Assembly: GCA_951406725.2 (NCBI GenBank)
Contig: OX597818.1
Location: 2,046,001 to 2,110,000, forward strand
Source: Octopus vulgaris
Taxonomy: Eukaryota
Length of the DNA: 64,000 nt
Direction of reading: 5' to 3'
Part shown: positions 1-64,000 of the stretch, one piece after another
How the letters are laid out: every line of letters starts with the position of its first letter
How positions within the stretch are numbered: position 1 is the stretch's first letter
The notes under the pieces: model-generated
The model's database searches: none
What the model was told of the DNA's origin: nothing
Seen by the model: only the letters and a program-made list of their open reading frames with translations
Position numbers and translations under genes: made by a program

Positions 1-560
1 TCAAAGGGTTTTTTGTACTAAAGGGTATTTTGTACTAAAAATAAAATATTTCCACTTTGCAAGGTTCGAGTCGAGTACTCCCTTGCACGCTCCGTTGACT
101 CGAACTTTGCTTTTATTGTGGCGAATTTACCGCCTTTGGTTAGATACTTGATATCTTTCATAGTCGCACCAAGGCACATTTCGATGGTGCTTTCCTCCAG
201 GTGTTCAAATCTTTTTTTTCTCTACATGGTATACTTTATAGACAATAGTCTTTTCTTTAATTTTATTTTTATTTCGTTTGGTGGTGTTATCCTAGATTCA
301 CCGTCTTTGTCGGTGATCAATCCGAAATAAGTTTGTATTTCTTCCATTTTAATTTTAATGAGTTCACGCCCGCCGACGGCTACAGCGAAATTCATTTTTG
401 GACTTTCTTCTATCGAAGGCATTTTAACAAAAGTGCTTCCGTATAAATGGTGAAAATATTGTCAATTTCCCCAAACAGTGACACAATTCAATTTTTAAAC
501 AATAAGCAAAGCTCCTTCTCCCTAAGGGGGAGGGTTACGGTTAGAAGCGGCTGTTCGAGA
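1..560 (-). pseudogene. 5' end/ORF1 fragment of a divergent Tx1-clade LINE
   Basis: ORF 222..422 read through its TAG gives ...ESTIEMCLGATMKDIKYLTKGGKFATIKAKFESTERAREYSTRTLQS. This aligns by eye with ORF1 at 38479..39807 (...EAIEKCLRPIWQQTTFITRGSRFGTVEVRFPSEEIAREHSTRTLKS). Confidence 0.75.
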
Positions 561-604
561 AAACAGACATTACATACAGCCAAACTTCATATAGATACTT
601 AATG

Positions 605-1148
605 CTAGCTAATTAGCAGATAATCTAATGTAAAAGCTGTGGTAAAGGGTATGTGCACAGCTCCATCTGGACTATTCCATTTCTGCGCATTAATTTTACT
701 TTTAATTTATTCCCATTCATGTGAAACCACTTATTCAAGTTCAAATCATTGATGCAATTTTATACCAATTGCTATTTTTACTTTTGTTATGTTACGATTA
801 TATTATACTTTAGTTTGATTTTAATTATTACTTACTACATATAATTCAATTGTTATTATTATCTCTAATTTTTATTGTTAAAGTGAAAGTATCTGACATA
901 AAATAGAGAAATGTTTTTGTTTCACTTATAACACATAATACTGAAATAGTGGAGAAGATATGATATTGCTATGGGCTCGCCCTAGGCAAGAAGTTGAACA
1001 TTCTTTTTGCCCATGAAACTACATGGACCCTAAGTAAGGCATATGTAAAATTTGAATGAAATTGGTTGTGTAGTTCTCAAGTTTTAGGGATACACACAGA
1101 CAGACAGACAAACAGGCAGACACACATTCTCAGTTTTATATATAAAGA
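605..1148 (-). mobile_element. Non-autonomous Helitron-like element
   Basis: Minus strand starts TCTTTATATATAAAA, then a (GTCT)n tract and CCAATTTCATTCAAATTT, typical of non-autonomous Helitron 5' ends. CTAG at 605-608 is a possible 3' end but its hairpin is weak. Confidence 0.5.
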
Positions 1149-1379
1149 GATGTATTTGTATATGAATGTGTTTATATATTTATATATTTTGATATAAGTG
1201 TTTATTTGTGTGTACATATTTGTACATTTTTTATATACTGGTACTTGTTTGTAAATATATCTTTATATTTATGTATATTGATATGTATTTACTTTTGTTT
1301 TATAGTATATGTTATGCACAAAGTATGAGTCACTGTACTAAACATATTGAGGTCACTATTGGATTTGTGCATATGTGGA

Positions 1380-1446
<67 letters not shown>

Positions 1447-1689
1447 GTAGGTTTATTTGTGTGCATGCATGTGGTAGTTTTAAGTATTATTTTATGTTAT
1501 CTTTCTTGTATATTAGATATTATGTATAGACTTCAGTACACTTTTGTTTATGTGATGTTCGTACTTGTTTGTATGTATGTAGGTGTATATATGTGTATAT
1601 ATCTGTGTATGTATGTATGTATGTATGTATATATGTGTGTGTGTGTGTGTGCGTGGATATATATGTTTTTGCATGTAGTAATAAACTAA

Positions 1690-2489
1690 CGAATTAGCCA
1701 ATTGGAAATAGCCAATGATTTAAATGACCGCTCCCTGACCCCCAATATAATTTTAAATATTTAATATGCATAAACATAAGCATAAACTTTTGGACTATAT
1801 TCAGCTTTGACATAGAGTTTGAAGTTGCTACTTTGGTTTTTAAAATTGAATTTGTTAGAATTACGTGGATGTATTAATTTTAATATGCATATAACGGAAA
1901 CGTAAACATTGCGAAAAGTTTGGATTTACTTTCTGGATTCTATAGTTGGATTTGTTCGCGTAACATGGATGTATTAAATAATATCTAGACAAATTTAATA
2001 TGCATTTAACAGAGACGTATACATTGTGGACCTAACCCAGCTTAGACATATAGATTGGATTTACTATATTGGATTCTAAAATTGAATTTGTTCGTGTTAT
2101 GTGGATACGTTAAGTAATATCTAGATTATGTTTGTCTGATTAATATACTTATACGCAAATATTTTGTTTGTGCATGTATATTTATGTATACGTGTGAATA
2201 TTTATATTTCGAACCTTGTTAACGTGAATTTTTGTTATGTTAGTAAACATGAATATAGGATGTATGATCAGAAGAGGATTATCGTTAAAGCAATAATACT
2301 GTTGGTACTGTTAAACGTAGTAGTGTATATACATTAGAATGTATTTACTTGACTATACGACGTATGATATACCCAATGTAATGTAATTGTTCAATGATGT
2401 TCTTTAATGTATTTTGCGCATGTGAATAGTATGTGCGATTTGCATATGTATATATATATGTATGTATATTTGTATATTTTTATATGTAC

Positions 2490-2521
<32 letters not shown>

Positions 2522-2940
2522 TTGGGATATTTGTTTATTATTTATTTGTATATATTAGATAATAAGTGCAGCATGTTTTGTATATCAATATCATTATTAT
2601 ACTTTTCAAGTAATTATAACCTCTGACGAGGCCTATGGTTCTTTTAACATATAAGTATAATTTTTAATGTCTACAACCATAATATACTGACATCTATAGG
2701 CAATATAAGTTGGATTGACTTTTGACCATAGGCTGAAACAGCTGTAAGAAGTAGTTTATGAATTTCAATAATTTATAATATGACTTTTAAAATATGTATT
2801 TGTAATATTATTATTTTTATTATTATATTACCTATTGATTTATATAATGTTTTGTTTGTTTTTGATGTTCTCGTTTATATAATTAATAAATAATGTAAAA
2901 TTGTAATATCCGTAAGTTGATGAACGAGATGAATTTGTTT
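1690..2940 (+). repeat. AT-rich dispersed repeat, probable PLE tail, with about three degenerate ~110-125 bp internal units
   Basis: 1700-1820 is similar to 47875-47990. The repeat ends in a hammerhead fold at 2618-2752. Confidence 0.5.
2618..2752 (+). ncRNA. Type I hammerhead ribozyme motif (CUGACGA core, long stem II loop)
   Basis: CTGACGA 2623-2629; stem II GGCCTATGGT/ACCATAGGCT; GAAAC-AGCT-GTA 2735-2746. Stem I is degenerate. Confidence 0.7.
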
Positions 2941-3171
2941 CTCCATTTTCTTATTTGTATGTATTTATGTATGTATGTGTGTATGTATGTATGTATGTAT
3001 GTATGTATGTATGTATGTATGTATGTATGTATGTATGTATGTATGTATGTATGTGTGTATCTATGTATGTATGTCCTGGGTATGGCTGTAAACTAAATCC
3101 AGTTGTATGGTTCTACTTTAGCCATTCCAAATTCTTGAGGAGTGTGGAACCTCTCATTAACATTTATTCTT

Positions 3172-3385
3172 TTCTTTTCTACTCTAGATACAAGGCCTGA
3201 AATTTTGGGGGAGGAGGCCAGTCGATTAGATCGACCCCCAGTAAGCAACTGGTACTTAATTTATTGACCCCGATAGGATGAAAGGCAAATTCGACCTCGT
3301 CGAAATACGAACTCAGAACTTAAAAATAGACGAAATACCGCTAAGAATTTCGCCCAGCGTGCTAACGTTCCTGCCAGCTCGCCGC
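3172..3385 (-). mobile_element. tRNA-derived SINE (Meta-domain-like)
   Basis: Minus-strand head GCGGCGAGCTGGCAGGAACGTTAGC (A box), GAGTTCG (B box), central GCCTTTCATCCTATCGGGGTCAATAAATTAAGTACC, and an A-rich tail. Confidence 0.75.
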
Positions 3386-3497
3386 TTTTATTTGCAGAGA
3401 TTCTGTTTCCCTTCATTTGACATTGAAGTTTGGGTTCCTGGCCTGCTCACGCCCCACCCCCATATATATATTCATTCTTACATAGAAATATATATAT

Positions 3498-4580
3498 TGT
3501 TACGAGAGGACCTCCGAAAACTGTACGGAATCCCTCAGACAGGCCCGACTCAATCAGCGAATGTTCTCGCCACGGAAACTCGTCGGAGAGGAGAGGAGAG
3601 ACACAACGACAACAACAACCGCAGCAGCACAGAGAGATACAGAGGCACAGAGGCAAAACGGCAAGGCAACACTGGCTTACATTCAACAACAGTTTATATG
3701 ACAATCAATTGTTACAACATCAAGATACATCAAAGCATTTAAGGGAAACAACAAATCAATACATCATACGGGTATACCACAGATCAAAGCATTTAAACAT
3801 GCATGTAACAATATAACAGTGTTTCAAAGGTACACGTCCGAAGACACAGTTCTTTAAAGTCTTTTTCTAAACATCACAGATAACGTCACATCAACAAGTC
3901 CTTTACTGTTCTTTTCACTGTTCATTTCTTTTCACTGTCTCTTTACATCGTGACACGTATCAATACATAATCAAATACCTTAATTCCTCATTAGAATCGC
4001 CAGTGTCCCATTTTGCACTCCATCTCTCCCTCAATACTGCTAAATCCAACTTGCCAAACTCCTGCATCCCATCGCTCGCTCCTAAGATTCCACCGCCTCT
4101 TGTCCTGACCTCCAGAATCCGACTGTCCACTTCGACGACCGACTCCCGACTGCCTCAAAACCTCACTTCCTCTGTCCTGACTTCCACTGCCCTCATCTCC
4201 CTCTGTCTCTACCGCTCATACCCTCTCTATTTGCTCTCTGATTCCTTACTCTATCTTTATCCTCAATCTGTCCCTTAGCCTTATACTCTATCTCTCTCAC
4301 TACTTTTCTTCTCTCTGCCCCTCATCCTCTCTTACTGCCAATACCCTCTCTATCTGCTCTTAGCCCTACTGCCTATCTCTCTCACGACAGCTCTCAGATC
4401 CCTTAATCTGTCTTCCTCTTCCACATTCTCTCTGACCCCTTCTCGACCGCACAAAGTCACAGGTCCTTCCAAAGGCCATTAGTCTCCCAGTAAACAAAGG
4501 GCTGTCTCTTTTCTTCCAGACGTGCCGGCGCCACACCCAAAAGTGGGTCAGAAATACTGCACTAGCCAAAATCCATAACA
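3498..4580. mobile_element. Probable solo LTR
   Basis: TGTTA...TAACA termini, 1083 bp, flanks ATAT/CTAT (4-bp TSD with one mismatch), sharp composition change and no coding motif. Confidence 0.6.
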
Positions 4581-4585
4581 CTATA

Positions 4586-5791
4586 CTAGCAAACGCACCC
4601 GTCCTCTGGACGGTTTAAGTTGCTTTCGTGGTATTTTTTTCACCAAATAGTTGAACTACCGAGATGGTTTATGTGTAGCATGGCAATCTGTTTCCGATTA
4701 ACCTAGGAACGGAAAATCAAATTGAAGGCTGGTTATTGTGGAGGTCGTTGCACTTTGATTATCATAGAGCATATAAGTTTGCAAGCCATGTAAAGTAGAT
4801 CTACTGAAGTGTTTTGGGAGTAGATTACGGATAATGACTACAAAATATAGTTGTTTTACATGAAAGCGAAATTTCTTGTCAGAAACAGCCATATAAATGG
4901 GGGAAGGAAATTGAAGGAAGATGTTGAAACTTCCCCTCTGCGAGTTTATTTTTTTCAACATCAAAGGGGGCTATTTTTTTTCGGAGAAATCTTCCCACAT
5001 AGCGTGCACATAAACTAACAGCGAATGCTGCATGAAGTTAAATTGGTATGGAGCTTCCTCAAAGATACATATAGCTTTCGCTAGTAGAAGCAAAACTCTT
5101 ATTTAAAGGTTGATTCTTTGGGATGAATCATATGTGTTTAAAAAAGGCTAGAATGACAATGCTAAAACCTATTTGAAACAATGGACAGCAGTCGAAATAT
5201 CATAATGGCTGGGTAAAGAAGCATCCTTAAAGTGAAGCAACGGTATCAAAGGTAAAAAAAAATAAGGTATCAACAATCAGAAGAGAGGGAAGGGAACATC
5301 ACCTTTCAAATCGCTCAGAATAGGTAAGCTTGCCAAAGTTTAATGCAGTTTCAATATGTAGATTAAGATATTCAAATTGTATAGTTTTCCTAGTCAACTG
5401 AATCACCGTCGTAAGTGGACAGTAAAAATAAATAGACAAAATCCTTTCACTTTTATAAAAAGATTAAAAAGAAAATGAGGGCAAAAAGCATTCGTTTTTT
5501 CACAATGAAAAATCGTTTCCTAGTAGCCGGAATTTTGCAACAAAATGCCGCTGGGCATTAAAAGCCAATCGCACAAATCTTGAGGGGTTCTGGGCCCCTT
5601 GAATCGATAAAAAACACTCTTTTTGCCATAGCAACCACATCTTTTTAGGTTGCGAATTTTAACCATCGTGGGTGTCATCCTCAACACGCATTTAGTATCC
5701 CAGCCAATTTTCAGCTCGATCCTAGCCTCGGTTTAGCCGCCATTAACCGTCAAAGCAAAATGTGCATACAATGTTCGTCCAAGGACTGTTT

Positions 5792-5800
<9 letters not shown>
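4586..5800 (-). mobile_element. Non-autonomous Helitron
   Basis: 3' CTAG followed by T, with a GC hairpin CCGTCC-TCT-GGACGG at 4599-4613. The 5' end merges into (TA)n after ATACATAAAAC. Confidence 0.7.
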
Positions 5801-5875
<75 letters not shown>

Positions 5876-6613
5876 CTAGCTTACGGTGACCGGCTCTACG
5901 TGCGGGTAAGAGTGTGGTTGTTACTTTCTGTTGCTTCCTTTCAGTTGTTTATAACCACATTCTCCCTCTTTGTTTCTCTCTCCTTTCTCACTCACTTTCC
6001 CACTCTCTTACTCTTCCTTTCTCTCGGACTTTCTCTTACTCTCTATATTTCTCTATCTCTCTCCCATTTATAAACAGCAAAAGATCTTGAGTAAGTTGAG
6101 AAAGAAATATTTTGAAAGATCAATCATAAATATCAGGCAGTGACAACGGAAAGGTCTGCTTCAAGGCAGACAGCAAAACACTAACATTTAAAAGGGACAG
6201 ACGAAATTGCGAGCTGAATAAAAATTAAAAAAAATATTGGAAACCAAAGTTTGAAGGGATGGAATCTGGGGATAGTAGACTCACTATGGCTGGCATTTCT
6301 TAACGACGGACAGCAACGTAGTGGCAGTTGAACGGCTGGCGTAAAATTTTGAACTTGATGGAAAAGAAAATTCCTAAACACCCGCTCCTGTAAATTTTAA
6401 TCCCTTCCAGTCACATTTAGACCCCTTTTCACATTTTGGTTAATATAACCCGATTTCATTCGGATCTACTGGGGCCACATTTTATAAGATGAGGAATTTT
6501 GTCCTAGAGGTCACGCCTTTCATTTGAGGAAAAAAATAGTTGCCATGCAAACTCGCCAGCACTTTTAACATAGGTGTGCATATTTTCAGCTCAAGCGACC
6601 ACATAATGCACAC

Positions 6614-6620
<7 letters not shown>
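5876..6620 (-). mobile_element. Non-autonomous Helitron (second family)
   Basis: CTAG 5876-5879 with an imperfect hairpin ACCGGC...GCGGGT. The other end runs into (TA)n and shares TTTTCAGCTC with the previous element. Confidence 0.55.
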
Positions 6621-6701
<81 letters not shown>

Positions 6702-6762
6702 TATACACGCATTATATATATATGTGTGTGTGTACGCATTATATATACAAATGTATACAAAT

Positions 6763-6822
<60 letters not shown>

Positions 6823-6896
6823 TGCACTTTGTATATATACATTATATATACATATTTATATATAGAACACACACACACACACACATATATATATAA

Positions 6897-7351
6897 ATTA
6901 ACCCAATAGATATCTGATTCATAATATTTGTTCTCATGATTGTGTGGTGGTGGTGGTGGTGGTGGCGATAATAATTCTCTAGAATAGAGAGAGAGAGAGA
7001 GGATGTAGGAGTGACAGCGCTGGTGAAGACGGCGGGGGAAAGATAGTAGACACTGTCAAACGTCGTTATAGAAAGAAAGTGAAGGGAAGGGAGGAAAGAG
7101 AGAGACATGGAGGAAGACAGGCAGATAAGAAAATGAGAGAAGCGAGAAAAACTTGTCAAAGTGAGGGTTTTGCCCTAGTAACCACAGCGTTTGAGATAGG
7201 GATTTCTAACCTAGCCCACTCACATCCTCACCTCATTTTACATATCCCTGTAAATTTTGGAGTGAATCCGACGGGATCTAGTGCCCTTTAACCCGTACCA
7301 ATGCCAAAACCAGACAAACAAACTTTTCTGTTTCAGATTTATAGATATTGA
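6897..7351 (-). mobile_element. Possible Helitron 5' fragment
   Basis: Minus strand starts TCAATATCTATAAATCTGAAAC...TTTGTTTGTCTGG. No CTAG/hairpin 3' end was seen. Confidence 0.35.
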
Positions 7352-7353
7352 TA

Positions 7354-7395
<42 letters not shown>

Positions 7396-7401
<6 letters not shown>

Positions 7402-7600
7402 CTTTTACTTGCTTCAGTCATTTGGCTGCGGCCATACTGGACCACCACCTTGAAGTGTTTTGGTCGAAGAAATCGACCCAGGACGTATTTTTTTGTAAGC
7501 CTAGTACTTATACTATCGGCCTCTTTTGCCGAACCGCCAAATTACGAGGACATAAACACATCAGCATCGATTGTCAAGGGAAGGTAGTGTGGGTGAAGAC
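7396..7600 (-). mobile_element. 3' half of tRNA-derived SINE (family of 55657-56055)
   Basis: Reverse-complement similarity to 55885-56055. Confidence 0.8.
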
Positions 7601-7639
7601 AGGCGCGCGCACGCACACACACACACGCACATAAATTTA

Positions 7640-8369
7640 TACATTTGATCCGAAATGGGGTTTATTTTTCAACATAGTCCTTCTTGTAGTCTATACACTT
7701 CTTCCATCAGTGCTGCAATGCTTAGATCCCATTGGTGAAGCAGCTTTCATCTTGTTGGTCAAAAGAGTCATCAACTGCAGATATGACGTCATCATTACTG
7801 CCATTCTGCTTCCGAGTGAAGTGTTTTTCATGTTGGCAAACAAATGATTGTCAGATGGGGTCAAATCAGGAGAATAGGGTGGGTAGTCAGCCAGTTCAAA
7901 GCCACAGTTGCACAAACCAGCAATTGAAACCAAAGACTTGTGTGCAGGAGCATTGTCATGATGAACTCAGACACCTTTCATCGGTTTTCCTGGGTGTTTG
8001 GCCTTTTTAGCCTTTCGTAACTGCCTCAGCAAATTGGCATAGTACTCTCCATTGATGATGTGACCCTGTCAATAAATACAATGCCTTTTGCATCCCAAAA
8101 ACTGAGGTCATCACCTTCACTACAGAAGACACGACCTTGCTCTTCTTGGGAGCAGGTGAAGAGGGAGTGTTTCCACTGCATGGATTGTCTCTTTGTTTCT
8201 GGCCCAAAGAAACGTTCAAGGAAACCAGCTGGATCTGCCTCAAACAATCGTCAGATTACCCCGTGATGTAGTCAGCCTCGTGTGCTTTTGATCAGGTGTC
8301 AGAAGACGTGGAACCACGAGCAGAAACCTTCATCATGCCAAGTTCATTGAGCAGAATATTCTCAACTCT
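7640..8369 (-). pseudogene. Mariner (DD34D-type) transposase fossil
   Basis: Frameshifted motifs: VPR-LLT (WVPR-like), QWKH..PAPKK, FWDAKG, HDNAP, YPPYSPDLTPSDNHLF. Confidence 0.9.
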
Positions 8370-8470
8370 CTGTCGAAGAGCGTAGGCTCGAAACATAAGG
8401 GACTTTTCATTTTTCCCGAACATCAAACTTATACACTTGCTTATTGTTCCTACACCTATCTTCGTTTTTC
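8366..8470 (+). repeat. Short PLE-tail-like repeat with hammerhead-like fold (family of 60445-60610)
   Basis: CTGTCGAA-GAGC-GTAG-GCTC-GAAAC followed by sequence similar to 60541-60610. Confidence 0.55.
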
Positions 8471-8496
8471 TATAAATTTGAACTTAAGATAGATAA

Positions 8497-8527
<31 letters not shown>

Positions 8528-8652
8528 CATACATACATACATACATACATACATGCATGCATACATACATACATACATACATACATACATACATACATAC
8601 ATACATACATACATACATACGTACGTACATACATACATACACACACACACAC

Positions 8653-8706
<54 letters not shown>

Positions 8707-8711
<5 letters not shown>

Positions 8712-9304
8712 TGAAGCGTGGAAGGTGTTTATAAGCCATTTAAGAAACACACAAAAAGCGTTAGATTCACTTCAACATTTAAATTTTATTTGTCAAAATA
8801 TTTTCGTCGCTTTGAGACCGCGACCTGTTCACTGACAAAATTCCGTGCTACACACACACACACACACTTATGTTTCGTTTTGGGATTTGGTTTGCAAGAT
8901 TCTTTACGTGAGTTCGTGTGTTGAAGCATATTCTGTTGTGTCTGGAGAGAGTCATTCTCTTTTAGTGCCTTATAATTTAACACACTCACTGGTAAAAGTT
9001 CCACTTATTTCTTTGTTATTTTTCTAAAATTTCCGTTGCGCCTTGCAACCTTTTCAATAGTTTTGACTCTGTCCGTTATTCACAATATGTTCTTTTTGTT
9101 TGTTTTTGTGCGTGTGTGTGTATGCATGTATGTGTGTGCGTGTGTGTACATACGTATATATGTACGTATGTGCATTTCTATCAATGTATTTTGCATATTC
9201 ATGTGTTTGCATGTCCGTGGTTGTGCATTTTTATGCATGTGTTTTTATGTATTGTGTGTGTGTGTACCTCTGTCTCCTGGTGTGTGCATGTCTGAGTGTG
9301 TGTT

Positions 9305-9373
<69 letters not shown>

Positions 9374-12300
9374 TTTATAACTATGTACCATGTTTGTATG
9401 TATGGATGTGTATTTCTATATGTGTGGACGTGTGTCTCCCTATGGGTCCTTGTGTGAAGTAAAGTGTATTTGTGTGTGTGTATGTGTATGGCCAAGTGCT
9501 TCAGTCTACATTTGTGCATGTGTGCGCAAGTGTGCTTGTCTGTTCATATAACCTATGTAACTATCAGTCTGTATGTTGATCTGTTTACTTTCATATCCAT
9601 ATGCTTATATACATGTGCATATACATATATACATACATCCACACACACACATACATACATCTCTCTACATAACAGCCCACTAACTCGACCTGTGTAAACT
9701 GTGGGTATGGGAGTATGATATCTACTATGTATAAATCCTATTTAGTATTAATCTCACTTATGAGGACGTACTCCTGTATTTACCTGCGTGTTGAGTCTTT
9801 TGGGTCCTCGGATAAGATTGCAGATGTCAAGTCGACCCAGGTTGCTTTTATGTTGGTCCTTGGCATGTTGGTAGAGTATGGAGGACTGTTTTTGTCGTCA
9901 TATTGTCTCAAATTTTCATTTAGTCGTTCCGCAATGCTCCTAGATGTCTCCCCTATGTATGTCATGTTCATTTCTTTACAAGCACCTTCTATGCATCTTA
10001 TGCTGTAAACTACATTTCGAGTTCTACAGTTAATGCCAGGGTTAATCCTACATACCATGCAGTTATCATTGGTGCATATGGTATTCTCAAAGTTGTGATC
10101 TCACCGAGTTGCCTGGCTTTTCAACAATCTTAATGTCGAGTTTGGTCTCCTTCAGAGCTTTTCTAAATCTACGGGCTAATTCTCCATGGGCTGTGGCCTC
10201 TACAAACATCACTCCTTGATATTTATCGGTTTTATACCATGTACTCGCCGTTTGCTTTGTCACAAGTTCTTTGTATCCTATTCTAGTCCTTGTTTCTATA
10301 TCTAGGGCAGGTACCGCTGGCATCATTACATACAATGTTATCTAATTTCTTCCTAGCACCCCTGTATACCCGAACCCTATCTTCCTGATCATAACCAGAG
10401 AATTGCATGTGGTGCATGAAGTTCTGTATACATGTGGTGCATGAAGTTCTGTATATGTTTTTTCGTTTCATAGGGTTTGCATAGTGGGGACATGTTGTTC
10501 ATTATCCTAACTAAGTATGCTATCAGTATGTTAATTTTCATGTTGTGTGAGTTCTTGTGAACAACATATTTTGAAGCTATGGGTTTCATGTAATACGAGT
10601 GGAGGAGCTGCACTCTATTGTTCACAGTCTCTGACCAAAGTTCAGTATCAAGGACTGGGAGTCTATTGTTGGGGTTTCTAGTGAGGTAATCTATAGTTAC
10701 CTTGATACTTTGGTGGATGGAGTTAGCTATTTGCTGGATGCTCTCCATTACGTTCCTCTCAGTTTCTACACTACCGTTATTAGAGTTGGTCTTAACTATG
10801 ATATTAATGTCATCTACATACTTACTGTAGAGTAGAATAGTTGTGGACTGTTCTGCTAACAATTGCTTTAGTTTTCTGTCCCACCATGTCATGAAGAGGC
10901 CGGCCACATCTCCAGCTACAGCGATATCGAACCTGCATGCATAGTTTTTTGTTGAACTTTACTATGTGGTTCTTCAAGGTGGTTTTTACACTGGCCCCTA
11001 TTGCATGTGCAATCATTTTTTTCACCTGATTGTTGTTCGTTCTCAGGGTTTTGGGTGGATGCGGTCCAGCCACTCCAGCGCTCTGTGGTGCTTTTCTTCA
11101 CTGCTGAGGTGATGGTGGGTGGTCTTCCCCTCTGTGACCTGGTAGGGCAGAATCTACTGATGTCATGGTCATCTAAATAGTCGCTGTCGTAGCTTAGTCT
11201 AAGGAGGAGGCCCAATTCCTCGTGTTGACCTTATGGAACTCTACTTCACTCTCATATATTAACTGAATGCATTTCTCTACAGCATAATCTATGTCTATAG
11301 ATGGTTAGAGTGAAATCACATCCATACTACCCACCACACAACCTGTGAGATCATTGGAGTTGTTGCAAGTACTGATTTTACGGAGATCTTCGGTGCTCAC
11401 ACAGACACCTAGAGACATCTCTATCAGAGGTCGTAATACCTCTGAGAGGAAGTAGGACAGTCTGTATTTGCTGGAGATATTCGCTCCGCAAACTGGTCTT
11501 GTTGGGGTTCCATGACAGGGTTTACGTAGGGTTTGTGGTCTTTGCGTAATCTGTGTAGTGTGGGAACATTATCGTTGGATGCTTGGAAATTGTGTGCCGT
11601 CCTAGGTTGGAGTATGTTGCACCACAATCCCATGTGTGCACTGAGGAGTTTTCCACTCTTTCATGTTCCTGTGGTGCAGATTCTCTCATGCTACTGATGT
11701 GTTTTTGCATCGTCTGGACATAGTTCTGTGGGCTGACTATTGATAGTCTGCCTGACTTGTTCGTAGGAAGGCACACTAATTCTCTGTTCCTAATTCGCTG
11801 TTTCGGTTTTTGTAGACCTTTGTCAACAGATGAACTGAGTAGGAAATATACATAGTAGATATCATATCCCCATACCCACAGTTTACACAGGTAGAGTAGA
11901 ATAGTTAGTGGGCTGTTATGTAGATGGATGTATGTATGTGTGTGTGTGTGCGAGTGTATGTTTACATACGTATATTCACATGTGTGTAAGCATATGGATA
12001 TGAAAGTAAATAGATCAACATACAAACGGGTAGGTACATAGGTTATATGAACAGATAAGCACACATACGCACACATACACAAATGAAGACTGAAACACAT
12101 GACCTTACATACACACACACTTTACTTCACACAAGGGCACATATGGAGACACACGTACACAAATATGGAGATACCCATCCATACATACAAATACACACAC
12201 ACACACATGCAAACACACACACACATACATGCAAACACATACACACATACATAAAAACACACAACCACGGACATGCAAACACATGAATATGCAGAATACA

Positions 12301-12394
12301 TACATACAAATGCACACACATACATATATACATATATATACATATGCACACACACACATACATGCATACACACACATACATACGTGCATGTGTA

Positions 12395-12425
<31 letters not shown>

Positions 12426-12612
12426 GCGCACACACAAACAAACAAAAAGAACGCAGTGTGAATAACGGACAGAGTCAAAACTATTGAAAAGGTTGCAGGA
12501 CGCAACGAAAATTTTTAGAAAGATAAAAAAGAAATGTGGAAATTTTACCGGTGAGTGTGTTAAATTATAAGGCACTAAAAGAGAATGATTCTCCCTAGAC
12601 ACAACAGAATAT
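8707..12612 (-). mobile_element. Decayed Penelope-like element (Naiad-type motifs) with inverted 5' copy of its tail
   Basis: Frameshifted RT (PTNKSG, LRKDHK, MTWWD, KYVDDI, LPVLDTELW), CTNDNCMVC linker and GIY-YIG (VVYSIRC...YIGETSRS) at ~9735-11845. Inverted arms 8928-9733 and 11847-12612. Confidence 0.9.
8789..8839 (-). ncRNA. Minimal hammerhead-like motif, G3:C8 variant
   Basis: TTTGTCA-GTGAACAG-GTCGC-loop-GCGAC-GAAAATATTT-TGACAAA on the sense strand of the PLE. Confidence 0.7.
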
Positions 12613-12733
12613 ACATTTATACTTATACATATACATATATACATACATACATATGCATACATACATACATTTGCATACATACATACATATACATACATAC
12701 ATACATACATACATACATACATACATACATACA

Positions 12734-12764
<31 letters not shown>

Positions 12765-12989
12765 CCATCAAATGCGCTTAGTCTCGGAAGGTGATAATGA
12801 GCGATCAACAGCGCATTTGATGGATAAGTATTCTTTATTAGGGGATTAACAACGCTACCAATGCTTTCATGTGGAAAATATTTCCACATGCGATCTACTT
12901 AAAAATGTTAATTGCCTCCATTTTGAATGAGAATACATGCGAATACACGAAAATACACTAGGAGATGCGGGACTTCAAAATGAATATAC

Positions 12990-14790
12990 AAATGAGGGGA
13001 AATAACTTATAGGAATTTCTTAAATGTCATTACCCTTGCATTAACCATTGATTTTTCAAGAAATTGCGTTCAGCAGAAATTAATTACATTGTGCGTGAAC
13101 GTCCATATATATTCATATTGTTGTCTGTGCATGCAAGGAACGGTTTCTTCCCAAATATTCAAAATATTCACTGTTGATGTTATGTTGTTTAATTTCTCTA
13201 TGATCCAGAGTTTGCATCTGCTGCCTCTATATTTTCTGGCTATTATACTCCAAATTATATGGGGATTGTCACGCTCCTGTATTGGATAAAGTTATTGCAT
13301 GTCTTTTGTTTTAACTCTTAACTCTTAATTGCATGTCTTAACTCTAAATGAAGCCAAGTACTGCGTGTATCTCCCTTTGAAGGTATTTTTCTGCAATTCT
13401 TATGTAAGTTTCAATAAACGGATATCTATAAGTTTCAGAAATTGTCTAGCTATATTGTAACTACATTCATGCTGTACGGAGGATCATACTATATTTTCCT
13501 ATTCCTGCGTCTTTCGACCTATCTTCGTTTGGTTAGATATAGATAATACTGTTCTTAACATTAGAACTGTTTAGTGCAGCGTTGTGAAATGAGATGCTTT
13601 TTGAAAGTTGCTTCATTAGATGATAGGCTGGAAACATACCTACTAATGCTATTAACTAATTGTTTGATTATTAACGCAGGATAGTTAGAACCTCTGTCAA
13701 TGTAAGAAGCGTCTTCATTTGGTTTATGGAAATGCTTAAATTTGCCTGTACTAAGATTCATAATAATGTCTAGGAAATTTACGCTTTTAGTGCTAATTGT
13801 AGTTTCCAAGTTGGGTTTACTAAATGCTTTGCATTTTCTTATCTCATCCATATTGTCGCTATTTTTATTCTGTATTACTCCTAGACTGCTGTCCTTATAT
13901 AACCCTAAGCCAGCGTTTTTTTATTTCATTGTTAAGGAAATGTAGGATGTAGAGGCCAAACAGATCCGCTACCCTGCTCCATCATTGCGTCTCATAGCGA
14001 CATCAAATAGTTCGTTCCCATTCTTCACCCATTAGGTATTTTCGTGAAAAGGCAAGGGTTTCCTTGCATTTATTATAATGGCTACATTGGAGTTAGTGGC
14101 CGTTGTATATGTTTTACTATGCTCGAGTGCCTGTTGGAGACCTATGTTGAACTGGATGAGTTTGCATTTGGGTTTATCTTTAATTTTCTTACACCATTCA
14201 ATGATTTTACTGCTACATATCCACTCGGTACAGTTTGGAGAAGCTCCGATATGTTGTATGGTACTATCCAGTACACATTTGCTGATTACGCCTTTTTATT
14301 TGTGGGATTTATTAATCTGCAGGTAGGGCTTACAAATATTATTGGTATATCTACCAGGGTTACAAATACTATTCTGCCTTCGATATCAAATTTCATGGCT
14401 AGGTTTTCTTCCTCATCGATTATTAAATTATCGATGGGTTTGTTTCTTTTATATGTTTTTGTCATGCTATCAATTACCTTTTATTAATGCATTTGGAGAG
14501 TTCTTAAAAAGATGAAAAAAAGCTATTCGATCTATGATTGAATGTCACATTTTTAACTAGTTTTATTATGTCATTTTCAAGTCTATCTAGATCTTTAATA
14601 TGTGGTGGGTTTTTACAAAATCTGAAGCCGTAACAGTCCTCTGCCTGAGAGCTGGATATACTTTTATCGAAGAAATAGGCCTTACATTTTATTCTCCTCA
14701 AGGTCTGTCTTATTGAGATGTTTTATATAGACTTTCCGTGGTAGAATAGGAATGTTCTTCAGTGATTTTTTCATTTGGTGTTTTTTTTTC
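12990..14790 (-). pseudogene. Old Penelope-like element, Hydra-type motif pattern
   Basis: Fragments include CRLINP, FDVAM..DGA, GLYKDSSLG (GLYRDDGL-like), NFLDIIMNLSTG..HKPN and a C-terminal IIWSII..Y.G..CKL..EK...LN..E..PCMHR. Confidence 0.7.
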
Positions 14791-16414
14791 ATTCCAGTGT
14801 ATGTATGTATGTATGTCTTGTTGTCACAGCATCTTTCTGCGAGAGGAACACTGATGTAATAAGTGCGGTTTCACGTTGATTACTGGTCACTTCGCTTCAG
14901 CATGTCACTACGAAAACTCTGAGAGTAGTACTCGTGTTGTAAAAGCGTTTATAACTATAGTCCATTGATGCACAGATGTCTTCTTATGATGACTTCATTT
15001 GACATTCCATCTACTGAAAGTTTTATGGCGATGGACGTGAGGCGACGTATGCAGTCCTAACCAGGTGGAAGCGTACAGTGAGTTACAACTTTCGTATGGC
15101 ATCTGTGTTTCAAATCATGCAGATCTACAACGGGACAGAATAGTTCTCCAGGAGATCATGGACAAAAAGTCGGAAATGTCACTGAAAACAGTGGAGCAAT
15201 CATCATGTATGTATGTATGTATGTATGTATGTATGTATGTATGTATGTATGTATGCATGTATTATGTATGTGTGTATGTTTCAAGTTAAGCTGCAACCGT
15301 AGAATCGTTATACTTTTAGAGAAACCACTGTTTGGCTGCCACTTTTCAATTTCTTCACTTTTGTTTCAATTGATTTCAAATTGGGTGAGCTGGTATAGTT
15401 TTGTATGCTCATTATTGACATGAAATTCGTTTTTGCAATAAATCAATAAATAAGCTCTTAACAGTTTTTAAAGTTTGCAAATTTTGGTTAATTTTAGCCA
15501 CTCGAAAGCCACAGACATATAGGTGCCTATTTCTATAGTAATAAACTAAGCGTGGGAACTATCCTGTATAAACCAGGTGTGTTTACGAAAAATGTACGTT
15601 TACGAAATATTTAATTTGTTTACATTTTGTTTCTGCTCTTAAAACTACAAAATGTGTTGTTTACTCTTCTTTTGGTCATTTTTCGCTTATTAAATGTTTA
15701 AAACACGAGTTATAGTTGCAATGTTGACATTATTGTTTTGTTGTCTTATGATTATAGTCATGCACAAAATGACAGCTTCCAAATCCTGTTTTCTAATTGG
15801 GAAAAAATTATCAAACTTTAAACCTCTGCAACCTTTTTTTAAAAATTTTCTGGAGCAAGTGAATTAAGCCCTGAGATTCAGCGTGAAAAATTACATCAAT
15901 ACACCCAAATTTGAAAAATTTCATTTAATTTTAAAATTTCAGAAAAGTGCTCCCAAACAGAAAAGATCCAATGCTGAATCAAATGCGTTTTAACAGCGAA
16001 ATCAACAGCAGCTTCTCGACGTAGATTGTCTGACCTACCCTTGTAAAATAAAATGTAATCAGATCCTAATTCTTCTAACTGGCCGTCATCAGAAAGCCTC
16101 GTATCTGAGAGTACAACTATATGGAGGTTATATCGAGATAATTCCGAGTATAAAAATGCATTACAGCACTGACGATTAGTATATCTTGAATGTAACTACA
16201 TTCCAGCACGTGATCTTAAGACTTGATCTTTTCGAAGATGTATTTGTCTATAATTTTACACAGCGGTTTGTTGAACATTTGTATTTCACCCCCATGAGTG
16301 AACAACCGCCAGCTGCGGGACATTGGCCAGTTTGGTAGTGGTAAGCTTTGTTTAGACCACCTTTACTAGGTTCCTATTGAAAGCAAGTGAGCAGAGCTAT
16401 TCCTTAAAAGGGAC

Positions 16415-16512
<98 letters not shown>

Positions 16513-16513
<1 letters not shown>

Positions 16514-17512
16514 TGTTTCTTATTTAGCCACACAGGGCTGCACACAGACGGAACAGATTACAAAGTAGAGCTTTTCTTTTTGGGTTAGGTTTTCGATCAA
16601 AAGGGATCGTAAAAGGGAAAGAAGAGTAAAAAAGGGAAAAAAGGGAAAAGAACGATCAATAGGGATCATGTATCACAGTGCCATGGTGTAAAGTGGGAAG
16701 CAGATAAGGTTTATCCGTGGGAAGAAAAGCTTACGGTAACCTCAGTCAATGATGTTACATGTTACCACATTTGTTTGCAAGTAGGTAACCCTCTGTTTTA
16801 AATTTTCCGGGTTCATAGGATTATGCTCAAGGTGGCTTCGTCATTCATATGTGCCATCCTTGCTACATTCACCCATCTTTTTTTTTATACATTCGCTAGA
16901 CAAAACTTGCCTCTCTACTCTCACTTTCCTTTTCAAGTGATACTTGAAAAAGTTGATGAGAGATTGACCAGAGAGGAAAGTGTTTGTCTCCAATCCTTTC
17001 AGACGCGTCCACCAGGTACATTCTTTCGCCATATCCACAAGGATGATGAAAATAGCTCTTCCTTCCCGTTTGAAGGAAGGAGGCGTGACAATATTGACGA
17101 TAGACTCTGCTGATAAACCGACTCGTCCCACACGTGACAGCGGTCGTTCGACATAAGCCCACAGGTCGGAGATTGTTGGACACTGCACGACTGCGTGCAG
17201 ATCGGTTTCGTCGCTCTGACCGCATCTCGGGCAGGTCGGCCCCGTGTTTCTCGATCCATGTCTGTAGAGCTTATCCCAAACGGGTAGCGCTTCTCGGTAG
17301 CACTGTCAGGCCAGGGATCTCTGGAAGTTGTCCATGGGCCCTGGCCTCAAAGTCGTCCTGAACAGGCGGGTCAGGTATTCCTCGTCGACGTCCAGGTTCG
17401 CCCCGAGCTCGTGGTCGTACCTCCCCTCCACTAATCCCCTATAGAATGCTTTGGTTGTATTGAAGTCACTCAAGGTCGACCCGGGACGGCATAGTTGCTT
17501 GAGAGCAACGCG
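16513..17512 (-). mobile_element. 5'-truncated Tx1-clade LINE inserted in (GATA)n
   Basis: ORF2 C-terminus homologous to 34754..38071 (FYRGLVE, GPMDNFQRSLA, CPRC...ET.LHAVVQC). (GATA)n lies on both sides (16416-16512, 17514-17540). Confidence 0.9.
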
Positions 17513-17623
17513 ACAGATAGATAGATAGATAGATAGATAGAAGTTGCTTGACCCTACGATGACCCTCAATTTTGGGGTTTTGTGCTTGTAATTAAAATAC
17601 ACATAGACGTTTGCACGCACACG

Positions 17624-17668
<45 letters not shown>

Positions 17669-18989
17669 ACACACACATGCATTCACATATATTGCCACTC
17701 CCTAAATTTCATTATTCTGTTCGACAGTGGAGTGTTTTGGTACACTGGTCATATTTACGAAAGAAAGTTAAGACTATTTGTGTTACATATTCATATCTAT
17801 GTGTATACGTAGGTGTGCGTATGTATGAGTGCATCCCCACTATTGGCACTATTTGTTAGTAAACAGTATGAGCTGCGGATACGCACAATGTGTATCACTC
17901 CGCTGTATATTGACAGTTCGTAACAGGTTAAGCAAAATAAATGCGTAAAACAATAACAATGCCTTCATTGAGTTGTCTATCATCCCATCACGAACGAAAG
18001 AATGCATAACAATTTGGTCTTCAAAATTTCAATTTTTAATTTACTCGTTTAATTATAAAATTATCTCTTTCGCGTAATATCACTCTACAGATAAAAACAG
18101 TTTTTCTTTCTTTCAACTTTGGAATATGACTTGTTTTCCATTAAACCTAATTTTTTCTTTCTTTCCTTTTTCCTTTATTTTTCAACATTGTCAACCTACC
18201 AATTTGTTGTTATTGTTATTTTCGTGTTATGTTCGCTAAAGAATTTAATTGATGATAGTAATTCAGTATCTGACACTTGCCGGTTTTATTGCTCGACTCT
18301 ATTTTGCGATTTTCAATAGCCAATAATTTTCAGCTATCTTCTGTTGAGCATCAGTTATTATTTCAGCGTAAGTAGGTAGATTTTTTTAAAAATCGGAAAA
18401 AATGTCGAAACATAAAAATAAACTTATGACGCTTTAAACAACACGTTTAGATTGCAATCCAAAATACCCTCTTAGCTCACAAAGTGATTTGAACTGTAAA
18501 ATCTGCAGACGCCATTTTTATTAACAAAAGTAAAAGTAGAGTTGTAAGCTCAAATATCATTACATGGTTGTTTGAAGTTAAGAGGGCTCCATAAATATTA
18601 CGATTCCTTTTCAAACCTATCATTTTTCTAAACCATTTATGGCTCTTATTCGTTGTAGGGCCCTGTGAAAGGGAAACATAATTTTGAAGCAAAATAATTT
18701 AATGGAAACGAAGCCCTTGATCTGCAATACTCGATCTGCTGTTAATCGCTTGAACTCTTTCTATTAACATTTGATTTACTTGGCTGCAGACCTACTTATC
18801 TGTCCCAGACGTAAGAATATCAGAAGAATGTGTAAACAGCTTGGTTTAGTATGCCTGTGACTAAATTAAATGAAATTTGTTTACTCAAGAAATTGAAGGG
18901 GAAAAATCACCGCATCCTAGTGACATGGATAGCGAAAAGCTATCTTTGGATCTAGACTGAGCCAGGTAGTTTCCTGTCAGAGTAAAGTA

Positions 18990-19540
18990 TGTACCTATGT
19001 TGTTTCAGAACACAGAATCTTGACATCATTATAAAGAAAGGTGATGGCAAACTGGATAGGCACTGTTATCATTTTAAATATTCAATGCTTTATACTATTT
19101 GTGACCATGGTGAGCAGCATTTGAGAAAGTGGATCCTGTACAACCCATCAAAGAGTGCAGATTATTGCTTTTACTGTACCATGATGTCAAGCTGCGATGA
19201 CAGGTTTTCCAACATGGAAGGCTTTAATGACTGAGCAAAAAAGCAGAGGAAAAATGAAAAGATGTGAACAAAGCCAAGGTCACAAAGATTTTGTGTTGCA
19301 GTTCAATATTTTATGCAAGGAATGTTTTCATGTTGATAGAGAGTTGGAAAAACAAGTGCAGGAAAACAAGAAATATTGCGGTTTGTTGGGTCCGAGACAA
19401 TAATTCTAGCCAAGACACGCCTGGCATTTAAGGGTAGTGAAGAGATCTAAACACACAGGAATTTTGGAGGAATTACAGAACTTACTGTAGAATCTGATCC
19501 ATTTCTAATGGGTCGCTTGAAAGCATTCGGCCATCCCATA
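18990..19540 (+). pseudogene. hAT transposase fossil (TTF zinc finger region)
   Basis: RKWILYNPSK..YCFYC...GFND, then FLAKTRLAFKG..E and DPFL across stops and frameshifts. Confidence 0.65.
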
Positions 19541-19584
19541 AGAAATTGCCCTGTTAAATGCAAAATATATGAATTATATTGTAG

Positions 19585-19912
19585 CAAAACACCGGTTGTC
19601 AAGCGGTGGTGGGAGACAAACACAGACACGCACACATACATATATACGACGGGATACTTTCAATTTCAATCTGCCAAATCCGCTCACAAGGCTTTGGTCA
19701 GCTCGAGGCTATAGCAGGAGACACTTACCCAAGGTGCCACACAGTGTATGCATGTATGTATGTATGTATGTATGTATGTATGTATGTATGTATGTATATG
19801 TAGCGTACACTTGAGTTAAATTCCTCTCCTCTCTATTATATATATTCATACATACGAACGTAGTAGATAACAACTAGCCTTTTGGAAACAAGCTTCTTGC
19901 CACACAACCACG
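19585..19912 (-). mobile_element. tRNA-derived SINE split by (TATG)n and an LTR fragment
   Basis: 19585-19745 and 19882-19912 match consecutive parts of the SINE at 55657-56055. 19799-19880 matches the LTR start at 22872. Confidence 0.7.
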
Positions 19913-19927
19913 TGTACATACATGCAT

Positions 19928-19958
<31 letters not shown>

Positions 19959-20680
19959 CACATATATATACACACATATATGCATGTATACATGTGTTTA
20001 TGTATGTATGCATGTATGTATGTAGGTAGGTAGGTAGGTAGGTAGGTAGGTAGGTAGGTAGGTAGGTAGGTAGGTAGGTAGGTATGTTTGTATGCATGCA
20101 TGTATGCAGGGGTGGACTCGGGGTGGGTAAGAGGCACGTGACCCCTCAAGAAAAGACGTGCGTCCTTCTAAATAATGTTATGTCCTTTTCTGCTGAAATT
20201 GTATACTCTTCTGACCTTCTGCCCTCCCTTCGAAAATTCCTGTATTGTTTTTAACTAAACAGTTTGAAACTTCGGATACTGATTGAATTTGTCATGTAGA
20301 ACAAGGTTTACTCTTAACGTTTTTGACAAAATTTTGTATTTTAGGAGTTATTTCGTGTTAAAATGGTTGTATTTAGGTAATTTTAACCAATCAATGACGT
20401 GTATTCAGCTGAAGAAAGTTACTGATGCTGTTTGCGAACAACAACTTCCGGGTCGTTATTTTCAGAGTTTTACATTTAATGACTTATTACACATTGTGTA
20501 CCTGAATAAGTTACCATGAAACACATTCACACACTTAAACATCACGTCAATTTCCCCTTAGTTATTAACAAAACGATGAATCTTCGACAACAGAAAAATT
20601 TTAACTGAAAATCTCCCCTAACAAAACCCTTCTTTAATAACCAGAGATGTTTTTATATATGAATGTGTCTATCAATCAAT

Positions 20681-20809
<129 letters not shown>

Positions 20810-21244
20810 ATTTAAAATTAAAAATAAAAGGGTAAAATTATTTAATTAAATTAAGTAATCAATCAATTAATTAATTATTTTACCAAGTAGTTCAGTATGT
20901 TAAAATAACCTTTTCAGGTAAAATTATACAAATATTCCATATTTATGAATATAATCATAATTAGGGGTCAGCTAATTGCTTTATCACATACCGAATTTAG
21001 AAATAGCAGTTAAAATTTTCTTTTCTACTACCGTAAGAATCTCCCAGACAGTAACACACTTTTTTGCGTAGGCAAAGAGCAAAATAATGAATCAACACGA
21101 CTTCGCTTAGCCACAGACGCGTTTCGAGTTTAAAGTATTTCATTTACTTGAGATTTTTACGGTAGTAGAGAAGGAATTTTTAACTCCTATTTCTAAATTC
21201 GGTGTGTAGTGAAGCAATTAGCTGCCCCCTAATTATAATTATGT

Positions 21245-21286
<42 letters not shown>

Positions 21287-21347
21287 CGTTTAAATATTTG
21301 TTGTGCAAGATTTTTTATGTGAAGTCGTGTGTTGAAACAGATATTGT

Positions 21348-21618
21348 TATATTTCGGAATGGTCATATTGCCAGTTTAGCCAATAAAAACACACGCACTA
21401 TATATTTGGTGTTATTTTGCTTCAGTGATATTTATTTTTTACATTAATCTTAATCTTATTTCGGCCAAAGTTCTCAAATTTCACAGGAGTGTGACGAAAG
21501 AACTTTGGCCGAAATAAGATTAAGATTAATGTAAAAAATAAATATCACTGAAGCAAAATAACACCAAATATATAGTGCGTGTGTTTTTATTGGCTAAACT
21601 GGCAATATGACCATTCCG

Positions 21619-21625
<7 letters not shown>
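21348..21625. repeat. Near-perfect inverted repeat (~127-bp arms, 24-bp spacer)
   Basis: 21348-21474 versus 21499-21625. It is preceded by sequence resembling the PLE tail at 8893-8935. Confidence 0.9.
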
Positions 21626-21678
<53 letters not shown>

Positions 21679-22251
21679 AGTGTAGATCGTATACAAGTGG
21701 GTATATATTTATAAAAAAAGAAGTTTGAAAACGCCACTATATAAGATAAATTTTAATTTTCTTAGAAATTTTACATGTTTCGGTTCTTCTTGAAAAAACG
21801 AACCTTATCAGCATTTGGCGACCTCCATCTCCACCACCACCATCATTCGTCCTAACGTCAACATCTCTCTACGTACACAACTCAACAAGCAACTCACCCA
21901 GGTTCCAACACTCCACTGTTCATGAATTACTTCCCTATGGACCAACAGCAAATATACAACCTGCGAGAACTCCTGTACCAAGTGACCCAGGCAGCAGCAT
22001 CACAGCCACAACTTCACGTACATGTACCACAACCGGCTCTGCATCATCGCCGCAACTTCTTGATACAGTATTTCAACTATCGTGTACTATTGACTAGAAC
22101 TGGTGTTTATCATTCTTGTGCCTATGAACTTACTCCTCGTTTCGATGGCTATAGACTGTTTCACTGTCTCTACTTCATCGCCACAAATCGGCGACCCGTT
22201 CCAGCTCCTTGAAACTACAAATGGGAGAAGATAATTTTAATTTTCTTAGAA

Positions 22252-22299
22252 ATTTTACATGTTTCGGTTCTTCTTGAAAAAACGAACCTTATCAAAAAT
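22252..22299 (-). ncRNA. Minimal hammerhead-like motif, U3:A8 variant
   Basis: Reverse complement of 22492-22539. Confidence 0.6.
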
Positions 22300-22491
22300 A
22301 TTTTTAAAAGTGTAATAAAAAAGTTCATAATTGTTTCTTACTGTAAGAAACAATTATGAACTTTTTTATTACACTCAACTTTAAACTTACAGCTATTATG
22401 CTTACTACCGACAAAACACCACCACGTGGATTCTGTTGAGACCAGTAAGAAACAATTATGAACTTTTTTATTACACTTAACTTTTTAAAAT

Positions 22492-22539
22492 ATTTTTGAT
22501 AAGGTTCGTTTTTTCAAGAAGAACCGAAACATGTAAAAT
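22492..22539 (+). ncRNA. Minimal hammerhead-like motif, U3:A8 variant
   Basis: ATTT-TTGATAA-GGTTC-loop-GAACC-GAAAC-AT-GTA-AAAT. Confidence 0.6.
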
Positions 22540-22595
22540 TTCTAAGAAAATTAAGTTATCTTATATAGTGGCGTTTTCAAACTACTTTTTTATAA

Positions 22596-22688
<93 letters not shown>

Positions 22689-22871
22689 CACATTCTCATA
22701 TGTGTTGCTATAAAAACATCTCTGGTTGTTAAAGAAGGGTTTGGTTAGGGGAGATTTTCAGCTTAAAATTTTCTGTTGTCGAAGATTCATTGTTTTGTCA
22801 ATGACTGTATATATGTGTGTATGTATGTATGTATGTATGTATGTATGTATGTATGTATGTATGTATGTATC

Positions 22872-23228
22872 TGTAGCGTACACTTGAGTGAAATTCCTTT
22901 CCTCTCTATTATATGCATACATACGAACGTAGTAGATAACAGCTAGCCTTTGGCCGCATTTTGGACCCTGTTGTGTCCCCCTACTTTGATTGGTTGGTAT
23001 TGGTGCAATTTGTCTCATGCCCTATCGCGCACCAATATGCAACCCAACCAATCGTAGCCTTCAAATAAGGTCACGTGTGACAGCTTGTTTTCTACCTCAG
23101 CTGAGCCTAGAAACTCTTTATAAAAAAACCTAACTTTTCCTCGGCTCGAGGTCTTTCGTTCCAGAACTTTCAAGGTCTAGCCACTGACCACACAAGACAC
23201 CGCCAGTTCCAGCGACAACATAACTACA
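22872..23228 (+). mobile_element. LTR followed by a PBS-like TGG motif
   Basis: TGTAG...CTACA termini, CCAAT/ATTGG cluster, TATAAAA at 23119, then AA-TGGGAGAAGGAG. Confidence 0.65.
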
Positions 23229-23296
23229 AATGGGAGAAGGAGATACTCCATACGTATCTAAACCTTCAAATTCTATTATGTATGTATGTATGTATG

Positions 23297-23327
<31 letters not shown>

Positions 23328-23559
23328 GTATGTATGTATGTATGCATGTATGTATGTATGTATGTATGCATATATGCATGTATGTATGTATGTATGTGTG
23401 CATGTATGTATGTGTAGCGGCATAATCAGCCAGCGCCATATTGGATGAGTTCTCGCGGCAGCCATTGCCATCTCCGAGACTGGAGCGAGACCTCACCTGC
23501 ATCCATTTGCCATGCGCGAGATCACAACGAGGCTCGCGATGGAGAAAACTATATAAACG

Positions 23560-24290
23560 GGGATCTTTTCCTTTGGATCGGCAGTTTTCAACACAATTTC
23601 TAGTTAACTGAACACTTTAAAACTTCGTATACTGGCAGAATGTGTCAAAATAAAACATTTTTTTCTCTTGGCTTTCTTGAGAAAATTGTAATTTGTAAGT
23701 TTAACGTAGTTTAATTTTTCGAATTTTAACCAATCTATTTTAACCTCTATTGAGCTAAAATCATTTGCTGCGTCTAAAACTGAGACATCCTGTCACTAAC
23801 CCTAACTCTAACCCTAACCCTCACCCTAACCCTAACCCTAACCCTAAATTTTAGCCTTTCGTTTTTTTTTCTTAATTGTTAAATTAATTTGTTACGCGTG
23901 TGTCTAAAATTATTCGTTTTGTTTTTGTTTTGAGTTTTTGCTTTCGTTTTAGCCTTTCGTTTTTTTTTTTCTTAATTGTTATCCTTAAATTAATTTAACA
24001 ATTAAGAAAAAAAACAAAAGGCTAAAATTTAGGGTTAGGGTGAGGGTTAGGGTTAGTGACAGGATGTTGTCTGTTTTAGACGCAGCAAATGATTTTAGCT
24101 CAATAGAGGCCATGGGATTGGTTAAAATTCGAAAAATTAAACTACGTTAAACTTACAAATTACAATTTTCTCAAGAAAGCCAAGAGAAAAAATGTTTTAT
24201 TTTGACACATTCTACCAGTATATGAAGTTTAAATGTGTTTAGTTAACTAGAAATTGTGTTGAAAACTGCCGTTCAAAAGGAAAAGATCCC
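23560..24290. mobile_element. Foldback MITE with long TIRs containing (TAACCC)n/(GGGTTA)n
   Basis: GGGATCTTTTCCTTT...AAAGGAAAAGATCCC termini; arms complementary over ~300 bp; internal tandem duplication 23847-23880 / 23947-23981. Confidence 0.9.
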
Positions 24291-24499
24291 AGCGTTTTTC
24301 TTTTCGCTTTTTTTTTTTCTTGTGTGTGTGTTGAAAGGAAACAAAAGAAAAAAAAGCAGGTTGGCGACGAAATTTTTTTCTTGTTTGCATTCAGTACACA
24401 ATTCTATAAATTTTGTTATGAATTTTCTTTTCTTCTCGCACACTCGCTATTATTTCCGACAACACTTTTGTCGGTTTTTTTGGTTCATTTCTTTTCTCC

Positions 24500-27400
24500 T
24501 CTGACAGAAGACAAAACGTACGAGAGCATCAAATCTGAGGTTCTCCGCTGAAATACAAAATCCGCGGAGTCTAAATTTAAGCAGCTCATGGAAGATAAAG
24601 AATTAGGTGCCGACTCAATTTTTACGGCATCTCCGAAAGCTCAGTGACACGATTGAGGACAACTCGCTTTTACGCAAACTTTTCTTCTCCCGGCTACCTC
24701 CCAATGTGCAAGCTATCTTGGCCACAGCGGTTGGTACCAACACCGTGGATCAATTTGCTACCATGGCTGACAAGATTTTGGAATTTGCTATCAAGCCAGC
24801 ACTTCGCCATGTCTGCTCCTGCTCCGATGTTGCCTCCGCTGCATCTTCGTCCTCACAGGATGATATTTTGGATAGACTTGATTCCTTAACGCGCCGAATG
24901 GATGCGCTTTGGAGAGGACGCTCCAACTCTTCGCACCGTCAGAATCGGAGCAGGTCCCGGTCACGCTTGACCGATTCTTCTTCTCAATCCGGTCTATGAA
25001 GCGCACAGATGTATTCAGCCTTGTAGTTTTCAGTCTTCGGGAAACGAGTATCGGAGGAGTTGAGCACGTCAACTTCCTCCTCTTTTTCTATTCATCGTGC
25101 ATTCTTCGTCAAAGATTTGGTGTCTAAGAAACTCTTCATGGTTGACACCGGTTCTTCTTGCAGTATTTGGCCTCTTCGTCTCACTACAGACAGGCCTAAG
25201 CGTTCTGCCATTGTTTTGTACGCTATCAACTCGTCTTCCATTGCTACTTTTGGTCAGATTTCTTTACGCCTGGATATTAATCTTCGTCGAGAATTTCAAT
25301 GGGTTTTCGTCATAGCTAACATACCGCATCCTATTCTGGGTGCTGATTTTTTTAACCACTTTAATCTGTTGGCAGATGTCAGGCAACAGAGGCTTATCAA
25401 CGATTCTACGTCACTCTCTACGCCGACTCGGGGTTCTACCGATGCAGTTCTTAGCCCGGCATTTTTTGTTGCCACCGCTGGAGACGTTTTTCATTCTCTT
25501 TTGGCTTCCTTCCCAGATCTAGTGGATCATACTTTTCATTCGCAAAAACCCGCGCACTCGACCCTCCATTTTATCACCACCACTGGGCCACCTGTTTTTT
25601 CACGCCCGCGGCGGCTTGCACCTGGCCGACTAAAAACGGCTAGGGCTGAGTTTGAGCACATGCTCCAACTTGGCCTGATACGCCCCTCCACCAGCCCTTA
25701 GGCATCTCCCCTTCATTTGGCACGTAAAGGGGATTCTGATTTTTGCCCAGTGAGGGATTATAAGCGTCTTAATGCAGTCACGGTACCTGAAAGATATCCT
25801 ATAGAAAAAACCTTCAGGATTTTTCAGCAAATCTCTATGGCTGTACCAGTTTTTCTAAAGTTGACCTCATTCACACATATCATCAGATACCGGTCAACCC
25901 AGCCGATATTCCAAGAAACTGCCATTACCACTCCTTTTGGTTGTTTTGAGTTTCTATTTATGAGTTTTGGTTTGCGGAATGCTACCAGTACGTTCCAGCG
26001 TTTCATTGACGAAGTCGTCCGCGGACTTGATTTTGTGTTTGCCTATGTCGATGATATGCTCATTGTAAGTGACACACGTGACAATCATCTCCGGCACTTG
26101 TCTCAGCTTTTTCAGCGTCTTCGCGTCTATGGTGTGCGTATTAATCCTGACAAGTGCGTTTTCGGGAAATCTTCTCTTGACTTTCTAGGACATCATATTG
26201 ACACGAGTGGCATCAAACATTTCCCTTCCAAAGTCGATGCCATTCAGCGCATCGCACCCCCTCCCCACTTCACTACACCAACCCCGTCAATTTTTGGGCA
26301 TTGTCAATTTTTACAGACGATTCGTTAGAAATTGTGCAGACAAGTTACTTCCTTTGACTCAGCTGTTGAAAACAGATAACAAAAAGAATTCTCCTATTGC
26401 TTTATCTGATGAAGCGTTATCTGCTTTTGAGTCTATTAAGAAGAAAATAGCTTCTGTCCCTTTGCTTGCACATCCAGTTCCCGACGCTCCTCTCTCTTTG
26501 ACCGTTGATGCATCGGATTCTGCGGTTGGTGCTGTTTAGCAGGACACCGTAGACAATCAGACTGAACCTTTGGCGTTCTTTTCTCGTCAATTAAAGCCAA
26601 CTGAACGTCGGTACAGTACGTTTGATCGCGAGCTCTTGGCGATCTACCTGTCAGTTCGTCATTTTCAACATCCGCGGGCCGACATTTTGTGATCTATACT
26701 GATCACAAGCCTCTTACGGTTGCTCTGTCATCTAAATCGGACAAACTCTCGCCTCGTGCTTTTCGTCACCTGGACTACATTTCCCAGTTCCCGAGTGACA
26801 TTCAGCACATACCTGGAGCAGAGAACGTGCCTGCTGATGCACTCTCTCATCTCCCTGTGTGCTCCCTTTGATCTCCTGCTGCAATCGATTTAACTGCCAT
26901 TGCGCAGGATCAGCCAGCACTGGATACTTTGGATTTAGCTTCTACCAAGTTGTCCTGCTGCCAATTTGCCTATCTCCCACTTCCGACTGCTGAAAGCACC
27001 ATTCTTTGGGACACAGCTACTGGTTCTCCCAAACCGTTTGTACCTGAGAACCACCAGCGCCCTGTTTTTGATGCTTTGCATTCACTGTCACATCCTGGCG
27101 TCACTGCCTCGGTGAAGCATATTACGCTTCGGTTTTTCTGGCCTAATATGTGCTAGATGATCACCGAGTTGGCACACTCTTGTGTAAAATGCCAGTGTTC
27201 TAAAACCCACAGGCATATTCGTGCTCCTCTTGGACAGTTTTCTCCTCTGGAGACTCGCTTTCGCCATGTCCTCATTGATCTGGTTGGACCATGGCCTGTT
27301 AGTCGCGGTTTCTCTTACATATTTACATGTGTCAATCAATTTCTCTTGTTGGCCAGAGGCCATTCCAATAGTGGACATTCCAATAGTGGAGCTTTCATTT

Positions 27401-28073
27401 CTAACTGAATTGCTCGCTTTGGTGTCCCTGCTAAAATAACCACTGATCGCGGACTCCAGTTCGAGGTTTCCCTATTTCGTGAATTATCACGAATCCTAGG
27501 AGTTCATTACATTCATACGACCAGCTACCCGCTAGCCTCCAACGGGATGGCTGAACGTTTTCACAGGGAATTGAAGGCCGCCCTACGTGCCACTTCTGAT
27601 CCGCAGTTTTGGACGGAATTCTTGCCTATCGTTCTTCTTGGTTGTTGCACTGCTGTTAAAGCAGACTTAGGTTTCTCCTCTGCTGAACTCCTTTACAGTA
27701 CCACCCTGGTACTCCCTGGTACAATGTTAGCGCCAGACATCTCATCGCCTCCTGATCTAACGTCGTATGTCACCAGACTTCGCCCGTATTTCTCAAGTCT
27801 TCCACCCATGTGTGACCAGTCTATTCCCTCTCACGTCCCTCCGGATATTGATAAATGGACTCATGTTTTGTTCGGGATGATTCTGTCAGAAGACCTCTCA
27901 TTTCTCCTTATAAAGGACCATTTCGTGTGCTATCGCACACACCCAAAACTTTTAGTCTCGACTTGAATGGTCGGGCAGAAACCGTGTCGGTCGACAGACT
28001 TAAAAGGGCTCATTTTGAGGTGTCCACACCCTTCGATGACACCCCAAACACGCCCACCTTCGATCCTTTATAA
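24500..28073 (+). pseudogene. gag-pol pseudogene
   Basis: gag (KQLMEDKELG..PTQFLR), protease (VDTGS), RT (FGLRNA, YVDD), RNase H (VDAS, TDHKPL), integrase ([35 protein letters not shown]). Many stops and frameshifts. Confidence 0.95.
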
Positions 28074-29131
28074 CCACCTACACATCCACCTGCACATGCA
28101 CCTTTGACCACACCATCACCTACACCTTTGTCGCCACTGCCTAACACAAACAAACCCTATGTCACCAAGACTGGCTGCATTGTGCATTATTATTTATATT
28201 TGACATTTTCTTTTGTATTTCCTGTGACAGACAATTGCTTTCTGGTGTTACTGGACAGTTCCAATATTCTACCATTAAACATTTTGTCAAATTTTGTGCA
28301 TGCCAATTTATATTTCTTGCAGTTATTTTCTATTTGACTTGTCACATTTTTGTGCCATGCCTGCTCCAATTATTCTGTTTTCGTACTTCCGCACTCAGTG
28401 GGGAGCCCTTTGTAGTGGCACAAACATATTTGATGAGATCTCGCGGCAGCCATTGCCATCTCCGAGACTGGAGCGAGACCTCACCTGCATCTATTTGCCA
28501 TGCGCGAGATCACAACGAGGCTCGCGATGGAGAAAACTATATAAACGGGAAACCGATTCAGACCAGCCTCTTTGGCTGAACACGAACGCAGGCAGTTTTC
28601 TGCCTGTCTATCTCCAGTGGCTATGCGCCCACACTATCGGAGTTTGAGATGCTAGCTGAGAGCAGCACATTTCACCTTTCCTGTAAATAAACCAGTTGTA
28701 AATAGCATTTATGCTTGAAGTCTTTTCTCTTCGCCTGCCGAAAACCTGAATTACATAAAGAACAAGAAAAAGTGATGGAAGATGATGTTACTCCGATATC
28801 ATTAACCTTGCCTTCCATTACAAAATATGTATGTATGTATGTATGTATGCATGCATGCATGTATGCATGCATGTACGTATGTATGTATGTATGTATCTCT
28901 TTTTATCTTTCACCCACACTCACACGCATAGACACACACACACGCATACACACACTTATACATATACACCTTTATTTGCCCCTATTTCTCATCTAGTTTA
29001 CTTTATTCTCACATTCCATTGCGAAGAGGTTTACGTCTTATAAAGAAATATTTTCCATTATAATGGAATGTGAGAACATGATAAGCATAGTTGAGAGAAT
29101 ATAGTGATAAATATAGGGGAGGGAGAGAGAG

Positions 29132-32100
29132 TATTTCTTTATTCACCATAAAGTTGAGAAAAAAAGGGGACAATACGGGGACAGACAAAACAAACGTTGG
29201 GGGTCAGGGTATCGAATGAGACGAAACGTATGAATAAACAAACAATTAAAATATATACAATTAAATGAGAATGAGTGATTAACACAAAATGAAGCGGAGG
29301 ACGCGGTTGACCCCACAAACCACATACTCACACTGAAGACTTTGCTTTATCCTTTTTTACATTCTCGATTAAATAGGTTCTTTCACTCGCAACATACTTG
29401 CTATAGACTTCCATCTTTTACGAAACACACTTTGTGACAGGCATTTCTTCTCCAGCCTTATTTTCCGTTTCATGTGGAAAACGAAAAAGTCGATTAGCTC
29501 AAGACTGGAGATAAACATGCCTGTTGCAATTCCTTTCACTCTCGTCTTCCACACTACTTCTTTCGCCATAGCAACTACCGAAAGAAAACAGGCTCGCTCC
29601 TCCCTATTCAGGAAGGTCGGCGGAACTATCTTAATTACAGATTCGCTCGACAGTTGTACTCTTCTCGAATGCGACAGCAGGTGTTCGACATAACCCCAGA
29701 GTTCAGTCACCTTGGAGCATTGCACAATCGCGTGCAGGACAGTTTCACTGTCCCTCTTACATCTTGCACAAACCGGCGAAGGTGCACACCCATGTCTAAA
29801 AAGCTTATCTCGAACCGGTAAAGCTTCTCTGTAACATTGCCAGGCCAGGGACTTTTGGTAATTATCCATAGGCCCCGGACCGAATGTTCTTTGGAACAGG
29901 CTGGCCAGTTGATTTTCGTTGAAGCCCAGGGTTTCTCCCAAGACGTCGTCACACTTAAACTCTACTAACCCTCTATAGAAGAAAGCTGTAGTACCCCCGC
30001 CACCGGCGTTGCCCGACTGGGAGAGGAGCACGAGTGCCTGATAGCACTCTACATGCCATACGCCCAACCTCGGTCTACACTTGATCCATGGGTTCAGTTT
30101 GGTAAACGATGTGAACTGTGGAAATAACAGTTTGACGAACGAAGACCACGCCTGCTCACCGTCCAGGTAAAGCCAGAGGTGCCTAAGCCTGAGCGCATGT
30201 CAGCGCATTTTTAGCCACGGCATCCCTAACCCATTCTTCAGCGGCTTTTGGCAGCAAATAGAGCGCCTTACAAGAGATCTGCTGCCCCTCCACAAAAAGC
30301 GAAAGAGCATGCGTTCCAGCTTGCTCAGCCACGAATCGGAGTCAGGCGGTAAGTGATTACAGAGGCGATAAACACCTCTGCAACCTCCGCCCTCCCTTTC
30401 AAGGACAGCTTCCGCTCAGACCAGGTATGAGTTAGGAGAGCCACCTTTCTCGCCACCTCGCTCCAATTCTTCTCTATCTGGAGATCTGGACCTAAACAGA
30501 TTCCAAGCATTTTCACCGGCCCTTCCGTCCAAAGTCCTACGACGCTGTCGGAAGACATCGACTTGCCCCTCCAGGTGCCGAGTTGCAAGCCGACCGATTT
30601 ATCCCGGATGACTTTCGCTCCTGCCAACACTTCGTAGTCCCTTAAAGCCTCACCCACTGTAGGTGCTCGACTCGGGATACGATGACGGTGATGTCGTCCG
30701 CATACGCCGAAGCTGACTTTCCGCACCCTAGATCTTGCGGAGTGCCCCTCATAGTTTCCAACCTCCTCAGCAACGGCTCGAGGGCCAAAACGTAGAGAAG
30801 CGGGGAGAGAGGACACCCTTGACATACCGAACGTTCAATGCGGAACGGCTCCGAAAAGAAACCATTCACCCGAACAACCGATTCGATGTTGCTGTATAAA
30901 GCGTTGATCCATCCGCGGAAGGTCGGGCCGAAGCCAGCCGCCCAGATACTGATGGTCAACCTTATCGAACGCTTTCGATTGGTCCAAGTGGACCATAGTC
31001 CCACCCTTGCCATGAATCCTATTTACCCTTTCTATGGCATAGCGTAGAAAGTGGATATTGTCGTGGATGGTCCTTACAGGGAAGGCGCAAGTTTGCGCCT
31101 CGCCAACAAGTTCACCCACGACCCGTGCCAACCTTTTTGCTAAGACCTTGGCCAAAATCTTCAACTCTGCGTTAAGCAGAGTGATGGGCCGAAGATTATC
31201 AATTAAATCCCCCTTGTTTGGATCCTTTCTTAACAGCGCTACTACCCCTCGGCTCACAGACTTAGGAATTCTCCCGTTCTGCTGCCAGTTGGTGTACACG
31301 CATGCAAGTAGGTGCCCAAACAAGTCTGGCATGCTACTATAGAGTTCGTAAGGCAGACCATCGAGTCCCGGCGATTTGTCCCCGCCGCAGTCTGCCAACA
31401 CATCCTCGACTTCCTTGGCTGTGATCGGCGCCTCACAAGATTCCGCATCCGGCCTCGATAGACGCAGCAAACCGGCTAGGAAGTCTGCGAGCTTCTCCCC
31501 GCGCTCCAGTCCGCTCCTCCTCCCGAATAGCTGGGCGAAATGATCGTGAAACACCTTGCACATCTCCACGGGTTCGTTTCCTGATCGACCATTTGGGCCC
31601 GTCAAAGATCGAATGGTTGAGCTGTTGCCACGCTGGCCCTCTACCACCCGGGCCCATCCGGCTGCGTTGATCCCTTCCTGTCTCATTGCACGGATTTTAG
31701 CCCTGACAATGCACCCTTCATGTTTAGCATTGAGATGTTGGTCAAGTGCCAACCTCGCCGCTAACACTTTCGATGCACTGCCTGACCTCATTGCCTCATC
31801 TATTGCCTTAACTAGTTCCTTTTCTACTTTGTTTCTAGCACTAGCTAATTCTTTGCTAAATCTAATTGACTCACATTTGATGGCTCTTTTCAGGGCGTAC
31901 CACCGTTTGTTGTTGATAATGGATCCGGTTAACGCCCTCATTACTAATTGTTTAATCCGATTCGTGTAAGCTTCACAGTCCAATAGTGACTTGTTTAGCT
32001 TCCAGTACCCGGTACCTCGTCTTCACATGCTATCTATGTCTATCACTTATTTGTGATCGCTGTAGCTGACGATATGGTATTGTGGACAGCTAAGTATTTT

Positions 32101-34505
32101 CTTATCTTTCCTTCTAGTTATGATTCTATCTATGTAAGATCTGGACGACCCGTCGTTTCTTGCCCAGGTCCACGCTGGAGTGTCTGGGTGGTCCAGTCTG
32201 AATCGATCTGCCAACTCGAAACGACTTAGCAGATCGTTGAGGTGAGGTAATCCCCCCCCCTATTCTTTCTCGTGCCAACATAATCTACGCGTGCATCACA
32301 AATCATGCTGAAGTCACCTAGCAATACTAACGTGTTCGACGTGCCAAGAAAATTCTCTAGGCTTTTGAAATACTCTTTCTGCCTGGCTTTTCCTTCGCCG
32401 GGAGCATAGACAGCGACCAGCCTGAACACTTTGCCACTGCTATGCGTCATATCCAAAACGACCAACCTGCCTTCCGGATCTATAAAGACAGTTCTAATCT
32501 CTAAATCCAGGTTTTTTTCTGACCAGCACTGCCACTCCTCCGCCCCCTCCCGGTCGACAGGGAGAAACGTATTTCTCATAGCCGTTTAGAAGGGGCGAAA
32601 AGCCTGCAGCCCACTCAGTCTGGATTCGGTAATTACCACTACATCCAAACGATGCGACCTAAGGTCGTTAAGGAGGTAGCCTTGCTTCCAATACGACCCC
32701 AGGCCGCGAATATTTAAACAACCGAGTTTAAACGAGAATGTGAAAAATTTGTCGAATGTTTAAATCTTACTGTTTTAACGAGAGAGAGGGTGTAATTTCA
32801 CCCTCCTCTTTTCTGTCTGTGAGTGTTGTGTTTTGCGAGGTTATTTTTTTCGCGAATTGCCTGTACAGATGGCTCGAAATGTTCATCTGTAACAGACCGA
32901 CGTCCTCCGCAAAAGATTTTTTAGTTCAAAATAGTCAGAGTTATCTATAGTATATAATTCGACATTTTCAGAAATAGTATTATTTACATCTGTTGCGATA
33001 TATTTTTTCGCCGATTTCATTAAAACAATTTTATCTCTTAATAGTTTATTATTTTTGTTTATCGCCGTGAAGGTGTTTCTCTTTTTTATATATGGCGATT
33101 GTGGAGGGAGGTGTTTGTGGGGGGGTGCTTGTAAAAACGTAGGTGATTGTAGGTGTGTGTGTGCTTGTGGTAGGTGTGGGAGTGTTTGTGTGTGCTTTTT
33201 CCAGTGTGTGTGTTTTTTTGGCTACGTGTGTGTTTGCGACTGTATTTGTGGGTGTGGGTGTGCTTGTCTGTCTCGGAGCATAGTCCTGTGTATCCGAAGA
33301 GGGTGGGTTTTTCCGTTTCCGTCTTCTTTTTGAAGGTTCTACGGTGACCCACTCCTGGATGTTGTCGTTTTTGTTGTTGTTTTCTCCCGCTGTCGGCTGT
33401 ACTTCGGTAATTGGGGTCTGCGACGTGGCTGCTATTTCTAGCGGTGCGGTCGTTGTCTTCGGCGTCGTGCTTGCCTCTTCTGCAGCATTTTCTTTGGTTG
33501 TCTTCTTCTTACAGCTCGACCTTATGTGGCCTTTCGCGCCACATTTGTAATATCTGGGCTTTCTCCCCTCTACTACCACCATCATGCTGGTATTTTCTCC
33601 AATTGTAAGGGAACTGGGCAATTTTTCTAAGTCTGAGGGGTTTGCTTGGATCACAAGCTCTAAATCTTGTCCAAACCAGTTCATGTGGCGGTATCTCTTA
33701 GACTGAAGAATTGCAATTTCTTCTTTGCCTAAGAGAATAGCGGCTATGACAAAGGCCACATCTATTTCGGGTGGAATATCCGTAACTGTGATTTTCGAAG
33801 TTCTCTTTCCTAAGTAAGTCGGGAGGAGAACTACTTCTTCCGACTTCAATGTCCTTGTTGAATGTTCCCTAGCTTTTTCTTCGCTAGGGAAACGCACCTC
33901 TACAGTGCCGAAGCGACGATCCCTCGTTATGTAACTTGTTTGTTGCCATATCGGCCTCAAGCATTTTTCGATCGCTTCCCTCGGTACAAAATCGATTTTT
34001 TTATTTTTGACATTATATGTTTTGTATATGACAGTCTTTCTCTCCGTCGCGTAAATTAATTCACTAGGAGGGAGCAACTTCACATTATCACCTTCTTTTT
34101 TTAATAAACTTTGGTACTTCTTTAATTCTTCTTTTTTCACAGGGTCGAGTTGCTGCACTCGCAAAATTTATTTTTTATTTTTCCTGTTGTGTAGTAGCCT
34201 CGCTAGACATCTTGTCGTCTGCTTTTGTAACGCTCGCGTGAGACGCCTCTTTACTTTCACCTTCCTCCTCCCACATATTCGCCTTCATGCCTGCAAACAA
34301 ATAGTCAACGTTTTCCTCCGACTCGGAAGAAATTGGTGGCAAATTCATGTTTTTTGCCGCTTCCCCCTTGAAACAAGGGGGAAAGAACAGCAAAACTGCT
34401 GCAACAGCAGAAAAGAAGTGGTCTCAACGACCAAAACAACAAATGTTCACAATTTTCAGCATAAAAACAATCTTTCACTGCGGAGCAAAGAATAACACAA
34501 CCGAT
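29132..34505 (-). mobile_element. Full-length but frameshifted Tx1-clade LINE (copy B)
   Basis: ORF1 33049..34164 plus fragments. ORF2 is broken into 32226..32579, 30835..31983, 30642..31013, 30325..30825 and 29369..30067. (GA)n at both ends. Confidence 0.95.
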
Positions 34506-34537
<32 letters not shown>

Positions 34538-34753
34538 CTTTATTCACCATAAGGTTGAAAAAAAGAGGGGACAAAACAAACGTTGGGGTCAGTGTATCGA
34601 ATGAGACGAAACATATGAATAAACAAACAATTAAAATATATACAATTAAATGAGAATGAGTGATTAACAAAAAATGAAGCGGAGGGCGCGGTTGACCCCA
34701 CAAACCACATACTCACACTGAAGACTTTGCTTTATCCTTTTTTACATTCTCGA

Positions 34754-37700
34754 TTAAACAGGTTCTTTCACTCGCAACATACTTGCTATATACTTCCATC
34801 TTTTACGAAACACACTTTGTGACAGGCATTTCTTCTCCAGCCTTATTTTCCGTTTCATGTGGAAAACGAAAAAGTCGATTAGCTTCAGACTGGAGATAAA
34901 CATGCCTGTTGCAATTCCTTTTACTCTCGTCTTCCACACTACTTCTTTCGCCATAGCAACTACCGAAAGAAAACAGGCTCGCTCCTCCCTATTCAGGAAG
35001 GTCGGCGGAACTATCTTAATTACAGATTCGCTCGACAGTTGTACTCTTCTCGAATGCGACAGCAGGTGTTCGACATAACCCCAGAGTTCAGTCACCTTGG
35101 GGCATGGCACAATCGCGTGCAGGACAGTTTCACTGTCCCTCTTACATCTTGCACAAACCGGCGAAGGTGCACACCCATGTCTAAAGAGCTTATCTCGAAC
35201 CGGTAAAGCTCCTCTGTAACATTGCCAGGCCAGGGACTTTTGGTAATTATCCATAGGCCCCGGACCGAATGTTCTTTGGAACAGGCTGGCCAGTTGATTT
35301 TCGTCGAAGCCCAGAGTTTCTCCCAGGACGTCGTCACACTTAAACTCTACTAACCCTCTATAGAAGAAAGCGGTAGTAGCCCCGCCACCGGCGTTGCCCG
35401 ACTGGGAGAGAAGCACGAGTGCCTGATAGCACTCTGCATGCCACATACCCAACCTCGGTCTACACTTGATCCATGGGTTCAGTTCGTTAAACGATGTGAA
35501 CTGTGGATATAACAGCTTGACAAACGGAGACCACACCTGCTCACCGTCCAGGTAAATCCAGAGGTGCCTCAGCCTGAGCGCATGTCTGCGCATTTTTAGC
35601 CACGGCATCCCTAACCCACCGTTCAGCGGCTTTTGGCAGCAAATAGAGCGCCTTACAAGAGGTCTGCTGCCCCTCCGCAAAAAGCGAAAGAGCATGCGTT
35701 CCAGTTTGTTCAGCCACGAATCGGAGCAAGGCACTACGGTTAGGCGGTAAGTGATTACAGAGGCGATAAACACTTCTGCAACCTCCGCCCTCCCTTTCAA
35801 GGACAGCTTCCGCTCAGACAATGTCTGAGTTAGGAGAGCCACCTTTCTCGCCACCTCGCTCCTGTTCTTCTCTATCTGGAGATCTGGACCTAACCAGATC
35901 CCAAGCATTTTCACCGGTCCTTCCGTCCAAAGTCCTACGACGCTGTCGGAAGACATCGACTTGCCCCTCCAGGTGCCGAGTTGCAAGCCGACCGATTTAT
36001 CCCGGATGACTTTCGCTCCTGCCACCGCTTCGTAGTCCCTTAAGGCCTCACCCACCCACTGTAGGTGCTCGACTCGGGAAACGATGACGGTGATGTCGTC
36101 CGCATACGCCGAAGCTGACTTTCCGCACCCTAGATCTTGCGGGGTGCCTCTCATAGTTTCCAACCTCCTCAGCAACGGCTCGAGGGCCAAAACGTAGAGA
36201 AGCGGGGAGAGAGGACACCCTTGACGTACCGAACGTTCAATGCTGAACCGTTCCGAAAGGAAACCATTTACCCGAACTACCGATTCGATGTTGCTGTATA
36301 AAGCGAAGATCCATCCGCGGAAGGTCGGGCCGAAGCCAGCCGCCGCGAGGACCGCCTCCAGATACTGATGGTCCACCCTATCAAACGCTTTCGATTGGTG
36401 CAAGTGGACCATAGGCCTACCCTTGCCAGGAATCCTATTTACCCTTTCTAAGGCATAGCGTAGAAAGTGGAGATTGTCGTGGATGGTCCTTCCAGGGATG
36501 GCGCAAGTTTGCGCCTCGCCAACAAGTTCACCCACGACCCTCGCCAACCTTTTTGCTAAGACCTTGGCCAAGATCTTCAACTCTGCGTTAAGCAGAGTGA
36601 TAGGCCGGAAATTATCAATTAAATCCCCCTTGTTTGGGTCCTTTCTTAACAGCGCTACCACCCCTCGGCTCACAGACTTAGGAATTCTCCCGTTCTGCTG
36701 CCAGTTGGTGTACACGTATGCAAGTAGGTGCCCAAACAAGTCTGGCATGCTACTATAGAGTTCGTAAGGCAGACCATCGAGTCCCGGCGATTTGTCCCCG
36801 CCGCAGTCTGCCAACATATCCTCGACTTCTTTGGCTGTGATCGGCGCCTCACAAGATTCCGCGTCCGGCCTCGATAGACGCGGCGAACCGGCTAGGAAGT
36901 CTGCGAGCTTCTCCCCGCGCTCCAGCTCGCCGCTCCACCCGAATAGCTGGGCGAAATGATCATGAAACACCTTGCACATCTCCTCGGGTTCGGTTACTAA
37001 TCGACCATTTGGGCCCGTCAAGGATCGAATGGTTGAGTTGTTGCCACGCTGGCCCTCTACCACCCGGGCCCATCCGGCTGCGTTGATCCCTTCCTGTCTC
37101 ATTGCACGGATCTTAGCCCTGACAATGCACCCTTCATGTTTAGCGTTGAGATGTTGGTCTAGTGCTAACCTCGGCGCTAACACTTTCGATGCACTGCCTG
37201 ACCTCATTGCCTCCTCTAATGCCTTAACTAGTTCCTTTTCTACTTTGTTTCTAGCACTAGCTAGTTCTTTGCTAAACCTAATTGACTCAAATTTGATGGC
37301 TCTTTTCAGGGCGTACCACCATTTATTGTTGATAATGGATCCGGTTAACGCCCTCATTACTAATTGTTTAATCCGATTCCTGTAGGCTTCACAGTCCAAT
37401 AGTGACTTGTTTAGCTTCCAGTAGCCGGTACCTCGTCTACACATGCTATCTATGTCGAACGTACAGTTTACTAATTTGTGATCGCTGTAGCTGACGATAT
37501 GGTGTTGTGGACAGCTAAGTATTTTCTTATCTTTCCTTCTAGTTATGATTCTATCGATATAAGATCTGGACGACCCGTCGTTTCTTGCCCAGGTCCACTC
37601 TGGAATGTCTGGATGGTCCAGTCTGAATCTATCTGCCAATTCGAAACGACTTAGCATATCGTTGAGGTGAGGTAATCCCCTCGTATTTTTCTCTGAGCCA

Positions 37701-38170
37701 ACATAATCTACGCTTGCATCGCAAATTATGTTGAAGTCACCTAGCAATACTAACGTGTTCGACGTGCCAAGAAAATTCTCTAGGCTTTTGAAATACTCTT
37801 TCTGCCCGGCTTTTCCTTCGCAGGGAGCATAGACAGCGACCAGCCCGAACACTTTACCACTGCTGTGCGTCACATCCAAAACGACCAACCTGCCTTCCGG
37901 ATCTATAAAGACAGTTCTAATCTCTAAATCCAGGTTTTTCCTGACTAGCACTGCCACTCCTCCTCTCTCTCCAGGTCGACAGGGAGAAATGTATTTCTCG
38001 TAGCCGTTTAGAAGGGGCGAAAAAGCCTGCAGCCCACTCAGTCTGGATTCGGTAATTACCACTACATCCAAACGTTGCGACCTAAGGTCGTTAAGGAGGT
38101 AGCCTTGCTTCCAATACGACCCCAGGCCGCGAATATTTATACAACCGAGTTTAAACGAGAATGTGAAAAT
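34754..38170 (-). CDS. LINE ORF2: APE endonuclease + reverse transcriptase + C-terminal CCHC zinc-binding domain
   Basis: NIRGL, ITES, VYAP, GDFN, IDRI, SDH; KSPGLDG, FRPITLLN, KAFDRV, QGCPLSP, YADD; CARC...H....C. The frame is open from 38170 with no AUG near its start. Confidence 0.95.
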   Translation of the reverse strand: MFTFSFKLGCINIRGLGSYWKQGYLLNDLRSQRLDVVVITESRLSGLQAFSPLLNGYEKYISPCRPGERGGVAVLVRKNLDLEIRTVFIDPEGRLVVLDVTHSSGKVFGLVAVYAPCEGKAGQKEYFKSLENFLGTSNTLVLLGDFNIICDASVDYVGSEKNTRGLPHLNDMLSRFELADRFRLDHPDIPEWTWARNDGSSRSYIDRIITRRKDKKILSCPQHHIVSYSDHKLVNCTFDIDSMCRRGTGYWKLNKSLLDCEAYRNRIKQLVMRALTGSIINNKWWYALKRAIKFESIRFSKELASARNKVEKELVKALEEAMRSGSASKVLAPRLALDQHLNAKHEGCIVRAKIRAMRQEGINAAGWARVVEGQRGNNSTIRSLTGPNGRLVTEPEEMCKVFHDHFAQLFGWSGELERGEKLADFLAGSPRLSRPDAESCEAPITAKEVEDMLADCGGDKSPGLDGLPYELYSSMPDLFGHLLAYVYTNWQQNGRIPKSVSRGVVALLRKDPNKGDLIDNFRPITLLNAELKILAKVLAKRLARVVGELVGEAQTCAIPGRTIHDNLHFLRYALERVNRIPGKGRPMVHLHQSKAFDRVDHQYLEAVLAAAGFGPTFRGWIFALYSNIESVVRVNGFLSERFSIERSVRQGCPLSPLLYVLALEPLLRRLETMRGTPQDLGCGKSASAYADDITVIVSRVEHLQWVGEALRDYEAVAGAKVIRDKSVGLQLGTWRGKSMSSDSVVGLWTEGPVKMLGIWLGPDLQIEKNRSEVARKVALLTQTLSERKLSLKGRAEVAEVFIASVITYRLTVVPCSDSWLNKLERMLFRFLRRGSRPLVRRSICCQKPLNGGLGMPWLKMRRHALRLRHLWIYLDGEQVWSPFVKLLYPQFTSFNELNPWIKCRPRLGMWHAECYQALVLLSQSGNAGGGATTAFFYRGLVEFKCDDVLGETLGFDENQLASLFQRTFGPGPMDNYQKSLAWQCYRGALPVRDKLFRHGCAPSPVCARCKRDSETVLHAIVPCPKVTELWGYVEHLLSHSRRVQLSSESVIKIVPPTFLNREERACFLSVVAMAKEVVWKTRVKGIATGMFISSLKLIDFFVFHMKRKIRLEKKCLSQSVFRKRWKYIASMLRVKEPV

Positions 38171-38189
38171 TTAGTTGAATGTTTAAAAC

Positions 38190-39807
38190 TTACTGTTTTA
38201 ACGGAAGAGAGGGTGTAGTTTCACCCTCATCTTTTCTGTCTGTGAGTGTTGTGTTTTGCGAGGTCAGTTTTTTTGCGAATTGCTTGTACAGATGGCTTGA
38301 AAAGTTCATCTGTAACGGGCCTACGTCCTCCGCAAAAGATTTTTTAATTTCAAAATAATCCTCGTTATCTATCGTATAAAATTCTACATTTTCGGATATA
38401 ATACTATTTATATCTGTTGCGATATATTTTTTCGCCGATTTCAGTAAATTAATTTTTTCCCTTAATGGGTTATTGTTTTTATTTATCGCCGTGAAGGTGT
38501 TTCTTTTTTTTTTTTGTTAGGTGATTGTGGAGGGGGCTGTGTGTGTGTGTTTGTGGGTGTGTGTGTGCTTGTAGAAGCGTGGGTGTCTGTAGGTGTGTGC
38601 GTGCTTGTGGTAGGTGTGTGAGTGTTTGTGTGTGCTTTTTCCAGTGTGTGTGTTTTTTGGCTACGTGTGTGTTTGCGACTGTATTTGTGGGTGTGGGTGT
38701 GCTTGTCTGTGTCAGAGTATAGTCCTGTGTATCCGAAGAGGGTGGATTTTTCCGTTTCCGTCTTCTTTTTGAAGCTTCCACGTTGACCCACTCCTGGATG
38801 TTGTTGATGTTGTTGTCATCGTTTTTGTCGTTGTTTTCTCCCGTTGTCGGCTGAATTTCGGCAATTGGGGTGCGCGACGTGGCTGCTATTTCTAGCGGTG
38901 AAGTTGTTTTCGGCGTCGTGCTTGCCTCTGTAGTATTTTCTTTGGCTGTCTTCTTGCAGCTCGACCGTATGTGGCCTTTCTCGCCACATTTATAGCATCT
39001 CGGTTTTCTTCCCTCGACTATTACCATCAAGGTGGTATCTCCAATGGTGAGGGAGCTTGGCAATTTTTCCAAGTCCGAGGGGTTCGCTTGGATCACAAGC
39101 TCTAAGTCCTGTCCATACCAGGTTGTGGGGCGATATCTTTTAGACTGAAGAATGGCAATTTCTTCCTCTTTGCCTAAGAGAATCGCTGCTGTTATAAAAT
39201 CCACCTCGATTTCGGGCGGAATGTCCGTAACCGTTATTCTACTAGTTCTCATTCCTAAATAAAATGGTAAAAGAACTACCTCTTCCGACTTCAACGTTCT
39301 TGTTGAATGTTCCCTAGCTATTTCTTCGCTAGGGAAACGCACCTCTACCGTGCCGAAGCGACTACCCCTTGTTATAAACGTAGTTTGTTGCCATATCGGC
39401 CTCAAACATTTTTCAATGGCTTCTCTCTGTACGAAGTCAATTTTCTTATTTTTGACATTATAAGTCTTGTATATGACAGTTTTTCTCTCCATCGCGTAAA
39501 TCAATTCACTGGGAGGGAACAACTTCACATTATTACCTTCTTTTTTTAGTAGTCCTTGGTATTTCTTTAATTCTTCCTTGTTGATGACTATATTTTCACA
39601 GGGGCGAGTTGCTGCACTCGCAAACTTTATTTTTGCCTTTTCTTGTCGTTTACTAACTTCGCCAGACATATTGTCGTCTGCTTTTGTGACGCTCGCGTGA
39701 GACGTCTCTTTACTTCTACCTTCCTCCTCCCGCATTTTCGCCTTCATGCCTTCAAACAAATTTTCAACGTTTTCCTCCGACTCGGAGGAGACTGGTTGCA
39801 AATTCAT
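38190..39807 (-). CDS. LINE ORF1 (nucleic-acid-binding, CCHC zinc knuckle), frameshifted in A-runs
   Basis: CYKCGEKGHIRSSC. A further open segment RNTFTAINK...TPSLPLKQ* ends at TAA 38190-38192 and is conserved in copy B. Confidence 0.85.
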
Positions 39808-39965
39808 GTCTTTTCGTCACTTCCCCCTTGAAACAAGGGGGAAAGAACAGCAGAGCTCTGCTGCAACAGCAGAAAAGAAGTGGCCTCGACGACCAAAACA
39901 GCAAATTTTCAAACTTTTCAGCACAAAAACAATCTTTCACTGCGGAGCAAAGAATAACACGACCG

Positions 39966-40033
<68 letters not shown>

Positions 40034-42326
40034 GTGTCAGGTCCTGTCAGAGTTTCAGTGCCCGATACCTGTCGTTCCGCTTCAATTAACTGCTAAGCGG
40101 ATTTCTTCAAAGTTTAATCTACTTTTCAGCTAAAACACACGCAAAAAAAAAATAATAAAAGTAAGTTTCTAATCGAAGATGCAGTTGGAAATAAATAGAT
40201 AGATATTAAGAATTAATAGACACGCATAATATATGTACTAATAAATATATTTTGATATATTGACATGTATGTTTTACATTCGTGTACTCCTAGTATCATA
40301 AGAAAAAAATTTTCTTTTGACATTAGACGAATCCGATAACAATAATTTTACTGACCTTGCGTGCCTGAAATAAAACCGTGAGTGTATTTGCGCACTTTCT
40401 CACGCACCCACTTCCATACACATATATTGCACAATTAAGTAGTACAAAGGTATATAAGTAGTAAAGTAAAAAACATTGATAAGAACGTTACCGTCATTTC
40501 CTTATTTCTTAAACATTTTCCATACGAAATGGATATATTCACTTGTGTTTTCTGTACCTCTTGTCTATTACTCGGGTGTACCCCGTTAACTGCGGCATAT
40601 TTCAACGAAATAGGTGAGATTCCGTTCTTTATCATTTTAAAAGTGACAAAACTAAAGTGATTTTACTTCTGTTTATTGTCCAACTCACACATTGGCAATT
40701 ATAAATTAGTTTATGTTGTATAAGAGGAGTGTGCGTACGGCCTAGATGAGATCCCATTTTAGTTCTTCCACTCATATTTTTGCTTATGTAATCCTTTCCC
40801 CAATTCCTTAAGTCAATCGGGATGACGAACCCCTTGATCTCCTTTGCAGATATCGGATCTAGTCAGTCTTATTCACAAAATGAACCCCCTTTAATTTTGC
40901 TCAGATTGCTTTCAATTTTGGTGTATCGATGCAACTCTGAATTTTGATTACGAATCTGATTATTTGGAATTAAAGTTGGGAAATTTGGGTAATTTTAGAT
41001 TGGTCTAGAGGGAATATTCAAACCAGGAAGTCACAACTGATTAATTATATTTTACTAGAAGTAAACAAGTCGTTGCTGGACAACCACTAATTTAGGGACA
41101 ACATTTAAAACTAACTACCCTGCTAGACCTAGTACTAAAAGGTCACCACCACCACCACCTCCACTACTACTAAAGAGCCATTCTCTGTTTCATTTGAGTT
41201 TACATTTTGATACAAGTTCGCTTATTTACGTTCGGTAAAAAAAAAAGAGAAAATATTCTTTAAAAGCCTATTGTATTGTTTTAAATAATTCATTTAGATA
41301 AATGTGATTTAATTCCAGATATTTCCTCTAATTGATAATTTTTATTTATATTAAACGACACTTTTACAGTACATAGACTGGGTGTCCCAGTATCGAATTT
41401 GATATAGATGAACTTTTGTTTTGATGATGACAGTTCAAAGTTGGCAGAAATTGAGTTTTTAATACAACTTGGGAAATATATCGCCCCTTTGTGGAGATAT
41501 CATGATTGTGTAAACACGTTTAATGGGCAGTGACAGAAACTGTGATGATCATGCCCCTCTACAAACATTATAAGTGCAAAATTGGGTGAAACAGTTACAA
41601 TTGGGGACTGAAACTGAACAGCCTTGAACTAATGAAGGAGTTTCTAGATGGTCGCTCAACATGCTAGTAATACAAGTTAAATCTCCGTCAGATCATAGCC
41701 TTACTATCTTCAAAGTAGTAGATATATCAAGTCCGAAATAATGACTGAGCTGTCGTGCTTGGAGTATCATGTTGTGGTGACCCTATACAAGAAAAGGTAT
41801 GCTCAACATTAAATGACGGATCCAGAGTATAGGGTCGCTGGACCTGCTGGAAATTACAGTTGAATCCACCCTCGGGGTGAATGATACATTTTAGTCATAG
41901 ATAAACTAAAAGATGACATGGTCACGACAGGTGTGTCGAGGCTACGAACCAGCTTCGAGTCTCGGTGAAATTGCCAAAGAAAATCTTCAGTTACAACCAC
42001 TTCCCTATTGAAAGAAACACAGACAGACTGTAACCTTTCAAACATTATATAGAGGCGTAAGAGAGCGTGATTAAGTAGATTTCGAATCCCAGTTGTATTT
42101 CATTTCGATCTGTAAAGACACCAGCATCACTTGTAAGTTAAAGGAACAGCTGTTAAGCATCATGTCACTTAGGATCAAAGACGCTCCAGCCATGCTCATC
42201 TTAAGGACTACACTGTCGAATGTATCCTTAAAAAGGAGCGGGGCTGAGTGTGATTTGATAAAGATTTCAGGTCTTTGTTCGCTGCTAATTCCAGCAGATT
42301 CGTTCATAGGTAAGAGGTAATTATAC

Positions 42327-42357
<31 letters not shown>

Positions 42358-42369
42358 CATATATATATA

Positions 42370-42437
<68 letters not shown>

Positions 42438-42524
42438 TTATTTGAGGGAATAAAATCCAGAACTTACAAGCAAAAACTTCAATTTAGAAATACTTATTCA
42501 AATTTCACACAATATAATATATAT

Positions 42525-42836
42525 ATATAAAAAAAAATTTGAAAAAAAACACCTTTTATCAATTCAAAATGAATTACACCATCTAGAAAATTACATATAA
42601 TAGAAATATTAAAATTAAAATAACAATAAAATGTCAATGATTAAGTAAATTGCTAAAAAATAATAATAATAACGTTATTCTACCAATTATATACGTTTTT
42701 ATTATTATTTTTTGCAATCTACTTAATCATTGACATTTTATTGTTATTTTAATATTTCTATTATATGTAATTTTCTAGATGGTGTAATTTAATTGTTCAT
42801 TTTGAATTGATAAAAGGTGGGTTTTTTCTAATTTTA

Positions 42837-42840
<4 letters not shown>
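42525..42840. repeat. AT-rich inverted repeat (~150-bp arms)
   Basis: ~42525-42675 is the reverse complement of ~42692-42840; flanked by (TA)n. Confidence 0.85.
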
Positions 42841-42878
<38 letters not shown>

Positions 42879-43509
42879 GTATATTACATATGTGTTTGTA
42901 TGTATGTTTGTGTGTATATATGTCACTGAATAACAAAAGAACAGGTGTTACATTATCTTTTTCATTAGCTTACAGCTGTTTCTGCCATAAAAAGCATTAC
43001 GTTCAGAGCCGAGTGCTTGTGCAACATCATATAACTTCCTCGGACTCATACATACATACATACATACATAGACACACACACGCACGCACACACACATACG
43101 CACACACACACATACACAAACGTACATATATAAATGTGTGGGTGTGTGTGTTTCGTTTTTGTGTCTAGTTTGCAATATTCTTTATTTGAATTCGTGCGTT
43201 GAAACAAATTTTGTTGGAAGAGTCATCATGCCAATATAATTACCACACACACACTGGTTCAATTCCATTCATTCATTAAATATCCGATTTTTTTTTTCTT
43301 TTGCCAAAGCTCTGTTGTTGTTTTTCTTGCAACCTTTTCAGTGACTGTTATAAAGGGCACATTTGTTTGTCTATTTGAGATTTTGTTGCATGTATGTATG
43401 TGTGTGTGTGTGTGTGTGTGCGTGCTAGCGTGCGTGTGCCTATGTATGTATGTATGTATGTACGTACGTGTGTATGTGTATGTATGTACGTACACTTGTC
43501 TGTCTGTTT

Positions 43510-44127
43510 GTATGCATGTATGTATAAACGTGGCATCTCCAGTCCGACCCGTCCACTTCACACATCTTCCCTAACCGACCCCTCCCCTCCTTCAAACGAG
43601 CCCAAAACCTAGGAGACCTCTTGGTCCACAGCTTCTTCCCCAACCCTACCTCCCAACCTGGCTCGTTCCCCTGCTCCCGCCCAAGCTGTCGCACTTGCCC
43701 TTACCTCTCCAACACCACTCTCCTCACCGGCACCCATCATCGACCCTATCGTATCATCGACTCCTTCACCTGCACCTCAAGCAATATCATCTATTGCACC
43801 TCCTGCTCTCTCTGCCATTCCCTGTACATCGGACAAACGGGACGCCGCTTGGCTGACCGGTTCGTGGAACACCTCGGAGTCATCCGCCTCGGCAATGACA
43901 CTCCAGTCTCACGCCATTTCCGCTCAACCGGTCACTCCTTGCAACACCTGTCTGTGTTCGGATTGTCCTTGCACAGAAGCCATCCGAACTCCCGCTTGCG
44001 CCGTGAACAGGGATTAATCTTCTCTCTTCGCTCTTTTACGCCATTTGGGCTCAACTCTCCCCCCTTTCATCTAACCTCCTCTCCGACTCCTACTTCTCTT
44101 CACTCCTACATCGTTTTGTATATGTAG
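43510..44127 (+). pseudogene. PLE 3' fragment: zinc finger + GIY-YIG endonuclease (Neptune-type)
   Basis: NLGDLLV..., CSRPSCRTC, FTCTSSNIIYCTSC...YIGQTGRRLADRFVEH, RRE, GLN. Confidence 0.85.
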
Positions 44128-44325
44128 ATTTATGTATGTATTTTTATGCATATATATGTACATGTATGTGTAGGTTTTCAATTATTGTTCTTTGATGGAT
44201 CATCGTGTATATATGTGTATGTGATGGTATGTATATGTGTGTGTATGTATGTATGCATGTGTATGTATATGTATGTATATATGGATATGTATGTATATGT
44301 GTGTATGTATGTACATGTATATGTA

Positions 44326-44367
<42 letters not shown>

Positions 44368-44685
44368 TTTAGTCTAGCTTGTACTTATGTAGATATGGGT
44401 TTTTATATATTTAAATTAGGATATATAATTACATGTGTGGTTATCTGTACATACAAATATGTACAGTTGTATATATTTACCCTTGCATGTGTGTGTATAT
44501 GTATGTATATAGATATACATATGGATATATGTATATGCATGTGTATGTGAATATGTGCGTGAGTATATATATATGTGTGTGTGTGTGTGTGTGGCTGTGT
44601 ATCTGTATGAGTGGGGTAATATGTAAATATGTATCTGAATATGTATATTTGTATGTAAATGTATGTATATAAGGACTCTTGGAGA

Positions 44686-44747
<62 letters not shown>

Positions 44748-45155
44748 ATATATTTATAATAATATGTGGAAGAATATATTATAATATATGTAGATACTAG
44801 TTTATGCATGTAGATGTATGGGTATATTTACATATGCATGTGCATATGTGTGTATGTGTAAATATGTGTTATGTGTGGTTATGTATAGATATGTGTGTTT
44901 GTCGAATAGTGGTACATATAGAGAATTGAATGTCTTTACTAGTATGCTTGTGGATATGGATCAATTTTCGTTTTGTTTACTTATTTAATAAAAATGTTAG
45001 GTATATATTTATTTAACTCATATATAGCTTATTTGTTTAATTGTAGACCTAAACCTATTTACAGAGTTAATTTTGTAAGTATTTGTATATGTTGATGTAG
45101 GAATGTATATGTATGTATATGTGTGTTTGGGTATATGTGTGTGTATGTATGTATG

Positions 45156-47527
45156 TGAAACGAACTTAGTGAGTGATGTGAATATCTTCGTGCACTTTTG
45201 GGGTGCACAAAGCAATCACTCTCACTAGCCGTTGCTTTAATAATCCAGAATTCCACTAGTCAGAAACAACAAGACGCAGACGTAAAATATACATATAACT
45301 ACTTTATTCTCTTTCTTGGTAAACAATAACAATAAGTGTGTTATCTGATGTCCCTGGTTCTGGGCGCGCAAGGCTGAAAGTTAATAGATTGTAATATTTA
45401 CAATATTCAGCCCAAAAACAGAAACGGATTCAAGATGGCGTCGAACAATGGAGACGATGTTGGTCTGCAACAATTTGGTTAAAGCCCCTTTTGGTAAGGA
45501 CTGCTAGAAGCTAGTTCGAACGGAGAGAAAATATGCCTGACCGCCGCCTTCAATCGCTGGGTCCCAAGTCGCCGCTTGCTGCTGCTAGTGGTCAAACATT
45601 CTACGGCCCCTTGCCTCGCTAACTGCTACGTAGGCAAGCGGGTCGTGCTTCCGGTGGTTCGCGCATGCGCGAGAGGGCCCTTCCTCTCACTGCCTTGGTA
45701 AAGGCACCAACACGCGCGAAATACAAATGGACGGTGCGCGAGCGCGCGCCGTTGTAGGATCACTACAGGCTCCCCTCCAGTGCGTACGCACGAAAGGAAA
45801 CTTATTGTAGTGACTGCAAAACTCAAGGTGGACACCAGATAACCAAATAGCACACAATAATATAATGGCAAAATTTATAACATACACAAGAAACTTACTA
45901 AAGGAAAAAGAGAAAAAATACTCAATGAGCAAAAATCAAGAGTGCATGCATGAAAGTGTATACGTCACAAAGTATGGAGCCTTCCGCTGTAGGAAGCGGA
46001 GGGAATGCAAAACTCACAGTTAATGAACCTAGGCGAAATTAAAATCCAACTTCTCTAAAGGTGGTTGATCCTGCAAAATAGCAGTTAAATCAATTGCTGC
46101 AGGAGAGGAAATGGAATTGACAGAAGCTCGCTAGTAACACAAAAGGCAAAAGTGCAAACATGCTGGTGTGATGCGCGACACAGATAATTTTCTGTTAATT
46201 ACGTGACCAAACAGTGGTCTAACAGGGAAAAATAATTACGCCTAAACATGGCGCAGCGCATGTGAACATCCGACGTCTATGAGTCGGGAAAAGAATTAGG
46301 CTAACGCACGTGTTGCAAAAACAAGGCAAGTACACGTGCGAAGCAAAAAACGCATGAAATGCAATGGTGCTTGCCAGACCGAAAAACAGCAAATGAATAT
46401 GCCAGTGGTTAAGCGATTATATGCTTCGTTCGTATAGGAACAAAGGTATGACATGCTGGCGCGTTATAATGGACAAACAACCCTCTCTATGTATACGTGA
46501 CCGACCTAGGGTCTATAGAAATGAGGGGTGTCCACAAAAGGCAAATTCAGCATGGAAAAAAAAAACAAGCGAGAAAAGCATGTGTGACGTATGTATGTGA
46601 GAGAGAACATTTATGTGTCTGTACGTGTGTGCGACAGAAATACATACAAGGTGAATGCGAGCAAAATACAAAAAAATACAGCGCATAAAAAAAAATGTCT
46701 CTCGGGCTATTCCAGACAAGAATTAATTTACCAGTCTGTAATAGCCTGATGTACAATAGCAGTTCGTTCTGTAACAGAAATGTTGAAATCACAAATGCAG
46801 ATGCCGATTGAATACATATCGTGTAGCGGTTGTGGCTTCAATGCTGTGACAGGTTAACTGGAACAGAAGAATCTCGTAGATAGACGGTGCTGTTTATCCT
46901 TGGTGTGCATATGCACAAAACAGCGTGCACGCTAAAGTTCCGCGAGTTGCTATGTACATCTTGTGGAGGTCAACGGTGGTGAAAGGCGACTGTAGTGGAC
47001 TTGGGACAACATCGTTCTTAGTGATGATGGCGACGAAGATAGCGACGACGTGAAGTAGAAAAACGACGATGATGATGACGAAGGTGGAGAAAAGGCATCG
47101 AATAGATGATGGCGTCCGTCATCATGGCTGTAGAATAAGAAAGAGGCTCCTTCTACAACTGTTTGTGGTGGCCAAAAACAGAAACGGATTCAAGATGGCG
47201 TCGAACAATGGAGACGATGTTGGTCTGCAACAATTTGGTTAAAGCCCCTTTTGGTAAGGACTGCTAGAAGCTAGTTCGAACGGAGAGAAAATATGCCTGA
47301 CCGCCGCCTTCAATCGCTGGGTCCCAAGTCGCCGCTTGCTGCTGCTAGTGGTCAAACGTTCTACGGCCCCTTGCCTCGCTAACTGCTACGTAGGCAAGCG
47401 GGTCGTGCTTCCAGTGGTTCGCGCATGCGCGAGAGGGCCCTTCCTCTCACTGCCTTGGTAAAGGCACCAACACGCGCGAAATACAAATGGACGGTGCGCG
47501 AGCGCGCGCCGCTGTAGGATCACTACA
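45156..47527 (-). mobile_element. Young, internally deleted LTR element
   Basis: 356-bp direct repeats 45412-45767 and 47172-47527 with three visible differences. On the minus strand the PPT CTGGAGGGGAGCC precedes TGTAGTG; AATAAA at 45302-45307; possible TATG TSD. Confidence 0.85.
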
Positions 47528-48103
47528 TATGTATGTTTGTATGTGTATATGTGTATGTGGATTGTAGGTAGGACTGTGTATGTGTGTAATGTGACGTTTT
47601 GTGAAAGTATGTGGATACATGTGGGTGCATGTATGTTTGTGTATACATGCATTTCGATTGTATAAAATATGGTCGGAGTTATATATGGTTTATTTTTGTA
47701 AATATATATTCGTGTCTTCACTTACAACCGTGTAGATTGTTGTAGGAACCCTTTGTTTGTGTTTAATATCTGAGTTAATTTAAAGATATACGTTGTTAAT
47801 ACGAAAGACTAATACGATTTATTTATTTAATAATCAGACCTTCTATTATCAAGCGGATAAGTTCAAATGAATTACCCAATTAGAAATACCTTATGATTTA
47901 AAATAACCGCTCCCTAACCCCTAATAATTTTGAAACTCTTTTGAAACATAAAGCATAAATATTGTAGCTTAACTTCAACTTTGACGAAAAGAAAAACTAT
48001 TCATTTGGATATAACAATTGAATTTGTTTGTATTACGAGGATGTATATACTGATAACCATATTCTAACTGTATGTTTTATATGTTTACATGCATGTATAT
48101 TTG

Positions 48104-48156
<53 letters not shown>

Positions 48157-48280
48157 ATGAATAATCTTGTATCGTAATTTTTTGATATGTTAGAATCTAT
48201 TATAATATGTATGGTCTAGTGAAGATTACTATAAATATAATAATATTGTTATTATTGATAAACATAATAATAATAATAAT

Positions 48281-48354
<74 letters not shown>

Positions 48355-48428
48355 TAATAATAATATTGATAATTGATTATTATTTATCTGTTCATAAGCA
48401 TAGACGTGTTTATATGTTCCAATGTATG

Positions 48429-48499
<71 letters not shown>

Positions 48500-48600
48500 G
48501 ACATGGTATATCTACTTGAACCTATTGTTTAATTGTGTTTATTCATGTATTTTACACATGCAAATAGTATATACACTTTGCTTATGTATGTATATGTGTG

Positions 48601-48661
<61 letters not shown>

Positions 48662-48799
48662 CGGAGATGTACTCGCATAGCAAGTAATTTGATCTGAGAT
48701 CGTGTGCTGAAACGAAAACAATTGCAGCGTGGAAGGTGTTTATAAGCCATTTAAGAAACACACAAAAGCCGTTCGATTCACTCCAACATTTAATTTTAA

Positions 48800-48849
48800 T
48801 TTGTCAAAATATTTTCGTCGCTAAAATCCGCGACCTGTTCACTGACAAA
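48800..48849 (-). ncRNA. Minimal hammerhead-like motif, G3:C8 variant
   Basis: Same stems and core as 8789-8839 with a different stem II loop. Confidence 0.7.
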
Positions 48850-49277
48850 GTCCGTGCTGCATCTAAGAAAGTAACAGTTAGTTCGTCATATATATGTACG
48901 TATGTATGTGTGTATGTATGCATACATGTATGTATGTATGTACGTATGCATGTACGCACATACGCCTGTGTGTGCATTATGTATGTATATATGTACGTGT
49001 GTGTATAAGCACGCACATACATTCTATAAAACATAAAGTTATAAACCTGTAGCGATGGATGGATGTAGAGTGACCACTCATCACAACGCTATCAAATTTC
49101 AACTCCCTACGGCCGAGACTAGAAAGTGAATTTATGACGCTTGCTCACAAGAACTATACCCTAAAATCTATTATCAGATTTTCATCTCTATATCACAGAA
49201 CAAATGTTTTACTATTGTTCGTATGTATATATGTATGTATGTGCGTATGTATGTATGTATGTATGTATGTATGTATG

Positions 49278-49311
<34 letters not shown>

Positions 49312-49876
49312 TGTATGTATGTATGTATGTATGTATGTATGTATGTATGTATGTATGTATGTGTGTATGTATATACGTACGCATGTGCGTATGTATGTAT
49401 ACGCGCTCGTATGCATGTGCCCATGTATGTGTGTGCGTACATGTACGTGCGTATGTACGTGTGCATGCCCATACGTAGGTATGTATGTATGTTTGTATTC
49501 ATGTGCTACGTATGTATGTGAGTGTCTAGGAGAATGGGTAGATGTGTCCGTGAGAGTGTGTACATGTGTATGTGTATGTGAACGTATGTCCGTGTACTGG
49601 CATGTGTCCGTCCAAGTTGTGTACATGACTGTTACTTTGCTGAAGGTTGTATACATATTTACATATATGTTAGTATAGACGCACACACATATATATATAT
49701 GTGTGTGGGTGTGTGTTTGTTCCTCTCATCATCGTCTAACCGTGAATGGATACAACGCCTAGGTGCAACTGTTCGTATCAAACAACGTCTGCTCATACCG
49801 TTGTATATAACTGCACATACGCATTGCAACCTGTATGTAAGGACTACAGGTGAAAGGGAGAGAGAGAGAGGGGTGG

Positions 49877-51886
49877 TTATAGAATAGTCCTTCTGAATGG
49901 GTTCTGGATGTTATTCCATTCGGACTTTCGGTTGAGAGTAGGTTTGTATTCTTGTATACAAACAGCTTCTGTGACCTGTCTCAACATTGCATCGGTGGGA
50001 TGTGTTGATAGGATGTTCAACTTAAGCTCCCCTAAGGATCCCTTGTGGCAGTCTACAGCATGTTGGTAGAAGATGGAGTTTGGCTTCCTTTCAATGTAGT
50101 TGTCCAGGTGTTCTTTGAACCTATCATTGATGCTTCTAGAGGTCTCACCTATGTATGACTCCGGGTTAGCCGCGCAAGCTCCCTCCTGGCACTTAATCTG
50201 GTATACAGTGCCCTTGGTTTTACAATTTACGTGTGGATTTGTCGAACACACTGCACAATTACTCTGACAGGTGATTCTATCAAATGGATATGATCTGCAT
50301 AATGCCGATTTGATAGTCCTACCTGTCTTTTCTACAACTTTAACTTTTAGGCCCGTAGTGCGCAGGACTTTCTTGAATGCCTTACTTAGCTCGTTCTTAG
50401 GTGTGGCGTCAACGAACATCACTCCGTGAAATCTCCTGTTATCGTACCAAGTAACGTTTCTCATCTTTTTGTTGGTGTCCCTCTCTAACCTATTCCTGAA
50501 CTTGTTGCGGTACAGGGGGCATATACCGTTTTCGTCGTTCCCTAGAATGCGTTCGAATCTAGCTTTCGCTCCTTTGTACACCCTGACTCTATCGTCTTGT
50601 GTGTATCCGGAACGTTGCATTCGGAATATATAGTGCTGGATGTGTTGTTGTCGTTCTTGTGGTTGGCATAGTGGTGATACATTCCTCATTACTCTAACTA
50701 AGTCTGCCACTAGGATGTTGAGTTTGGCAGTATCCGACATAGCTGAGTCACTACGGATTACTAGTGGATTAGCCATCGGTTTCTGATAGTGTGAGTGGAG
50801 TATACATGGTTTAATGGTACCATTAACCATAGCGTCTTCCATCCATAGCTCAGTATCTAGGACGGGTAATCGTTTACTGGGGTGTTTAGAGGGGTAGTCT
50901 ATGGTAAGTTTTATACTGCTGTGGATAGAGTCAGCTATGTGTTGTATAGATGTCATCACCTGTTCTTCACTTGGTAGAGGGCCCATAACTGTGTCTGTAT
51001 TACATTTCACAACAAGGTTAATGTCGTCGACGTAACGAGAGTACATAGCCAAGTGGATGTTACGGTTTGCTAGGCACTGTTTAAAACGCTTGTCCCACCA
51101 TACCATGAAGAGGTTAGCAACGTCACCGGCGATCCCCACTCCAATAGCACCGCCTTTCGTTTGCTTATACAGTTTGTTGTCAAATTTAAAAATATGTGTT
51201 TTTAGCGTAAATCTCAGGCTGACACCGATAGCATGTGCGATGGTGGTTCTAATATCGTGTGCACTTGAGGGTGGGTAGTCCGGCTTTGTCCATCCCTGCC
51301 AACGCTCACAGTGAGTCTTCCTGTAAGCCGAGGTAATGGTAGGTGGTCTACCACGTTTGTTACGGGTGGGACAAGCATATAGAAGGTTATTGCGCGACAG
51401 GTATTCATTGGTACACGTCAGGGCCAGGAAGAGCCCTAGTTCATATACATCCACATTCTTAAATATCATACCACTCTCACTAACTATTTCTATACATTTA
51501 TCGACAGCAAAGTCTATATCGATGGAGGGGTACAGTGATACCACATCCATGCTACCCACGATGTGGTTCTTGAGGTCACACGTGTTGTTGCATTCGCGGA
51601 TCCTGCTAAGGAGGTCCTCAGTACTGTCACATACATCTGCAGATAGTTCTATTAACGGTCGTAGGAATTGTGAGAGAAAGTATGATATTTTGTGGTTGTT
51701 TGCATTGTTGGCACCACAAACGGGTCGGGTGGGTGGCCCAAGTATATGGTCCGTGTGGCTCTTGTGATCTTTGCGAAGGCCATATAGGGGTGGGATTTCG
51801 TAGTTGGTGATTAAGAAGTTGTTAGCTGTGCGCTTCTCCGACTGGAGAATTATACTCCACATCCCCATGTGAGCATTGACGATCTT
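49877..51886 (-). CDS. PLE reverse transcriptase + GIY-YIG endonuclease (N-terminally truncated)
   Basis: Uninterrupted frame: PLYGLRKDHK, RPVC, SMDVVSLYPSI, QTKGGAIG, RYVDDI, VLD, CQSNCAVC, VYQIKC...YIGETSRS..RFKEH, E, LN. The first ~49 codons of the computed 718-aa ORF come from the inverted arm. Confidence 0.95.
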   Translation of the reverse strand, partial: KIVNAHMGMWSIILQSEKRTANNFLITNYEIPPLYGLRKDHKSHTDHILGPPTRPVCGANNANNHKISYFLSQFLRPLIELSADVCDSTEDLLSRIRECNNTCDLKNHIVGSMDVVSLYPSIDIDFAVDKCIEIVSESGMIFKNVDVYELGLFLALTCTNEYLSRNNLLYACPTRNKRGRPPTITSAYRKTHCERWQGWTKPDYPPSSAHDIRTTIAHAIGVSLRFTLKTHIFKFDNKLYKQTKGGAIGVGIAGDVANLFMVWWDKRFKQCLANRNIHLAMYSRYVDDINLVVKCNTDTVMGPLPSEEQVMTSIQHIADSIHSSIKLTIDYPSKHPSKRLPVLDTELWMEDAMVNGTIKPCILHSHYQKPMANPLVIRSDSAMSDTAKLNILVADLVRVMRNVSPLCQPQERQQHIQHYIFRMQRSGYTQDDRVRVYKGAKARFERILGNDENGICPLYRNKFRNRLERDTNKKMRNVTWYDNRRFHGVMFVDATPKNELSKAFKKVLRTTGLKVKVVEKTGRTIKSALCRSYPFDRITCQSNCAVCSTNPHVNCKTKGTVYQIKCQEGACAANPESYIGETSRSINDRFKEHLDNYIERKPNSIFYQHAVDCHKGSLGELKLNILSTHPTDAMLRQVTEAVCIQEYKPTLNRKSEWNNIQNPFRRTIL

Positions 51887-53254
51887 TTCGACAAATCCAC
51901 ACGTAAATTGTAAAACCAAGGGCACTGTATACCAGATTAAGTGCCAGGAGGGAGCTTGCGCGGCTAACCCGGAGTCATACATAGGTGAGACCTCTAGAAG
52001 CATCAATGATAGGTTCAAAGAACACCTGGACAACTACATTGAAAGGAAGCCAAACTCCATCTTCTACCAACATGCTGTAGACTGCCACAAGGGATCCTTA
52101 GGGGAGCTTAAGTTGAACATCCTATCAACACATCCCACCGATGCAATGTTGAGACAGGTCACAGAAGCTGTTTGTATACAAGAATACAAACCTACTCTCA
52201 ACCGAAAGTCCGAATGGAATAACATCCAGAACCCATTCAGAAGGACTATTCTATAACCACCCCTCTCTCTCTCTCTCCCTTTCACCTGTAGTCCTTACAT
52301 ACAGGTTGCAATGCGTATGTGCAGTTATATACAACGGTATGAGCAGACGTTGTTTGATACGAACAGTTGCACCTAGGCGTTGTATCCATTCACGGTTAGA
52401 CGATGATGCGAGGAACAAACACACACCCACACATATATATATATATGTGTGTGCGTCTATACTAACATATATGTAAATATGTATACAACCTTCAGCAAAG
52501 TAACAGTCATGTACACAACTTGGACGGACACATGCCAGTACACGGACATACGTTCACATACACATACACATGTACACACTCTCACGGACACATCTACCCA
52601 TTCTCCTAGACACTCACATACATACGTAGCACATGAATACAAACATACATACATACCTACGTATGGGCATACACACGTACATACGCACGTACATGTACGC
52701 ACACACATACATGGGCACATGCATACGAGCGCGTATACATACATACGCACATGCGTACGTATGTACATACACACATACATACATACATACATACATACAT
52801 ACATACATACATACATACATACATACATACATACATACATACATACATACATACATACATACGCACATACATACATACATACATACGAACAATAGTAAAA
52901 CATTAGTTCTGTGATATAGAGATAAAAATCTGATAATAGATTTTAGGGTATAGTTCTTGTGAGCAAGCGTCATAAATTCACTTTCTAGCCTCGGCCGTAG
53001 GGAGTTGAAATTTGATAGCGTTGTGATGAGTGGTCACTCTACATCCATCCATCGCTACAGGTTTATAACTTTATGTTTTATAGAGTGTATGTGCGTGCTT
53101 ATACACACACGTACATATATACATACATACATACATGCACACACAGGCGTATGTGCGTACATGCATACGTACATACATACACACATGTATGCATACATAC
53201 ACACATACATATATATGACGAACTAACTGTTACTTTCTTAGATGCAGCACGGAC

Positions 53255-53304
53255 TTTGTCAGTGAACAGGTCGCGGATTTTAGCGACGAAAATATTTTGA
53301 CAAA
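53255..53304 (+). ncRNA. Minimal hammerhead-like motif, G3:C8 variant (inverted arm copy)
   Basis: TTTGTCA-GTGAACAG-GTCGC-GGATTTTA-GCGAC-GAAAATATTT-TGACAAA. Confidence 0.7.
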
Positions 53305-53385
53305 TTAAACTTAAATGTTGGAGTGAATCGAACGGCTTTTGTGTGTTTCTTAAATGGCTTATAAACACCTTCCACGCTGCAATTG

Positions 53386-53443
<58 letters not shown>

Positions 53444-53497
53444 TTAGATTCAGATGAATATGGTATGGTATTATCCATATAAATCATATGGAGGGAT

Positions 53498-55642
53498 TAT
53501 AATCAAAATAAGCAACAAGGATATCCAAAGGTAGTGTAGTAGAATCGTTTCCTGCTACTTCATTTAATTAAACAATGTAAGTATTACATCAGTTTTAAAA
53601 TGTAGAGCAATCTTCAGCCACATATGGAATTTTTTAATTAAATTGACAATATTCATTTTTATACTTATTCCATTTTCCAACATTACAAAGAGGGTAGGTA
53701 TATAGACAGTGAGGTGAATCTCATCAATAGAAACATGGTAGTAAATGATCTTTACTCATGGGCAGATTTCTTATCACTGAATTTACTTTGTTATTTAGAT
53801 TTACTATTGGGAAGGGGTTTTTATTCTATTAAGGTTCAGTGAAGACAACCAAGAATTTATCTATTTATAGATAGAGGAAGAGGCAGTTTAAGTGACAGAG
53901 CCATAAATCAAACTCTTTTTTGAAGAACCTAACTTTGGTACAGCTTAATGTATTTTAGCTAAAGTTAGTAGGCTGAAGCTAATGGAGTAGGGAGAATAGA
54001 AACTTCCAATACCTTAACTGTTTGACAACCATAATCCTACTTGTGATTTGAAATAAATATTCTTTATAGTTTTTTTTCAAAGGATTCTAATAAATTTTAG
54101 TATCTTATATAGGGATGGAGAGTAGAGAAATCATTTCATATTTATAAAAATATATACATTAAATTATTATTGATATAGATTTATAGTTAGTAAATAGTAA
54201 TTTATTTGTATTAATGAGTTAAATTAAAGGAATATGCTAGACATATTTATTTCATGCATGTTAATGATTTTAGAATGTACTTCACTTGAGCTTATAGTGA
54301 GTTATAACAGCTTGGTTCTATATAGGTTAAGTGTGTATCTAAAAGAAATGTAATATTCGGCAAGATGATATAGTGGGTAAATGAGTAAGATAATGGTTTA
54401 AAATTACAGTGAAATAATATTTAAGTCAGCAAATTGAAAAATAAAAATAAATTTAGACTATAGTAGATCAGGGGTAGACTAGATTTGTATTCTAAAAACC
54501 TATTATAGGATATACCGAGTTTATTTATAATATGTGAAGTAAGCTACTATAAGAAAATATTTAATAATTATAATATAATCTTATAATTGTGACGTATATT
54601 TGCTATTTAAATATGGCTAACCCCTAAGGGTGAATGCTACTGTAGTTTGTAGCCCCAGGAGGACACCTCCTCCAGCTGGCTATAGACACACTTTCTGTGC
54701 CCTATCAGTATTTGCAAAGGCAAATACTGAATGCTACAAACTACAGTAGCATTCACCCTTAGGGGTTAGCCATATTTAAATGGCAAATTTACATCACGAT
54801 GTGTAGTAGCTACTGTTTATAACTCGCTCGGAGATTTATTATTAATTTTATAATTACTAGACTAAAATTAATATAATTTTTCATGGGAGTTTTCGTGTGA
54901 GATTTGTGTATAATAACACATGAAGAACTGATCAAGCCTATTGGTTAGAAATTTTATTAATAATCAGACCATTTTAAAATAGAGGCTAAATAGCATAGAT
55001 ATTATTCTCTATTCAATTATCAGGCTTTGAATATTAATTCCCCTTAATTAATATTTGAAAAAAAAAAACTATCTAAAGGATATTTATTTCAAATCACAAG
55101 TAAGATTATGGCTGTTAAACAGTTAAGGTATTGGAAGTTTCTATTCTCCCTACCCCATTAGCTTCAGCCTACTAACTTTAGCTAAAATACTTTAAGCTGT
55201 ACCAGAGTTAGATTCTTCAAAAAAGAGTTTGATTTATGGCTCTGCCACTTAAACTGCCTCTTCCTCTATCTATAAATAGATAAATTCTTGGTTGTCTCCA
55301 CTGAACCTTAATAGAATAAAAACCCCTTCCCAATAGTAAATCTAAATAACAAAGTAAATTCAGTGATAAGAAATCTGCCCATGAGTAAAGATCATTTACT
55401 ACCATGTTTCTATTGATGAGATTCACCTCACTGTCTATATACCTACCCTCTTTGTAATGTTGGAAAATGGAATAAGTATAAAAATGAATATTGTCAATTT
55501 AATTAAAAAATTCCATATGTGGCTGAAGATTGCTCTACATTTTAAAACTGATGTAATACTTACATTGTTTAATTAAATGAAGTAGCAGGAAACGATTGTA
55601 CTGCACTACCTTTGGATATCCTTGTTGCTTATTTTGATTATA
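53498..55642. repeat. Nested inverted repeats (~590-bp outer arms, ~55-bp inner arms)
   Basis: Outer ~53498-54088 versus ~55050-55642; inner 54599-54652 versus 54733-54787. Confidence 0.9.
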
Positions 55643-55656
55643 TATATATATATATA

Positions 55657-56055
55657 GGCGCAGGTGTGGCTGTGTGGTAAGTAGCTTGCTTACCAACCAC
55701 ATGGTTCCAGGTTCAGTCCCACTGCGTGGCACCTTGAGCAAATGTCTTCTACTATAGCCTAGGGCCGACCAAAACCTTGTGAGTGGATTTGGTAGATGGA
55801 AACTGAAAGAAGCCCATCGTATATATGTATATGGATATATATGTGTGTGTTTGTGTGTCTGTGTTTGTCCCCCCAACATCGTTTGACAACCGATGCTGGA
55901 GTGTTTATGTCCCCGTAACTTAACGGTTCGGCAATAGAGACCGACAGAAAAAGTACTAGGCTTACAAAGAATAAGTCCTGGGATCGATTTGCTCAACAAA
56001 AGGAGGTACTCCAGCATGGCCGCAGTCAAATGACTGAAACAAATAAAAGAGTAAA
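55657..56055 (+). mobile_element. Full-length tRNA-derived SINE (Octopus OK/OR-like)
   Basis: A box TGGCTGTGTGG, B box GGTTCAGTCCC, internal (TA/TG)n, A-rich tail; three more copies in the window. Confidence 0.85.
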
Positions 56056-56129
56056 TATATATATATATACTAACCCAAAAAAATAGCAGCCATTTACTAA
56101 ATTTAACATTGGTATATTTATATCTATAT

Positions 56130-58543
56130 TTGGAGCAAAGAAACAAGCCTGGCAGGCCTGGAAGAGTGGGGGTAGCAAGGGACTGAATCAGATAGCCAGA
56201 AGGGAAGCTAGGAGACAAATATATATAGCCAAGGGAGTAGCAGAAAAGAAGTTTGCCAATGTTCAGCAATATAAGCACCAAAGAACTGAAGTGTTTCGAG
56301 TTGCAAGACTGTGTGTGAGAGAAAACCGTGATGTCATAGGAGAGAAATGTGTCCACATTGCGTTTAATGATTCTGCAAAGAGAGTGGCTTGGAGATGCCA
56401 TTATGAAAGACTGGTGAACGTGGAGAAGGAATGGGAGGAGGAGAGTCTGCCAAAGATTGATGCAATGGAGGGACCAGCTACCTGAATCGACAGTACCTTG
56501 GTAGATAAAGCAATTAAAGATATAAAGACAGGGAAAGCACTTGGCCCATCAGGAATCACCACTGAGATGCTTAAAATATTGGACGGTGTGGGTTATGGTC
56601 TTGTCACCGCATCGTAAATCAGGTAGTTTATGAAGGAGTCACACCCAATAACTGGTGTAGCGGTAACATAGTAAACTACTACAAAGGTAAAGGTGATGCT
56701 TTTGATAGAAATAACTACAGAGGTATCAAATTATTGGATCAGATGATGAAAGTTACAGAGGGTCATGCCAGGCAGAAGCACCACTGATGCTATATTTCTG
56801 GTAAGGCAACTGCAGGAAAAATATATAGCTAAAGATAAACCTTTCTATTTGGCTTTTGTTGACTTAGAGAAAGCCTTTGACAGGGTCCCTTGATCCTTTA
56901 TCTGGTGGTCAATGCGGAAACTAGGGATAGACGAGTGGCTGGTGAGGGCTGTACAAGCCCTGTCAATTAGGTGAGGGCTGGCACAACGAGTATAGTGAAG
57001 AATTCTGGGTAGAAGTAGAGGTTCACCAAGGATCAGTTTCCAGCCCCCTTTTATTCATCGTAGTCCTTCAGGCAATAACAGAAGAATTCAAGATAAGCTT
57101 CCACTGGGAGCTCCACTATGCTAATGACCTTCTAATAGCTGAGTTACTGCCAGAACTAGGGACAAAGTTTAGGGTGTGGAAGCTAGGTCTAGAATCGAAG
57201 GGCCTTAGAGTTAACCTAGCAAAGACCAAAGTCTTAGTAAGTAGGAGGGCTGACAAATCAGAAGCCCCTTCAGGTAGATGGCTCTGCTCGATCTGTAGAA
57301 ATGGCATGGGTAGGAATTCTATACGGTGTACCCGTTGTAAGCTATGGACACTTAAAAAGTGAAGCAATATCAGAGGAAGGTTAACCGGGAAGATAGTTTT
57401 TGTGTGTGGGAGATGGACAGGTGCAATAAACACTGAAGATGTACAGAAAATAGATTCCGTCTCATGCCAGGAGGAAAACTAGAAGTAGTTGATAGCTTCC
57501 GCTACCTAGGCGACCAAGTCTGTAGTGGTGGTGGTTGCTCTGAGGATGTAGCAACTAGAATAAGAATAGCCTGGGAAAAGTTCAGGGAGATCCTTTCTCT
57601 GCTGGCAACTAAAGGCCTCTCACTCATGGTGAGAGGTAGACTGTATGATACGTGTGTGCTAACTGCCATGCTACACAGCAGTAAAATATGGGCCATGACT
57701 GCTGAGGACATGCGTAGGCTTGAAAGAAATGAAGCTAGTATGATCTGCTGGATGTGTAATGTCTGTGCATACACGATAGAATGTGAATACCCTGAGAGAA
57801 AAGTTGGTCATAACAAGCATCAGATGTGGTGTGCAAGAGAGACGACTGCGCTAGTATGGTCATGTGTTACATATGGATGAGGATAACTGTGTGAGGAAGT
57901 CCCACGCCCTAACTGTGGAAGAAACCTGTGCAAGAGGTAGACCCAGGAAGACATGGGATGAGGTGGTATGCTGTGATTGAGAAGACACAGCAACTAAAGT
58001 GAAATCGCATCCATGGCCAAGTCCTGTGTTGTATGTCCTACCCATTTAAAAGTCCCCTTGATGCGTCGGTCGATATGATATGCTTGAGAAGAGTTGTTGA
58101 GTGAAGTAAAACCAAAATCGTAGCTGTGGCCAGTGCCCCTTGACTGGCTCCCGTTCCGGTGGCACGTAAAATGCATCATCTGAACGTAGTTGATGAAAGT
58201 GCCCCCTGACTTGCTCCCGTGCCAGTGGGATGTAAAAGACAATATCCAAACGTGGTCGATGCCAGGTCTGCCTGACTGACTCCCGTGCCGGTGACACATA
58301 AAAAGCACAATCCGAACGTGATGGATGCCAGGCCTGCCTGCCTGACTGGCTCTTGTGCTGCTGGCACATGAAAAGCACCCACTACACTTTCGGAGTGGTT
58401 GGTGTTAGGAAGGGCATCCAGCTGTAGAAACATTGCCAGATGAGATTGGAGCCTGGTGCAGCCACTGGCTTTCCAGACCTCAGTCAAATCGTCTAACTCA
58501 TGCCAGCCTGGAAAATGGACGTTAAACAAAGATGATGATGATG
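56130..58543 (+). mobile_element. 5'-truncated, decayed RTE-type LINE
   Basis: KA.GPSG, NYRGIKLL, FVDLEKAFDRVP, HQGS..SPLLF, YANDL, NLAKTK, PHD-like CSIC...C..C.LW, FRYLG, RGRPRKTW; (GAT)n tail. Confidence 0.9.
58128..58385 (+). repeat. About four degenerate ~66-bp tandem units in the RTE 3' UTR
   Basis: Recurring GCCAG...TGACTGGCTCCCGTGCCGGTGGCAC.TAAAA..CA...GAACGT unit. Confidence 0.8.
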
Positions 58544-58707
58544 AGATATATAGATATTATATATTACAAGATAATGTGTATGGTTTTGCTTCTTACAAAT
58601 CCAGACATACTTGCATATACAAAGAAAACAGCAAGAATTTGGATTAATTGCTCTTTTATAACGTTACAACATATGTGCATGGCATACGTATCTATGTATA
58701 TATTTTT

Positions 58708-59050
58708 TTATTTGTTTACTTGTTTCTATCATCTGACAGTGGCCATGCTAGAGCACTGCCTTAAAGGATGTCAGTCAAAGAAATCGCCCCCAAGACTTTG
58801 TTGCCTAGTACTTATTCTATCAGTCTGTTTTGCTGGACCGCTAAGTTACGGAAATATAAACACACCAGCATCAGTTGTCAAGCGATGGCAGGAGACAAAC
58901 AGAACAACACACACACACACATATACAATAGGCTTTGATTGGCCTGAGGCCATAGTAGAAGACACTTGCCCAAGGTGGCATGCAGTGGAACTGAATGCGG
59001 AACCATGTGGTTGGGAAGCAAGTTTCTTACCACATAGCCACACTTGCGCC
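58708..59050 (-). mobile_element. tRNA-derived SINE (same family as 55657-56055)
   Basis: Reverse-complement similarity from the head GGCGCAAGTGTGGCT to the tail. Confidence 0.85.
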
Positions 59051-59061
59051 TATATATTTTT

Positions 59062-59543
59062 TTGTGGCCCCCTTCTGTCATGAATGACCATGGGATTGCA
59101 CCTAGAAAGTTACCCTCCGAGGCACATGTCTGGGCAAGGTTGTTTATGGAAGACCAGCAGTCGCCCATGCATACCAGCCTTCCCTCTCCATGCCACCGAT
59201 GCTATCCAAGGGAAAGGCAAAGGCCGATGCAGCTTGGCACCAGTGACTTCGTAGCTCAATTATTAACGTGCAAGTGGCTGAGCACTCCACAGACACGTGT
59301 ACCCTTAACGTAGTTCTCGGGGAGATTCAGCGTGACACCGAGTGACAAGGTTGGCCCCTTGAAATACAGGTACAACAGAAACAGGAAGAAAGAGTGAGAG
59401 AAAGTTGTGGTGAAAGAGTACAGCAGGGTTCACTACCACCCCATGCTGGAGCCTCATGGAGCTTTAGGTGTTTTCGCTCAATAAACACTCACAATGCCCA
59501 GTCTGGGAATCGAAACCGCGATCCTACGACCGCAAGTCCACTG
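59062..59543 (-). mobile_element. tRNA-derived SINE of another family
   Basis: Minus strand anticodon/T-arm-like GGACTTGCGGTCGTAGGATCGCGGTTTCGATTCCC, head truncated; tail CCCATGGTCATTCATGACAGAAGGGG. Confidence 0.65.
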
Positions 59544-59544
59544 T

Positions 59545-59579
<35 letters not shown>

Positions 59580-59593
59580 TATATATTCTAGCA

Positions 59594-59640
59594 AAAACTG
59601 TCCGACGAACGGGAACGTGAAACTCAGAGTAACAGGTTTT
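59594..59640 (+). ncRNA. Minimal hammerhead motif, C4 variant (CCGACGA)
   Basis: CTGT-CCGACGA-ACG-GGAA-CGT-GAAAC-TCAGA-GTA-ACAG. Confidence 0.7.
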
Positions 59641-59667
59641 GTTGAATTTTCGGCTGCTTTAAATAAA

Positions 59668-59722
<55 letters not shown>

Positions 59723-59987
59723 GCAATACTAGAGTATTGCTTTCCAGTAAAGAATAGCCCGTATTATTACGTTCGCTATTTCCAGTAAATATCGGTACTT
59801 CGTTGTGCCATATATTTACTTCTTTGTATATTTTTCCCTCACGGGCTATTCTTTACTGGAAAGCAATACTCTAGTATTGCATTACTAATTTATTGAAACT
59901 TCTTCACCGTTCTCGTGCTGTTAGCGTTTCGGCTTTTCAGTCGAGTGTATTGGCATTAATGTGGTAACATCTGAAATGTCGTGGTAT

Positions 59988-60067
59988 ATGTTTGGCTGAT
60001 GAAGATAGATCAAGTTTATGGGTTGAGACATATCTTGAAAAATCTGAAACCGACGCCGGTCCCACAT
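59988..60067 (+). ncRNA. Canonical type I hammerhead ribozyme with closed stem III and GUC site
   Basis: TGG-CTGATGA-AGAT...ATCT-GAA-ACCG-ACGC-CGGT-C-CCA; predicted cleavage after 60061. Confidence 0.8.
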
Positions 60068-60249
60068 TATCCTTTTCTAGGTATTTCATCTTTCAGATGT
60101 TCTCCCTGGAGGTAAGACAATTTTTTCTAGTTTGTTGCACTCACGCATTTTTGCTAGTACATACGCGGTGAAGCTATACATTAGCGTCGTATTATTACGT
60201 TCGCTATTTCCAGTAAATATCGGTACTTCGTTGTGCTATATATTTACTT

Positions 60250-60288
<39 letters not shown>

Positions 60289-60444
60289 TATACATACATA
60301 CATATATATACATATATATATATATACATATACATACATACATACATACACATATATATATATATATACATATACATACATACATACATACACACATACA
60401 TACATACACACATACATACATACATACATACATACACATTTATA

Positions 60445-60610
60445 TGATTGATCGCTAGCCACTAAACCTTTTTTCATTTTCTCTCTCTGTTTATTTCTGT
60501 GTTCCTTTCTGTTGAAGAGCGTAGGTTGGAAACGTAAAAGACTTTCTCAATTCCCGAGTGTTAAACTAATACGTCTGTTTGTTGTTTACACACCCGTCTT
60601 CGTCTTTTGT
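60445..60610 (+). repeat. PLE-tail-like repeat with hammerhead-like fold at 60505-60540
   Basis: CTTT-CTGTTGAA-GAGC-GTAG-GTTG-GAAAC-GTA-AAAG; second copy at 8366. Confidence 0.55.
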
Positions 60611-60656
60611 TTTGTTTTTGTCGTTGTTGTTTTTTAAAATTCCAGCTATATATATA

Positions 60657-61436
60657 TGTAACGATTAGTATTATGAGATGTATTGGAGTTGGCAGTTGGC
60701 GATTGTATCGGGTGTTGCTGTTGCTGATGTGCAGAATGGAAGAAGAACAGCGATCGAAGTTTTAAGGAAATATTTATCGTTACTTTGTATAATGTCTTGC
60801 CTCGACGGGCAAGTGTGTGTATCATATAAAAACAATAGTTATCTTTTCTTGTATGTTGCTGCTGGTTATGTTTGGTCAACTGCAAGCTGTCCAACTAGGA
60901 ATTAGAAGATAGAGTGAATGTTAAAGGTAGGGAGTCGATAAAATGATACCTTCATGGTGCCTGACATTTAAACAATAGTGGTGTTGTGATAAGACACTGT
61001 ATCATAGTTGACATTCTCACTGGTAATCCTTCTCCCGGTTGAATGATCTCACTAACTGGATTTTGCCTGTGGTCGCCTCTACGTCATCTTGTTGCCAGCT
61101 GGATTCTCACTAACTGGATTCTGCCTGTGGTAGTTTCTACGTCATCTTTTTGCCAACCAGCTTTTTCCTACGGTGTGGTAGTATTTATGATTTTCCAAAC
61201 TAGTTAGGAGTGACATATTGTTGAGAACAATAGATTTCGTTGGCGGTCTGTTATCTCTGTTCTAGCTTTTAGTGGCATAGAAGGGTCAAGTGGAAAAGGC
61301 ATTATTCTACTTAGCGAAGGCATCTGGCAAATGTAACTGCTGTCACTCACAGAAAATCTATTGTTTTACTGTGAGAATAGTGGTCGAATTGTCAAGTAAA
61401 ATTTGGCGATCGAGAATCGCCAAATGATCCACAACA
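60657..61436. mobile_element. Possible LTR-like element
   Basis: Starts TGTAACG right after (TA)n; internal ~57-bp tandem pair 61047-61155; ends near ACAACA. No TSD seen. Confidence 0.3.
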
Positions 61437-62254
61437 TGCATGATCCACAACATGCACATATATACTAAATACATACACATACTTAGATATGTGTGTGTGA
61501 TTCTATTTTGATGTTTAAATTCTAAGTGAAAACCTTATTGAGGACAAAATCAGGAGGGCATAGGTGTGGAGAACAAGTTTTCTGGTCAGAAACTACGAAA
61601 GCGAAGAATGAATATAACTGTAACGAGTATCTTCAACAGAATATTAGATTAACTTTGAGAAGACATTAAGCCTTGATACATATAGACATAAATGCATACA
61701 TACATATCCCCACCCACACTCTTAAAATCATACGGATTATTTTTCGTAATCACGTTGTCTACAAAATTTATCATTTAAACATATTAGGTCGACAGAAAAG
61801 CGTTTTATAATGATGGGAGTTTAATGACAGTTTGCATGATTAACTGTTAATTATTCGGACAATTAAGCTAATCATCTTATTTTCTGTTGCTGTTCAGATG
61901 CCAACACATCGGCATGCTTATGGCAATGAATTTAAATGAGAACATAGACTCAATGTGAATTATATTTATCTCAAATTAATCACCTGTTAATGAGCAAAAC
62001 TGTCATTCACGAAATACAAATGTTTGAGGATTGACTATTGCACGCACTATTATTCACAATAGCAATTTACTGTTATTAATCAGAATCAACCAGAACCATT
62101 TTAATAGTAAATTTCTGGGCTGTTGATTGATTTCTTTGTCCTAATTGTTATTGTAAGTAACTGTATATCGACTTTATTCAGTTCTATATTTAAGAGATGA
62201 GGAATTATGTACATTATTTACATTTGACGGATATTTGTCCTCTTGTTTGTTGTT

Positions 62255-62300
62255 AACACAACGTTTCGGCTGATATACCCTCCAGCCTTCATCAGGTGTC
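62255..62300 (-). ncRNA. Minimal type I hammerhead ribozyme in the PLE tail
   Basis: GACAC-CTGATGAA-GGCTG-loop-CAGCC-GAAAC-GTT-GTGTT. Confidence 0.85.
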
Positions 62301-62380
62301 TTGGGGAAATTTCGAACCTGGGTTCTCATTCCTATGGTATTTTTCGATGTTGTTGTTATTATTTATTATTATTATTATTG

Positions 62381-62412
<32 letters not shown>

Positions 62413-62468
62413 GCACTTGGAATCTTGGGGTTAGTAGCCTACGCTCTTAACCGCTACGCCATATGCCC
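62413..62468 (-). other. tRNA-like half molecule (A box, D and anticodon arms) in the PLE 3' UTR
   Basis: GGGCATATGGCGTAGCGGTTAAGAGCGTAGGCTACTAACCCCAAGATTCCAAGT, broken by (AAT)n. Confidence 0.65.
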
Positions 62469-64000
62469 GTGGGCAATTATGGAGTGAATTTTTAAGGCTT
62501 ATAAATCTAATATTTTCCTATCCTTCCTTAATACTGGTTCCCATATGCTATTCATATCTGAACTCAGTCTGCTTAGAAGGTTGTTGTGTCCTAGCATATG
62601 AGCCGCTTCTTTCAGTTTTCGTATTTTCCAGTGGTGTTCTCTGTCTATTATTTTAAGTTCATCCCACAGTGGGAGGTGGTCTCCATTTTTCCATTCATGA
62701 TCAGCTATACCCAATTTATCAATATCTCCTCATGTCACAGCTTTCCTCTATCCTTATTTTGAGGGGGCGGTATGTTTCGCCTTTGTATAACCTACCACAG
62801 CTGCATGGGATGGAGTACACGCAGTTTTTGGTCATATTCTCTTCTATTGGTGGTTTTACTCGAAGGAGATATTTGCGAAGTGTTGTATTACTCTTGAATA
62901 CTGTCCTGATGGGCCGCATATCTTTTGTATCTTTTCAGAGAGGCATTTCACATAGGGTAGACATACTGTGGACAGTTTACTGGTTTCATCCTCTCTTTTC
63001 TTCATAATTGGAGTAGATAGTATGTTTTTGGGGTAGTTGCGGCTTAATAGATTGTTACTGAGCTTGATCATTTCTTCGTGGTGGGTATCACGATCGCTGC
63101 TTATATTTTTTGCGCGATATTTTAGGCACTGAGCAATCCCTCTCTTTACACTGTGTGGATGGTAGGAATTGAAGTTAAGGTATCTTCCAGTGAAGGTCGG
63201 CTTGCGGTATACGTATGTCCTGAATCCATACTTGGTGCGTGTTATTAATACGTCCAGGAATGCTAGCAGATTTTCTTTTTCCTTTTCCATTGTGAACTGT
63301 ATTGATGGCTTTATTGAGTTCACAAGATCTAACAGCACTTGGACATCTTCCTGGTGGGGCCAGAGTATAAAAGTGTCATTAACATATCGCAGCTATAGGG
63401 TTGGTTCTAGTGGTGTTGATACTAAAACCAAATTCTCAAAGTATTCCATGTATATATTGACTATTATAGGAGATAATGGTGAACCCATTGCTAAACCCTC
63501 TTCTTGTCGATATATATCAGTGTCCATACTGAAATAGGTAGTTTCTACACAGAAGGTCAACATTTCCATCAAGTTTCTTATTGGTATACTAGTGCGTTCT
63601 TTTAGATAGGTGTCTATCACTAGTTTCTCTTGAATCACCGATAGTGCTTCATCAGTTGGGACTTTGGTGAACAGACTTATCACATCTTGACTCGCCATCT
63701 GGTTGGATCCAATGGAAATATCCTTAATCAATTCTGTGAAGTGGGTGGAATTCTTTACGTACGATGTTGACTTTCTTGCTAATGGACTGATTATATCCAC
63801 AAGGAAGCGGCTCAATGGATGACATTCTGAACCTCTACCGTTCACTATAGGTCTAAATGGAATACCATCCTTATGAATTTTAGCGAGACCGAATAAGTGT
63901 GGTAGTTTACTGTAGTGTTGAGTCAGTTGTCTGTATTTCATTGGTGTAAAGTGATCCTTGTTCTTTGATCAAGATCTGTAACAACTTCCTCTCTATTTTC

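Follow-up and report, generated by a model that had tools for sequence, protein, structure and literature searches.

The module of about 145 nucleotides that recurs in the analysed window (a stretch of 64 000 nucleotides of Octopus vulgaris DNA, to which all positions refer) was identified as the pLTR of a single Penelope-like lineage, termed B, which contains a predicted minimal hammerhead with a G3:C8 core together with the start of the B ORF. The copy at 8707 was assigned as a lone copy of an older B subfamily, likely inserted into a simple repeat behind an unrelated element of a second family, A. We give this reading a probability of roughly 0.8. The features on which it draws are collected in Table 1.

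Table 1. Positions of the lineage B and family A features in the window.
Feature	Position	Strand	Remarks
Optional tail of the B pLTR	48660–48716	−	Approximately codons 12–31; its two ends, taken from copy ends, are likely RT start sites
pLTR of young subfamily B1	48717–48864	−	Likely transcription start at 48864, hammerhead, 5′ UTR and first 11 codons; also found ahead of the full ORF in L121 and L122
Start codon of the B ORF inside the module	48748–48750	−	Module nt 112 (window 48750); frame counted from the ATG
Minimal type I hammerhead motif	48800–48849	−	G3:C8 core at 48842–48836, extra G, predicted cut between 48807 and 48806
B 3′ UTR	48865–49876	−	Rich in simple repeats
5′-truncated B ORF	49877–51886	−	RT with long insert between motifs A and B, thumb, CX3CxxC linker, C-terminal GIY-YIG endonuclease
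Inverted 5′-truncated B partner copy	51887–53387	+	Ends at the first RT start site in (TA)n
Features of the partner copy		+	Hammerhead 53255–53304, cut after 53297, ATG 53354
Lone pLTR of older B subfamily	8707–8852	−	Loop II GGUCUCAAA; between (TG)n and (TA)n; hammerhead 8789–8839
pLTR of family A	8868–9084	−	U3:A8 hammerhead at about 9060–9024 (damaged in the window copy), ATG 8955, about 29 codons homologous to the B N-terminus
Broken, 5′-truncated family A ORF	9780–11651	−	RT and C-terminal GIY-YIG
Inverted partner of the A 3′ end	11834–12612	+	A hammerhead at about 12481–12518; no B module

The lineage B element and its junction with family A

Positions 48717–48861 and 8707–8852 were compared within the 64 kb window and showed 89.7% identity across 146 nt (E = 2e-50); a further copy was located at 53243–53387 on the + strand. 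The 16 differences between the first two copies fall on 5/9 positions of loop II, 0/42 positions of the stems, core and stem III and 11/95 positions elsewhere (one of the 11 being an end gap), a clustering with Fisher p values of 0.018 and 0.0008 in this two-copy comparison. The adjoining proteins are 38–52% identical and the 3′ UTRs of the two elements can be aligned in simple repeats only. The first-pass annotation of this DNA was borne out in its estimate of about 90% likeness, in its view that the differences gather in the stem II loop and leave stems and core identical, and in its description of diverged proteins and of 3′ UTRs that otherwise do not align; its G3:C8 layout and AAUAUU palindrome were both read again on the − strand, and its predicted cleavage after 53297 (+) was confirmed in position. 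Since the B ATG lies inside the module, the conserved 80 nt that it had noted downstream of the ribozyme can be identified as the B 5′ UTR, the start codon and the first codons.

In full-length B copies (L093/L122 and L099/L121) the module also stands before the ORF, and full B elements are flanked by it on both sides, with a unit length of ∼4.26 kb. The frame from the module ATG reaches the RT in L121 (with one stop) and is open for 129 codons in L122. In L122, L115 and L117–120 the 5′ pLTR of full elements is preceded by 3′ UTR sequence. A B1 copy with a 1,025-codon open frame was observed at G000:C25:44301491 (−); together with many copies of 99–100% identity it suggests very recent B1 activity. 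In rotifer pLTRs the 5′ UTR and first codons likewise lie inside (PMC3846280), and the same anatomy as that of B is described in PMC3846280, PMC11167929 and PMC4209133.

Family A was found to have a complete, homologous pLTR of its own, the U3:A8 hammerhead of which gave 19 descriptor matches in 30 loci. The N-termini of A and B are homologous by local alignment (1/5,000 shuffles); BLASTP of the two N-termini (29–32 aa) found nothing. Ten of 20 elements picked on the A ORF (from 39 other listed matches) end in A's own pLTR, and the module stood in sense behind that pLTR in none of the 20. Of the 30 best matches to the last 220 nt of A, one, the window copy itself, is followed by the module; genome-wide, 2/4,075 exact A ends are. 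The 8707 variant is 92–96% like the modules beside older B ORFs (L123, L126, L133 and L135). In the eight of 15 examined B loci in which an older ORF and the module occur together, identity to B1 is 78–89% for the module and 80–89% for the ORF. The 90% is thus ordinary subfamily divergence; as A has a homologous pLTR of its own at its end, the figure can be explained without invoking special constraint or a swap.

The first-pass annotation had regarded the module as an RNA terminus shared by two diverged families, either constrained (a ribozyme plus a promoter or RT signal) or swapped as a tail between them. The hammerhead and the promoter or RT-start idea were supported; the sharing and the swap were not. 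The contrast between 90% module identity and ∼45% protein identity in the window favours a common terminus, but A's own terminus, the rarity of the junction and the parallel divergence of module and B ORF, a comparison that the annotation had itself suggested, make it scarcely credible. A one-step chimera, in which the RT copied a B start fragment and then switched to A RNA, is distinctly improbable. It would account for the common orientation of the two parts, which lie 20 nt apart, for a second A-plus-module junction (L016/L136) and for L382, in which a B fragment lies in the A UTR and A's end is missing; at the window junction the A end differs by 4.6% from its family majority and the module by 2.1%, an age gap too small for ordering and therefore compatible with a single step. 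It is opposed by the simple repeat between the parts in both junctions, by the unequal ages in L136 (the module, at 99.5%, is young and the A end before it, at 88.5%, is old), by L381, one of the 20 elements picked on the A ORF, where B sits in reverse orientation within the terminal (TA)n of A, and by the count itself, two junctions among 4,075 ends being no family. Insertion of a lone pLTR is preferred, and B's preference for (TA)n would have put this copy behind A.

Several further repeats were recorded in the window. A tandem pair of two-ORF LINEs (29119–34505 and 34520–39967, −), 87% identical, carries a zinc-knuckle ORF1 and an APE-RT ORF2 of 1138 aa that is open in the second copy. A decayed Gypsy-like pol with protease, RT and integrase fragments lies at 25027–27966 (+), and an inverted repeat at 23800–24064, flanked by short TTAGGG-like telomeric runs, lies inside a palindrome at 23555–24297.

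The G3:C8 hammerhead motif

On the coding strand the motif begins with a 7-bp stem I, followed by GUGAACA, a single additional G, a 5-bp stem II, GAAA, the palindrome AAUAUU, U17 and the other arm of stem I, with cuts predicted after 53297 (+), 48807 (−) and 8796 (−). The features of a minimal type I hammerhead are present (stems I and II, U4, G5, A6, A9, GAAA, A15.1–U16.1 and H17); the canonical C3:G8 is absent and the 3:8 pair itself is kept as G3:C8. No match of equal score was obtained with the descriptor in ten shuffled windows, and a search of Rfam at E ≤ 1 showed no hammerhead family in the 150 listed matches out of 155. Genomic matches of the module were collected, as the first-pass annotation had proposed. 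With positions 3 and 8 left free, the 5′ half of the core was matched exactly at least 7,054 times; of the first 100 matches listed, 95 are G3:C8, five carry single changes and none is C3:G8. Both core halves and both stem I arms are matched by 5,011 genome copies, and a natural G3:C8 core is fixed in more than 5,000 copies. In one copy (L327, G000:C3:22960384) the AAUAUU palindrome of stem III has grown into a (TA)n run and the module is otherwise intact.

The palindromic 15.2–16.2 (AAUAUU) needed for dimer formation is present. Folding energies were less distinctive: the dimer fold (−28.8 kcal/mol) has very little advantage over a pair of monomers (2 × −14.1 kcal/mol), the predicted minimum fold (−32.7 kcal/mol) differs from the hammerhead dimer fold and the fold z-scores are weak (−2.2 and −1.1).

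Comparison of A with B revealed pairs that had changed on both sides: the 3:8 pair (U3:A8 versus G3:C8), one pair of stem II (U-A versus C-G) and two pairs of stem I. Of 66 metagenome loci, 24 were scanned with a strict descriptor, and a relaxed descriptor was applied to the eight closest with room behind the ORF; L233 (U3:A8) and L234 (C3:G8) were recognised, and in four of the eight no recognisable hammerhead was found behind the ORF with the relaxed descriptor. Two variant cores were read by eye, at L230:4960–5020 (C3:G8 with U15.1–A16.1) and L231:2490–2535 (U3:A8 with C at position 9). Region-wise mutation rates inside subfamilies were set aside, since the copies had been chosen and classed on core motifs. 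Because subfamily differences are few and genomic copies decay neutrally, the case for selection rests mainly on covariation between families in a handful of elements; it suggests that the hammerhead is kept by selection.

Two other hammerhead-like motifs were observed in the window. A canonical C3:G8 minimal hammerhead with the palindrome ACGU, at 62255–62295 (−), lies in the 3′ end of another Penelope-like element, behind a broken RT–EN ORF at 62500–63968 (−). A short repeat with a U3:A8 hammerhead-like core and the palindrome ACAUGU forms an inverted pair at 22250–22350 (−) and 22445–22560 (+); a relative of it was seen in L090 and another U3:A8 type in L069.

Natural U3:A8 hammerheads are in print (PMC4209133, PMC3088659), G3:C8 has been published as an engineered partial rescue (PMC11167929, PMC8495972, PMC3884650) and U17 is also present in hammerheads of the Hydra clade (PMC8557442). 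In literature searches, which a mention in supplementary material may have escaped, no published case of a natural G3:C8 hammerhead was found, nor any report of octopus PLE hammerheads. Hammerheads in pLTRs have been known since 2014 (PMC4209133); what is new about the G3:C8 motif, judged from its sequence, is the core variant, the ribozyme and its position having been known before. The descriptor of 2014 requires CUGANGA (PMC4209133), and a natural G3:C8 core in thousands of copies implies that the standard CUGANGA search misses whole ribozyme families. The natural series C3:G8, U3:A8 and G3:C8 within one clade would be suited to rate comparisons.

Ends of the lone copies and a proposed route of reverse transcription

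Sixty sites, chosen on the core alone, were taken from the first 72 listed on contig C1 after five inverted partners, five already examined sites and two variant-core sites had been left out. Fifty-three of them are lone pieces, 30 of which have a short inverted partner, and the remaining seven have B 3′ UTR upstream of the module; continuation into the ORF and B ORF DNA within 1.5 kb were found in 0/60. An independent short repeat without linkage to PLE ORFs, which the first-pass annotation had set against its own view, thus describes most sampled copies as to their isolation, but the pieces are the pLTR of B. The 60 loci contain at most two core matches per 3 kb. Seven loci on G000:C1 (L179, L181, L215, L216, L219, L220 and L222), each a lone pLTR with an inverted partner, have shared flanks and were therefore counted as one event amplified inside another repeat. 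The 3′ ends fall at module nt 139–150 (29 copies), at 190–208 (28 copies) or elsewhere (three copies).

Thirty copies were picked solely on the sequence 3′ of the cut. Not one of them begins at the cut: the 5′ ends of 25 lie between −4 and +14, two run into the UTR and three halt the ungapped walk at a loop indel and continue upstream in the flank. An extra G precedes the A matching 48864 in 26/45 copies that begin there without UTR (p = 3e-6 against 25%), and UTR-linked copies have T or C at this position in 14/14 cases. At least 161 5′ ends are joined to (TA)n at the start site (107 in older subfamilies and 54 exact ones in the youngest), a count inflated by the two more bases that match (TA)n there than at other positions. 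Eight are joined to (TA)n at the cut, compared with 6, 2, 0 and 3 at four control positions. This exceeds the control mean (p = 0.007–0.02) and does not exceed the highest control (p = 0.40), so that a minor class from cut RNA is possible. The start site at the A matching 48864 resembles an initiator. A single start site, a frequent extra G, two end sites and few starts at the cut together indicate that the lone copies likely derive from capped, uncut RNA. An untemplated G has been taken as the sign of a copied cap in L1 (PMC9341517); it could alternatively be a non-templated addition by the RT, and literature searches found no report of a cap-derived G in PLEs. An excess of depth over the module relative to the ORF in four presumed RNA runs was rejected as a sign of expression or of RNA ends, since it was also present in four DNA or unlabelled runs.

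These observations may be combined as follows. RNA polymerase II would start ∼15 nt upstream of stem I, and the RT–endonuclease would nick (TA)n and begin copying at either of two sites within the first 31 codons. Initiation at the first of these sites on capped, uncut RNA would yield a 145- or 205-nt copy reaching the cap (extra G), i.e. a lone copy; initiation at the same site in the downstream pLTR would yield 3′ fragments and full elements. Hammerhead cleavage would be slow, proceeding as a dimer through AAUAUU or with the help of protein, and the swapped pair and U17 probably lower its rate, so that most templates stay whole. The overall proposal, to which we attach somewhat less than even odds, is that the natural G3:C8 hammerhead is functional but attenuated, leaving most template RNAs intact, in an unnamed Penelope-like clade joining a C-terminal endonuclease to a telomerase-sized IFD-position insert, and that the lone pLTRs, in their thousands, document how PLE reverse transcription proceeds in vivo from two internal start sites as far as the RNA cap, a small class of them having been made from ribozyme-cut RNA.

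The same anatomy could be combined with a hammerhead that is dead or nearly so, G3:C8 having hitch-hiked in a successful lineage and the sequence being kept for promoter function, folding or protein binding. The scarcity of module copies starting at the cut fits such a loss, as do the poor cutting of minimal hammerheads in vitro (PMC4209133) and the account of the lizard element in PMC11167929, where insertion in vitro proceeds without need for cleavage and no RNA reads end at the cut. We nevertheless think it unlikely, because the 3:8 pair is Watson–Crick in every relative with a recognised core (B, A, L233 and L234, and L230 and L231 by eye), pairing that a double change by drift would not be expected to keep, and because an engineered C3G/G8C change partly rescues cleavage (PMC11167929, PMC8495972). 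Quite unlikely, too, is a circular template, as proposed in PMC4209133: two pLTR hammerheads would cut as a dimer and the unit-length RNA, once circularised, would serve as template for 3′ fragments, for tandems and for full elements, linear capped RNA giving rise to the lone copies alone. In its favour, full elements with 3′ UTR before the 5′ pLTR exist, and a re-ligated junction would be traceless in DNA, but tandem read-through or a template jump yields the same structures and the in vitro system used uncut linear RNA (PMC11167929). That the lone copies form a SINE-like non-autonomous family, copied from lone masters, is improbable. The number of core matches (at least 7,054) speaks for such a family, since candidates for the 5′ portion of the ORF number a few hundred. 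Lone and ORF-linked copies, however, have the same subfamily variants and both 3′ ends, no flank has been carried over except in the group of seven loci amplified inside another repeat, and in the lizard element the RNA has to include ORF sequence from beyond the RT start sites (PMC11167929), a part that is missing from lone copies. Copying from capped, largely uncut B RNA is thus retained as the preferred route; the ends of the lone copies lend genomic support, in a second clade, to internal RT start on uncut PLE RNA as observed in vitro, and suggest a direct origin of solo pLTRs as short cDNAs that extend to the cap.

Clade placement and comparison with known systems

B has a single ORF with a telomerase-like RT and a GIY-YIG endonuclease, together with pLTRs, a tail and an inverted 5′-truncated partner, as in EN+ Penelope-like elements. 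The B protein was not recognised by Pfam, so that its identity as a PLE rests on motifs, homologues and fold. A total of 294 homologues of the B lineage (window 49877–51886, −; P0001–P0129) were obtained at E ≤ 1e-40, the closest named protein being a hypothetical protein from Octopus vulgaris (58%). A structure model (pLDDT 80.6) gave TERTs as the best PDB matches (E = 4e-6). The N-terminal region of one relative (L230:1–6055) contains extended low-complexity repeats as well as a coding insert of unrelated sequence, reminiscent of the long inserts in the ORFs of rotifer Penelope elements. Two fragments of further Penelope-like families were also seen in the window, one with a Neptune-like GIY-YIG domain (43528–44127, +) and one with an RT thumb piece resembling the Hydra type (13561–13920, −).

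The assignment of both elements to Naiad by the first-pass annotation was abandoned, the endonuclease being C-terminal in A as well as in B; no GIY-YIG motif was seen by eye in the N-terminus of L121 or L122. By the definition of Craig et al. (2021; PMC8557442), Naiads carry the endonuclease at the N-terminus, have DKA and lack canonical hammerheads. Unlike this, the DKG motif reads DKS in L121 and L122. B has a full minimal hammerhead fold, but the core of this fold would escape the CUGANGA descriptor used to define the absence in Naiad. B is like Naiad in having an insert in the IFD position, (TA)n targets and inverted partner copies; the insert, matched by position, is ∼70 aa long in B, against ∼20 aa between RT3(A) and RT4(B) in the Naiad definition. 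With Nematis and Neptune, B shares the C-terminal GIY-YIG domain, the linker zinc finger (CX2-5CxxC; CX3CxxC in B, with Nematis-like spacing when set against Fig. S2 of PMC8557442), the CCHH residues and (TA)n targets. It differs from them in DKS, in its IFD-position insert and in the 131 aa from motif A to motif B. This distance is 129–187 aa in 87 of 129 B homologues, those in which both motifs were matched, and ∼61 aa in Penelope, 84 aa in a Naiad and 118 aa in human TERT as counted from Fig. S1 of PMC8557442. The Hydra clade (DKT, CxCX5C, no CCHH, <3 kb) was rejected on the DKS, CX3CxxC, CCHH residues and ∼4.26 kb of B. A non-LTR retrozyme (tandem arrays of canonical type I hammerheads) was rejected as well, the module copies being lone or accompanied by a short inverted partner. 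A B-type lineage is absent from the clades aligned in Fig. S1 of PMC8557442. On its motifs and spacings, the combination of a long RT insert with a C-terminal endonuclease does not appear to fit the published clade scheme.

The B hammerhead resembles the minimal type I hammerheads of metazoan PLEs (Cervera and de la Pena, 2014; PMC4209133) in its pLTR position, the extra nucleotide between 9 and 10.1, G10.1–C11.1, the palindromic stem III and the occurrence of mostly single copies. The U3-A8 variant of the Schistosoma elements described there matches family A. Unlike these, B has a G3:C8 core, beyond the reach of their descriptor (^cuganga), and its stem I is longer (7 bp) and its stem II shorter (5 bp) than in the Schistosoma families.

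In the lizard element PAc, an Anolis Poseidon (Frangieh et al., 2024; PMC11167929), the ORF likewise begins in the pLTR, the tail is delimited by a pair of internal RT start sites, targets are AT-rich and uncut RNA is the main template, the ribozyme needing protein; the end pattern of B agrees with such internal starts on uncut RNA. The C3G/G8C double mutant of PAc partly restores cleavage; the G3:C8 pair engineered there is natural in B. The ATG lies 56 nt after the cut in B and before the cut in PAc, and the B tail differs from that of PAc in being ∼60 nt long.

The Penelope pLTRs of Adineta vaga (Arkhipova et al., 2013; PMC3846280) have an initiator-like motif, inverted 5′ partners and solo copies, and hold the first 12 codons (22 with the tail), similar to B. 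Their solos are few and were ascribed to recombination or deletion, whereas those of B number thousands and have sharp ends, which points to direct short reverse transcripts.
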